From assembly GCA_003221995.1 (NCBI GenBank), contig QHUR01000033.1:1-44427 (forward strand): DNA of 44,427 nucleotides. The letters run 5' to 3'. Position numbers and translations under genes: made by a program. Origin of the DNA: Gemmatimonadota bacterium (GTDB lineage Bacteria; Gemmatimonadota; Gemmatimonadetes; Gemmatimonadales; GWC2-71-9). Positions 1 through 44,427 of the stretch are shown here, piece after piece (position 1 is the first letter of the stretch; each line of letters opens with the position of its first letter). Under the pieces are notes generated by a model, which saw only the letters and a program-made list of their open reading frames with translations, searched no databases and was not told the DNA's origin.

Positions 1-1
1 T

Positions 2-994
2 GTGGGGAGCCTCGCGGCAGCGCTCGAGCGCGACCCGGAGCTCGCCCGCCAGCATTTGGCGCGCTATGCGCCCTATCAGGCGAGCCCGTTCGCCGCCCTG
101 AACACGGCGTTCCTGTGCGACGGCGCGTTCGTGTACGTGCCCGCGGGCGTGGAGCTCGAGGGGGCGATCGAGCTCGTGTTCGTGGCGACGGCGGGCGCCG
201 GCCCGACCGTGTCGCACCCGAGGAGCCTGGTGGTCCTGGAGCGCGGGGCGCAGGCCACGGTGGTCGAAAGCTACGTGGCGCTCGCGGACGGCCTGTACTG
301 GACTAACGCCGTGACCGAGGTGGTGGTCGGCGATGGGGCGCGACTCGAGCACTACCGGCTGCAACGCGAGAGCCGACAGGCCTATCAGGTCGCCACCACG
401 CATGCGACACAGGGCCGGGACAGCGTGCTGCGCCTCCACCCGATCGCCTTGGGCGGGGGGCTCGCCCGCCACGATGTGCACACGGTGCTCGCGGGGAGCG
501 GCGCGGAGCTGATCCTGAACGGCTTCTACCTGCTGCACGGCAGCCAGCACTCGGACCATCACACGGTCATCGATCACGCGCAGCCGCACTGCGCGAGCCA
601 CGAGTTCTTCAACGGGATCGTGGGTGAGCAGGGCCATGGAGTGTTCAACGGCCGGATCATCGTGCGGCCCGGCGCCCAGCGGACGGATTCGAAGCAAACC
701 AACAACAACCTCCTGCTCTCGACCGCGGCCCGCGCGGACAGCCAGCCGCAGCTCGAGATCTATGCCGACGACGTCAAGTGCACGCACGGCTCGACCGTGG
801 GCCCGCTCGACCAGACGGCGCTGTATTACCTGCGAAGCCGTGGCCTCTCGCCGGAGACCGCCGCGGGAATGCTGACCTACGGCTTCGCCGCCGAGATCCT
901 CGGGCGGATGGCGCACACGGAGCTGCGGGAGGAGCTCGACCGCGTGGTACGGGCCCGGCTGGCCGACCGCTCGCGGGGGGGACGGAGGGCGTAA
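2..994 (+). CDS. sufD: Fe-S cluster assembly protein SufD (5'-truncated by window edge)
   Basis: SufBD beta-helix motifs (GVFNGRIIV, QPQLEIYADDVKCTHGSTVG, YYLRSRG); directly upstream of sufS. Confidence 0.95.
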   Translation: MGSLAAALERDPELARQHLARYAPYQASPFAALNTAFLCDGAFVYVPAGVELEGAIELVFVATAGAGPTVSHPRSLVVLERGAQATVVESYVALADGLYWTNAVTEVVVGDGARLEHYRLQRESRQAYQVATTHATQGRDSVLRLHPIALGGGLARHDVHTVLAGSGAELILNGFYLLHGSQHSDHHTVIDHAQPHCASHEFFNGIVGEQGHGVFNGRIIVRPGAQRTDSKQTNNNLLLSTAARADSQPQLEIYADDVKCTHGSTVGPLDQTALYYLRSRGLSPETAAGMLTYGFAAEILGRMAHTELREELDRVVRARLADRSRGGRRA

Positions 995-2223
995 TGCTCG
1001 ACGCCGCCCGCTTGCGCGCCGACTTCCCGCTGCTCCAGCGGCAGGAGCACGGACGGCGTCTCGTCTACCTCGACAACGCGGCCACGACACAGAAGCCGCA
1101 GGCAGTGCTCGACGCGATCCTCGATTACTATCGCACCACGAACGCGAACGTCCACCGCGGGGCGTACGGTCTCGCGATCCGTGCGACCGAGGCCTACGAA
1201 GCGGCGCGCGAGCGGGTCGCGCGATTCCTGAACGCCTGGGCACCGGAAGGCGTCGTGTTCACGCGCGGTACCACGGAGGCGATCAATCTGGTTGCCGGCG
1301 CGTACGGGCGGGCGAACCTGCGGCAGGGCGACATGGTCGTGGTTACGGCGATGGACCACCACTCGAACCTCGTGCCCTGGCAGATCCTCTGCCAGGAGAA
1401 GGGCGCCGTGCTGCGGATGGTGGAGATCACCGAGGACGGGCGCATCGATCTCTCCGACTACGGGCAGGCCCTGGAGCGGCGGCCGAAGATCGTGGCCTTC
1501 CCGTACGTGTCGAACTCGCTCGGGACCGTGAACCCTGCGGGCCAGCTGATCCGGCTCGCGCACGCGGTGGGGGCGGTTGTGGTGGTGGATGGCGCACAGT
1601 CCACGCCGCACCTCAGGGTGGACGTGCAGGCGCTCGACTGCGACTTCTACGCCTGCTCGGGCCACAAGATGCTCGGGCCGATGGGATCGGGCGCACTCGT
1701 CGCCAAACCGGCGCTGCTCGAGGCGATGCCGCCCTATCACGGTGGCGGTGAGATGATCTCCAAGGTCTGGGACGATCACTCCACGTACAACAAAATCCCG
1801 CACAAGTTCGAGGCCGGGACGCCGAACGTGGAAGGCGCCGTCGGGCTCGCGGCCGCGATCGACTACCTGGAGCGGATCGGGCTGGAGCAGATCGCCGAGC
1901 ACGAGCAGGCGCTCGCCAAGGCGGCGATCGAGCGGCTCTCCCAGATCGACGGCGTCGTCGTGTACGGCCCACGCGGCCACCGGGCGGGCGTCGTCTCCTT
2001 CACGTACGGCGATGTCCATCCGCACGACATCGCCACCATTCTCGACCAGGACGGGATCTGCATTCGCGCCGGCCACCACTGCACCCAGCCGCTGATGCGC
2101 CGCCTGAACGTCGCGGCCACGGCGCGCGCCTCCTTCTATCTCTACAACAGCCTCGAGGAGGTGGAGGCTCTCGCGACGTCGCTCGTCAAGGCCGGAGCGC
2201 TGTTTGGATACGTCCCCGCCTGA
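994..2223 (+). CDS. sufS: Cysteine desulfurase SufS
   Basis: YLDNAATTQKP, SGHKMLGP (PLP lysine), RAGHHCTQP (catalytic Cys). ATG at 994 overlaps the sufD TAA; the ORF-track start at 778 is too far upstream. Confidence 0.96.
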   Translation: MLDAARLRADFPLLQRQEHGRRLVYLDNAATTQKPQAVLDAILDYYRTTNANVHRGAYGLAIRATEAYEAARERVARFLNAWAPEGVVFTRGTTEAINLVAGAYGRANLRQGDMVVVTAMDHHSNLVPWQILCQEKGAVLRMVEITEDGRIDLSDYGQALERRPKIVAFPYVSNSLGTVNPAGQLIRLAHAVGAVVVVDGAQSTPHLRVDVQALDCDFYACSGHKMLGPMGSGALVAKPALLEAMPPYHGGGEMISKVWDDHSTYNKIPHKFEAGTPNVEGAVGLAAAIDYLERIGLEQIAEHEQALAKAAIERLSQIDGVVVYGPRGHRAGVVSFTYGDVHPHDIATILDQDGICIRAGHHCTQPLMRRLNVAATARASFYLYNSLEEVEALATSLVKAGALFGYVPA

Positions 2224-2653
2224 GCCCAGGCTCAGCGCCCTCTATCAGGAGCTGATCCTCGACCACTACCGGCGCCCCCGCAACAAGGGGATGCTCGAGC
2301 ACCCCACCCACGCCGTGTCGCTCAACAACCCGCTGTGCGGCGACGAGATCGACCTCCAGCTCTTGGTCCAGGACGCCGTGATCCGGGACGTGCGCTTCGT
2401 GGGCCGGGGCTGCTCCATCAGCCAGGCGTCGGCGTCGATGATGACACAACTGCTGAAGGAGAAGTCGGTGCCGCAGGCGCTCGTCCTCGCCGGGCGGATC
2501 AGCGCCATGATGCAGGGCGACGCGGCCGCCGCCACGGACAAGTCGCTCGGCGAGCTGCGGGCGCTGGCCGGGGTGTCCAAGTTCCCGGTGCGGATCAAGT
2601 GCGCCCTGCTTCCCTGGAACGCGCTGAGCGACGCCCTCAAGAGCTCCGCGTGA
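2204..2653 (+). CDS. sufU: SUF system NifU-family protein SufU
   Basis: LYQELILDHY, NPLCGD, GCSISQASAS, RIKCALLPW; follows sufS. Confidence 0.93.
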   Translation: MDTSPPEPRLSALYQELILDHYRRPRNKGMLEHPTHAVSLNNPLCGDEIDLQLLVQDAVIRDVRFVGRGCSISQASASMMTQLLKEKSVPQALVLAGRISAMMQGDAAAATDKSLGELRALAGVSKFPVRIKCALLPWNALSDALKSSA

Positions 2654-3615
2654 GCTCCCCGGTGCTCGCGCTCGACCGGGTCACCAAGCGGTTCGCCGGC
2701 CACACGGCCGTAGACGGTCTGTCCCTCTCCGTGCCGCGCGGCGTCATCTACGGGCTGCTCGGCCCGAACGGCGCCGGCAAGACGACTACCATCCGGATGA
2801 TCATGGACATCATCGAGCCCGACGAGGGATCGGTGCGGCTGTTCGGCGAGCCGGGCACGGGCCGGGACCACTCGGCGCGCATTGGGTACCTGCCCGAGGA
2901 GCGGGGGCTGTACCGCAGAATGCGCGTGCTCGACTTGGTTGTGTTCCTCGCCGAGATGAAGGGCGTGGAGCGGCGGCGGGCACGGGCGCGCGCCGCGCTC
3001 TGGCTCGAACGGCTGGGCCTCGAAGCGTGGCGCCTGCGTCGCGTGGACGAGCTCTCGAAGGGCATGCAGCAGAAGGTGCAGTTCGTCTCGACCATCCTGC
3101 ACGAGCCCGAGCTCCTCGTGCTGGACGAGCCTTTCGCCGGGCTCGATCCCGTCAATACGCAGGTCCTGAAGGATGCGGTGGTGGAGCTGCGGCGCGATGG
3201 TGTCACGATCCTGTTTTCGACGCACATCATGGAGCAGGCGGAGAAACTGTGCGACCAGCTGTGCATCATCGCTCGCGGCAGGAAACTGGTGGACGGAGCG
3301 CTCGCCGACATCAAGCGGACACAAACAGGACACCATCTCGTCATCGGGTTTGACGGCGCTCCCGGGGCGGCAGCCCAACTGTTTGCAGACGAGCGGGTTG
3401 TGAAGAAGGTGGACGATTATGGCCAGTATGCCGAGCTCGAGCTCGCACCGGGCGCCGACGCGCAGCGTCTGCTGGCGGCCCTGGTGAACTCGGGGGCGCG
3501 GCTGGCGCGGTTCGAGCTCAGCGAGCCGTCGCTGAACAAGATCTTCCTCGACCTCGTGGGGCCGGAAGCGGCGACGCCCGCAGCGCGGCCCCACCCGGGA
3601 GGGGCTCGTGCGTAA
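2650..3615 (+). CDS. ABC transporter ATP-binding protein (ABC-2/NatA-YhaQ-like)
   Basis: Walker A GPNGAGKTT, signature LSKGMQQK, Walker B LLVLDEP; GTG at 2650 overlaps the sufU stop (GTGA). Confidence 0.92.
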   Translation: MSSPVLALDRVTKRFAGHTAVDGLSLSVPRGVIYGLLGPNGAGKTTTIRMIMDIIEPDEGSVRLFGEPGTGRDHSARIGYLPEERGLYRRMRVLDLVVFLAEMKGVERRRARARAALWLERLGLEAWRLRRVDELSKGMQQKVQFVSTILHEPELLVLDEPFAGLDPVNTQVLKDAVVELRRDGVTILFSTHIMEQAEKLCDQLCIIARGRKLVDGALADIKRTQTGHHLVIGFDGAPGAAAQLFADERVVKKVDDYGQYAELELAPGADAQRLLAALVNSGARLARFELSEPSLNKIFLDLVGPEAATPAARPHPGGARA

Positions 3616-4867
3616 GATCTGGGCCGTGATCCGGCGGGAGTTCGTGGAGCGGATTCGGAGCAAGTGGTTCTGGATTTCCGCGCTGCTCGGCCCCGTGTTT
3701 TTCGGCGCGATGATCGTCGTGCCGGTGCTGTTCGCGGGAGCCGGCGGCACGCGGCGGATCGCCGTGGTGGACGGGACCACGGGGGCGTTCGGGGCGCGGG
3801 TCGTCGCAGGCCTCCGCGGCGGCAAGATCTTTCGCGCGACCCGCGTGCCTGCGGGCGTGGGCGTGGTGGACTCGCTCACCCAGCTCGTGGGCGCGAAGCA
3901 GCTCGACGGTTTTCTCATCGTGACCGACGCGGTGGTCGAGACCGGCACAGCCGAGTACCGAGCGTCCAACGTGTCGTCGTTCCGCGACGTCGCGGAGCTG
4001 CAGGACGTGCTCGCCCGGGTCGCGGTAGCCGCGCGTCTCGAGCGCCAGGGGGTCGACCCCGCCGTGGTAGGGCGCGCCCAGCTCCGGATCAGCCTCGACA
4101 CGAAGAAGATCTCCGGCTCGAGAACGACGGGCGAGAGCGCCGCCCAGTCGTTCGCGCTTGCCTACGTCATGGGGGTTGTGCTCTTTCTGGTCATCACGAT
4201 TTACGGCGTGAACGTGATGAGCTCGGTGGTCGAGGAGAAGACGACCCGCATCGTCGAGGTGCTGGTGTCGTCGCTGCGACCGTTCCAGTTGATGATCGGG
4301 AAGGTGCTGGGAGTGGGAGCGGTGTCGATCTTCCAGTTCGTGCTGTGGGGACTCGGCGCGAAGCTGCTCCTATCGCAGCGCCAGGCGCTGCTCGCAGGTG
4401 TGGGCGGGGCGGAGGAGGCGCGCCAGGTGTTCCAGATGCCCCACCTCTCCGCCGCCACGCTGGGCGTGTTCCTTGGCTACTTCTTGGGTGGGTTCTTCCT
4501 CTATTCGGCGATGTACGCCGCCGTGGGCGCGATGTCCTCCAACGAGCAGGAGGCGCGCCAGGCGCAGCAGCCGGTCATGTTCCTGTTGATGATCGCCTAC
4601 GTCTCCATGTTCGGGCTCACGAACAACCCGGAGTCGACCTACGCGGTGACGCTGTCGCTGATTCCGTTCACCGCGCCGATCGCGATGCCGGTGCGCTGGG
4701 CGGCGAGCACGGTGCCAGCGGCCGAGCTGGTGGGTTCGCTCGGGCTGCTGGTGGCGGGCATCGTCGCAGTGACTTGGGTGGCGGCGCGGATTTATCGGGT
4801 CGGCATACTCATGACGGGGAAGCGGCCGAACGTTAGGGAGCTGGTCAGATGGGTTCGAGCCGGCTAG
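3608..4867 (+). CDS. ABC-2 transporter permease (NatB/YhaP-like)
   Basis: N-terminal TM helix, extracytoplasmic loop, VVEEKTTRIVEVL motif, several C-terminal TM helices; coupled to the ATPase gene. Confidence 0.9.
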   Translation: MRKIWAVIRREFVERIRSKWFWISALLGPVFFGAMIVVPVLFAGAGGTRRIAVVDGTTGAFGARVVAGLRGGKIFRATRVPAGVGVVDSLTQLVGAKQLDGFLIVTDAVVETGTAEYRASNVSSFRDVAELQDVLARVAVAARLERQGVDPAVVGRAQLRISLDTKKISGSRTTGESAAQSFALAYVMGVVLFLVITIYGVNVMSSVVEEKTTRIVEVLVSSLRPFQLMIGKVLGVGAVSIFQFVLWGLGAKLLLSQRQALLAGVGGAEEARQVFQMPHLSAATLGVFLGYFLGGFFLYSAMYAAVGAMSSNEQEARQAQQPVMFLLMIAYVSMFGLTNNPESTYAVTLSLIPFTAPIAMPVRWAASTVPAAELVGSLGLLVAGIVAVTWVAARIYRVGILMTGKRPNVRELVRWVRAG

Positions 4868-4875
4868 ACGGCGAG

Positions 4876-4933
4876 GGAGACGCGGAGACGCCGAGGAAGA
4901 CGCCAAGGTGCCGAGACGCTGAGTAGATGTGAG
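4876..4933. repeat. Left arm of nested inverted repeat (GAGACGC-rich) flanking the four-helix-bundle gene
   Basis: 4910-4933 GCCGAGACGCTGAGTAGATGTGAG is the reverse complement of 5398-5421 (23/24); 4884-4895 pairs with 5424-5435 (12/12); 4876-4883 pairs with 5448-5455 (8/8). Confidence 0.9.
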
Positions 4934-5015
4934 ATGCAAGCAGAAGGCGTAGGAAGGGGACGGCGCGCGCACTTTGGATACCGCGTTGTTGGCGTCGCCG
5001 TACCAGCTTGAGCCA

Positions 5016-5393
5016 ATGGCGCACTACAAGACCCTCAAGGCTTGGCAACATGCGCAGCGCCTCGCCATCGAATGCGTGAAAGCCGCTCGCGCGTTCCCTG
5101 ATTATGAACAGCACGCACTAGCAGATCAGTTGCGACGTGCTTGTTACAGCGTCCCCTTAAACATCGCCGAAGGCAACACTCGGCAGGGCTCGCGCGAATA
5201 CCGGCGGTTCCTGGACACGGCTCGGGGCTCGCTTGCCGAGGTGGAGACGATTATCGAGATGGCCCGCGAGCTGGAGTACATGAGGCCCGCCGAGTTCGGG
5301 CGCCTGGAAGCCTTGGTCAACGAAACGGGCAAGACCCTGTATGGGTTGCTTCGGAAGGTGAGCGGGGCGGCTGTAAGAACTCCTGCTACCTAA
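5016..5393 (+). CDS. Four helix bundle protein (23S rRNA-IVP / Avd-like family)
   Basis: YKTLKAWQ...FPDYEQHALADQLRRACYSVPLNIAEG...FLDTARGSLAEVET matches the family pattern; ATG at 5016 preferred over TTG at 4974. Confidence 0.92.
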   Translation: MAHYKTLKAWQHAQRLAIECVKAARAFPDYEQHALADQLRRACYSVPLNIAEGNTRQGSREYRRFLDTARGSLAEVETIIEMARELEYMRPAEFGRLEALVNETGKTLYGLLRKVSGAAVRTPAT

Positions 5394-5397
5394 GCTC

Positions 5398-5455
5398 CTC
5401 ACATCCACTCAGCGTCTCGGCGGCTCGGCGTCTCCCTAGTAGTCGGGGCGTCTCC
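5398..5455. repeat. Right arm of nested inverted repeat (GCGTCTC-rich) flanking the four-helix-bundle gene
   Basis: CTCACATCCACTCAGCGTCTCGGC (5398-5421), CTCGGCGTCTCC (5424-5435) and GCGTCTCC (5448-5455) are complementary to the left arm. Confidence 0.9.
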
Positions 5456-5460
5456 TCCCC

Positions 5461-5466
5461 TATTAT
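5461..5466 (+). promoter_or_regulatory. Putative -10 box for a leaderless mnmG transcript
   Basis: TATTAT 6 nt before the ATG at 5473; no Shine-Dalgarno upstream. Confidence 0.5.
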
Positions 5467-5472
5467 TGGGCC

Positions 5473-7344
5473 ATGCCTTTCGACTATGACGTCCTCATCG
5501 TCGGTGCCGGCCACGCCGGCTCCGAAGCCGCCGTCATGTGCGCCCGGCTCGGCGCACGCGCACTGCTGATCACTTCCAACCTCGACACTATCGGTCAGAT
5601 GTCGTGCAATCCGGCGATCGGCGGGATCGCGAAGGGGACTGTCGTGCGCGAGATCGACGCGCTGGGCGGTCTCATGGGTCGTGCCAGCGATCGTGCGACG
5701 ATCCAATTCCGGATGCTCAACCGCTCCAAGGGCCCGGCGGTGTGGGCGCCGCGCGCGCAGTGCGACCGCACGCTGTACCGCCGCGCGGTGCGGCAACTGC
5801 TCGAGGGGTTCCGCGATCTCGAGCTGACCCAGGGAATGGTCGCGCGGCTGGTCGTCCACGGGGACCAAGTCGGGGGGGTCGAGACAACCGATGGGCGCCG
5901 CTTCACCGCGCGGGCGGTGATCATCACGGCGGGCACGTTCCTGCGGGGTCGGATTCACGTTGGGACCGATACGGCGATTCCGGCGGGCCGGGCGGGTGAC
6001 CAACCGGCCGTCGAGATTGCGCAACACATTGCGGCACTTGGGCTTACAGTGTCGCGCTTCAAAACTGGGACGCCGCCTCGCGTGGACGGGCGGACGGTCG
6101 ATTGGTCCAAGGTGGAGCGACAGGACGGCGACGAGGATGAGTACCGCTTCTCGTTCTACGAACGGGTGGAGCGACCGCAGCAGTTGCCGTGCTGGATCAC
6201 GTGGGCCGGCCCTGCTGTAAAGGCGATCATCGAGCGGCACCTTAAGGAATCGGCGCTGTACGGTGGGGCGATCAGCGGGCGGGGTCCGCGCTACTGCCCG
6301 TCGGTCGAGGACAAGGTGGTGAAATTCCCGGACGCGAAGCGCCACCAGGTGTTCCTTGAGCCTGAAGGGCTGGATACGGCGGAGCTGTACGTGAACGGGC
6401 TGTCCACTTCCCTGCCCGTCCAGGTGCAGGTGGAGTTCGTGCACGCCGTGCCCGGGCTGGAGCGAGCGAAGCTGACGCGGCCGGGCTACGCGATCGAATA
6501 CGACTACTATCCCCCGACTCAGCTGACCCCGTGGCTCGAAACCAAGGCGATCGAGCACCTGTGGTTCGCCGGGCAGATCAACGGGACGACGGGCTACGAG
6601 GAGGCAGCGGGACAGGGAGTGGTCGCGGGAATCAACGCAGTGCGGCGCATCCGGGGGCACGAGCCGGTGGTACTGGGGCGGGACGACGCCTACATCGGGG
6701 TGCTCGTGGACGACCTGGTGACGCGGGGCGTGGACGAGCCGTATCGATTGTTCACGTCCCGCTCGGAGTTCCGGCTCCTGCTGCGCCAGGACAACGCGCT
6801 TCGGCGGCTGCTGCCCCTTGCGGAGACCCTGGGCTTGCTCACAGCGAGCGAGCTGCGTGTGGCGGAGCGGCGGCTCGGCGAGGAGGAGGAGGTGCTGGCG
6901 GCCGCGCGCGAGACGACGATCACCCCCGCACAGGCGGCGGGCGCGCTCGCGGCGACGGGAACGAAGCTGGTAGAGCCGGAGCGTGTGGCGTCCGTGGTGA
7001 AGCGACCGGGTGCATCGTTGGGGCAACTGCTCGCGGCGGCGGGGGCGGTACAGCAGGTGGAAGGCGACGTGGTGAGGTCGGCGGAGATCGAGCTCAAGTA
7101 CGAGGGGTATCTCGCGCGCGAGCGGGAGGCAGCGCGGCGCCTGGCGGAGCTTGCGTCGTTCGCGCTGCCGGGGGACCTGCCCTACCTCGAGCTGGCGAGT
7201 CTCGCGACGGAGGCGCGGCAGAAGCTCGACGTCGTACGCCCGACCTCACTGGCGCAGGCGGCGCGGATTCCGGGTGTGTCGCCGAGCGATCTGCACAATC
7301 TCGTGGTGGAGGCGACGCGCTGGCGGCGCCGGGAAGTGGCCTAA
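5473..7344 (+). CDS. mnmG: tRNA uridine-5-carboxymethylaminomethyl(34) synthesis enzyme MnmG (GidA)
   Basis: VGAGHAGSEAA, MSCNPAIGG, GPRYCPSVEDK, AGQINGTTGYEEAAGQG, PYRLFTSRSEFRL. Confidence 0.98.
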   Translation: MPFDYDVLIVGAGHAGSEAAVMCARLGARALLITSNLDTIGQMSCNPAIGGIAKGTVVREIDALGGLMGRASDRATIQFRMLNRSKGPAVWAPRAQCDRTLYRRAVRQLLEGFRDLELTQGMVARLVVHGDQVGGVETTDGRRFTARAVIITAGTFLRGRIHVGTDTAIPAGRAGDQPAVEIAQHIAALGLTVSRFKTGTPPRVDGRTVDWSKVERQDGDEDEYRFSFYERVERPQQLPCWITWAGPAVKAIIERHLKESALYGGAISGRGPRYCPSVEDKVVKFPDAKRHQVFLEPEGLDTAELYVNGLSTSLPVQVQVEFVHAVPGLERAKLTRPGYAIEYDYYPPTQLTPWLETKAIEHLWFAGQINGTTGYEEAAGQGVVAGINAVRRIRGHEPVVLGRDDAYIGVLVDDLVTRGVDEPYRLFTSRSEFRLLLRQDNALRRLLPLAETLGLLTASELRVAERRLGEEEEVLAAARETTITPAQAAGALAATGTKLVEPERVASVVKRPGASLGQLLAAAGAVQQVEGDVVRSAEIELKYEGYLAREREAARRLAELASFALPGDLPYLELASLATEARQKLDVVRPTSLAQAARIPGVSPSDLHNLVVEATRWRRREVA

Positions 7345-7347
7345 CGG

Positions 7348-7363
7348 TGTTTCACGTGAAACT
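7348..7363. promoter_or_regulatory. parS: parS site 1 (ParB-binding centromere-like palindrome)
   Basis: tGTTTCACGTGAAACt has a perfect 14-bp palindromic core of the chromosomal parS consensus and lies next to parAB. Confidence 0.95.
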
Positions 7364-7371
7364 GCCGCCCT

Positions 7372-7387
7372 CGTTTCACGTGAAACC
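7372..7387. promoter_or_regulatory. parS: parS site 2
   Basis: cGTTTCACGTGAAACc, identical core, starting 24 bp after site 1. Confidence 0.95.
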
Positions 7388-7479
7388 CACCGCTTTCCTT
7401 CCCCCATCCCTTACGCTATATTTGTGGGCCACTTAGCGAGTTGTCACGTAACATATTGTCCAATAACGAGTTCCAGGCC

Positions 7480-8301
7480 ATGTCTCGCGTCGTCGCGATC
7501 GCCAATCAGAAGGGTGGGGTCGGCAAGACTACCACCGCGGTGAACCTCGCCGCCTCCCTCGCGGCGGCGGAGCGCAAGACGCTCCTGATTGACGGGGACC
7601 CACAGGCCAACTCCACGAGCGGCGTCGGCATCGAGCGCGATCGCATCCGGCACTCCCTCTACGACGCGCTGCTCGACGGTCGCCCGCTCTCGGGCACGCG
7701 CTTCCCGCACGTGCACTTCCCGTTCCTGGATCTCGTGCCGGCCACCCAGGACCTCGTGGGAGCCGAGCTGGAGCTCGTCAACGTATCCGCGCGCGAATCC
7801 CGCATGCGGCGGGCCCTGGACGACGTGCGGGAGGACTACCACTACGTGATCATCGACTGTCCCCCGTCCCTCGGCCTCATCACGCTCAACATGCTCGCCG
7901 CAGCGGATAGCGTCGTGATCCCGATTCAGTGCGAGTACTACGCGTTGGAGGGACTCTCCCAGCTCCTCAACACCATCAAGCTCGTGCAGCGGAACTTCAA
8001 CCCCGCGCTCGCCATCGACGGCGTGCTGCTGACGATGTTCGACGCGCGGCTCAACCTCTGCAGGCAGGTGGCTGAGGAGGCGAAGGAGTACTTCGGGCCG
8101 AAGATGTTCGACATCACCGTGCCTCGGAACGTCCGCCTGGCGGAGGCGCCGAGCTTCGGAAAGCCGATCCTCTTATATGACGTGCAGTCCGTCGGAGCCA
8201 AGAGTTATCTCGCGCTGGCCCAGGAGCTGATCCACCGGGTGGAGCGCGCACCGTCCCCTGCCCCGCCTGCTGCTGAACCGCTGCCGGAGGTGCCTGCATG
8301 A
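7480..8301 (+). CDS. parA: Chromosome partitioning ATPase ParA (Soj)
   Basis: NQKGGVGKTTT deviant Walker A, IDCPPSLG, PIQCEYYALEG, PRNVRLAEAPSFG; ATG at 7480. Confidence 0.97.
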   Translation: MSRVVAIANQKGGVGKTTTAVNLAASLAAAERKTLLIDGDPQANSTSGVGIERDRIRHSLYDALLDGRPLSGTRFPHVHFPFLDLVPATQDLVGAELELVNVSARESRMRRALDDVREDYHYVIIDCPPSLGLITLNMLAAADSVVIPIQCEYYALEGLSQLLNTIKLVQRNFNPALAIDGVLLTMFDARLNLCRQVAEEAKEYFGPKMFDITVPRNVRLAEAPSFGKPILLYDVQSVGAKSYLALAQELIHRVERAPSPAPPAAEPLPEVPA

Positions 8302-9185
8302 CAGAGACCGCGCTAGGACGCCGTCGCCTCGGCCGGGGGCTCGAGGCGCTGCTCGGCCCCACCCGGGAGGAGGCCGAGCGAGAGGGAAGTCTCGTGGAAT
8401 TGCCCGTGCGGGAGATCCGCCCCAACCCATTCCAGCCGCGGCAGGATGTGGATGCGGCCTCGCTCGAGGAGCTGAAGTCTTCGATCCAGCAGGCGGGGCT
8501 ACTGCAGCCCGTGGTGGTGCGAACGGCGGCGAGCGGCGGCTACGAGCTGATCGCGGGCGAGCGGCGCCTGCGCGCCTGCCAGGCGCTCGGCTGGGAGCGC
8601 GTCCCGGCGGTGAAACGCGAAGTGGACGACCGCACCGTGCTGACGCTCGCCCTCATCGAGAACCTACAGCGCGACGACCTCTCCCCCGTCGACGAAGCCC
8701 GCGGCTACGACCGCCTCATCGCGGAGTTCAGCCTCACGCAGCAGGACGTGGCGGACGCCGTGGGGCGCGATCGCTCCACTGTCGCCAACGCGCTCCGGCT
8801 CCTGAAGCTGCCTGAGGCGGTGCTGGCGATGCTCCATGGCGGCGACCTCACCGTGGGCCATGCGCGCGCGCTCCTCGCCATCGAGGATCCCCGCACGGCG
8901 ACCACGCTCGCGCGGGAGGCGGTTGCGCAGGGGCTCTCGGTGCGCGAGATCGAGGACCGCGTGCGCGGGGGGCGCGCACCGGAGCGGCGCCCGCGCCTCA
9001 AGCGAGGAGTGGGACAGGCGCCCGAGGTGCGGCGCATCGAAGAGGCGCTGCGCCGCGAGCTGGGCACCGACGTACGGGTGACGCTGCGCGCGAAGGGGAA
9101 GGGGCAGATCCACGTCGCGTTCTACTCGAACGAGGACCTCGCGCGCTTGCTCGAGGTCTTCCTCGGAGCTCCGTTCGACGGATGA
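8298..9185 (+). CDS. parB: Chromosome partitioning protein ParB (Spo0J)
   Basis: LGRGLEAL, PNPFQPR, IAGERRLRA, ENLQRDDL, HTH (TQQDVADAVGRDRSTVAN). Confidence 0.97.
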   Translation: MTETALGRRRLGRGLEALLGPTREEAEREGSLVELPVREIRPNPFQPRQDVDAASLEELKSSIQQAGLLQPVVVRTAASGGYELIAGERRLRACQALGWERVPAVKREVDDRTVLTLALIENLQRDDLSPVDEARGYDRLIAEFSLTQQDVADAVGRDRSTVANALRLLKLPEAVLAMLHGGDLTVGHARALLAIEDPRTATTLAREAVAQGLSVREIEDRVRGGRAPERRPRLKRGVGQAPEVRRIEEALRRELGTDVRVTLRAKGKGQIHVAFYSNEDLARLLEVFLGAPFDG

Positions 9186-9976
9186 AGGACCGCGCCGTGA
9201 CGATCGTCATCCACACGGATGGCGATCTGGACTCGCGACAGTATCGGGTACCGGTGTGGGCGTTCGAGGCGGGGAAGTGGGGGGCGCTGGTGGTCGCCCT
9301 CCTGGTGGTCCTGTTCTTCGCCTTCGCGGGGCCGATCAGTCGCGCGGCGGCGCGCGTGCCCGGTCTGGAGCGGCAGGTGACGCGACTGCGCGAGGAGAAC
9401 AGCCAAGTGCAGCAGCTCGCCGCGGCGCTGAATCGGGCCGAAGAGAACTACCAGTCCCTGCGCCAGCTGCTTGGCGTGCGGGCGCCACCCGAGCGGACGA
9501 GCGCGAAGCTCGGACTAGAGCTGCTACGGGCGGTGGCGGTCCGCGCGCGCACACCCGCCGCTTCGCTGCGCTACGAATCGGGCCCCTCCCAGCCGACACA
9601 CTGGCCGCTCGACGTGAGCGGCTTCGTCACCCGAGGCCAGGTGCGCGCGGGGGACGCGGCCGAGTCGCATCCGGGCGTGGACATCGCCGTGCCCGAGGGC
9701 ACCCCGGTGCGTGCGGCGGGAGGGGGGATGGTGGCGGCTGCCGGCATCGATCCCGCCTACGGGTTGTTCGTGCTCTTGCGCCATGCGCAGGGGTATGAGA
9801 CGATGTACGGTCACGCCTCGCGGCTGTTGGTGCGCGAGGGGGACTCTGTGCAGGCAGGGCAGGTGATCGCGCTGTCCGGGACCTCGGGGCGATCCACGGC
9901 TCCGCACCTGCACTTCGAAATCCGCCGTGACGGACGGTCGCTCGACCCTCTCACCGTCGTGAAACAGGAGAACTGA
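9182..9976 (+). CDS. Membrane-anchored M23 family metallo-endopeptidase
   Basis: One TM helix, coiled coil, HPGVD (HxxxD) and STAPHLHFE (HxH) zinc motifs. Confidence 0.92.
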   Translation: MKDRAVTIVIHTDGDLDSRQYRVPVWAFEAGKWGALVVALLVVLFFAFAGPISRAAARVPGLERQVTRLREENSQVQQLAAALNRAEENYQSLRQLLGVRAPPERTSAKLGLELLRAVAVRARTPAASLRYESGPSQPTHWPLDVSGFVTRGQVRAGDAAESHPGVDIAVPEGTPVRAAGGGMVAAAGIDPAYGLFVLLRHAQGYETMYGHASRLLVREGDSVQAGQVIALSGTSGRSTAPHLHFEIRRDGRSLDPLTVVKQEN

Positions 9977-9977
9977 C

Positions 9978-10376
9978 ATGGCGATCTTCACCGAGAAGGG
10001 GCACGGCGCGCCGGAGTCCGAAGCCGGGCTCTCGATCATCGGGGCCGGCATGCGTGTGGAGGGCGATATCGTCGCCGAAGGGGTCGTGAAGATCGAAGGA
10101 ACGGTCGTCGGCACGGTGCGCGCCGGCCGCCAGGTGCTCGTCGCGAAGGGCGGCGAAGTAGAGGGGGACGTCATCACGAAGGAAGCCATCATTGGCGGCG
10201 AAGTGCGCGGCAGCGTGCGCGCGGAGGAGCGGATCGAGATTCAGGCGGCGAGCGTCGTTCACGGAGACCTCGCCTCGCGGCGGCTGCAGGTGCAAGAGGG
10301 GGGCGAGATCAACGGCGTGGTGCGGATGGGGGAGGGTGCATTGGAGAAAGAGCCTGAACACACGGGCTCCCGCTGA
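9978..10376 (+). CDS. Bactofilin (polymer-forming cytoskeletal protein)
   Basis: SIIGAGMRVEGDI...IEGTVVGTV...EVEGDV...GGEING beta-helical bactofilin pattern; follows an M23 gene. Confidence 0.93.
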   Translation: MAIFTEKGHGAPESEAGLSIIGAGMRVEGDIVAEGVVKIEGTVVGTVRAGRQVLVAKGGEVEGDVITKEAIIGGEVRGSVRAEERIEIQAASVVHGDLASRRLQVQEGGEINGVVRMGEGALEKEPEHTGSR

Positions 10377-10389
10377 GCCCCATCGCCAC

Positions 10390-10424
10390 ATTTCCACACG
10401 GAGCCCCGACTTCCGTGTGGAAAT
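10390..10424. repeat. 13-bp perfect inverted repeat (terminator hairpin and/or paired DnaA-box-like sites)
   Basis: ATTTCCACACGGA (10390-10402) and TCCGTGTGGAAAT (10412-10424), followed by TTT. Confidence 0.7.
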
Positions 10425-10567
10425 TTTAGTCCGCTGTACAGCAGTGAGTTACGTAATCGGTCATGTGGGAATCTCCCCGAAATTGGCCGTCACTGTCTCT
10501 AAAATGGCGCGATAATGTCGCTATACTGTAAGCGCGCTTCACGAGGCGTGCGGCGCTGCGCTTTCCC

Positions 10568-11320
10568 ATGCGGCTAAGGGACCTGACGGCATACCTCGAT
10601 GACTACTTGCGAGTGCGAGACGTGCCCGACGCACCCGAGGCGCTTAACGGACTGCAGGTAGCGAACGCCGGTGAGATCACGCGCGTGGCCGCCGCAGTCG
10701 ATCTCTGCGAGGCGACGGTGCGGCTTGCCACTGAGGCGCGGGCTGACCTGTTGCTCGTGCACCATGGCCTCTTCTGGGGGGGGCCTCGTCCCCTGACTGG
10801 TCCTGCCTACCGGCGGGTCGCCGGCCTGCTGCAGTGCAACATCGCCGTCTACAGCGCGCATCTGCCGCTCGATCGGCACGCGGAGGTCGGGAACAACGCA
10901 GTGCTCGCTCGGCAGCTCGGGGTGAGCGTGCGGGGTGAGTTCGGCGAGGAGTACGGCGTCACGATCGGCGTCTGGGGGGAGCTCGAGGTGGAGCGGATGG
11001 ACCTGCGGGAGCGACTCAACCAGTTGCTCGGGTCGACGCCGCGCCTCATGGCTTTCGGCCCGGCGCGTACCCAGCGCCTCGGCATCGTGACGGGAGGGGC
11101 GGGGTCACTGATCGGGCAGGCTGCGGCGGCGGGACTGGACACCTATATCACGGGCGAGGGAGCCCACCACACCTACTTCGATGCCGAAGAGCTCGGCCTG
11201 AACGTCTTCTACGCGGGTCATTACGCCACTGAGACGGTGGGCGTCAAAGCGCTGGCCGAACACCTCCACGAGCGCTTCGGCTTGCCCTGGGTGTTTCTCG
11301 ACCATCCCACCGGCCTTTGA
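10568..11320 (+). CDS. Nif3-like dinuclear metal center hexameric protein
   Basis: NGLQV, LLVHHGLFW, YSAHLPLD, YITGE, GHYATE. Confidence 0.95.
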   Translation: MRLRDLTAYLDDYLRVRDVPDAPEALNGLQVANAGEITRVAAAVDLCEATVRLATEARADLLLVHHGLFWGGPRPLTGPAYRRVAGLLQCNIAVYSAHLPLDRHAEVGNNAVLARQLGVSVRGEFGEEYGVTIGVWGELEVERMDLRERLNQLLGSTPRLMAFGPARTQRLGIVTGGAGSLIGQAAAAGLDTYITGEGAHHTYFDAEELGLNVFYAGHYATETVGVKALAEHLHERFGLPWVFLDHPTGL

Positions 11321-12522
11321 GCCCGCGCCGCGTGCTCGCGGTGCTCGCAGCCGCGGAGCTGCTGGGGATGGCGCCGTGGTTCAGCGCATCGGCGGTCGCG
11401 CCGGTGTTGGCCGCGCGCTGGGGTCTGGGCGCGGCGGGGACGGCGTGGCTCACGATCTCCGTGCAGCTGGGCTTCGTCGCTGGTGCGCTCGTGTCGGCGG
11501 TGCTGACGCTGAGCGACCGCTGGTCCGCGCGGAGGTTGATCGCCGGTTGCGCCGTAGTCGCCGGGGTCGCGACCGTCGGTGTGGCGGTCGCGCCCACGGC
11601 GGGCGCGGCGATCGCGTTGCGGCTGCTGACGGGGGCGGCGCTCGCGGGCGTCTATCCCCCGGGCATGAAGCTCGCGGCGGGCTGGTTTCGAGAGGCACGC
11701 GGCTGGGCGATCGGAGTGCTCGTGGGCGCGCTCACCGTGGGGTCGGCGCTGCCGCATCTGCTGCGCTGGTCCGTGCCGGGGGAATTGTGGCGGTCCGTGC
11801 TCGGTAGCGCCGGGGTGAGCGCGCTGATCGGCGCGGGGCTCGTGCTGGTGGTGCCGCACGACGGACCGTATGCGGCGCCCGCGCCCCGGTTCACGTGGCG
11901 CGCCGTGCCCCGGATCCTCAGCGACCGTGCGCTCACGCTCGCGAACCTCGGCTACCTCGGACACATGTGGGAGCTATATGCGATGTGGACGTGGATGGCC
12001 GTGTTCATCGCAGCAAGCGAGCAGGCGCACGGGGGCGACGCGGCGGGCGGGGCGCTCCCGGCCCTGCTGACGTTCGCCGTCGTGGGGAGCGGAGCGGTCG
12101 GCTGCTGGCTGGGGGGGCTGTACGCGGATCGCTGGGGGCGGACTGTCGTGACGAGTGTCGCCATGATGATCTCGGGCGCCTGCGCGCTCTCCGCCGGCGT
12201 GGTATTCGGGCGCCCGCTCGGGGCGCTCGTTCCGCTGCTCCTCGTCTGGGGCGTTACGGTCGTGGCTGACTCGGCCCAGTTCTCCACGGCCGTGAGCGAG
12301 CTCGCGCCCCCCGACCACGTGGGCACGGCGCTCACGCTGCAGACCAGTCTCGGGTTTCTGCTCACGTGCGTGACGATCTATCTCCTGCCGGCGGTGGCCA
12401 GTCGCATTGGTTGGCGCTGGAGCATGAGCGTGCTGGCCCTGGGCCCGGCGTGCGGTGTGTGGGCGATGCTCGCGCTCAGGCGCCGACCGGAGGCGCTGCG
12501 GCTCGCCGGGGGGAGACGGTGA
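11317..12522 (+). CDS. MFS transporter
   Basis: About 12 hydrophobic helices, motif-A-like LSDRWSARR and ADRWGR; TTG overlaps the Nif3 stop. Confidence 0.9.
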   Translation: MSPRRVLAVLAAAELLGMAPWFSASAVAPVLAARWGLGAAGTAWLTISVQLGFVAGALVSAVLTLSDRWSARRLIAGCAVVAGVATVGVAVAPTAGAAIALRLLTGAALAGVYPPGMKLAAGWFREARGWAIGVLVGALTVGSALPHLLRWSVPGELWRSVLGSAGVSALIGAGLVLVVPHDGPYAAPAPRFTWRAVPRILSDRALTLANLGYLGHMWELYAMWTWMAVFIAASEQAHGGDAAGGALPALLTFAVVGSGAVGCWLGGLYADRWGRTVVTSVAMMISGACALSAGVVFGRPLGALVPLLLVWGVTVVADSAQFSTAVSELAPPDHVGTALTLQTSLGFLLTCVTIYLLPAVASRIGWRWSMSVLALGPACGVWAMLALRRRPEALRLAGGRR

Positions 12523-12547
12523 ACGAAGGGCCGGCTTGAGTGATCGG

Positions 12548-12838
12548 CTACTTCAGCGGGACCACGAAGCGCACCGTGACGCTCTCCGCCGTCTGCGGCG
12601 CGACGGTGCAGTAGCAATTCGCCCCGATCAACTTCTTCACGCCGAGCACTTCTGCTTCGGCGATGCCGGCCACGTCCCGGAAGGTGATCTCGAACACTTC
12701 GCCGTCGAGCACGCGATAGTTGACGGGCCGGCCGAGCAGGCGATGGTGTGGGTCGATCTTAGCGAGTCCGTCCGCCAGGCGGTGCCGGATATCGCTGAGC
12801 TGTTCGGCCGAGAGCAGGGGCGGGGACGCGTCGCTCAT
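12548..12838 (-). CDS. Hypothetical protein (96 aa), coupled downstream of queG
   Basis: MSDASPPLL...RFVVPLK has natural composition; ATG at 12838 overlaps the queG stop. Confidence 0.7.
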   Translation of the reverse strand: MSDASPPLLSAEQLSDIRHRLADGLAKIDPHHRLLGRPVNYRVLDGEVFEITFRDVAGIAEAEVLGVKKLIGANCYCTVAPQTAESVTVRFVVPLK

Positions 12839-13779
12839 CGGCGGTTGGCCGACGCGGCCGCGGCGTTGCGGCGCATCCCGTCCGGCCCGGCGCGCTCGAA
12901 CGCGGTGTCGCCAAAGCGGCGGTCGAACTCTTGCGGGTCGATCCGGAGCAGTGTGTCGAGCTCCGGTGCGGAGAGCTCCGGCCGCGGCGTGAGCTCCGGA
13001 TCCGTCGTGGGCGTCGCAAAGCGGACATTCCACGGGCACACGTCTTGGCAGACGTCACACCCGAACAGCCAGTCGCCGACCATCCCCTGTTCGGTGTCCG
13101 TGAATGCGCCGCGATGCTCGATCGTGAGGTACGAGATGCAGCGGCGCGCGTCCAGCACCCGGGGGTCCGGGAACGCGGCGGTGGGGCAGGCCTCGAGGCA
13201 GCGGGTGCACGTACCGCAGCGGTCCGCCTCGAACGGCGCGTCGGGGGCGAGCGCGGCGTCGGTGAGGATGACGCCGATGAAGGTGAAGGAGCCCAGCCTG
13301 GGGTGGATGAGCATCGTATTCTTGCCGATCCAGCCGAGACCCGCGCGCTGCGCCAGCTCGCGCTCGGGCACTGGCCCGGCGTCGACGTAGCAGCGCGTGC
13401 GGGAGTCCGGCGCGAGCTCGCGGACGGCGCTTGCGAGTCGCTCCAGCCGGCGGCCCACGACGCGGTGGTAATCGGCGGTCCGGGCGTACTGGGCGACCTT
13501 CCCATGATTCCGGGCCGCCGGCCCGGGGTCGGCCGACCCATGGAAGTAGCTGGTGAGGGTCACCACGGCTACCGTGGCCTCGGGCATGATGCGGTGGGGC
13601 AGCTTGCGCTGCTCCGCTTGGCGGTGCAGGTAGCTCATGGTGCCCGCGTAGCCTGCGGCGAGCCAGCGGTCCAATTCGTCCGCGTGCGTGTTGCGCTCGA
13701 GTGAGGCGACGCCGATGGCGTTGAACCCCAACGCTTCTCCTCGACGCTTTAGCGCGACGCTTTTCTGGACGAGGTTCAT
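12835..13779 (-). CDS. queG: tRNA epoxyqueuosine(34) reductase QueG
   Basis: YVDAGPVPERELAQRAGLGWIGKN, CGTCTRCLEACP, CISYLTIE, GCDVCQDVCPWN; ATG at 13779. Confidence 0.95.
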   Translation of the reverse strand: MNLVQKSVALKRRGEALGFNAIGVASLERNTHADELDRWLAAGYAGTMSYLHRQAEQRKLPHRIMPEATVAVVTLTSYFHGSADPGPAARNHGKVAQYARTADYHRVVGRRLERLASAVRELAPDSRTRCYVDAGPVPERELAQRAGLGWIGKNTMLIHPRLGSFTFIGVILTDAALAPDAPFEADRCGTCTRCLEACPTAAFPDPRVLDARRCISYLTIEHRGAFTDTEQGMVGDWLFGCDVCQDVCPWNVRFATPTTDPELTPRPELSAPELDTLLRIDPQEFDRRFGDTAFERAGPDGMRRNAAAASANRR

Positions 13780-14042
13780 ACGTGCATGACTTCGCGCCGC
13801 CAGCGCGCGAACCGCACCACGTCCTCGAGCGGCGGCACGGCCGCTTCGTCGCCGTAGGCGGTGAACATGCGCCAGCGGATGTACTCGCGGGGCGGGAGCG
13901 GGAGAAACGGCGGATGGCGGTACCAACCGCGGGCACGGAAGCTCCAGGCGAGTCGCAGCAGATCCACGGCGAGACGCGGGTTCGCGAGCGCTCGCAGCGC
14001 GAGACGCAGGGACAGCGACGGCCAACTGGTGGGGGTTCGCAT
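13776..14042 (-). CDS. Hypothetical protein (88 aa), coupled upstream of queG
   Basis: MRTPTSWPSL...WYRHPPFLPLPPREYIRWRMFTAYG...; stop overlaps the queG ATG. Confidence 0.7.
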   Translation of the reverse strand: MRTPTSWPSLSLRLALRALANPRLAVDLLRLAWSFRARGWYRHPPFLPLPPREYIRWRMFTAYGDEAAVPPLEDVVRFARWRREVMHV

Positions 14043-14118
14043 CGCCGTTTGCAATCTACATGCGCGGTGGAGCGGGCGAGTGTCGTCGCGCGCGGTGTCG
14101 AGGCCGCGGCTCCTCCTG

Positions 14119-14124
14119 TATATT
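14119..14124 (+). promoter_or_regulatory. Putative -10 box for a leaderless or short-leader transcript of the 14133-21403 gene run
   Basis: TATATT 8 nt before the ATG at 14133; no SD. Confidence 0.45.
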
Positions 14125-14132
14125 GACCGCCT

Positions 14133-15314
14133 ATGACGCTCGCAAGCGGCCTCACGGCGACCCGCCAGGCCGGCGCCCATCCGCTCGCCCGCTATCGGGG
14201 CGAGTTCCCGATCTTCCGGGACAAGATCTACCTCAATACCTGCTCCCTGGGCGCCCTGGGGGAGCGGACTCGCCGGCGCGTCGCCGAGTTCCTCGATCTC
14301 TGGCAGGAGCGCGGCGCGTCCGCCTGGTACGACGTGTGGTGGGCGGCGCTCGCGGAGCTGCGCCGGCGCTACGCGCGCGTGATCGGCGCGACCCCCGAGG
14401 AGATCGCGCTCGGCCCGAGCATCTCCGTCGCGCTCGCGTCCGTGGCGGAGGCACTCGACTATGGCAAGCGCCGTCGGGTCGTCGTCACCTCGCTCGACTT
14501 CCCCACGGTCGCCTACCAGTGGCTCGCGAAGCGGGCGCGGGGGATCGAGCTCGTCGTCGTCGAGAGCCCGGATGAGGTCACCGTGCCGGTGGAGATGATC
14601 GCCCGGGCGGTGGACGAGCGCACCGCGCTCGTGGCGACGTCCCACGTCTACTTCACGAGCGGAGCGATCCAGGACATCGCCGCCGTGGCCGAGGCTGCCC
14701 ACGCGAGCGGCGCGCTCTGCCTGATCGATGCCTACCAGTCCGTGGGGCAGGTACCCGTGGACGTGCACACGAGCGGGGTCGACTTCCTCACCGCGGGCGG
14801 CCTCAAGTGGCTGCTCGGCGGCCCGGGCGTGGTGTTCCTGTACGCGCGGGAGGAGCTGGCGCGCCGGCTCATGCCCGGCGTCGCCGGGTGGTTCGGGCAC
14901 CGGGACCAGTTCGCCTTCGACCCCCGGCGGCTCGAGTTTCACGACGACGCGCGGCGCTTCGAGCTCGGCACGCCGGCGCTCGCGGCGATCTACGCCCAGC
15001 TCGGCGGGCTCGACTACATCGACGAGATCGGGGTGCCGGCGATCCGGGGCGTCGCCGCGGCGCTGACCGAGGACCTGATCGCCCGCGCCCGGGAGCGGGG
15101 CTTCCAGCCCAAGGTCGCGGCGCATCCGCAGCAGCGCTCGGCGATCGTGATGCTCCCCGCCGCGGATCCCGCGGCCAGGGTGCGTCTGCTCGCCGAGGCG
15201 GGGATCGTCGCGGACGCCCGGCCCGGGCACGTGCGCCTCTCCCCATTCTTCTATAACGTGCAGGATGACCATGTCGCAGCGCTCGAGCGGCTCGCCACGC
15301 GCGCCGGTCACTGA
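14133..15314 (+). CDS. Aminotransferase class V-fold PLP enzyme (kynureninase-like)
   Basis: IYLNTCSLGAL, DFPT, IDAYQSVG, GGLKWLLGGPG (PLP Lys), RRFELGTP. Confidence 0.88.
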   Translation: MTLASGLTATRQAGAHPLARYRGEFPIFRDKIYLNTCSLGALGERTRRRVAEFLDLWQERGASAWYDVWWAALAELRRRYARVIGATPEEIALGPSISVALASVAEALDYGKRRRVVVTSLDFPTVAYQWLAKRARGIELVVVESPDEVTVPVEMIARAVDERTALVATSHVYFTSGAIQDIAAVAEAAHASGALCLIDAYQSVGQVPVDVHTSGVDFLTAGGLKWLLGGPGVVFLYAREELARRLMPGVAGWFGHRDQFAFDPRRLEFHDDARRFELGTPALAAIYAQLGGLDYIDEIGVPAIRGVAAALTEDLIARARERGFQPKVAAHPQQRSAIVMLPAADPAARVRLLAEAGIVADARPGHVRLSPFFYNVQDDHVAALERLATRAGH

Positions 15315-16010
15315 GGACGAACGCCTCCTCACGCCCACCCCCCATGCGGAGCGGCGGGGGTTCACGCGCACGGACCCGTGGCGGGTGCTGCGCATCCTGG
15401 GGGAGTTCGTGGAGGGGTTCGACACCCTCTCCGACGTCCACAACGCCGTCACCATCTTCGGCTCGGCGCGCACGCCGCCCGACGACCCGTTCTACGAGCG
15501 GGCGGTCGTGACGGCCCGGCTGCTCGCGCGCGAGGGGTTCCCCGTCATCACGGGGGGCGGTCCCGGTATCATGGAGGCGTCGAACCGCGGGTGCCAGGAG
15601 GGGAACGGGCTCTCGATCGGCTGCAACATCGAGCTGCCGTTCGAGCAGGGGATCAACCCCTACGTTGAGCGCGCGATCAACTTTCGCTATTTCTTCGTGC
15701 GCAAGACCATGTTCGTGAAGTACTCGACGGCGTTCATCGCCTTCCCGGGTGGGTTCGGGACGATGGACGAGCTGTTCGAAGCGCTGACGCTCATCCAGAC
15801 GGGAAAAGTGAAGCACTTTCCGGTCATCTTGTTCGGCAAAGCCTACTGGGCCGGCCTCGCGGAATGGCTGCGGGAGCGGGTGGCGGGGGAGGGGAAGATC
15901 GACACGGCGGACCTCGAGCTGTTTCACGTGACCGACGACCCCGAGGACGCGGTGCGCCGCTGCGTCAAGGCGCGCGCCCGTCGCACTGAATCCTTTGCGG
16001 TGGAGAGCCG

Positions 16011-16014
<4 letters not shown>
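15265..16014 (+). CDS. LOG family (TIGR00730-type) nucleotide phosphoribohydrolase
   Basis: [35 protein letters not shown]; start could be 15265 or 15271. Confidence 0.92.
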
Positions 16015-17130
<1,116 letters not shown>

Positions 17131-17150
<20 letters not shown>

Positions 17151-18636
17151 GCCCGGCTCCGAGCCCGCGCCCCCGAGGGCGTACGCCGTCTACGCCCTCG
17201 GGTTGCTCACGCTGATCAACCTCCTCAACTACACCGACCGCAACGTCGTCTTCGCGCTGTTTCAGCCGCTGAAGCGCGAGCTCGCGCTCACCGATCATGA
17301 GCTCGGCTGGCTGGGGTCGGCGTACGTGATCGTGTTGTCGCTCGCGGCGCTGCCGCTGGGCGTCGTGGGCGACCTCAGGTCGCGTCGTGCGGTCATCGCC
17401 TTCGGCGTGGGGCTGTGGAGCGCGTTCACGGCGCTCGGTGCCGCGGTGAAGGGCTTCTGGCAGCTCCTGGTGTGCCGGGCGATGGTGGGCGTGGGGGAGG
17501 CGGGCTACGGACCCGCGGCCCAGGCGCTGATCGCGGAATTCTTCCGCGGGCGGCGTCGCGCCTTCGCCATCGGGGTCTACTCGGTGGGTATGGCCTTCGG
17601 GGGCGTGCTCGGCATCTGGCTCGGCGGCGTGCTGGCCGAGCGCTACGGCTGGCGCGCCGCGTTCGTCGCGATGGGCGCCCCGGGGCTCGTGCTCGCGCTG
17701 CTCGCCTCGCGCCTGCGCGAGCCCCGGCGGCAGGCGCCGGCGTCCATTCGGGTCACGCTCGCACGCTGGTACGACCGCGGGGTCCGCAATGTGGTGTGGC
17801 CGGCGCTGCCGCTCGCGGGCCTCACGCTCGTCGGCGCCGCCGTGAGCGCTGTGATGGCGCTGTTCGAGCGCATTCCTTCGGGCGTGGACGCGGCGCTGTT
17901 CGGCGGCTTCGTGACGGTCGGCGTGGTGTGGACGGTCGTGCGGTTGGTGCCGATCGCCGTCCGGCGCACGACCGAGGCGAGCGCAGTGGCGGCGACCGCC
18001 TTCGACGACTTCCTCCAGGCCGCCGCAACGGTGCTGCGCACGCCGACCCTCGTCTGGATGTTCGTGGGCGGCGCCCTGGTGACCTTCGCGGTGAACGGGC
18101 TGATCGCGTGGGCCCCGAGCTTCATGGAGCGGGTGCACGGCTTCTCCGTCGGGCGCGTGGGCCGGGAGTTCGGGATCTGGGGGCTCGCCGGCGGCGCGCT
18201 CGGCGGGCTGTTCGGGGGGCGCGTGGGGGACTGGCTGGTGGGGCGCTGGCCCGGGGGGCGGGTGGTCGTGTCGGGAGCCGGGTTCGTGCTCGGCGGCCCC
18301 GTGTGCGCGGCGTTGCTGCTCGTCGACGAGCTGCGCTGGTTCGTGCCGCTCCTGTTCGCGACGTTCTTCCTCTACACCTGGTACAACGGCCCCCTCTCGG
18401 CCGTGATCCTGGACGTCGTGCCGCCCGAGGTGCGCGCCTCGGTGTTGGGCGCCTTCCTCCTGTTCTCCCATCTGGCGGGGGACGCGATCGCACCGCCGCT
18501 CGTCGGCTACCTGTCCGACCGCTTCGGGTTGCGCCCCGCGATGCTGCTGCTCCCGTCCGCGGGAGCGGTGGGAGGGCTGGTGATCTTGATCGCGCTGACG
18601 ACGGTGGGGCGGGATATGCAGCGGGTGAGGCAATGA
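17131..18636 (+). CDS. MFS transporter (spinster-like)
   Basis: [10 protein letters not shown] in TM1, GDLRSRR motif [21 protein letters not shown]; start is either CTG 17131 or TTG 17203. Confidence 0.88.
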
Positions 18637-18661
18637 ATGCGGAGCGCGGAGGGGGGGCGCG

Positions 18662-19663
18662 GTGAAGATCGCCGTCCTGTTCGACACCCTGCACCCCGAG
18701 TGGAGCGACGCGGACTACAAGAAGGCGATCGAAGCCAAGGTCGAGGAGGCGGAGTACGACGTGGCGCGTGCGCTCGTCGCCAAGGGGCACGACGTGTTGA
18801 TGGTGGGCGTGCACGAGGCGCTCCAGCCGCTGCTCGATCGGCTCGCCGCGTTCCAGCCGAAGCTCGTGTTCAACGGCTGCGAGGGGTTCCGCGGCCGCGC
18901 CCACCACGAGTACGGGCTCGCCGCGGTGCTGGAGATGCACGGCTACCGCTACACGGGCTCGTCGCCCACCGGACTGCTGGTCGCGCGCAACAAGTCGCTC
19001 ACGAAGAAGATCCTCGCGTATCACGGGATCCGCGTCCCCGCATTCGCGGAGTTCCATCCCGGCGAGAAGCCGCTCCGGCCCTCGGAGCTCCGCTTCCCGC
19101 TGATCGTGAAGCCGCTGCTCGAGGACGCGTCGATCGGCATCGCCCAGGCATCGGTGGTCGAGGACGACCAGAGCCTGGCCGAGCGGGTGAAGTTCATCCA
19201 CGAGAAGTTCAACCAGGCGGCGATCGTGGAGGAGCTCATCGAAGGACGGGAGCTGTACGTGGGGCTGCTCGGCAACGACAAGCTGCAGGTGTTGCCGATC
19301 GTCGAGATGACGTTCGGCGAGGCGGAGGCGGCGGAGCAGCGCATCGCCACCTACAAGGCGAAATGGGACGAGGAGTACCGTAAGCGGAAGCGCATCAAGA
19401 ACGTGTTCGCGAAGGGCCTGGCCGACGACGTGACGGCCAAGATCGGGGACCTCTGCGCCACGGCCTTTCACGCGCTGTGGCTGCAGGACTACGGACGGGT
19501 TGACCTGCGGTTGACCCACGACGACGAGGTGTACGTGCTCGAGGTGAACCCGAATCCGTTCCTCGCGTTCGAGCACGAGATGGCGAACGCCGCCGAGAAG
19601 GCGGGCCTGTCGTACGACGATTTCATCCAGCGCATCGTGGACGAGGCGATGAAGCGTGGCTAG
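18662..19663 (+). CDS. D-alanine--D-alanine ligase-like ATP-grasp protein (non-canonical)
   Basis: YTGS, NKSLTKKIL, FPLIVKP, EDASIGI, EELIEGRE, YGRVDLR, VLEVNPNP; lacks the canonical Ddl GGxSxE and HGxxGEDG motifs. Confidence 0.88.
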   Translation: MKIAVLFDTLHPEWSDADYKKAIEAKVEEAEYDVARALVAKGHDVLMVGVHEALQPLLDRLAAFQPKLVFNGCEGFRGRAHHEYGLAAVLEMHGYRYTGSSPTGLLVARNKSLTKKILAYHGIRVPAFAEFHPGEKPLRPSELRFPLIVKPLLEDASIGIAQASVVEDDQSLAERVKFIHEKFNQAAIVEELIEGRELYVGLLGNDKLQVLPIVEMTFGEAEAAEQRIATYKAKWDEEYRKRKRIKNVFAKGLADDVTAKIGDLCATAFHALWLQDYGRVDLRLTHDDEVYVLEVNPNPFLAFEHEMANAAEKAGLSYDDFIQRIVDEAMKRG

Positions 19664-20651
19664 TCGGCGCGAGGTCCCGACCCCCGAACTCCGCTGCCCC
19701 ACGTGCCGGGCGGAGCTCGATCGGTTCTGGTCGTACTGCTCCGATTGCGGGCGCCGGCTCGAGTGGCGGGACGTCACCCGGGAGACCGGGGCCGAGTGCT
19801 ACTACTGCGGCTGGGTCGTCTCGGACAGCTTCTCTCACTGCCCGTGGTGCGGGCGCGACATCGCGGACCGGGACTCGAGCCCCGAGCCGCTCAAGGCGCC
19901 GAAGGGGTTCAAGTACCACCGCCGCTGCCGCTGGGGTTGCGGCGGTGGTGTGATGTATCCGATGCGCTACTGCCCGTGGTGCGGCCGGCCCGAGAAGTGG
20001 CGCCACGACGAGTTCCAGAACGTCTGCCCCCACTGCAACAAGGGCGTGGACGACTGGATGAACTGGTGTCCCTGGTGCGGCGAGGATTCCACCGGACAGG
20101 ACCTCGTCCGCCAGGCGCTCGCCCGGGCGCGCCGGCTGCTCGTGACGACGCGGATCAAGGACTGGCATTACCGCGTGTTGCTGCGGCCCGGCGTGTCGGG
20201 TGTCACGCACAGCTCGCCCAAGGTGATCGAGATCGAGCGGCGTTATGTGACGGGGAAACGGCGGCGCGACGAGATCTCCTGGACCATGCTCACGGGGCTC
20301 ATCCTGCACGAGCTCGGGCACTCGTTCCTGTTCCACAACTGGCGGTTGACCCGCACCGGCCGGTTCCGGCGGGCGTTCGGCGAAGTGCGCAAGGCCTACC
20401 GCGTGTCGGACTCGAAGTGGGTGGACTTCGAGATGCGCCACGTGACGACGACCTTGCCGAACTACGTCACCGCCTACGCGGCGACCCACCCGCAGGAGGA
20501 CTTCGCGGAGACGTTTCGCGTGTACGTCGTGCGGCGGGGCCGGCTGCGGGAGCTCTTCGGCGAGTTTGGCCGGAAGCGCAAGGGCGTGGTGCTGTTCGAG
20601 AAGTTCCTCGTGCTGCACGACTACGTGCGGTCGCTGTGGGGCTGGCGATGA
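19656..20651 (+). CDS. Four-zinc-ribbon protein fused to a putative zinc-binding metallopeptidase (Peptidase_Mx-like)
   Basis: Four paired CxxC units (CPTC/CSDC, CYYC/CPWC, CRWGC/CPWC, CPHC/CPWC), then HELGH and YAATHPQEDFAETF. Confidence 0.85.
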   Translation: MASRREVPTPELRCPTCRAELDRFWSYCSDCGRRLEWRDVTRETGAECYYCGWVVSDSFSHCPWCGRDIADRDSSPEPLKAPKGFKYHRRCRWGCGGGVMYPMRYCPWCGRPEKWRHDEFQNVCPHCNKGVDDWMNWCPWCGEDSTGQDLVRQALARARRLLVTTRIKDWHYRVLLRPGVSGVTHSSPKVIEIERRYVTGKRRRDEISWTMLTGLILHELGHSFLFHNWRLTRTGRFRRAFGEVRKAYRVSDSKWVDFEMRHVTTTLPNYVTAYAATHPQEDFAETFRVYVVRRGRLRELFGEFGRKRKGVVLFEKFLVLHDYVRSLWGWR

Positions 20652-21403
20652 AAGGCCGGGGACGAGGGAAGGGGGAAGCGGGACAGGGGAAGGGGCCTGC
20701 GGCGGGGGCGAAGCACATCGGGATCGTGGGGGTGAGCGCCGAGGGGGCGGCGCTGTGCTATCGCACGATCTGCAGCGAGGCGCCGCGCGTGATGGGGGAG
20801 CACAGCCATCCCGAAGTCACGCTCCATACCCACCCGCTCGCCGACTACATGCGTCACATCCGCCGTCACGACTGGCGGGGCGTCGCGGACTTGATGCTCT
20901 CGTCGGCCCGCAAGGCGGCGCAGGTCGGCGCCGCGTTCGTCATCTGCCCGGACAACACGGTCCATCAGGCGTTCGCGCTGGTGGAGCCCGAGTCCCCCAT
21001 CCCCTGGCTCCACATCGGCCGGGTCGTCGCTCGGGAGGCCGAGGGTCGCGGCTTCCGGCGGCTCGGGATCCTGGGCACGCGGTACCTGATGGAGGGCCCC
21101 GTCTACCCCGAGGCGCTCCAGCCCGCCGGGATCGCGACTTTGACCCCGGAGCCCTCCGAGCGCGCGCGCATCGACGCGATCATCATGGAGGAGCTCGTGA
21201 ACGGCCGCTTCCTCGAAGCGTCGCGGGCGTACTTCCATGACGTGATCACGGCGCTGGGCCGACGCGGCTGCGATGGCGTGGTCCTCGGCTGCACCGAGAT
21301 CCCGCTCATCGTCCGCGACGGCGCGGCCCCTCTCCCGGCGCTCGATTCGACCCGGCTGCTCGCGCGGGCGGCGCTGCGGGAGGCGGGCCTCACGCTCGGC
21401 TGA
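20648..21403 (+). CDS. Aspartate/glutamate racemase family protein
   Basis: HIGIVG, ICPDNTVH, LGILGT, VLGCTEIP, LDSTRLLA; ATG overlaps the peptidase stop (ATGA). Confidence 0.9.
   Translation: MKGRGRGKGEAGQGKGPAAGAKHIGIVGVSAEGAALCYRTICSEAPRVMGEHSHPEVTLHTHPLADYMRHIRRHDWRGVADLMLSSARKAAQVGAAFVICPDNTVHQAFALVEPESPIPWLHIGRVVAREAEGRGFRRLGILGTRYLMEGPVYPEALQPAGIATLTPEPSERARIDAIIMEELVNGRFLEASRAYFHDVITALGRRGCDGVVLGCTEIPLIVRDGAAPLPALDSTRLLARAALREAGLTLG
20659..20693 (+). repeat. Degenerate 7-bp tandem array (GGGAMGN-like x5)
   Basis: GGGACGA GGGAAGG GGGAAGC GGGACAG GGGAAGG. Confidence 0.75.
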
Positions 21404-23072
21404 CTCTCGCCACCTCCTTCAGGTACGCCCGCGACTGCGCCACGTGCTTCGCGTAGTCGGCGATCTCCTCGGAGCGGCGGGCCGCGTCCCAGCCAAGCAG
21501 CTCGCCCACATGGTCCGCGACGGCACTCGTCGCGGGCATCGCCTGGTCCCGGGTCTCGGAGAAGAGGTGCAGCCGGCGCATGAGCACGTCCGCGAGCCGC
21601 AGCGCCATCTCCCGCTCCACGGCGTGCGTCACTTCGGCCCAGATCTCCGGCCGGCCGGGGACGATCGGCTTTCCGAGGGCGCGGTCGCGCTCCACGAGGT
21701 TCAGCACCGCCGCGGCTTCGCTGCCGTAGGCCTGCACCAGATGGCGCGCCGTGGGCTCCGGGACCTCGCGGGCACGGGCCGCCTCGACGAGCACGTCGAG
21801 ATCCGCCGCCTCGCCGCCCGGCAACGGCACGCGATCGGTGGGGGGCCGGCGCGGGATCGGCCGGCCATCGAGCTGGTGCAGTCGCCGGGCCACGCGGTCG
21901 ACCATGTCGCGCCCCATGACGCGAAACGTCGTGAGCTTGCCGCCGGCGATGGTGATCAGACCGCTGGCGCTCTCGACGATGCGGTGCTCCCGGGACACCG
22001 CCGACGCCGCGAGCTCGCGCTCGGGAGCGAGCAGGGGTCGCAGTCCCGCCCAGCTGCAGATCACGTCGTGCGGGGCGAGGCGGGCCTGCGGAAAGAACGC
22101 GTTCGCCGAGCGCAGCAGGTAGACGACGTCGCTGCCGGAGGCCCGCACGTCGTCGGGCTGGGCAACGTCGTCCGTGTCGGTGGTCCCGACGTAGCTCAGG
22201 TCTCCCCAGGGCAGCACGAACATCACTCGCCCGTCGATCGGTGAGGTCAGGGTCACCGCGTGCGTATTCCCGATCCGCGCGCGGGGCACGGCGACGTGCG
22301 CGCCCTTCGTGAGGCGGAGGAGCGGCGGGGCCTGCGGGTCGTCGAGCCGGCGCAGGGCATCCACCCAGGGTCCCGTCGCGTTCACCACGATCAAGGCGCG
22401 CACCGTCCGGGCCTCGCCGGTGATCGCGTCCCGCACCATCGCGCCTCGCACGTGGCCGTCGGGACGAACGAGGCTCGTCACCTCGGTGTAGTTCGCGACC
22501 AGCGCGCCGGCCTGGGCCGCGCCGCGGATGGCGGCCAGCACCAGCCGCGCGTCGTCGGCCTGCGCATCGTAGTACAGCGCCGCACCCACTAGGCCCCGCT
22601 GCCGCAGGCCCGGCTCGGCCTTGAGCGCGGCCCGCCGGCCCAGCCAGCGGTGCAGGCGCACGTTGCGGAAGGCGGCGAGCAGGTCGTACAGCCACATGCC
22701 CGCCCACAGCCGCCAGGCCGGTACCCGCGCACCACGGTAGACGGGGAACAGGAATGCGAGCGGCCGGACGAGATGCGGCGCCAGGTCGAGCAGCAGGCGC
22801 CGCTCGCGGCTTGCTTCCCGCACGAGGTGAAAGTCGTACTGCTCGAGATAGCGCAAACCCCCGTGGATCAGGCGCGACGAGCGCGACGACGTCGCGCCGG
22901 CGAAGTCGCCCTTGTCCACCAGCGCCGTGCGGAAGCCGCGCAGCGCCGCATCGCGCGCGATTCCGGCGCCCGTGATCCCGCCGCCGATGACGAATACATC
23001 CACGGGCTCAGCGGCCATCGATGCGAGCGCGCGGGCGCGCGTGCGCTGCGAGAACGGTGTCTCAGCCGCCAA
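21390..23072 (-). CDS. glpD: FAD-dependent glycerol-3-phosphate dehydrogenase/oxidase
   Basis: IGGGITGAGIARDAA, TSSRSSRLIHGGLRYLE, DDARL, VNATGPW, GTTD, WAGLRPL, GGKLTTFR. Confidence 0.92.
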   Translation of the reverse strand: MAAETPFSQRTRARALASMAAEPVDVFVIGGGITGAGIARDAALRGFRTALVDKGDFAGATSSRSSRLIHGGLRYLEQYDFHLVREASRERRLLLDLAPHLVRPLAFLFPVYRGARVPAWRLWAGMWLYDLLAAFRNVRLHRWLGRRAALKAEPGLRQRGLVGAALYYDAQADDARLVLAAIRGAAQAGALVANYTEVTSLVRPDGHVRGAMVRDAITGEARTVRALIVVNATGPWVDALRRLDDPQAPPLLRLTKGAHVAVPRARIGNTHAVTLTSPIDGRVMFVLPWGDLSYVGTTDTDDVAQPDDVRASGSDVVYLLRSANAFFPQARLAPHDVICSWAGLRPLLAPERELAASAVSREHRIVESASGLITIAGGKLTTFRVMGRDMVDRVARRLHQLDGRPIPRRPPTDRVPLPGGEAADLDVLVEAARAREVPEPTARHLVQAYGSEAAAVLNLVERDRALGKPIVPGRPEIWAEVTHAVEREMALRLADVLMRRLHLFSETRDQAMPATSAVADHVGELLGWDAARRSEEIADYAKHVAQSRAYLKEVARVSRA

Positions 23073-23093
23073 CTCCCCTCCCCTCAGAGCCGA

Positions 23094-23102
23094 TGCTAGC
23101 TT
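23094..23102 (+). promoter_or_regulatory. Putative extended -10 promoter for fadI-fadJ
   Basis: TGcTAGCTT (TGn-TAnnnT) upstream of SD AAGGGAG and the ATG at 23129. Confidence 0.4.
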
Positions 23103-23128
23103 TCCACCGGGCGCGAAGGGAGAATGTA

Positions 23129-24388
23129 ATGCCGGGTGGAAACGGACGGCGCGTCGCCGTGGTCGCCGGATGTCGCACGCCGTTCTGCAGGGCGGGCACC
23201 GTGCTGAAGGACGTGCGCGCCGTCGATCTCGCGCGGCTCGCTGCGCGCGAGCTCGTGCACCGTACGAATCTCGACGGCGCGGAGGTGGACCAGGTCATTT
23301 GGGGCCAGGTCGTCCCATCGGCCCTGGTCCCCAATGTCGGCCGCGAGGTCAGCCTGCTGCCGCAGTTCCCGAAGGAGATCCCCGCCTACTCCCTCAACCG
23401 CGCTTGCGCCTCCGCCAACCAGGCCGTCACCGCCGCTCACGACCAGATCGTGCTGGGCCACGCGGACGTGATCCTGGCGGGGGGCGTCGAGAGCCTCTCC
23501 GACATTCCCATCCTGGCCTCGCGCCGCCTCGCCGACATCCTGGTCGAGGCGAGCAAGGCCAAGACGGCCGTGCAGCGCGTGAAGGCCTTTGCGAAGATGC
23601 GGCCGCGCGACTTGATCCCCGTGTCCCCGGCGATCGCCGAGCCGTCCACAGGCGAGACGATGGGCCAATCGGCCGAGAAGATGGCCAAGGAAAACCGCAT
23701 CTCCCGCGAGGCCCAGGACCGCTGGGCCCTGCGCAGCCATCAGCTCGCCGCGCAGGGCAGCGCCGACGGCCGGCTCACCGCGGAGATCGTGCCGGTCTTC
23801 CCGAGCCGTCCCGGCGACCCGATCGTCACGGAGGACAACGGCATCCGGCGCGACACGTCGCTCGAGCAGATGGCCAAGCTCAAGCCCGTGTTCGACCGCC
23901 GCTATGGCAGCGTCACCGCCGCGAACTCCTCGCCCCTCACGGACGGCGCTGCGGCGGTGCTCCTGATGAACGGCGAGGCCGCCCGGGCCCTCGGATACGA
24001 GCCGCTTGCCTACGTGCGCTCCTACGCGATCGGGGCGGTGGATCCGGGGTGGCAGCTGCTGCAGGCGCCGGTGTTCACGGTCCCCCGGGCGCTGGAGCGG
24101 GCCGGCGTCGCGTGGAAGGACCTGGGGCTGATCGAGATCCACGAGGCCTTCGCCGCCCAGGTGCTCTCCAACCTGAAGGGCTTCGAGGAGCGGGGCTGGG
24201 AGATCAACGAGGACATCATCAACGTGATGGGCGGCTCCATCGCGATCGGGCATCCCTTCGGCGCCACGGGCGGCCGGCTCGTCACCACGCTCGCGAACGA
24301 GATGAAGCGACGCGACGTGCAATTCGGGCTCATCTCGGTGTGCGCGCAGGGCGGGATGGCGTCCGCCATCGTGCTGGAGCGGCGCTGA
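23129..24388 (+). CDS. fadI: Acetyl-CoA C-acyltransferase (thiolase, FadI type)
   Basis: NRACAS, NSSPLTDGA, HEAFAAQ, GHPFGATG, CAQGG; SD AAGGGAG before the ATG at 23129. Confidence 0.92.
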   Translation: MPGGNGRRVAVVAGCRTPFCRAGTVLKDVRAVDLARLAARELVHRTNLDGAEVDQVIWGQVVPSALVPNVGREVSLLPQFPKEIPAYSLNRACASANQAVTAAHDQIVLGHADVILAGGVESLSDIPILASRRLADILVEASKAKTAVQRVKAFAKMRPRDLIPVSPAIAEPSTGETMGQSAEKMAKENRISREAQDRWALRSHQLAAQGSADGRLTAEIVPVFPSRPGDPIVTEDNGIRRDTSLEQMAKLKPVFDRRYGSVTAANSSPLTDGAAAVLLMNGEAARALGYEPLAYVRSYAIGAVDPGWQLLQAPVFTVPRALERAGVAWKDLGLIEIHEAFAAQVLSNLKGFEERGWEINEDIINVMGGSIAIGHPFGATGGRLVTTLANEMKRRDVQFGLISVCAQGGMASAIVLERR

Positions 24389-26517
24389 TGCCGGGACCGG
24401 CGCTCACCTGGGAGCTCGCCGACGGCGTCGCCATCGTCACGTTCGACCTGAAGGACTCCCCAGTCAACAAGTTTTCCCGCGCGGTGAAGGACGAGTTCCT
24501 TGCCACGTTCACGGCGCTGGAGCAGGACCGCGCGGTGCGGGCGATCGCCGTGTTCTCGGGCAAGCCCGACAACTTCATCGCGGGCGCGGACATCGAGGAG
24601 TTCGTGACGATCGGGAGCGCCGCCGAGGCCGAGCGACTGGCGGCCGAGGGACAGGAGATGATGGACCGCGTGACGCGCTTCCCGAAGCCCGTCGCCGTCG
24701 GCATCCATGGCGCCTGTCTCGGCGGAGGACTCGAGTTCGCGCTCGCCTGCCACTACCGCGTCGCCACGGACCATCCCAAGACCCAGCTCGGCCTGCCCGA
24801 GGTGCAGCTCGGCATCCTCCCGGGGGCGAGCGGGTGCCAGCGGCTGCCGCGGCTGATCGGCGCACGGGCGGCGCTCGACATCATCCTCGCCGGCAGAAGC
24901 GAGCGGGCGCCCAAGGCGTTCCGGCTCGGGATGGTGGACGAGCTGGTGCACCCGGCGATCCTGCAGGACATCACCATCGCGGCCGCGCGGCGCCTCGCGG
25001 ACGGCTGGCGTCCCAGGCGGCGGCGCCCGGGCGGCGTGCTCGCCTGGCTGCTCGACCGAAACCCGCTCGGCCGCCGCTTGGTGTTTCGCACGGCGCGCCG
25101 GCAGGTGCTGGAGCGCACCAAAGGCCACTACCCCGCGCCGCTCGCGGCGCTCGAGGCGGTCGAGCACGGACTGAAGCACGGTATGGCGGAAGGGCTGAAA
25201 CGGGAGGCCCGGCTGTTCGGGCAGCTCGCGGTCACCGACGTCTCCCGCAAGCTCGTCCAGATCTTCTTCGCCACGACCCAGCTCAAGAAGGACTTCGGCC
25301 TCCCCAACGCCCCGCCGCCCACGGCGGTGCAGCGGCTGGCGATCGTGGGCGCCGGCTTCATGGGGTCGGGCATCGCGGGCACGGCGATCGTGCAGGCGGG
25401 CGTCGACGTGCGCATGAAGGACGCGGACCTGCCCCGCGTGGCCAAGGGGCTCGCGGCCGCCCGCGCGCTGCTCGACGATCGGCTGCGACGCCGCCGCATC
25501 GCGAAGTACGAGTATGCGCGCCTCGCTGCACTGCTCTCGGGCGGGGACGGCTACGCCGGCTTCGGGCGCGCCGACCTCGTCATCGAAGCGGTGTTCGAGG
25601 ACCTGAGCGTGAAGCAGCAGGTGCTGCGCGAGGTGGAAGCGGCGGCGCGGGACGACGCCGTGTTCGCGTCGAACACCTCGACGATCCCCATCGCGCGCAT
25701 CGCGGAGGCGGCGCGCCGGCCGGAGCGCGTGATCGGCATGCACTTCTTCTCGCCCGTCGACCGGATGCCGCTGCTCGAGGTCATTCCCGCGGCGCGCACC
25801 GCGCCGGGCGTCGTGAGCACTGCGGTCGGCTTCGGGCGGCGCCTAGGGAAGACGGTGATCGTCGTGAAGGACAGCCCCGGGTTCTGGGTGAACCGCATCC
25901 TCGCCCCGTACGCGAACGAGGTCGGGCACCTGCTCGCCGAGGGTGCCTCGATCGAGGAGATCGACGCGGCGGCGGTGGGGTTCGGGTTTCCGGTCGGGCC
26001 CGTCACGCTGCTCGACGAGGTGGGGCTCGACGTGGCGGAGAAGGTGAGCCAGGTGATGGGCGCGGCGTTCGGGGAGCGGCTGCAGGCGACCGCCGGCGTG
26101 ACGGCGCTCGTGAAGGCGGGCCGCCTCGGGCGCAAGTCGGGGCGCGGGTTCTACCGCTACGGCGGCGGCAAGAAGCGGGGCGTGGACCCCGCCGTGTACG
26201 AGCTGCTCGGCGTCCACCCCAACGGCGGCCCCCGCCTCGCCGAGATCCTGCAACGCCTCGTGGACGGCATGCTGAACGAGGCCGCGCGGGCGGTCGGCGA
26301 CGGCGTGGTGGGCACCCCTCGCGACGGCGACATCGGGGCCATCTTCGGCTTCGGCTTCCCACCGTTCCGGGGCGGCCCGCTCCGCCACGCGGACGACCTG
26401 GGCGCGGCCCGACTCGTCGCCGAGCTGGAGCGGCTCGCCGAGCGCTACGGCCCGCGCTTCGCCCCCTGCGAGGTGCTGCAAGAGCAGGCGCGCCGCGGCT
26501 CCAAGTTCTATCCCTGA
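24388..26517 (+). CDS. fadJ: Fatty acid oxidation complex subunit alpha (enoyl-CoA hydratase / 3-hydroxyacyl-CoA dehydrogenase)
   Basis: FIAGADI, GGGLEFAL, LPEVQLGILPG, VGAGFMGSGIA, SNTSTIPI, GMHFFSPV, GFPPFRGGP; ATG at 24388 overlaps the fadI stop. Confidence 0.93.
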   Translation: MPGPALTWELADGVAIVTFDLKDSPVNKFSRAVKDEFLATFTALEQDRAVRAIAVFSGKPDNFIAGADIEEFVTIGSAAEAERLAAEGQEMMDRVTRFPKPVAVGIHGACLGGGLEFALACHYRVATDHPKTQLGLPEVQLGILPGASGCQRLPRLIGARAALDIILAGRSERAPKAFRLGMVDELVHPAILQDITIAAARRLADGWRPRRRRPGGVLAWLLDRNPLGRRLVFRTARRQVLERTKGHYPAPLAALEAVEHGLKHGMAEGLKREARLFGQLAVTDVSRKLVQIFFATTQLKKDFGLPNAPPPTAVQRLAIVGAGFMGSGIAGTAIVQAGVDVRMKDADLPRVAKGLAAARALLDDRLRRRRIAKYEYARLAALLSGGDGYAGFGRADLVIEAVFEDLSVKQQVLREVEAAARDDAVFASNTSTIPIARIAEAARRPERVIGMHFFSPVDRMPLLEVIPAARTAPGVVSTAVGFGRRLGKTVIVVKDSPGFWVNRILAPYANEVGHLLAEGASIEEIDAAAVGFGFPVGPVTLLDEVGLDVAEKVSQVMGAAFGERLQATAGVTALVKAGRLGRKSGRGFYRYGGGKKRGVDPAVYELLGVHPNGGPRLAEILQRLVDGMLNEAARAVGDGVVGTPRDGDIGAIFGFGFPPFRGGPLRHADDLGAARLVAELERLAERYGPRFAPCEVLQEQARRGSKFYP

Positions 26518-26545
26518 CGCCTGACGCCTGACACCTAGCACCTAG
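26513..26545 (+). repeat. 7-bp tandem array filling the fadJ / proline dehydrogenase junction
   Basis: CCTGACG CCTGACG CCTGACA CCTAGCA CCTAG. Confidence 0.85.
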
Positions 26546-27477
26546 TGCTCCGCGCCGGCCTCCTCTGGCTCAGCGAGCAACCCCGAGTCTTCGCGTTCGT
26601 CCGGGGGAATGGCCTGGCTCGTCGCTTCGCGGCGCGGTTCGTCGCGGGAGAAACGGTCGACGACGCCGTCGCCGCCCTGAAGCTGCTCAACGCGGCCGGC
26701 ATCTCGGCCAGCCTGGATCTCCTGGGAGAGGCGGTGAGCGGTGCCGCCGAGGCGCGGGCGGCTCGGGACGTCTACCTCCAGACGCTCGACCGAATCCACG
26801 GCGCGCGCGCCGACGGCCACGTGTCGGTGAAGCTGACGCAGATGGGGCTGGACAGCGACGAAGGCCTGTGCGTCGACAACGTCCGCGCCATCGCCGCGCG
26901 GGCCCGCCAGTACGACTCGTTCGTGCGCATCGACATGGAAGGCTCGGCCTACACCGAGATGACCCTGCGGCTCTTCACGGAACGCTTCCACCCCGAGTTC
27001 GGCAACGCGGTCGGCGTGGTGCTGCAGTCCTATCTGCGGCGCACTGAGCGCGACGTGGCGGACATGATCGCCCGGGGGGCCCGGGTGCGGCTCTGCAAGG
27101 GCGCCTACAAGGAGCCGCCCGAGGTCGCCTTCCCGGCCAAGCGCGATGTGGATGCGAGCTACGTCCGCTGCATGGAGCAGTTGCTCGAGCGTGGTACCTA
27201 CCCCGGGATCGCGACCCACGACGTCAGGATCATCGCGCACGCGAAGGCGTTCGCGCGCCGGCGAGGCATCGCGCCGGCCCGGTTCGAGTTCCAGATGCTG
27301 TACGGCGTGCGGCGCGACCTGCAGCACGCGCTCCGGCGCGAGGGCTGGAACGTCCGCGTCTACGTCCCGTTCGGGGAACAGTGGTATCCTTACCTCATGC
27401 GCCGTCTCGCCGAGCGCCCGGCCAACATCGCGTTCCTGCTGGGCAACATCGTGAAGGAGTCTGTACGCCTGAGCTGA
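26545..27477 (+). CDS. Proline dehydrogenase (monofunctional)
   Basis: RFVAGE, LDLLGE, SVKLTQMG, RIDME, RLCKGAY, IATHD, FQMLYG, YLMRRLAERPAN. Confidence 0.95.
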   Translation: MLRAGLLWLSEQPRVFAFVRGNGLARRFAARFVAGETVDDAVAALKLLNAAGISASLDLLGEAVSGAAEARAARDVYLQTLDRIHGARADGHVSVKLTQMGLDSDEGLCVDNVRAIAARARQYDSFVRIDMEGSAYTEMTLRLFTERFHPEFGNAVGVVLQSYLRRTERDVADMIARGARVRLCKGAYKEPPEVAFPAKRDVDASYVRCMEQLLERGTYPGIATHDVRIIAHAKAFARRRGIAPARFEFQMLYGVRRDLQHALRREGWNVRVYVPFGEQWYPYLMRRLAERPANIAFLLGNIVKESVRLS

Positions 27478-27806
27478 CGGACCTCACCCTCGGCGGCTAC
27501 CAGCGGGTGCACGAGCGCGCGCCCGCCTTCGGCGGCAAGGATGGCCGATCCTACTCCGTCGCCACGTTCGTGGACGACACGCCGGACCAGGGCGGACGCT
27601 ACGGGGCCGCGCTGCTCTTTGTCCGGTGGTCCGAGGCGGGGGACCGCCCCGTCGGCCATCTCGAGACCGATTACATCGCCTACGGGCGGACGCCTGCGGA
27701 GGCGCTCGCCCCGCTGCTCGCACTCACGCTGCACGACCTGAAGACGCACCTCGACGCCTGTGTCGAAGGCGAGGGAACGGGGAAGCGGGAAGGGGGGAGG
27801 GTGTGA
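27474..27806 (+). CDS. Hypothetical protein (~110 aa)
   Basis: LTDLTLGGY...HERAPAFGG.DG.SYSV...LLFVRW...GHLETDY fills the gap between proline dehydrogenase and rsgA; start is either CTG 27474 or GTG 27381. Confidence 0.7.
   Translation: MTDLTLGGYQRVHERAPAFGGKDGRSYSVATFVDDTPDQGGRYGAALLFVRWSEAGDRPVGHLETDYIAYGRTPAEALAPLLALTLHDLKTHLDACVEGEGTGKREGGRV
27773..27800 (+). repeat. Degenerate 7-bp tandem array (GGGAAGN-like x4)
   Basis: GGGAACG GGGAAGC GGGAAGG GGGGAGG, same consensus as 20659-20693. Confidence 0.7.
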
Positions 27807-28771
27807 CCGGCGTCGTGCTCGCCCGGACGGGCTCGACCTATCGCGTGCACGCGGAGCGCGGGGAAATAACGGCGGTGCTGCGCGGGAGGCTCAAGCGCAG
27901 AGACGATGACCGCGTCGTCGCGGGGGATGTGGTCGACCTGGACGTTCGCGGCGACGGCCCGGCCGCCATCACGGGCGTGCGCCCGCGCCGCTCGCTGCTC
28001 GCGCGCCGCTCGTCCGGCACGCGTGGGCCCGGCCGGCGGCAGCCGATCGCCGCGAACGTGGACCAGGTCGTCGTGGTGGCCGCGACACGGGATCCCGAGC
28101 CGGACTTCCGCATGCTGGATCGCCTGCTGGTGATCGCCGAGGCGAATCGCATCCCCCCGGTGCTGGTCCTCAACAAGCTCGAGCTCGACCGCGGAGTGCT
28201 CGAGCCGTTCCGCCGCCGCTACGGGCCCGCCGGCTATCAGGTGCTCCCGACGTCGGCCAAGGCGGGGGAGGGTCTTCCCGCGCTGCGCGACCTGCTGCGG
28301 GGCCGCGCCTCGGTCCTGACCGGGGAGTCTGGCGTGGGAAAGTCGAGCCTCGTGAACGCGCTCCAGCCCGGCCTGAATCTCCGGATCGGCGAGATCAGCG
28401 AGAAGTGGGGGACGGGGAAGCACACGACGCGGGCGGCGCAGCTCGTGCCCCTCGCCGGGGGCGGGGGCGGGGGGGGCGTGGGGGGGGTGGGGGGCGCGGG
28501 GGGCGCCTACGTGGTGGACACGCCGGGCCTGCGGGAGGTCGCGGCCTGGGGCGTCGACCCGGAGCTGCTCGCCCCCTGTTTTCCCGAGTTCCGCCCCTTC
28601 CTAGACCAGTGCCGCTTCGACAATTGCCGCCATCTGGCCGAGCCGGATTGCGGCGTACGCACCGCCGCGGAGCGGGGCGCGTTCGACCCCGACCGGCTCA
28701 CCTCTTACCGGCACATCTACGACGAGGTCAGCGTTCCTTCCTGGTCCAGCGCGCGGCGTCGCGGGCGTTGA
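27803..28771 (+). CDS. rsgA: Ribosome small subunit-dependent GTPase A
   Basis: ANVDQ, LNKLEL, GESGVGKSSL, GKHTT, DTPG, CRFDNCRHLAEPDC zinc finger; GTG at 27803. Confidence 0.95.
   Translation: MTGVVLARTGSTYRVHAERGEITAVLRGRLKRRDDDRVVAGDVVDLDVRGDGPAAITGVRPRRSLLARRSSGTRGPGRRQPIAANVDQVVVVAATRDPEPDFRMLDRLLVIAEANRIPPVLVLNKLELDRGVLEPFRRRYGPAGYQVLPTSAKAGEGLPALRDLLRGRASVLTGESGVGKSSLVNALQPGLNLRIGEISEKWGTGKHTTRAAQLVPLAGGGGGGGVGGVGGAGGAYVVDTPGLREVAAWGVDPELLAPCFPEFRPFLDQCRFDNCRHLAEPDCGVRTAAERGAFDPDRLTSYRHIYDEVSVPSWSSARRRGR
28457..28503 (+). repeat. In-frame poly-G tract (six G-runs of 5-8 nt) inside rsgA
   Basis: GGGGG c GGGGG c GGGGGGGG cgt GGGGGGGG t GGGGGG cgc GGGGGG, encoding a Gly-rich insert. Confidence 0.85.
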
Positions 28772-29048
28772 TCTTCGCCATCATCGCGTCGAAGGCCTTA
28801 TCCAGATCGATCCCCTGCGAATTGGCGAGGCAGACCACCACGAACAGGATGTCGACCAGCTCCATGGCGAGCGAGCCCGCGGGCTCTTCGCGCTTCTTGG
28901 TTTTTTCGCCGAAGCGGTGGTTGATCTCGCGCGCGAGCTCGCCCACTTCCTCGGTCAGCCGGGCGAGGTTGGTGAGCGGAGAGAAGTAGCCTTCCTTATA
29001 TTGCCCGATCCACTGATCGACTCGCTGCTGGGTTTCGCGCAGGGACAA
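28728..29048 (-). CDS. MazG-like nucleotide pyrophosphohydrolase (YpjD-like)
   Basis: YFSPLTNLARLTEEVGELAREIN...ELVDILFV...ANSQGIDL. Confidence 0.92.
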   Translation of the reverse strand: MSLRETQQRVDQWIGQYKEGYFSPLTNLARLTEEVGELAREINHRFGEKTKKREEPAGSLAMELVDILFVVVCLANSQGIDLDKAFDAMMAKINARDAARWTRKER

Positions 29049-29062
29049 GGGGACTCTCCTCC

Positions 29063-30325
29063 GTGGTGAACGCCGACTTGCCGCCGCTCGCGGCGCCGTT
29101 CCGGGGCGAGCGCTTCGGCGCGTCGTCGCGCCTGAGCGCGCTGCTCGCGCCCCCCTACGACGTGGTGTCGCCGGAACAGCGCGCGCAGCTTGCCGCGCGG
29201 GACCCTCACAATATCGTGCACCTCACGCTCCCGGAAGCGCCGCCGGGGGAGGATCGCTACCTCTGGGCGGCGAGTCAGCTCGCGGCGTGGCGCAAGGAAG
29301 GGGTGCTCCGCACCGACCCCGCGGATACCGTGTACGTGGTTGCCGAGGACTTCGCGCTGCCGAGCGGGGAGCGCCGCACGCGGATCGGGATGTTCGCGGC
29401 GGTGCGGGCGGAGAGCTTCGAGACGCGGCGGGTGCGGCCGCACGAGAAGACGCACGCCGCGCCCAAGGCCGATCGCCTCGCGCTGCTGCGGGCGACGCGC
29501 GCCAACCTCGAGGCGATCTTTCTCCTCGCCCCCGATCCCGACGGCGCGCTCGCGACGGCGCTCGCCGCCGTGACCCGGCGCCCGCCCGCGGCGCGAGCCG
29601 AGCTCGACGGCGTCGCGATGCGGCTCTGGGCCGTGGCCGGCGACGAGGGGGACCGCCTCGCGGCTGCCGCCTCTCGCCACCCGCTCTACATTGCCGACGG
29701 CCACCACCGCTACGAAACGGCGATCGCCTACGCGCGGGAGAACCCGCGGGCCGATCGGGTGCTCGCCTTCGTGGTGTCCGCCACGGATCCCGGGCTCGTG
29801 ATTCTGCCGACCCACCGCATCGTCTTCGGCGCGGGCCGGGATCCCGCGAAGCTGATTCCGGCGTGGCGCGAGTGGTTCGACGTAGGGCGTGTGGCACCCT
29901 GCGCCGACCGCATCGAGCGGCTGGCAGAGCTGGGCCGTCAGGGAACGGCGTGCATCGTGGCGTTTCCCGGCGGCTACGACCTCACCTTGGTGCTGAAGCG
30001 GGACGCGCCGCTCGACAGGTTTCCCGAGCTCGGGCACACGGAGGCCGTGCGTGGGCTCGACGTGGCGCGCATCGAGGCGCTCGTCGTGCAGTACATTCTC
30101 AGCGCCGGCACCGCCACCCCGTCGCTCGCCTACACGGCCGACGCCCACGCCGCGTTCGACGCCGTGCGCAACGGCCGGGCAGCGGCGGCGGTGCTGCTCA
30201 ATCCCACGAAGGTGGAGCAGGTGTTCGCGGTGGCGGACGCCGGCGGGGTCATGCCGCCCAAGTCCACCTATTTCGTGCCGAAGGTGGCGAGCGGCTTGGT
30301 CATCAAGGCGGCGGAGGGAACGTGA
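29063..30325 (+). CDS. DUF1015 family protein
   Basis: PPYDVVS, RPHEKT, YIADGHHRYETA, LPTHR, MPPKSTYFVPK. Confidence 0.9.
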   Translation: MVNADLPPLAAPFRGERFGASSRLSALLAPPYDVVSPEQRAQLAARDPHNIVHLTLPEAPPGEDRYLWAASQLAAWRKEGVLRTDPADTVYVVAEDFALPSGERRTRIGMFAAVRAESFETRRVRPHEKTHAAPKADRLALLRATRANLEAIFLLAPDPDGALATALAAVTRRPPAARAELDGVAMRLWAVAGDEGDRLAAAASRHPLYIADGHHRYETAIAYARENPRADRVLAFVVSATDPGLVILPTHRIVFGAGRDPAKLIPAWREWFDVGRVAPCADRIERLAELGRQGTACIVAFPGGYDLTLVLKRDAPLDRFPELGHTEAVRGLDVARIEALVVQYILSAGTATPSLAYTADAHAAFDAVRNGRAAAAVLLNPTKVEQVFAVADAGGVMPPKSTYFVPKVASGLVIKAAEGT

Positions 30326-30852
30326 GCCTGAACGGCAAGAAGGTCCTGTTCTTCGCGGGCCCGCTGTACGAGGATCTGGAGCTCTGGTATCCGAAGATCC
30401 GGCTCGAGGAGGAAGGCGCGGCGACCACGGTCGCGGGCCTCGGGGAGAAAACCTACCAGGGGAAGCGCGGGTATCCCGTCACCGTGGACACGAACGTGGA
30501 TCAGGTGAGTGCCGCGGGCTTCGACGGGCTCGTGATCCCGGGAGGGTTCGCGCCTGATCAGCTGCGGCGCTACGATACGGTGCTCCGGATCACCCGGGAG
30601 ATCTATCAGGCTGGGAAGCCGCTCGCGTTCATCTGCCACGCGGGATGGGTGCCCATCTCGGCGAAGATCCTCAAGGGCAAGCGGGCGACCAGCGTCCGGG
30701 CCATCAAGGACGACATGGAGAATGCCGGAGTCATCTGGGAAGACGCCGCCGTCGTGATCGACGGGAACCTGATCTCGTCCCGTACTCCCGCGGACCTGCC
30801 CGCGTTCTGCAAGGCGCTGATCGCGGCGCTCAGGAAGGGGCCGGCGGACTAA
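30322..30852 (+). CDS. PfpI / DJ-1 family (type 1 glutamine amidotransferase-like) protein
   Basis: YEDLELWYP, IPGGFAPD, ICHAG nucleophile elbow, SRTPADL; GTG at 30322. Confidence 0.92.
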   Translation: MSLNGKKVLFFAGPLYEDLELWYPKIRLEEEGAATTVAGLGEKTYQGKRGYPVTVDTNVDQVSAAGFDGLVIPGGFAPDQLRRYDTVLRITREIYQAGKPLAFICHAGWVPISAKILKGKRATSVRAIKDDMENAGVIWEDAAVVIDGNLISSRTPADLPAFCKALIAALRKGPAD

Positions 30853-31106
30853 TGCCGCGCGCCCGCGACCGCATTCTCGCGAACCTCGAGTCCGTGTATC
30901 GCGAAGCCTACGAGCGCGCCAACGCCGCGGGGGACCAAGCGCGCATGGCGGACCTCGACGCCGCCTATCAGCGCGAACAGCTCCTGCTCGAGGTGCTCCT
31001 CGACATCCGCGACGCGCTGGCTGCACCGGGCGAGGCGAAACCGGAGCAGGGTCCGGGCCCCCTCGCCGCGCTCGAGACCATCCGCCGCATCACCAAGCTG
31101 CGCTGA
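30852..31106 (+). CDS. Hypothetical helical protein (84 aa)
   Basis: MPRARDRILANLESVYREAY...YQREQLLLEVLLDIRD; ATG overlaps the upstream TAA. Confidence 0.72.
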   Translation: MPRARDRILANLESVYREAYERANAAGDQARMADLDAAYQREQLLLEVLLDIRDALAAPGEAKPEQGPGPLAALETIRRITKLR

Positions 31107-31117
31107 GGGGATCCGAT

Positions 31118-32776
31118 ATGTCGCGACGCTTCTCCGCCCCCGGGCTGTTGCTGATCTGTCTCGCCGCCTGCGGCCGCAAGGCCGACCTCATCATCACGGG
31201 TGGCGTCGTCTGGACCGGCCTCTCCAGCGGCCAGCCGCAGCCCGGCGCCGTGGCGGTCAGAGGTGGCAGGATCGTCGCGGTCGGTGACACGGCGGTGGTG
31301 CGCCGCTACGTGGGCGCCGAGACCCAGGTCCTGTCCGCGCGCGGCGGGCTCATCATGCCCGGGTTCTCGGACGGGCACACCCACTTCATCAACGGTGGCT
31401 TCCAGCTCGCCTCCGCGGACCTGCGCGATGCGGCCACGCCGCAGGAGTTCATCCGGCGGCTCAAGGCATACGCCCAGAAGCTCAAGCCGGGCGAATGGAT
31501 CACGGGCGGCGACTGGGACCACACCCTCTGGAAGGGAGCCCCGCTGCCGCGGCGCGAGTGGATCGATTCGGTGACCCCGAGCAATCCCGTGTTCGTGAAT
31601 CGGCTCGATGGTCACGAGGCGCTCGCCAACAGCGCCGCGATCAGGGCGGCCGGTGTCACCAAGGACACACCCACGCCCCCAGGCGGTGAGATCCTGCGTG
31701 ATCCGCGGACCGGCGAGCCGATCGGCATCTTCAAGGACCAGGCCTTGGGCCTGATCGACAGAGCGGTCCCAGAACCGAGCGCCGAGCAGCGCGACTCCGC
31801 GCTGGCACGGGCGCTCGCTCATGCCGCCTCGCTGGGCGTGACTGCGACCTCCCATGTGTCCGCATCCTGGGCCGACCTCGCGAGCTATCGGCGGCTGGAG
31901 AAGGCCGGGCGGATGACCCTGCGCGTGGCCGTGTACCTCGATCTCTCGCAGTGGCGCGCGGTGGCCGACACGATGCGTCGCTCGGGCCCGGGCGACGACT
32001 GGGTCAAGATCGGCGGGCTCAAGGGGTACGTGGACGGCTCGGCGGGCTCGCGCACCGCGTATTTCTTCGAGCCCTACGCGGACTCGGCGGGCTACGCAGG
32101 GCTGATGCAGTATGCCGAGCCGGACCTTCGCAACTGGATCGGCAACGCCGACTCGGCCGGGCTGCAGGTCACCGTGCACGCGATCGGCGACCGCGCGAAC
32201 GCCATCATCCTCGACATCTACGATAGCGTCGCCAAGGCCCACGGGGCGCGCGACCGGCGCTTCCGCGTCGAGCACGCGCAGCACCTGCGGCCGCAGGACA
32301 TCCCCCGCTTCGGCCGCCTGGGCGTGATTGCGTCGATGCAGCCCTACCACGCGATCGACGACGGCCGCTGGGTCGAGGGGCGCATCGGACCGGTCCGCAT
32401 CAAGACCACCTATGCGTTCCGCACGCTGCTCGACACCGGGGCGAAGCTCGGCTTCGGGTCGGACTGGACCGTCGCGCCGCTCGATCCCATCCTGGGCGTC
32501 TACGCGGCGGTGACGCGCCGCACGCTCGACGGCAAGCATCCGAGCGGCTGGGTGCCCGAGCAGAAGATCACCGTGGGAGAGGCGCTGCGCGCCTACACCG
32601 AGGGGAACGCTTACGCGACCTTCAACGAGAAGAAATGGGGGACGCTCGCCCCGGGCTATGACGCCGACCTGGTCGTGGTCGATCGCAACCTGTTCACCAT
32701 GCCGCCCGACTCGCTCGACCGGGCGATGGTGAGCTACACGGTGGTCGGTGGCAAGGTCGTGTACGCTCGGAAGTAA
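31118..32776 (+). CDS. Amidohydrolase (YtcJ-like), probable lipoprotein
   Basis: Signal peptide with lipobox LAAC, PGFSDGHTH, DGHEAL, HAIGD, RVEHAQ, FGSDW, PGYDADL. Confidence 0.9.
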   Translation: MSRRFSAPGLLLICLAACGRKADLIITGGVVWTGLSSGQPQPGAVAVRGGRIVAVGDTAVVRRYVGAETQVLSARGGLIMPGFSDGHTHFINGGFQLASADLRDAATPQEFIRRLKAYAQKLKPGEWITGGDWDHTLWKGAPLPRREWIDSVTPSNPVFVNRLDGHEALANSAAIRAAGVTKDTPTPPGGEILRDPRTGEPIGIFKDQALGLIDRAVPEPSAEQRDSALARALAHAASLGVTATSHVSASWADLASYRRLEKAGRMTLRVAVYLDLSQWRAVADTMRRSGPGDDWVKIGGLKGYVDGSAGSRTAYFFEPYADSAGYAGLMQYAEPDLRNWIGNADSAGLQVTVHAIGDRANAIILDIYDSVAKAHGARDRRFRVEHAQHLRPQDIPRFGRLGVIASMQPYHAIDDGRWVEGRIGPVRIKTTYAFRTLLDTGAKLGFGSDWTVAPLDPILGVYAAVTRRTLDGKHPSGWVPEQKITVGEALRAYTEGNAYATFNEKKWGTLAPGYDADLVVVDRNLFTMPPDSLDRAMVSYTVVGGKVVYARK

Positions 32777-32785
32777 AGGTGTCAC

Positions 32786-33265
32786 CTATCCGGAGTACTT
32801 GAACCCAGCCGCCTGCAGCGTGAGGGCTGGCCCCTCGCGCTCCACGCCTGCCTCCACCACCTCCCCCAGCACGAGCGTATGGTCGCCGCTCGGCATCGTA
32901 GCGACCACGCGACACTCCAACCAGCCGAGCGCTTCGGTGAGGATGGGCGCGCCCGAGACCGGAGCTGGCTTGGTCTTGATCCCCTTGAGCTTTTGCGGGG
33001 TGTTGGCGGAGGAGCGGCCCAGCTTGCCGGCCAGGTCGCGCTGGCCATCGTGGAGCACGTTGAGCCCGAAGTGGTGGGCGTCGCGGATCAGGTCGATCGT
33101 CTTCGAGGTGTTCTCGACCGCCACCACGACCATCGGCGGCTCGAACGATGCTTGCGTCACCCAGTTCGCGGTCATGCCGTGCTCCTCGCCGCGGTGGGCG
33201 ACGGTGACGGCGTAGAGGCCGTAGGGAAAGCTCCGCAGCACCGTCTTCTTCGCGGCCTCATCCAT
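32786..33265 (-). CDS. Flavin reductase family protein
   Basis: FPYGLYAVT, TANWVTQASFEPP, WLECRV, GDHTLVLGEV; ATG at 33265. Confidence 0.92.
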   Translation of the reverse strand: MDEAAKKTVLRSFPYGLYAVTVAHRGEEHGMTANWVTQASFEPPMVVVAVENTSKTIDLIRDAHHFGLNVLHDGQRDLAGKLGRSSANTPQKLKGIKTKPAPVSGAPILTEALGWLECRVVATMPSGDHTLVLGEVVEAGVEREGPALTLQAAGFKYSG

Positions 33266-33308
33266 GCTCGTCCTCGCGTGGTGGGTGGGTCCGTCGCGCA
33301 GTGAAATA

Positions 33309-33337
33309 TTGACCGGCCTCACCGCGGCCGCCATCTT
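33309..33337 (+). promoter_or_regulatory. Putative sigma70-type promoter for the E1 gene
   Basis: TTGACC-N17-CATCTT; an alternative leaderless -10 (TATTTT) lies at 33352-33357. Confidence 0.35.
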
Positions 33338-33363
33338 GCCCCGAATCAGGCTATTTTTCTCCC

Positions 33364-35484
33364 ATGTCGACGCGCACCAAACCGCAGCCGAAGGCCGCCA
33401 AGCCGCTCGCCAAGGCGGACCTGCTCGACATGTTCCGCCTCATGTACCTCTCCCGCCGTCTCGACGACCGCGAGATCCAGCTCAAGCGCCAGAACAAGAT
33501 CTTCTTCCAGATATCGGGTGCCGGCCACGAGGCGGTGCTCGTCGCCGCCGGCAGGGTGCTGCACCCCACGTACGACTGGTTCTATCCCTATTACCGCGAC
33601 CGCGCCCTGTGCCTCGCCCTCGGCATGACGCCGACGGAGATGCTGCTTTCGGCCGTCGCCGCGGCCGACGACCCGAATTCGGGTGGCCGCCAGATGCCGT
33701 CCCACTGGGGCCACAAGGCGCTCCACATCGTGAGCCAATCGAGCCCCACGGGGACCCAGCTGCTGCAGGCGGTGGGCTGCGCCGAGGCGTGGCTGCGTTT
33801 CGATCGCAGCGACGGCATCGCGGAGAAGCCGATTCGCGGCGACGAAGTCGTCTACTGCTCCGGGGGCGACGGCACCACGAGCCAGGGTGAGTTCTGGGAG
33901 GCGATGAACACCGCGAGCAATCTGAAGCTGCCGGTCCTGTTTCTGATCGAGGACAACAAGTACGCGATCTCGGTGCCGGTCGAAGTGCAGACGGCGGGGG
34001 CCTCGGTGTCGAAGCTCGTGGCCAACTTTCCTGACCTCTTCATCGAAGAAGTGGACGGCTGCGACCCGATCGCGTCCTTCGAGACCCTGACCCGCGCGGT
34101 CGCGCACTGCCGGCAGCGCCGCGGTCCCGCCCTCGTGCATGCGCACGTCATCCGGCCGTACTCGCACTCGCTGTCGGACGACGAGGTGCTGTACAAACCG
34201 CCCAAGGAGCGTGAGGAGGAGTCGAAGCGGGACCCCATCGCGACGTTCTCCAAGCGGCTGGTGGCCGAGGGAATCGCGACTGCGGCGGAAGTCGAGGGGA
34301 TCAAGCAACAGGTGGACGAGGAGGTGGAGGTCGCGGCCGACATGGCGCTCGCCTCCCCCCAGCCCCAGCCCGAGACGGCGCTCCACTACGTCTACTCCCC
34401 TGACGTCGATCCCACGTCGGAGCAGTTCGACACCGAGGATGACCCCCAGTTCGCGGGGGATCCGACGACGATGGTGGACCTCCTGAACGTCTGCCTCAAG
34501 GACGAGATGGCCCGCGATCCGCGTATCCTCCTCTTCGGCGAGGACGTGGCCGACGTCAGCCGGGACCAGTACCTGGGCCAGGTGAAGGGGAAGGGCGGGG
34601 TCTTCAAGGTCACCTGGGGGTTGCAGCGGCAGTTCGGGAGCGGGCGGGTATACAACTCGCCGCTCGCGGAGGCGAACATCATCGGGCGGGCGATCGGACT
34701 CGCCACGCGGGGCCTCAAGCCGGTCGTGGAGATCCAGTTCTTTGACTACATCTGGCCGGCCTACCACCAGCTGCGCAACGAGCTCGCCACGCTGCGGTGG
34801 CGCTCGCACAACGCCTTCAGCTGCCCCGTCGTGGTGCGCGTGACGTATGGTGGTTACCTCAAGGGCGGGGCGATCTACCACTCGCAGACGGGCGCCGTCG
34901 TGTTCACCGCCATTCCCGGGCTCCGCGTCGTGTGCCCCGCAACCGCCCTCGACGCGAACGGCCTGCTCCGCACCGCCATCCGCTGCGACGACCCGGTCCT
35001 GTTTCTCGAGCACAAGCACCTCTATCGCCAGACCTACAACAAGGCGCCCAACCCCGGCCCGAACTTCATGATCCCCTTCGGCAAGGCCAAGGTAGTCAAG
35101 GAGGGGCCCGACCTCACGGTCGTGACGTACGGGGCCGTCGTGCACCGGGCGCTCCTCGCGGCGAAGGAACTCGAGGAGAGAGACGGTGTGCGGGCCGAGG
35201 TCATCGATCTGCGGAGCCTCTCGCCGATCGACTGGGACGCGATCGCCCGATCGGTGCAAAAGACCAGCCGGGTGCTCGTCGCTTACGAGGACGCGCGCTC
35301 CTGGGGCTACGGCGCCGAGATCGCGGCGCGCGTCGCGGACGAGGCGTTCTCGTGGCTCGACGCGCCGGTGAAGCGCGTCGCGTCGACCGATACGTTCGTC
35401 GGGTACGCCCCCACGCTGGAAGACTTCATCCTGCCGCAGGTGGAAGATCTCGCGCAGGCGATGCGCGAGCTGCATGCGTTCTAG
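33364..35484 (+). CDS. 2-oxoacid dehydrogenase E1 component, fused alpha/beta subunits
   Basis: [22 protein letters not shown]...[11 protein letters not shown] motif, [28 protein letters not shown]. Confidence 0.94.
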
Positions 35485-38400
35485 CGCGGCCCGCGGCTAC
35501 AGCCTCTTGTTCTTCCTCTCCGGGGCCACCGGGCTCGTGTACGAGCTCCTCTGGGTCCGGCTCCTCTATCAGGCGTTCGGCTCGACGATCGAGTCGGTGA
35601 CCACCGTCGTGGCCGCCTACATGGGTGGGCTCGGGCTCGGCGCCTGGCTGCTCGGGCGACGCAGCGACCGCCACACGCGGCCCGCGGCCCTCTACGGCAG
35701 GCTCGAGATCGCGATCGGCGTGTTCGGCCTCGTCTCGCCTTTCGTGCTGGCACTGGCGCACCGCGTCTACGTGAGTGCGGCCGGGGCGCTCGGCCTCGGC
35801 GGGGGGGTGAGCGTGGCGCTGCGGTTCACGCTGGCCGCGCTGGTACTGCTCGTCCCGACCACGCTGATGGGCGGCACCCTCCCCGTGCTCACCCGCGCGT
35901 TCATGGGCACCGAGCGCGATCGCCTGAAGCGGTCCCTGGGCTGGCTGTACGGCATCAACACCCTGGGTGCTGTCGCGGGCACGGCGCTCGCCGGCTTCTT
36001 CCTGATCGAGTACGTCGGCATCCGGGCAAGCCTCTGGGCCACGGCCGCGGTCAACCTCGGACTCGGAGCGGCGGCGCTCGCGCTGGCGCGCCCGCTCGAA
36101 CCCGTTCCCGTCCCCGCGCTCGCCGTCGACGGGCCGGTGGCCCCGGTGGCCCCGGTGGCCCCGGCCGCGGAGGCGGGTCGCACGCTGCGCAGAGTGGGGC
36201 TCGGGTTGCTCGGCGTGACCGCGTTCGCCGCCCTGCTGCACGAGATCGCGTGGACTCGCGTCCTGGTGATGATCGTGGGAGGCTCGACGTACGCCTTCAC
36301 GCTGGTGCTGCTCGTCTTCCTCCTGGGGATCGGACTGGGCAGCGCGGTGCTCACCCGCGGCGCCGCCGCCGCCTCCGAGACGGCCGCCGACGCGGCCCTG
36401 GCGCAGGGGGTGACGGCGGCGGGCGCGGCGCTCCTGTTCGCGTTCTTCAGCTTGCTGCCCCGCTACATCATCGCCGTGTTTCAAGCGCAGTCCTGGGGTG
36501 CCTCCCAGCGACTGGTGGCGCTGGGCCTCGTGATCGGCGGCGTCGTGCTGGTTCCGGCGATCGGGATGGGGATGACCTTTCCGCTGTTGACCGATCTCGT
36601 GGCGCCCGGCGGCAGCGGCCGGGGGGAAGACGTGGGGCGCGCCTACGCCCTGAACACCGTGGGCAGCATCGCCGGGGCGGTGCTCACCGGCTTCGTGTTG
36701 GTGGTGGCGTTCGGGACCGATCTGACGCTGCGCTTAGGCCTCCTCGTGAGTGCCGCAGCGGCGCTCGGACTCGCGGCGCTTGCGGCCCGCGGCGTTGCCG
36801 AGGGCTCGGCGCAGCACCGCCGGCTGCGGGCCCGCGTGCTCGGGGCGGGCGTCCTCGCCAGCGCCGGGCTCGTCGCGGCGCTCGGCGCCCCCCGCTGGAG
36901 TACCCGGCTGATCGACCTCGGCCCCGCCATCTACGCGCGCGAGCCGATGGATCGCGCCGCCGTCGAGACGTTCCTCGGCCATCGCGGCGCCCGCCAGCTC
37001 GCCTATCGCGAGGGCCGCAACGCCACCGTGTCCGTATGGGAGAGCGGCCCGGGCCGGAGCCTCAAGGTGAACGGCAAGGCGGACGCCTCCGACCACGGAG
37101 ACATGGACACCGAGATCATGCTCGGCCTCGCCCCCGTCGCGGCCCGCCCGCAAGCGAGCACCGCACTGGTGATCGGCTACGGCAGCGGGGTAACGGCCCG
37201 GGTGCTGGCCGACGTGCCGGGCATGCGGCGCGTGCGCGTCGTGGAGATCGAGCCCGCGGTGCTCGCCATGAGCCGCTACTTCGAGCACGTCAATGACACC
37301 GTGCTGGCGCGCCCCGGCGTCGCGGCAGTGGTGGACGACGCGCGCAGCGCGCTCCAGCTCGACCCCGCACGCTACGACGTGATCTCGTCCGAGCCGAGCA
37401 ACATCTGGCTGGCGGGGGTCGCGACCCTCTATACGCCCGAGTTCTACCGCATCGTGCGCCGTCGCCTCGCGGACGACGGCGTCTTCTGCCAGTGGGTCCA
37501 GCTCTATCAGGTGCCGGTCCCGGTCGTTGCGGGCGTGGTGCGGAACATCCGTACGGTGTTTCCGCACGTGGAAGTGTGGTTCAGCTCGCCGGGCGACGTT
37601 CTGATCGTCGGCTCGCTCAAGCCGCTGACGTACGATGCGGCGTGGCTCGCGCGGCTGGTGGGGCCGGGCGGCGCGCTGGGCGGGCTCGCGCGGGAGTACC
37701 TGGCGGTGGATGCCCCGGAGCAGTACTTCGGCCACCTGCTGCTCGACTCGATCGGGGCGGCACGGCTCGTCGAGCGCGCCACGATCGTCCACAGGGACGA
37801 CCGGCCCCGGCTCGAGTTCGTAGCCGCGCGCCGCTTCCTCGACACAGGGACGGAGGGCGTTTTCGACTCGCTCGCCGCCTTGGCGGGTGCGGCGCCCGCG
37901 CACGGCTCGCCGCTGCTCTTCGCCAGGGCGCTCACCGCGCGGCGCGGCGACCTCGCGGCGTGGCGTTACGTCGAGGCGGCGCGGCGCCAGCGCCCCGACG
38001 ACCCCTTCTGGACGGTCCACGCCGCGGCCATTCGCCTCGGGGCCGGCGACACCACGTTCGCCGACACCGCCCTCGCGCGGTTCGTCCCGCGGAGCGCCGA
38101 TGCGGCGTTGCTCGCGGGGCTCGTCGCCGCGAAGCGGGGACAGGGGGAGCGCGCGCGGCGCCTGCTCGCACAGGCGCTCGCGGGTGGCGCGGGAGTGGAC
38201 AGCGCGGAGGCGAAGGCGGCGCTCGCGACGTTGGCCACGCGGGACAAGCGGTGGGCGGACGCCGCGGCGCTCGCGCGGGCCGCGTTCGCGGCGGAGGGCA
38301 CATTGCGGCACCCCTATCCCCGGGCGTGGTTGGCGGAGGCGTTGACCCGCATGGTGCAGGCCGGCCCCGCTGCGTCGGCGGACAGCCTGCTCGCCGACGC

Positions 38401-38575
38401 CGTACGCGGTCGGCCCGGCTGGTCGACGCTGCACGAGCTGCGCGCGTTCGCCGCGCTGCGGATGGGACGCTGCGATGTGGCGGTGAAGGAGTTCCTGCTG
38501 CTGCTCGACTTCGGGATCGAGCGCGACGACGGGCCCGACCTGGTGATGCGCTGCCGCCGTGGCCTGAAGCTCTAG
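35474..38575 (+). CDS. Fused multi-TM / spermidine synthase-like protein with helical C-terminal tail
   Basis: [63 protein letters not shown]. Confidence 0.88.
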
Positions 38576-40425
38576 GCCCTGGGCCTCTCCCCCAGCGCCT
38601 CGCGAATCTCCCCCGCCGCAGCGATCGCGTGGTCCACGTCGCGTGACAGGGCCCGCGCCTGTTGCGTCGCCTGCGTGAGGTCGTCCAGCACGGCCGCCAC
38701 TCCCGCTGAGCGGAGCCGCAGCAGGTCGAAGCGCACGTTCTGCATCGCCAGCACACACGACTCGACCTGATCCTCGATCAGCTGGCGGCGCGTCACGAGA
38801 TCGGTGAGCGTCTGCCGCTGCCGCGCGAGCAGGCCGAGCTGCCGCTCCCGCTCCGCCCCCTCCGGCTCCTGCTTCGTCGCCGCGATCTTCGCATCTAGGC
38901 GCGCCAGCGCGCTCTGGTCCACATCCGCGCTCATCGTATGGAGCATGCGGGCGAGCTCCTCGGCACGGTGCAGCAGCGCGTCCACCGTGTGCAGCACGTC
39001 CGGCAGCAGCTTCTTCTCCGACTTCGGTACGCGCTCGAGGATCTTGAGGATCGCCCTGCGGTCGTTGCGCGCCTGCTGGACCGCGCCCGTCTGGCGCCCG
39101 AACTCCCCACTCGTGGCGGGCGGGAGCTCGGCCGGCTTCGCTCCCGCGGCGAGCCCGAGACGGGCATCGGCGGCGTCGGGTGCGGGAGGCCGGTACAACA
39201 CGTCGCGCCAGGAGTAGCCGGCATGCCAGAGCCTGATGTAGCGCGGCACGAGACTGAACGCGGCCATGAAGCCCGCGACCATCAGCGACCAGCTGGGCAC
39301 ATGATGGCCCGTGAGGACATCGACCAGGAGCAGCGACCCACTCACCGAGGCCCACCGCACGAAACTGGCGCGCGCATCCCGCACGATTGCCGCCTCGCCG
39401 GCCTCTCCCAGCGGAGCGGGCTGCTCGGCGCGCCCCCGGCGGCTCGGCCGCCGGTCCCGCTCGCGCCCGCGTTGCGCGGGGGGGCCCAGCGGCGCCGGCC
39501 GCGGGGGGGCGTCACTGGAGCGGCGGGCGCCAGCGAGTGGACGCCGCGGCTGGTACGCGGTCGCCGTGCGCGCCTCGAGGGACCGGCGTAGCGCGTCGGC
39601 GGTGGGCCAGCGGTCCTCGGGATCCTTCTCGAGGCAGCGCATCACGCAGCTCTCGAGGTCGGGCGGGCAGTCGGGGCGCTTCGCGACGACGCGCGGCGCC
39701 GGCTCCGTGATGTGCTTCATCAGGATCCCCGGCACCGTCGGGGCGGAGAAGGGCAGCTCGCCCGTGAGCGTCTGGTAGGACACGACGCCGAGGCTGTAGA
39801 GGTCGGAGCGGCCGTCGATCTCCCGGTCGCCCGCCGCCTGCTCGGGGCTCATGTAGTGCGGTGTGCCGATGGCTACGCCGGTGGCCGTGAGCGTCGCGGG
39901 GCCCGTGGTGGAGGAGAGGGCCTTCGCGATTCCGAAATCCGTCACGACCACCCGGCCCCGGCTCCCTTCGAGCAGGATGTTGTCAGGCTTGACGTCGCGA
40001 TGGATGATGCCGACCGCGTGCGCGGCGCCCAGCGCGTCGGCGGTCTCGATCATGACCCGGCGCGCCTCCTCCGGAGGCAACCGGCCCCGGCGCTTGAGCC
40101 GGGCCGCGAGCGACTCCCCGTCGACATACGCCATCACGAAGTAGACGAGGCCGTCCGGACCTTCGCCGACGCTATGAATCGGCACGATGTGCGGGTGGGA
40201 GAGCTGAGCGGCGGTCTCCGCCTCGCGCAGGAACCGGATGCGGATCTCCTCGCGGAAGGCGAGCTCGGGCGGGAGCACCTTGACGGCCACCTGGCGCTTC
40301 AGGCGCTCGTCCCGCGCCTGATACACCACGCCCATCCCGCCGCGGCCGATCTCCCCCGCGATCGTGTAGGAGCTGCCCAGCGCCTTGCGCAGGCGCGTCA
40401 CCAGGGAGTTTTCGGCCTCGGCCAT
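38572..40425 (-). CDS. Hanks-type Ser/Thr protein kinase with two hydrophobic segments and a C-terminal coiled coil
   Basis: GRGGMGVVY, VAVK, HRDVKPDN, DFGIAK, GTPHYMSPEQ, SDLYSLG. Confidence 0.93.
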   Translation of the reverse strand: MAEAENSLVTRLRKALGSSYTIAGEIGRGGMGVVYQARDERLKRQVAVKVLPPELAFREEIRIRFLREAETAAQLSHPHIVPIHSVGEGPDGLVYFVMAYVDGESLAARLKRRGRLPPEEARRVMIETADALGAAHAVGIIHRDVKPDNILLEGSRGRVVVTDFGIAKALSSTTGPATLTATGVAIGTPHYMSPEQAAGDREIDGRSDLYSLGVVSYQTLTGELPFSAPTVPGILMKHITEPAPRVVAKRPDCPPDLESCVMRCLEKDPEDRWPTADALRRSLEARTATAYQPRRPLAGARRSSDAPPRPAPLGPPAQRGRERDRRPSRRGRAEQPAPLGEAGEAAIVRDARASFVRWASVSGSLLLVDVLTGHHVPSWSLMVAGFMAAFSLVPRYIRLWHAGYSWRDVLYRPPAPDAADARLGLAAGAKPAELPPATSGEFGRQTGAVQQARNDRRAILKILERVPKSEKKLLPDVLHTVDALLHRAEELARMLHTMSADVDQSALARLDAKIAATKQEPEGAERERQLGLLARQRQTLTDLVTRRQLIEDQVESCVLAMQNVRFDLLRLRSAGVAAVLDDLTQATQQARALSRDVDHAIAAAGEIREALGERPRA

Positions 40426-40517
40426 GCGGTTCCGCGAAGGAGTGCGCGGATAGATTTAGCGGCGCGCGGGCGGTCGTGCAACCTTCAAAAAGGGTTGGAC
40501 TTACACGTCAACGGAAC

Positions 40518-40601
40518 TTGGCCGCTAGCTTTTGGCCGTTGGCTGCTCCGCACGTGGCCAAGCGCCACCCTGACGGCTAAGGGCCAATGGCTAATGGCTC
40601 C
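40518..40601. repeat. Inverted pair of 7-bp tandem arrays (TTRGCYN x4 and its reverse complement x4)
   Basis: TTGGCCG CTAGCTT TTGGCCG TTGGCTG (40518-40545) and CGGCTAA GGGCCAA TGGCTAA TGGCTCC (40574-40601). Confidence 0.75.
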
Positions 40602-40667
40602 CTGGCAGTCTCCTGCCTCATTGGCCGCTTGCTACCGGAACGCGACACCCCATCGCGGCGTTAATTG

Positions 40668-40683
40668 TGGCACGGTCGATGCT
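40668..40683 (+). promoter_or_regulatory. Putative sigma54 (-24/-12) promoter for lon
   Basis: TGGCACG-GTCG-ATGCT versus consensus TGGCACG-N4-TTGCW, with correct GG/GC spacing. Confidence 0.6.
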
Positions 40684-40735
40684 GTGGCCATGTGGTACGT
40701 GGTGTGACGGACCATCTCCTGCTTGAGAGATCGCA

Positions 40736-43195
40736 ATGTCTGAGCGACTGACGCTCCCGGTGCTTCCGCTCCGGGACATGGTGCTGTTTCCCGGCGTCAC
40801 CGCGCCGATCGGCGCGGGGCGGCCGGCCACGCTGCGCGCCATCGAGGCGGCGCTGAAGCATCCGTCCCGCCGCGTGTTCGCGGTTGCCCAACGGGAAAAC
40901 GTGGACGCGGTAACGCCGGCCAGCCTTTATGGGATGGGCACGATCGCGCGCATCGGCCAGGTGCAGCGCGGGCTTGGCGGAGTACAGCTCATGCTGAACG
41001 GCGACGCCCGCGCGGTCGCATTGCAGTACCGTGAGACCGACGGCTACCTCGAAGCCGACCTGCGGGAGGCCGAGGAGCTTCCGCCCCTCAATGCAGAAGA
41101 CGCGGCGTTCGTGGCGCTGTACCGGGAGACCCGGCAACGCGCCGCCGAGCTGGGCCAGAAGTCCGGGCTCCCCGAGGAAGTGGTGAAGCAGGTCTTGGAG
41201 GGAGTCACCGATGCCGGCCGGTTCGCCGATCTCGTGGCGGGGTACCTCGAGGTGAAAGCGCCCGAGCGCCAGGCGCTGCTCGAGACCCTCGCAGTCGAGG
41301 AGCGATTGCGGCGGGTGCTGGTCCACATCCAGCGCCAGATCGGCGTCATCGACGCTCAGGAGGAGATCAAGTCGCAGGTCCAGGAGGAGCTGGGCGAGCG
41401 GCAGCGTGAGATGCTGCTGCGCGAGCAGCTGAAGGCGATCCGCAAGGAGTTGGGCGAGGAGGACGAGGGAAGCGAGGTCGCAGAGCTGCGCAAGCGGTTG
41501 GCGGAGCTGGAGCTTCCCGAGGCGGCGCGCAAGGAGGTGGAGCGGGAGCTGGCGAGGCTGGAGCGGGCGAACCGCGACTCGATGGAGGCCCAGGTGATCC
41601 GGACCTACCTCGAGACCATGGCGGAGTTGCCGTGGGGCACACGGGCCGACGAATCGCTCGACCTGAAGCGCGCGGCCGAGATCCTCGAGCAGGACCACTA
41701 CGGCCTGAAGGACGTCAAGGACCAGGTGCTCGAATTCCTGGCGGTGCGCCAGCTGCGGCAGCGCGAAGCCCCCTCGGCAGCCCCGAAGGAGCCCGCGCCC
41801 GAGGAGGGGCGCCGGCCGCAAGGGAACGAGGACGACAAACAGAAGGGGCACATTCTCCTGTTCGTCGGCCCGCCCGGCGTCGGCAAGACGTCGATCGCCA
41901 AATCGATCGCCCGCGCGATGGGCCGGCCCTACGTGCGCATCTCGTTGGGCGGCGCCCGCGACGAGGCGGACATCCGCGGCCACCGCCGGACCTACGTGGG
42001 CGCGATGCCCGGTCGCATCATCCAGGGGATGAAGCAGGCGGGCGCGAAAAACCCCGTGTTCCTGCTCGACGAGGTGGACAAGCTCGGCGTCTCGTTCCAG
42101 GGAGACCCGGCCGCCGCGCTGCTCGAGGTGCTGGATCCGGCCCAGAATGACTCGTTCACGGACCACTATCTCGGTGTGCCGTTTGACTTGTCCGAGGTGC
42201 TGTTCATCGCGACGGCGAACTTCCCCCAGAGCATCCCCGGTCCGCTGGTAGACCGCATGGAGGTGGTCAACTTCGCGGGCTACACCGAGCGGGAGAAGCT
42301 CGAGATCGCGAAGCGCTACCTCGTACCGCGCCAGCTGCGCGAGAACGGGCTGACCGTGGATCAGCTCGTTCTCACGGAGGCGGCCCTCTCGGACATCATC
42401 GCGAGCTACACGCGCGAGGCGGGCGTCCGCCAACTGGAGCGGGAGATCGGCAAGTTGGGGCGCCGGGTGGCGCGGAAGATCGCGACCGGCGAGGTCGACC
42501 GCCTGACCGTGGACCGGCTGGATGTCGAGGACCTGATTGGCCGGCCCAAAGTCCATCCGGAGCGCAAGGCGCGGGAGGACCAGATCGGCGTCGCCACGGG
42601 GATGTACTACACACCCGTCGGAGGGGACATCATGTTCGTCGAGGCGAGCGTGATGAAAGGGAAGGGCGAGCTCGTGCTCACGGGCCAGCTCGGCGACGTG
42701 ATGAAGGAATCGGCCCGTGCCGCGCTCACCTACGCGAAGTCGCACGCTGATCTGCTCGGCATCCCGGAAGAGGCGTTCAACGACACGGACATCCACGTCC
42801 ACGTGCCCGCGGGCGCCATCCCGAAGGACGGGCCGTCGGCCGGCGTTACGATGGCGACGGCGCTCGTGTCGGCGCTGTCCAGGCGTCCGGCCCGTCACGA
42901 CATCGCCATGACGGGGGAGGTCACGCTCCGCGGGCGGGTGCTGCCGATCGGCGGCGTCAAGGAGAAGGTGCTGGGCGCCGTACGAGCGGGGATCAAGACG
43001 ATCATCCTCCCCAAGGAGAACGAGGCGGACCTGCAGGATCTCCCGGAGGACGTGCGCAAGTGGTTGGACGTGCACGTCGCGGAGGAGCTGGGCGAGGTGT
43101 TGAGCCTGGCCCTGCGCGGCGCACGCTTCGAGGAGGGTCACCTCGTCTTCGAGGGCGAGGCGCCGATGGAGCCGAGTCTGGTCTCTAAGAACTGA
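40736..43195 (+). CDS. lon: ATP-dependent protease La (Lon)
   Basis: [44 protein letters not shown] (Ser), GGVKEK (Lys). Confidence 0.98.
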
Positions 43196-43772
43196 CGGCG
43201 CGCACGCCGTTGACCACGAGATCCACCGCAGCCTCCTTCCACCGTTCCCGCAACGTAGGCTCGTCCGCCCCCAGCGGGGCCGCGCTTGCCGCGATGAGCG
43301 ACTCGAGCTGCAGGTAGGCCACCATCAGTACCAGCGCTTGCGCCGCCGTGACGTGGGGGTCGAGATCGTCCCGCACCTGACCGAGCCCCTGCCCCTCGGC
43401 GAGCAGCACCACTAGCCGCTTGATCGCCGGCGTGAAGGGGCGGGCGTCCGAGCGCTGGGCCTGGCTCAACAGCGTGACGAGCTCGGGGTGCGACGCGAGG
43501 AATTCGAATTGCGCCCGCAGCGCGTGCTGCAGCCGTTCCAGAGGTGATCCCGAGAGGGGCGGGATGTCGGCGAGCGCCCGCTCCAGCTCCGCTGCGCCGC
43601 GCGCGAGCACGGCCTGGAAGAGTCCCCGCTTCGAGTGGTAGTAGTAGAACAGCAGCTGCTTGTTTACTCCGGCGTGGCGGGCAACCCGCTGCACGCGCGC
43701 CCCCGCGTAGCCCTGGCTCGCAAACTCGTCTCGGGCTGCCGCGATGATCCGTAGTGCCCTACCATTACTCAA
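43185..43772 (-). CDS. TetR/AcrR family transcriptional regulator
   Basis: IIAAARDEFASQGYAGARVQRVARHAGVNKQLLFYYYHSKRGLF HTH. Confidence 0.92.
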   Translation of the reverse strand: MSNGRALRIIAAARDEFASQGYAGARVQRVARHAGVNKQLLFYYYHSKRGLFQAVLARGAAELERALADIPPLSGSPLERLQHALRAQFEFLASHPELVTLLSQAQRSDARPFTPAIKRLVVLLAEGQGLGQVRDDLDPHVTAAQALVLMVAYLQLESLIAASAAPLGADEPTLRERWKEAAVDLVVNGVRAVSS

Positions 43773-43788
43773 CTTGGGTGGCAGGAGG

Positions 43789-44427
43789 CTAATTCCTCAA
43801 CCAGATGGTTGATGAAATGTAGGGTCCTCGCCCTACCCACGCCAGGTTCTCCGGTACGCGCGGTAGCCCCTGAGTGAGGAAGCGGATGAGGAAGCGATTT
43901 GTCTCTGCCGGGGCCTCTTCCTGCACCGCATGGCCGGCGTGAGGAACGATGACAAAGGCTGCGCGCAGGAGCTGAGCGGCAATGGCCCGGCCCGCGCCGA
44001 GCGGAACCCAGCGGTCCTCGGCACCCCAGATGAGGAGCGTCGCGGGCTGGATCCGCTCGAGGCGGCCGTCCAGGGCGTTGAAGTCAAACTCGCGCAGCAC
44101 CGCTCGCAGCGCGGCGCCGTAGGCAGGGTACGCAACCGCAGCATAGTACTGATCGACGTCCGCGGGCGTGACCTTCTCTGGATCGGCGTAAGTGGACCGG
44201 AGGAGCCGCTCAGTGAGGCTGCGGCCGCGGAACGACACCATCAGGGGGCCGAGCACGGGCCAGCGGGCCACCTTGAACAGCAGGGGTTCGCGGGCGCCGA
44301 GTCCGGCCGCGCCGATGAGCACGAGGCCGCGGACGCGCCGCGGGTCGCGGATCGCTACCTCGGCGGCGATCGCGCCCCCCATCGAGTGTCCCACCAGCAC
44401 GGCATCCTGAATGTGAAGCGAGTCCAG
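43789..44427 (-). CDS. Alpha/beta fold hydrolase (5'-truncated by window edge)
   Basis: GHSMGG nucleophile elbow, IWGAEDRW, AGHAVQEE; frame stays open to the window end. Confidence 0.9.
   Translation of the reverse strand: MDSLHIQDAVLVGHSMGGAIAAEVAIRDPRRVRGLVLIGAAGLGAREPLLFKVARWPVLGPLMVSFRGRSLTERLLRSTYADPEKVTPADVDQYYAAVAYPAYGAALRAVLREFDFNALDGRLERIQPATLLIWGAEDRWVPLGAGRAIAAQLLRAAFVIVPHAGHAVQEEAPAETNRFLIRFLTQGLPRVPENLAWVGRGPYISSTIWLRN

Follow-up and report, generated by a model that had tools for sequence, protein, structure and literature searches.

One of the questions raised by this locus is why a protein that databases label a 'D-alanine--D-alanine ligase (family protein)' should be encoded by a gene that runs into that of a metallopeptidase headed by four zinc ribbons. 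Is the ligase a Ddl at all, and do the two enzymes act upon one compound, the first making a bond that the second breaks? This has wider relevance given that (i) the ligase represents a very large multi-phylum clade that lacks a solved structure, such that assigning its reaction would correct widespread mis-annotation and could add to the ATP-grasp repertoire, and (ii) the peptidase, a Peptidase_Mx protein with four ribbons, is a lineage-specific, conserved and apparently cytoplasmic zincin of the Gemmatimonadota, an abundant and poorly studied soil phylum.

The gene string and its conservation

The window, by which is meant the whole stretch of 44,427 nt that was analysed, carries the two genes of interest together with the following neighbours.

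16011..17150, + strand: deoxyhypusine-synthase-type homospermidine synthase (NF001980, 548.6 bits, cut-off 450)
17203..18636, + strand: MFS transporter (MFS_1, 4.3e-54), directly 5' of the ligase
18662..19663, + strand: ATP-grasp ligase P0001, 333 aa, GTG start, stop TAG at 19661-19663
19656..20651, + strand: four-zinc-ribbon Peptidase_Mx metallopeptidase P0002, 331 aa, inferred GTG start
20648..21403, + strand: Asp/Glu-type amino-acid racemase (TIGR00035, 129.4 against a cut-off of 93.1)

Both reading frames are as originally described, including the 8-nt overlap that results if the peptidase starts at the putative GTG at 19656. A GGAGG lies about 10 nt 5' of the ligase GTG, and the GC content at third codon positions (0.94 in the ligase, 0.93 in the peptidase) is high, as in real genes of this DNA. 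The ligase is separated from the MFS gene by 25 nt, a gap which, with the overlap at its other end, leaves no room for a small carrier or substrate gene. A RiPP or graspetide system was rejected because there is no precursor-peptide gene and no intergenic space on either side of the ligase, and a defence system was rejected because none of the ligase, peptidase and MFS proteins matched any anti-phage family in PADLOC. The ligase and peptidase genes come last in a conserved string of co-directional genes, which runs through a kynureninase-like gene, a LOG gene, homospermidine synthase and the MFS gene; in the source contig the racemase gene comes next, overlapping the peptidase stop by 4 nt.

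The conservation of this order was read from the best 80 of 395 confirmed relatives, Gemmatimonadales-type loci that all share 75% identity or more with the query and of which 79 are informative. The ligase lies directly 5' of the peptidase in 69 of these 79, with 40 of the 52 script-scored junctions overlapping by 4-17 nt. Among the loci with at least 3.7 kb of upstream sequence, homospermidine synthase is kept in 66/66 and the MFS gene in 65/66, the transporter being a conserved neighbour of the pair. The genes 3' of the peptidase vary between loci. The racemase adjoins in only two of the 80 (L001 and L014) and is no part of the ligase/peptidase system; the suggestion that it supplies a D-amino acid was rejected since it is not a conserved neighbour.

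The other 10 of the 79 show no ligase within the locus that was fetched; in these an intact peptidase gene directly adjoins that of the MFS protein, with a 4-nt overlap in 4 of the 7 junctions scored, and the presence and absence of the ligase needs at least three changes of state on a quick tree. An adjacent ligase is therefore not required by the peptidase. The reverse also applies, in that ligase look-alike clusters are reported from Planctomycetota, Myxococcota, Pseudomonadota, Aminicenantota and Gemmatimonadota, whereas for the four-ribbon peptidase there is a single cluster of high score, found most often in Gemmatimonadota, and in most lineages the ligase must therefore do without it. 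The two genes are usually found together, either can occur alone, and the couple is facultative. What stands of the predicted writer/eraser couple is thus the recurrent and overlapping adjacency; an obligate pairing is not supported, either by the loci that lack the ligase or by the phyletic breadth of the two families.

These observations also bear on the alternative that the two are functionally unrelated neighbours, namely a housekeeping ligase beside a ribbon-peptidase with a role of its own, perhaps that of a protease in regulation or quality control like other lethal-factor-like zincins of the cytoplasm, their overlap being no more than operon packing inherited in one order. The loss of the ligase beside an intact peptidase and the very different phyletic breadths are what such a reading would lead one to expect, the remaining string mixes unrelated functions, and the ligase is conserved like its housekeeping neighbours, with 75-87% identity against 82-91% for homospermidine synthase. 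As all the loci are close relatives of the query, the gene order that they share may be inherited rather than selected. Set against this are the persistence of the overlap across the order, the re-coupling of the peptidase to the MFS gene where the ligase is missing, and the ligase-hydrolase fusions found in related subfamilies, and on the whole this explanation appears doubtful, though a serious one.

The ligase and its rebuilt substrate site

Three stretches of the ligase distinguish it from Ddl.

18872..18886, + strand: NGCEG, residues 71-75, replacing the Ddl HGxxGEDG region
19352..19366, + strand: YKAKW, residues 231-235, in which K234 is the retained equivalent of DdlB K215 and W235 replaces Y216
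19541..19579, + strand: EVNPNP (residues 294-299) followed by FLAFEHE, the Ddl counterpart being EANTSPG

All three of the Pfam families anticipated for the pair, Dala_Dala_lig_C, Peptidase_Mx and DZR, score above cut-off, the first of them in the ligase at 1.5e-28 (100.2 bits, cut-off 24, residues 120-326). The AlphaFold2 model of the ligase has a pLDDT of 94.8, and a Foldseek search with it returned Ddl enzymes as the closest solved folds (TM ~0.78, 23-25% identity, E 5e-25); by fold and by sequence alike the closest solved relatives in the PDB are all Ddl or VanA enzymes. When the ligase is aligned pairwise with E. coli DdlB, whose numbering is used here, the ATP, magnesium and catalytic residues K97, K144, E180, E187, K215, R255, D257, E270 and N272 are kept, E294 and N296 of the ligase being the equivalents of the Mg ligands E270 and N272. 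The residues that bind D-Ala in DdlB, comprising the E15/S150/Y216 triad together with H63, G276, S281 and L282, are by contrast all replaced (E15 to I, H63 to R, S150 to A, Y216 to W, G276 to F, S281 to H and L282 to E), and the GGxSxE motif of Ddl was not found in the ligase in this alignment. H305 and E306 thereby occupy the places of S281 and L282, which in Ddl hold the carboxylate of the second D-Ala. The description of an ATP-binding core retained alongside lost D-Ala motifs is thus borne out residue by residue.

The family scores agree with this. The ligase reaches 129.4 with NF002378 and 120.5 with TIGR01205, for which the Ddl cut-offs are 243 and 245.65, and among the best 25 of the 46 NCBIfam models that it matched no curated Ddl, Van or D-Ala-D-Ser cut-off was reached. 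On its sequence the protein is an intact ATP-grasp carboxylate-amine ligase and, in agreement with the original claim, not a canonical Ddl. With its residues for ATP, Mg and catalysis in place, Ddl-like acyl-phosphate chemistry is to be expected of it, and since the acceptor site is rebuilt the ligase would not make D-Ala-D-Ala. The acidic residues that take the place of DdlB S281 and L282 suggest instead a positively charged acceptor.

These features extend well beyond the one protein. The ligase matches 1103 clusters at E<=1e-30, compared with 1e-18 for the best solved Ddl, and the query and all 107 representatives fall into one group with a support of 0.999 (FastTree, rooted on DdlB), which places the ligase in a large sister clade of Ddl. 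By residue, the ATP, Mg and catalytic positions are kept in 98 to 107 of the 107 representatives, and the clade consensus at the D-Ala-site positions is likewise unlike Ddl. F70 and N71 of the ligase are almost invariant, W occupies position 216 in 87 of 107, and 89 of 107 have an acidic residue at position 281 or 282, with both positions acidic in 67. Among 120 close homologues YKAKW recurs in 114 and E[VA]NPNP in 119.

Could the ligase nonetheless serve peptidoglycan, either as a divergent Ddl or as a side-chain ligase like D-aspartate ligase working with an aspartate racemase, with the peptidase acting on cell-wall peptides? The Ddl and VanA enzymes that are its nearest solved relatives, and the racemase that abuts the peptidase in the source genome, would be in keeping with such a role. 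However, the scores far below the Ddl and Van cut-offs, the replaced D-Ala residues and the rarity of the racemase among related loci all argue otherwise, and no mur, fts or ddl gene was found within the window, in line with the original observation that cell-wall genes are missing nearby. An AmpG-type match is also absent from the 25 best NCBIfam matches of the MFS protein, on which ground an AmpG-type muropeptide recycling cluster was rejected. A peptidoglycan role is consequently considered very unlikely.

Some indication of the chemistry comes from relatives elsewhere. The nearest with a readable context, a Thioflavicoccus plasmid protein (34% identity, sister support 0.72) that also has the tryptophan at position 216, is encoded in one operon with the genes for SbnA, an SbnB-like protein and diaminobutyrate transaminase, with a KamA gene adjoining, and these neighbours all make cationic diamino acids. 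Further away, at 30-37% identity to the ligase, 21 of the 120 longer relatives listed are fusions to an M20 metallohydrolase, and a ligase-plus-hydrolase arrangement therefore recurs in this part of the superfamily. Plasmid-borne cousins of the fusion proteins adjoin KamA, gamma-glutamyltransferase, 7TM, MFS and CapA genes, and on a Sinorhizobium medicae plasmid an MFS gene lies near an ATP-grasp relative. The fused and plasmid relatives have neither the acidic pair nor an NPNP motif and fall into other subfamilies, and so their gene contexts transfer only weakly to the ligase.

The four-ribbon peptidase

The peptidase combines an N-terminal array of ribbons with a zincin domain.

19695..20078, + strand: four Cys4 ribbons, residues 14-31, 48-65, 91-109 and 124-141 (DZR, DZR_2, Zn_ribbon_3, Zn_ribbon_15, DUF7575)
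20307..20321, + strand: HELGH zinc-binding/catalytic motif, residues 218-222, with H218, E219, G221 and H222 invariant (n=47)
20487..20516, + strand: HPQEDFAETF, residues 278-287, with H278, P279, E281, D282, A284 and E285 invariant (n=47)

The ribbons are built from eight CxxC or CxxxC pairs, at residues 14, 28, 48, 62, 91, 106, 124 and 138, and in three of the four the second half is CPWC(G). Of the sixteen cysteines, 15 are invariant in 47 homologues and the other, C14, is conserved in at least 90%; the array is in addition rich in invariant Trp and Asp. The conservation of the cysteines and of the catalytic motifs is far beyond chance, and the architecture of four ribbons followed by a HELGH...HPQEDFAETF zincin stands as first reported. 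Both domains pass in Pfam, DZR at 2.6e-12 and Peptidase_Mx (PF15887) at 2e-11 (44.2 bits against a cut-off of 27), whilst a PHROGs match is limited to the ribbons and TIGR04549 scores 29.9 against a cut-off of 75. HPQEDFAETF, which aligns with the EDF motif of PDB 9urd, likely supplies the third zinc ligand, a Glu, in a gluzincin-like manner. The claim that there is no signal peptide agrees with the hydrophobicity profile, whose highest Kyte-Doolittle mean over 19 residues is 0.95, with no hydrophobic segment, and this is consistent with a cytoplasmic protein. A tblastn search with the peptidase against plasmids returned no match.

The fold is less sharply defined than that of the ligase, the best of five AlphaFold2 models having a pLDDT of 70.8 and the other four 49-53. 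Foldseek returned nothing at E<=0.001 in the PDB or BFVD for this model; the weak top matches were Pro-Pro endopeptidases (PPEP-3, E 0.066) and lethal-factor-type zincins, which indicate a generic zincin fold only. DUF2248, the former name of proteobacterial Peptidase_Mx proteins, is predicted to be a lethal-factor-like zincin in a passage of PMC3650047, with which the modelled matches are in weak agreement. In the PDB and literature searches no Peptidase_Mx member with a measured activity was found, the term being met in these searches as a clan name only.

In the form of the writer/eraser couple that was favoured at first, the target is a protein: the ligase would attach a single residue or several to a carboxylate or a Lys side chain of that protein, the ribbons would dock the target and the zincin would remove the tag, in the manner of RimK/RimB or LysX/LysW/LysK. 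Zinc ribbons commonly serve to bind proteins and nucleic acids, the array here is invariant in Cys and many Trp, and the strongly basic peptidase domain (37 K+R, 18 D+E) would suit an acidic tail or tag; LysX/LysW/LysK also provides a precedent for an ATP-grasp ligase with a zinc-ribbon carrier and a metallohydrolase. Yet the ligase is Ddl-like and not RimK-like (33 bits with TIGR00768, rimK_fam, against a cut-off of 143.4, and 18.4 with Pfam RimK against 21), a candidate substrate gene is absent from the tightly packed operon, the peptidase ends in ...SLWGWR and not in an acidic carrier tail, and the ligase is widespread without this peptidase. Protein tagging is therefore judged improbable.

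A candidate ligase/amidase couple and its relation to known systems

The reading that is tentatively preferred is of a facultative, translationally coupled ligase/amidase couple whose substrate is a small amide, possibly one with a cationic amine. Like Ddl, the ligase would proceed by way of an acyl-phosphate, from which the acyl group is transferred to an amine, with a diamino acid, a polyamine (such as homospermidine, made by the product of the gene located two genes 5') or a Lys-type side chain as candidate acceptors. The peptidase would be a cytoplasmic gluzincin-like hydrolase, most likely cleaving or trimming the amide made by the ligase, with its four ribbons serving as a binding or regulatory module, and the MFS protein would move the compound or its precursor. 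Throughout this scheme we infer the substrates, the direction of transport and the action of the peptidase on the ligase product. The couple is favoured by the gene order with its frequent overlaps, the ligase-hydrolase fusions, the Thioflavicoccus diamino-acid operon and the invariant peptidase motifs. The kynureninase-like and LOG genes are without evident link to chemistry of this kind, and Peptidase_Mx is found on 0 of the 120 longer ligase relatives listed, both of which count against it; the basic charge of the peptidase domain does not point to a cationic substrate.

A bolder version, which we regard as a long shot, is a hitherto unknown, reversible conjugation cycle for a cationic metabolite that is core to the physiology of the Gemmatimonadales. 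Here the ligase would acylate homospermidine or a diamino acid, the MFS protein would move the conjugate, the zincin would act as the amidase, and the Trp- and Asp-rich ribbons would bind the polyamine or sense zinc or redox state, so gating hydrolysis. If such a cycle exists, the 1103-cluster ligase clade would amount to an ATP-grasp class of its own, devoted to the acylation of amines. Should the two proteins together make and break an amide of a polyamine or diamino acid, a regulatory metabolite system of a new sort would have come to light; if they do not, the two genes are an ordinary pair of uncharacterised neighbours.

Consistent with the original statement, no characterised example of this architecture was found in PDB and literature searches. 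The literature searches likewise returned nothing on homospermidine with ATP-grasp enzymes, on ATP-grasp enzymes with an aminomutase or beta-lysine or on Ddl-like ATP-grasp, and nothing relevant on homospermidine in Gemmatimonas. A number of known systems are nevertheless instructive. The ligase shares with Ddl and VanA the three-domain ATP-grasp fold, the Dala_Dala_lig_C domain and the residues for ATP, Mg and catalysis, and differs from them in its low identity, its separate clade, its replaced D-Ala residues and its lack of a cell-wall gene context. For the peptidase the relevant proteins are the Pseudomonadota Peptidase_Mx (former DUF2248) proteins and the Bacteroidota Mx1 lipoproteins, which have the HExxH and EDF-type motifs in common with it; the proteobacterial architecture also places an N-terminal zinc ribbon before Peptidase_Mx (PF10005 with PF15887). 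The present protein differs in carrying four ribbons where those have one, in the Pfam types to which its ribbons belong, and in being apparently cytoplasmic and not a lipoprotein, and its Atlas similarity to these clusters is only 0.81-0.85.

The ATP-grasp-M20, ATP-grasp-KamA and 7TM-ATP-grasp fusions, at 30-37% identity, are closer to the ligase than is any solved Ddl, and in them a Ddl-like ligase is linked to a metallohydrolase, to a beta-amino-acid-forming radical SAM enzyme or to a membrane module. No characterised member of the three kinds was found in the literature and PDB searches. They differ in having an EINSMA-type motif in place of NPNP, no acidic pair and a position outside the clade of the query, and the hydrolase is of the M20 type, not Peptidase_Mx.

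RimK/RimB and LysX/LysW/LysK both pair an ATP-grasp writer with a peptidase eraser, LysW being a CPxCG-type zinc-ribbon carrier. The present locus resembles them in encoding an ATP-grasp ligase with a hydrolase that, in those systems, removes what the ligase adds, and in its CPxCG-type ribbons; unlike LysW, however, the ribbons are fused to the peptidase and do not form a small carrier with an acidic tail, and no substrate gene lies nearby. Finally, glutathionylspermidine synthetase/amidase catalyses ATP-dependent amide formation on a polyamine that is reversed by a paired amidase. Here there are two genes, the hydrolase is a zincin and not a CHAP amidase, and a polyamine is a candidate substrate, but the parallel fits both the proposed ligase/amidase mechanism and the homospermidine synthase that neighbours it.

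The ligase-peptidase gene string

The ligase and the peptidase belong to a tight, co-directional string of genes on the + strand, within a window of ~70% G+C. The original prediction is borne out in its description of the pair, with both genes, the ribbons, the HELGH and EDFAE motifs and an 8-nt overlap between the ligase stop and the peptidase GTG all found as described. The MFS stop lies 25 nt from the ligase start, and the peptidase stop overlaps the racemase ATG by 4 nt; further upstream, LOG and homospermidine synthase also overlap by 4 nt.

Genes of the string, from 5' to 3'
14133-15314, +, kynureninase-like class-V PLP enzyme (top PDB match 1qz9, 5e-35)
15265-16014, +, type-II LOG protein (PDB match 5zi9, 6e-83)
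16011-17150, +, deoxyhypusine-synthase-type homospermidine synthase (NF001980, 548.6 bits vs cut-off 450)
17203-18636, +, MFS transporter
18662-19663, +, ATP-grasp ligase (GTG start, GGAGG ~10 nt upstream)
19656-20651, +, ribbon-peptidase (GTG start)
20648-21403, +, Asp/Glu-type racemase (ATG start)

The rest of the window is housekeeping in character (suf genes, mnmG, parAB, a bactofilin gene, lon), and no mur, fts or ddl genes were found within it, in line with the earlier remark that mur and fts are absent nearby. The consecutive mnmG/gidA, parA, parB and bactofilin genes (5443-10376, +) form an arrangement typical of the vicinity of a chromosomal replication origin, and the cumulative GC skew climbs steadily along the window. 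A second polyamine-related gene lies at 35372-38575 (+), a 1067-aa ORF whose sole Pfam match is to Spermine_synth (residues 583-735, 2.8e-9) and whose product is a large, probably membrane-bound polyamine-synthase-like protein.

The two proteins

The ligase matches Dala_Dala_lig_C (Pfam, 1.5e-28) and falls far below the cut-off of every NCBIfam Ddl, Van and D-Ala-D-Ser model among the matches listed, the best reaching 129.4 vs 243. It was aligned with E. coli DdlB, whose numbering is used here, and with 107 full-length representatives from an exhaustive search. The ATP, Mg and catalytic residues K97, K144, E180, E187, K215, R255, D257, E270 and N272 are retained in 98-107 of the 107. At the positions that form the D-Ala sites of DdlB the residues are replaced throughout in the query (E15 to I, H63 to R, S150 to A, Y216 to W, G276 to F, S281 to H, L282 to E), so that, with the sub-threshold score, the claim of a ligase other than true Ddl stands. 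Position 216 is W in 87/107 representatives, and an acidic residue occupies 281 or 282 in 89/107 and both in 67/107. Of the closest 120 homologues, 114 have YKAKW and 119 have E[VA]NPNP.

The AlphaFold2 model of the ligase, which is acidic in charge, has a pLDDT of 94.8, and the solved structures closest to it are without exception those of Ddl enzymes (TM ~0.78, 23-25% identity), just as the family profile draws only Ddl and VanA as top matches from the PDB. The clade is large, with 1103 clusters (50% identity) matching at E<=1e-30 vs 1e-18 for the best solved Ddl; look-alike clusters in the Atlas come most often from Planctomycetota, Aminicenantota, Myxococcota, Pseudomonadota and Gemmatimonadota. 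With DdlB as root, FastTree places the query and all 107 representatives in one group (support 0.999). Taken together, the retained catalytic residues, the replaced D-Ala positions and the Ddl-type fold point to an active-looking ATP-grasp enzyme of a sister clade to Ddl with a rebuilt acceptor site. A cell-wall role, to be set beside both this Ddl-type fold and the replaced D-Ala positions, is highly improbable.

The peptidase carries four Cys4 ribbons (residues 14-31, 48-65, 91-109, 124-141), with CPWCG at the end of three, and then a Peptidase_Mx domain with HELGH at 218-222 and HPQEDFAETF at 278-287; no hydrophobic segment was found in it. The catalytic motifs do not vary among 47 homologues, nor do many of the Trp residues or 15 of the 16 Cys; the remaining Cys, C14, is kept in at least 90%. 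With K+R 37 against D+E 18, the catalytic half has a strong basic charge. The structural model is moderate (best pLDDT 70.8, the other four ~50) and matches no known structure significantly, the top hits being the Pro-Pro endopeptidase PPEP-3 (E 0.066) and then lethal-factor-type zincins; a fold search against viral models likewise gave nothing significant. By sequence profile the sole solved relative is 9urd (E 0.0013), a Bacteroidota-type 'substrate import-associated zinc metallohydrolase lipoprotein'. The related DUF2248 proteins are predicted to be lethal-factor-like zincins in a survey of HExxH families (PMC3650047).

A word-index search returned 350 peptidase relatives, and the 120 listed (60-98% identity) come, where their source is named, from Gemmatimonadales and one Kofleriaceae. 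The Atlas holds a single high-scoring cluster, with 1245 members and commonest in Gemmatimonadota; its other Peptidase_Mx clusters score just 0.81-0.85. Short Peptidase_Mx-only proteins (~167 aa) form an Atlas cluster with 38% viral members (Uroviricota), at a similarity of only 0.85.

Co-occurrence across related loci

How constant is the pairing? A genome scan with the peptidase confirmed 395 relatives, the best 80 of which were analysed, all at least 75% identical to the query and with Gemmatimonad-type titles bar two, an 'uncultured bacterium' and a 2.4-kb contig assigned to another bin. The nearest copy is 98% identical. The ligase lies directly 5' of the peptidase in 69 of the 79 loci with enough upstream sequence. 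Script-derived junctions (n=52) comprise 40 overlaps of 4-17 nt, 5 gaps of 4-41 nt and 7 implausibly long overlaps ascribed to crude start picking. In the other 10/79 loci the ligase is absent throughout the fetched sequence and the peptidase follows directly on the MFS gene, with a 4-nt overlap at 4 of 7 scripted junctions. All ten of these peptidases retain the 16 Cys, HELGH and EDFAE without a stop, and the ligase-less state requires at least three changes on a quick peptidase tree (a clade of 8, L033 and L076). The proposed ligase/hydrolase couple is non-obligate in both directions, and the synteny evidence all comes from one order. That the genes are unrelated neighbours retained by descent, a reading to be weighed against their persistent coupling, is nearly as probable as the couple.

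Where the upstream sequence reaches 3.7 kb or more, homospermidine synthase is present in 66/66 loci and the MFS gene in 65/66; where it reaches 5.7 kb or more (61 loci), the full string from kynureninase-like gene to ligase occurs in 53 and the string minus the ligase in 6. The racemase, once suggested as a partner, drops out, with matches in just 2/80 loci (L001, L014) and adjoining the peptidase in 1 of 72 with at least 800 nt downstream. Elsewhere the 3' gene is variable (BaxI_1, DUF481, FG-GAP, SSF symporter, HEAT repeats or NUDIX).

The kynureninase-like, type-II LOG and homospermidine synthase genes (14133-17150, + in the query) are kept 5' of the MFS gene in nearly all related loci. 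The 2.4-kb contig is binned to Krumholzibacteriia; its ligase-peptidase pair, with 76% identity to the query, falls inside the Gemmatimonadales in the tree, a mismatch more likely due to a binning error than to gene transfer. Among the 70 peptidase copies that do not belong to the ligase-less group, one has an in-frame stop in the aligned region, which may mark a pseudogene or an error of sequencing.

Wider relatives and known systems

Longer ligase relatives (30-37% identity), counted by hand among the 120 listed, include tandem double ATP-grasp proteins and fusions to M20 metallohydrolases (21/120), KamA-type radical SAM aminomutases (8/120) and 7TM_transglut modules (3/120); Peptidase_Mx was found in none of them. 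Plasmid-borne relatives number 14 records (33-37% identity). In Thioflavicoccus the gene adjoins SbnA, an SbnB-like gene, diaminobutyrate transaminase and a KamA gene, in Bradyrhizobium lysine 2,3-aminomutase, gamma-glutamyltransferase and a 7TM protein, and in Sinorhizobium fredii NGR234 a CapA-family gene; in Sinorhizobium medicae an MFS gene is nearby. Neither the NPNP motif nor the acidic pair occurs in the plasmid and fused relatives, which fall outside the query's clade, the Thioflavicoccus protein being its nearest sister (support 0.72). Recurrent partners in this part of the superfamily, as these contexts show, are cationic-amino-acid makers, hydrolases and membrane proteins; the contexts do not fix the substrate here.

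Two of these plasmid sets are compact. One (NC_019941.1, 3557-9038), with diaminobutyrate transaminase, SbnA, an SbnB-like cyclodeaminase, the ligase and a KamA-family radical SAM gene, looks like a pathway to a peptide from Dap, Dab or a beta-amino acid. The other, operon-like on a Bradyrhizobium symbiosis-type plasmid (NZ_CP088281.1, 2186-6951), groups lysine 2,3-aminomutase, gamma-glutamyltransferase, 7TM and ligase genes; its 7TM, ATP-grasp and KamA parts are also found as fusion proteins.

The ligase/hydrolase couple is the single most likely reading, tentatively held. It is favoured by translational coupling that persists across the loci, by conservation of the transporter and by the recurring ligase-hydrolase fusions in neighbouring subfamilies; a protein-tagging version of the couple is improbable. 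The acceptor might be cationic, a polyamine or diamino acid, as would be suggested by the acidic residues found where Ddl binds the carboxylate, by the homospermidine synthase encoded two genes before the ligase and by the diamino-acid genes around the nearest sister, and the basic peptidase domain speaks somewhat against it.

The PDB yielded no solved structure from the families of the two proteins themselves, and a literature search no paper on either. Co-encoding of an ATP-grasp ligase and a peptidase is a theme already known and predicted, exemplified by RimK/RimB, LysX/LysW/LysK and glutathionylspermidine synthetase/amidase, and a 2009 amidoligase survey is reportedly among the examples of its prediction. 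A zinc ribbon followed by Peptidase_Mx already exists as an architecture in Pseudomonadota, whereas the version here has four ribbons. What is new is the combination of a Ddl-sister ligase bearing the NPNP/W216 site with a four-ribbon peptidase.
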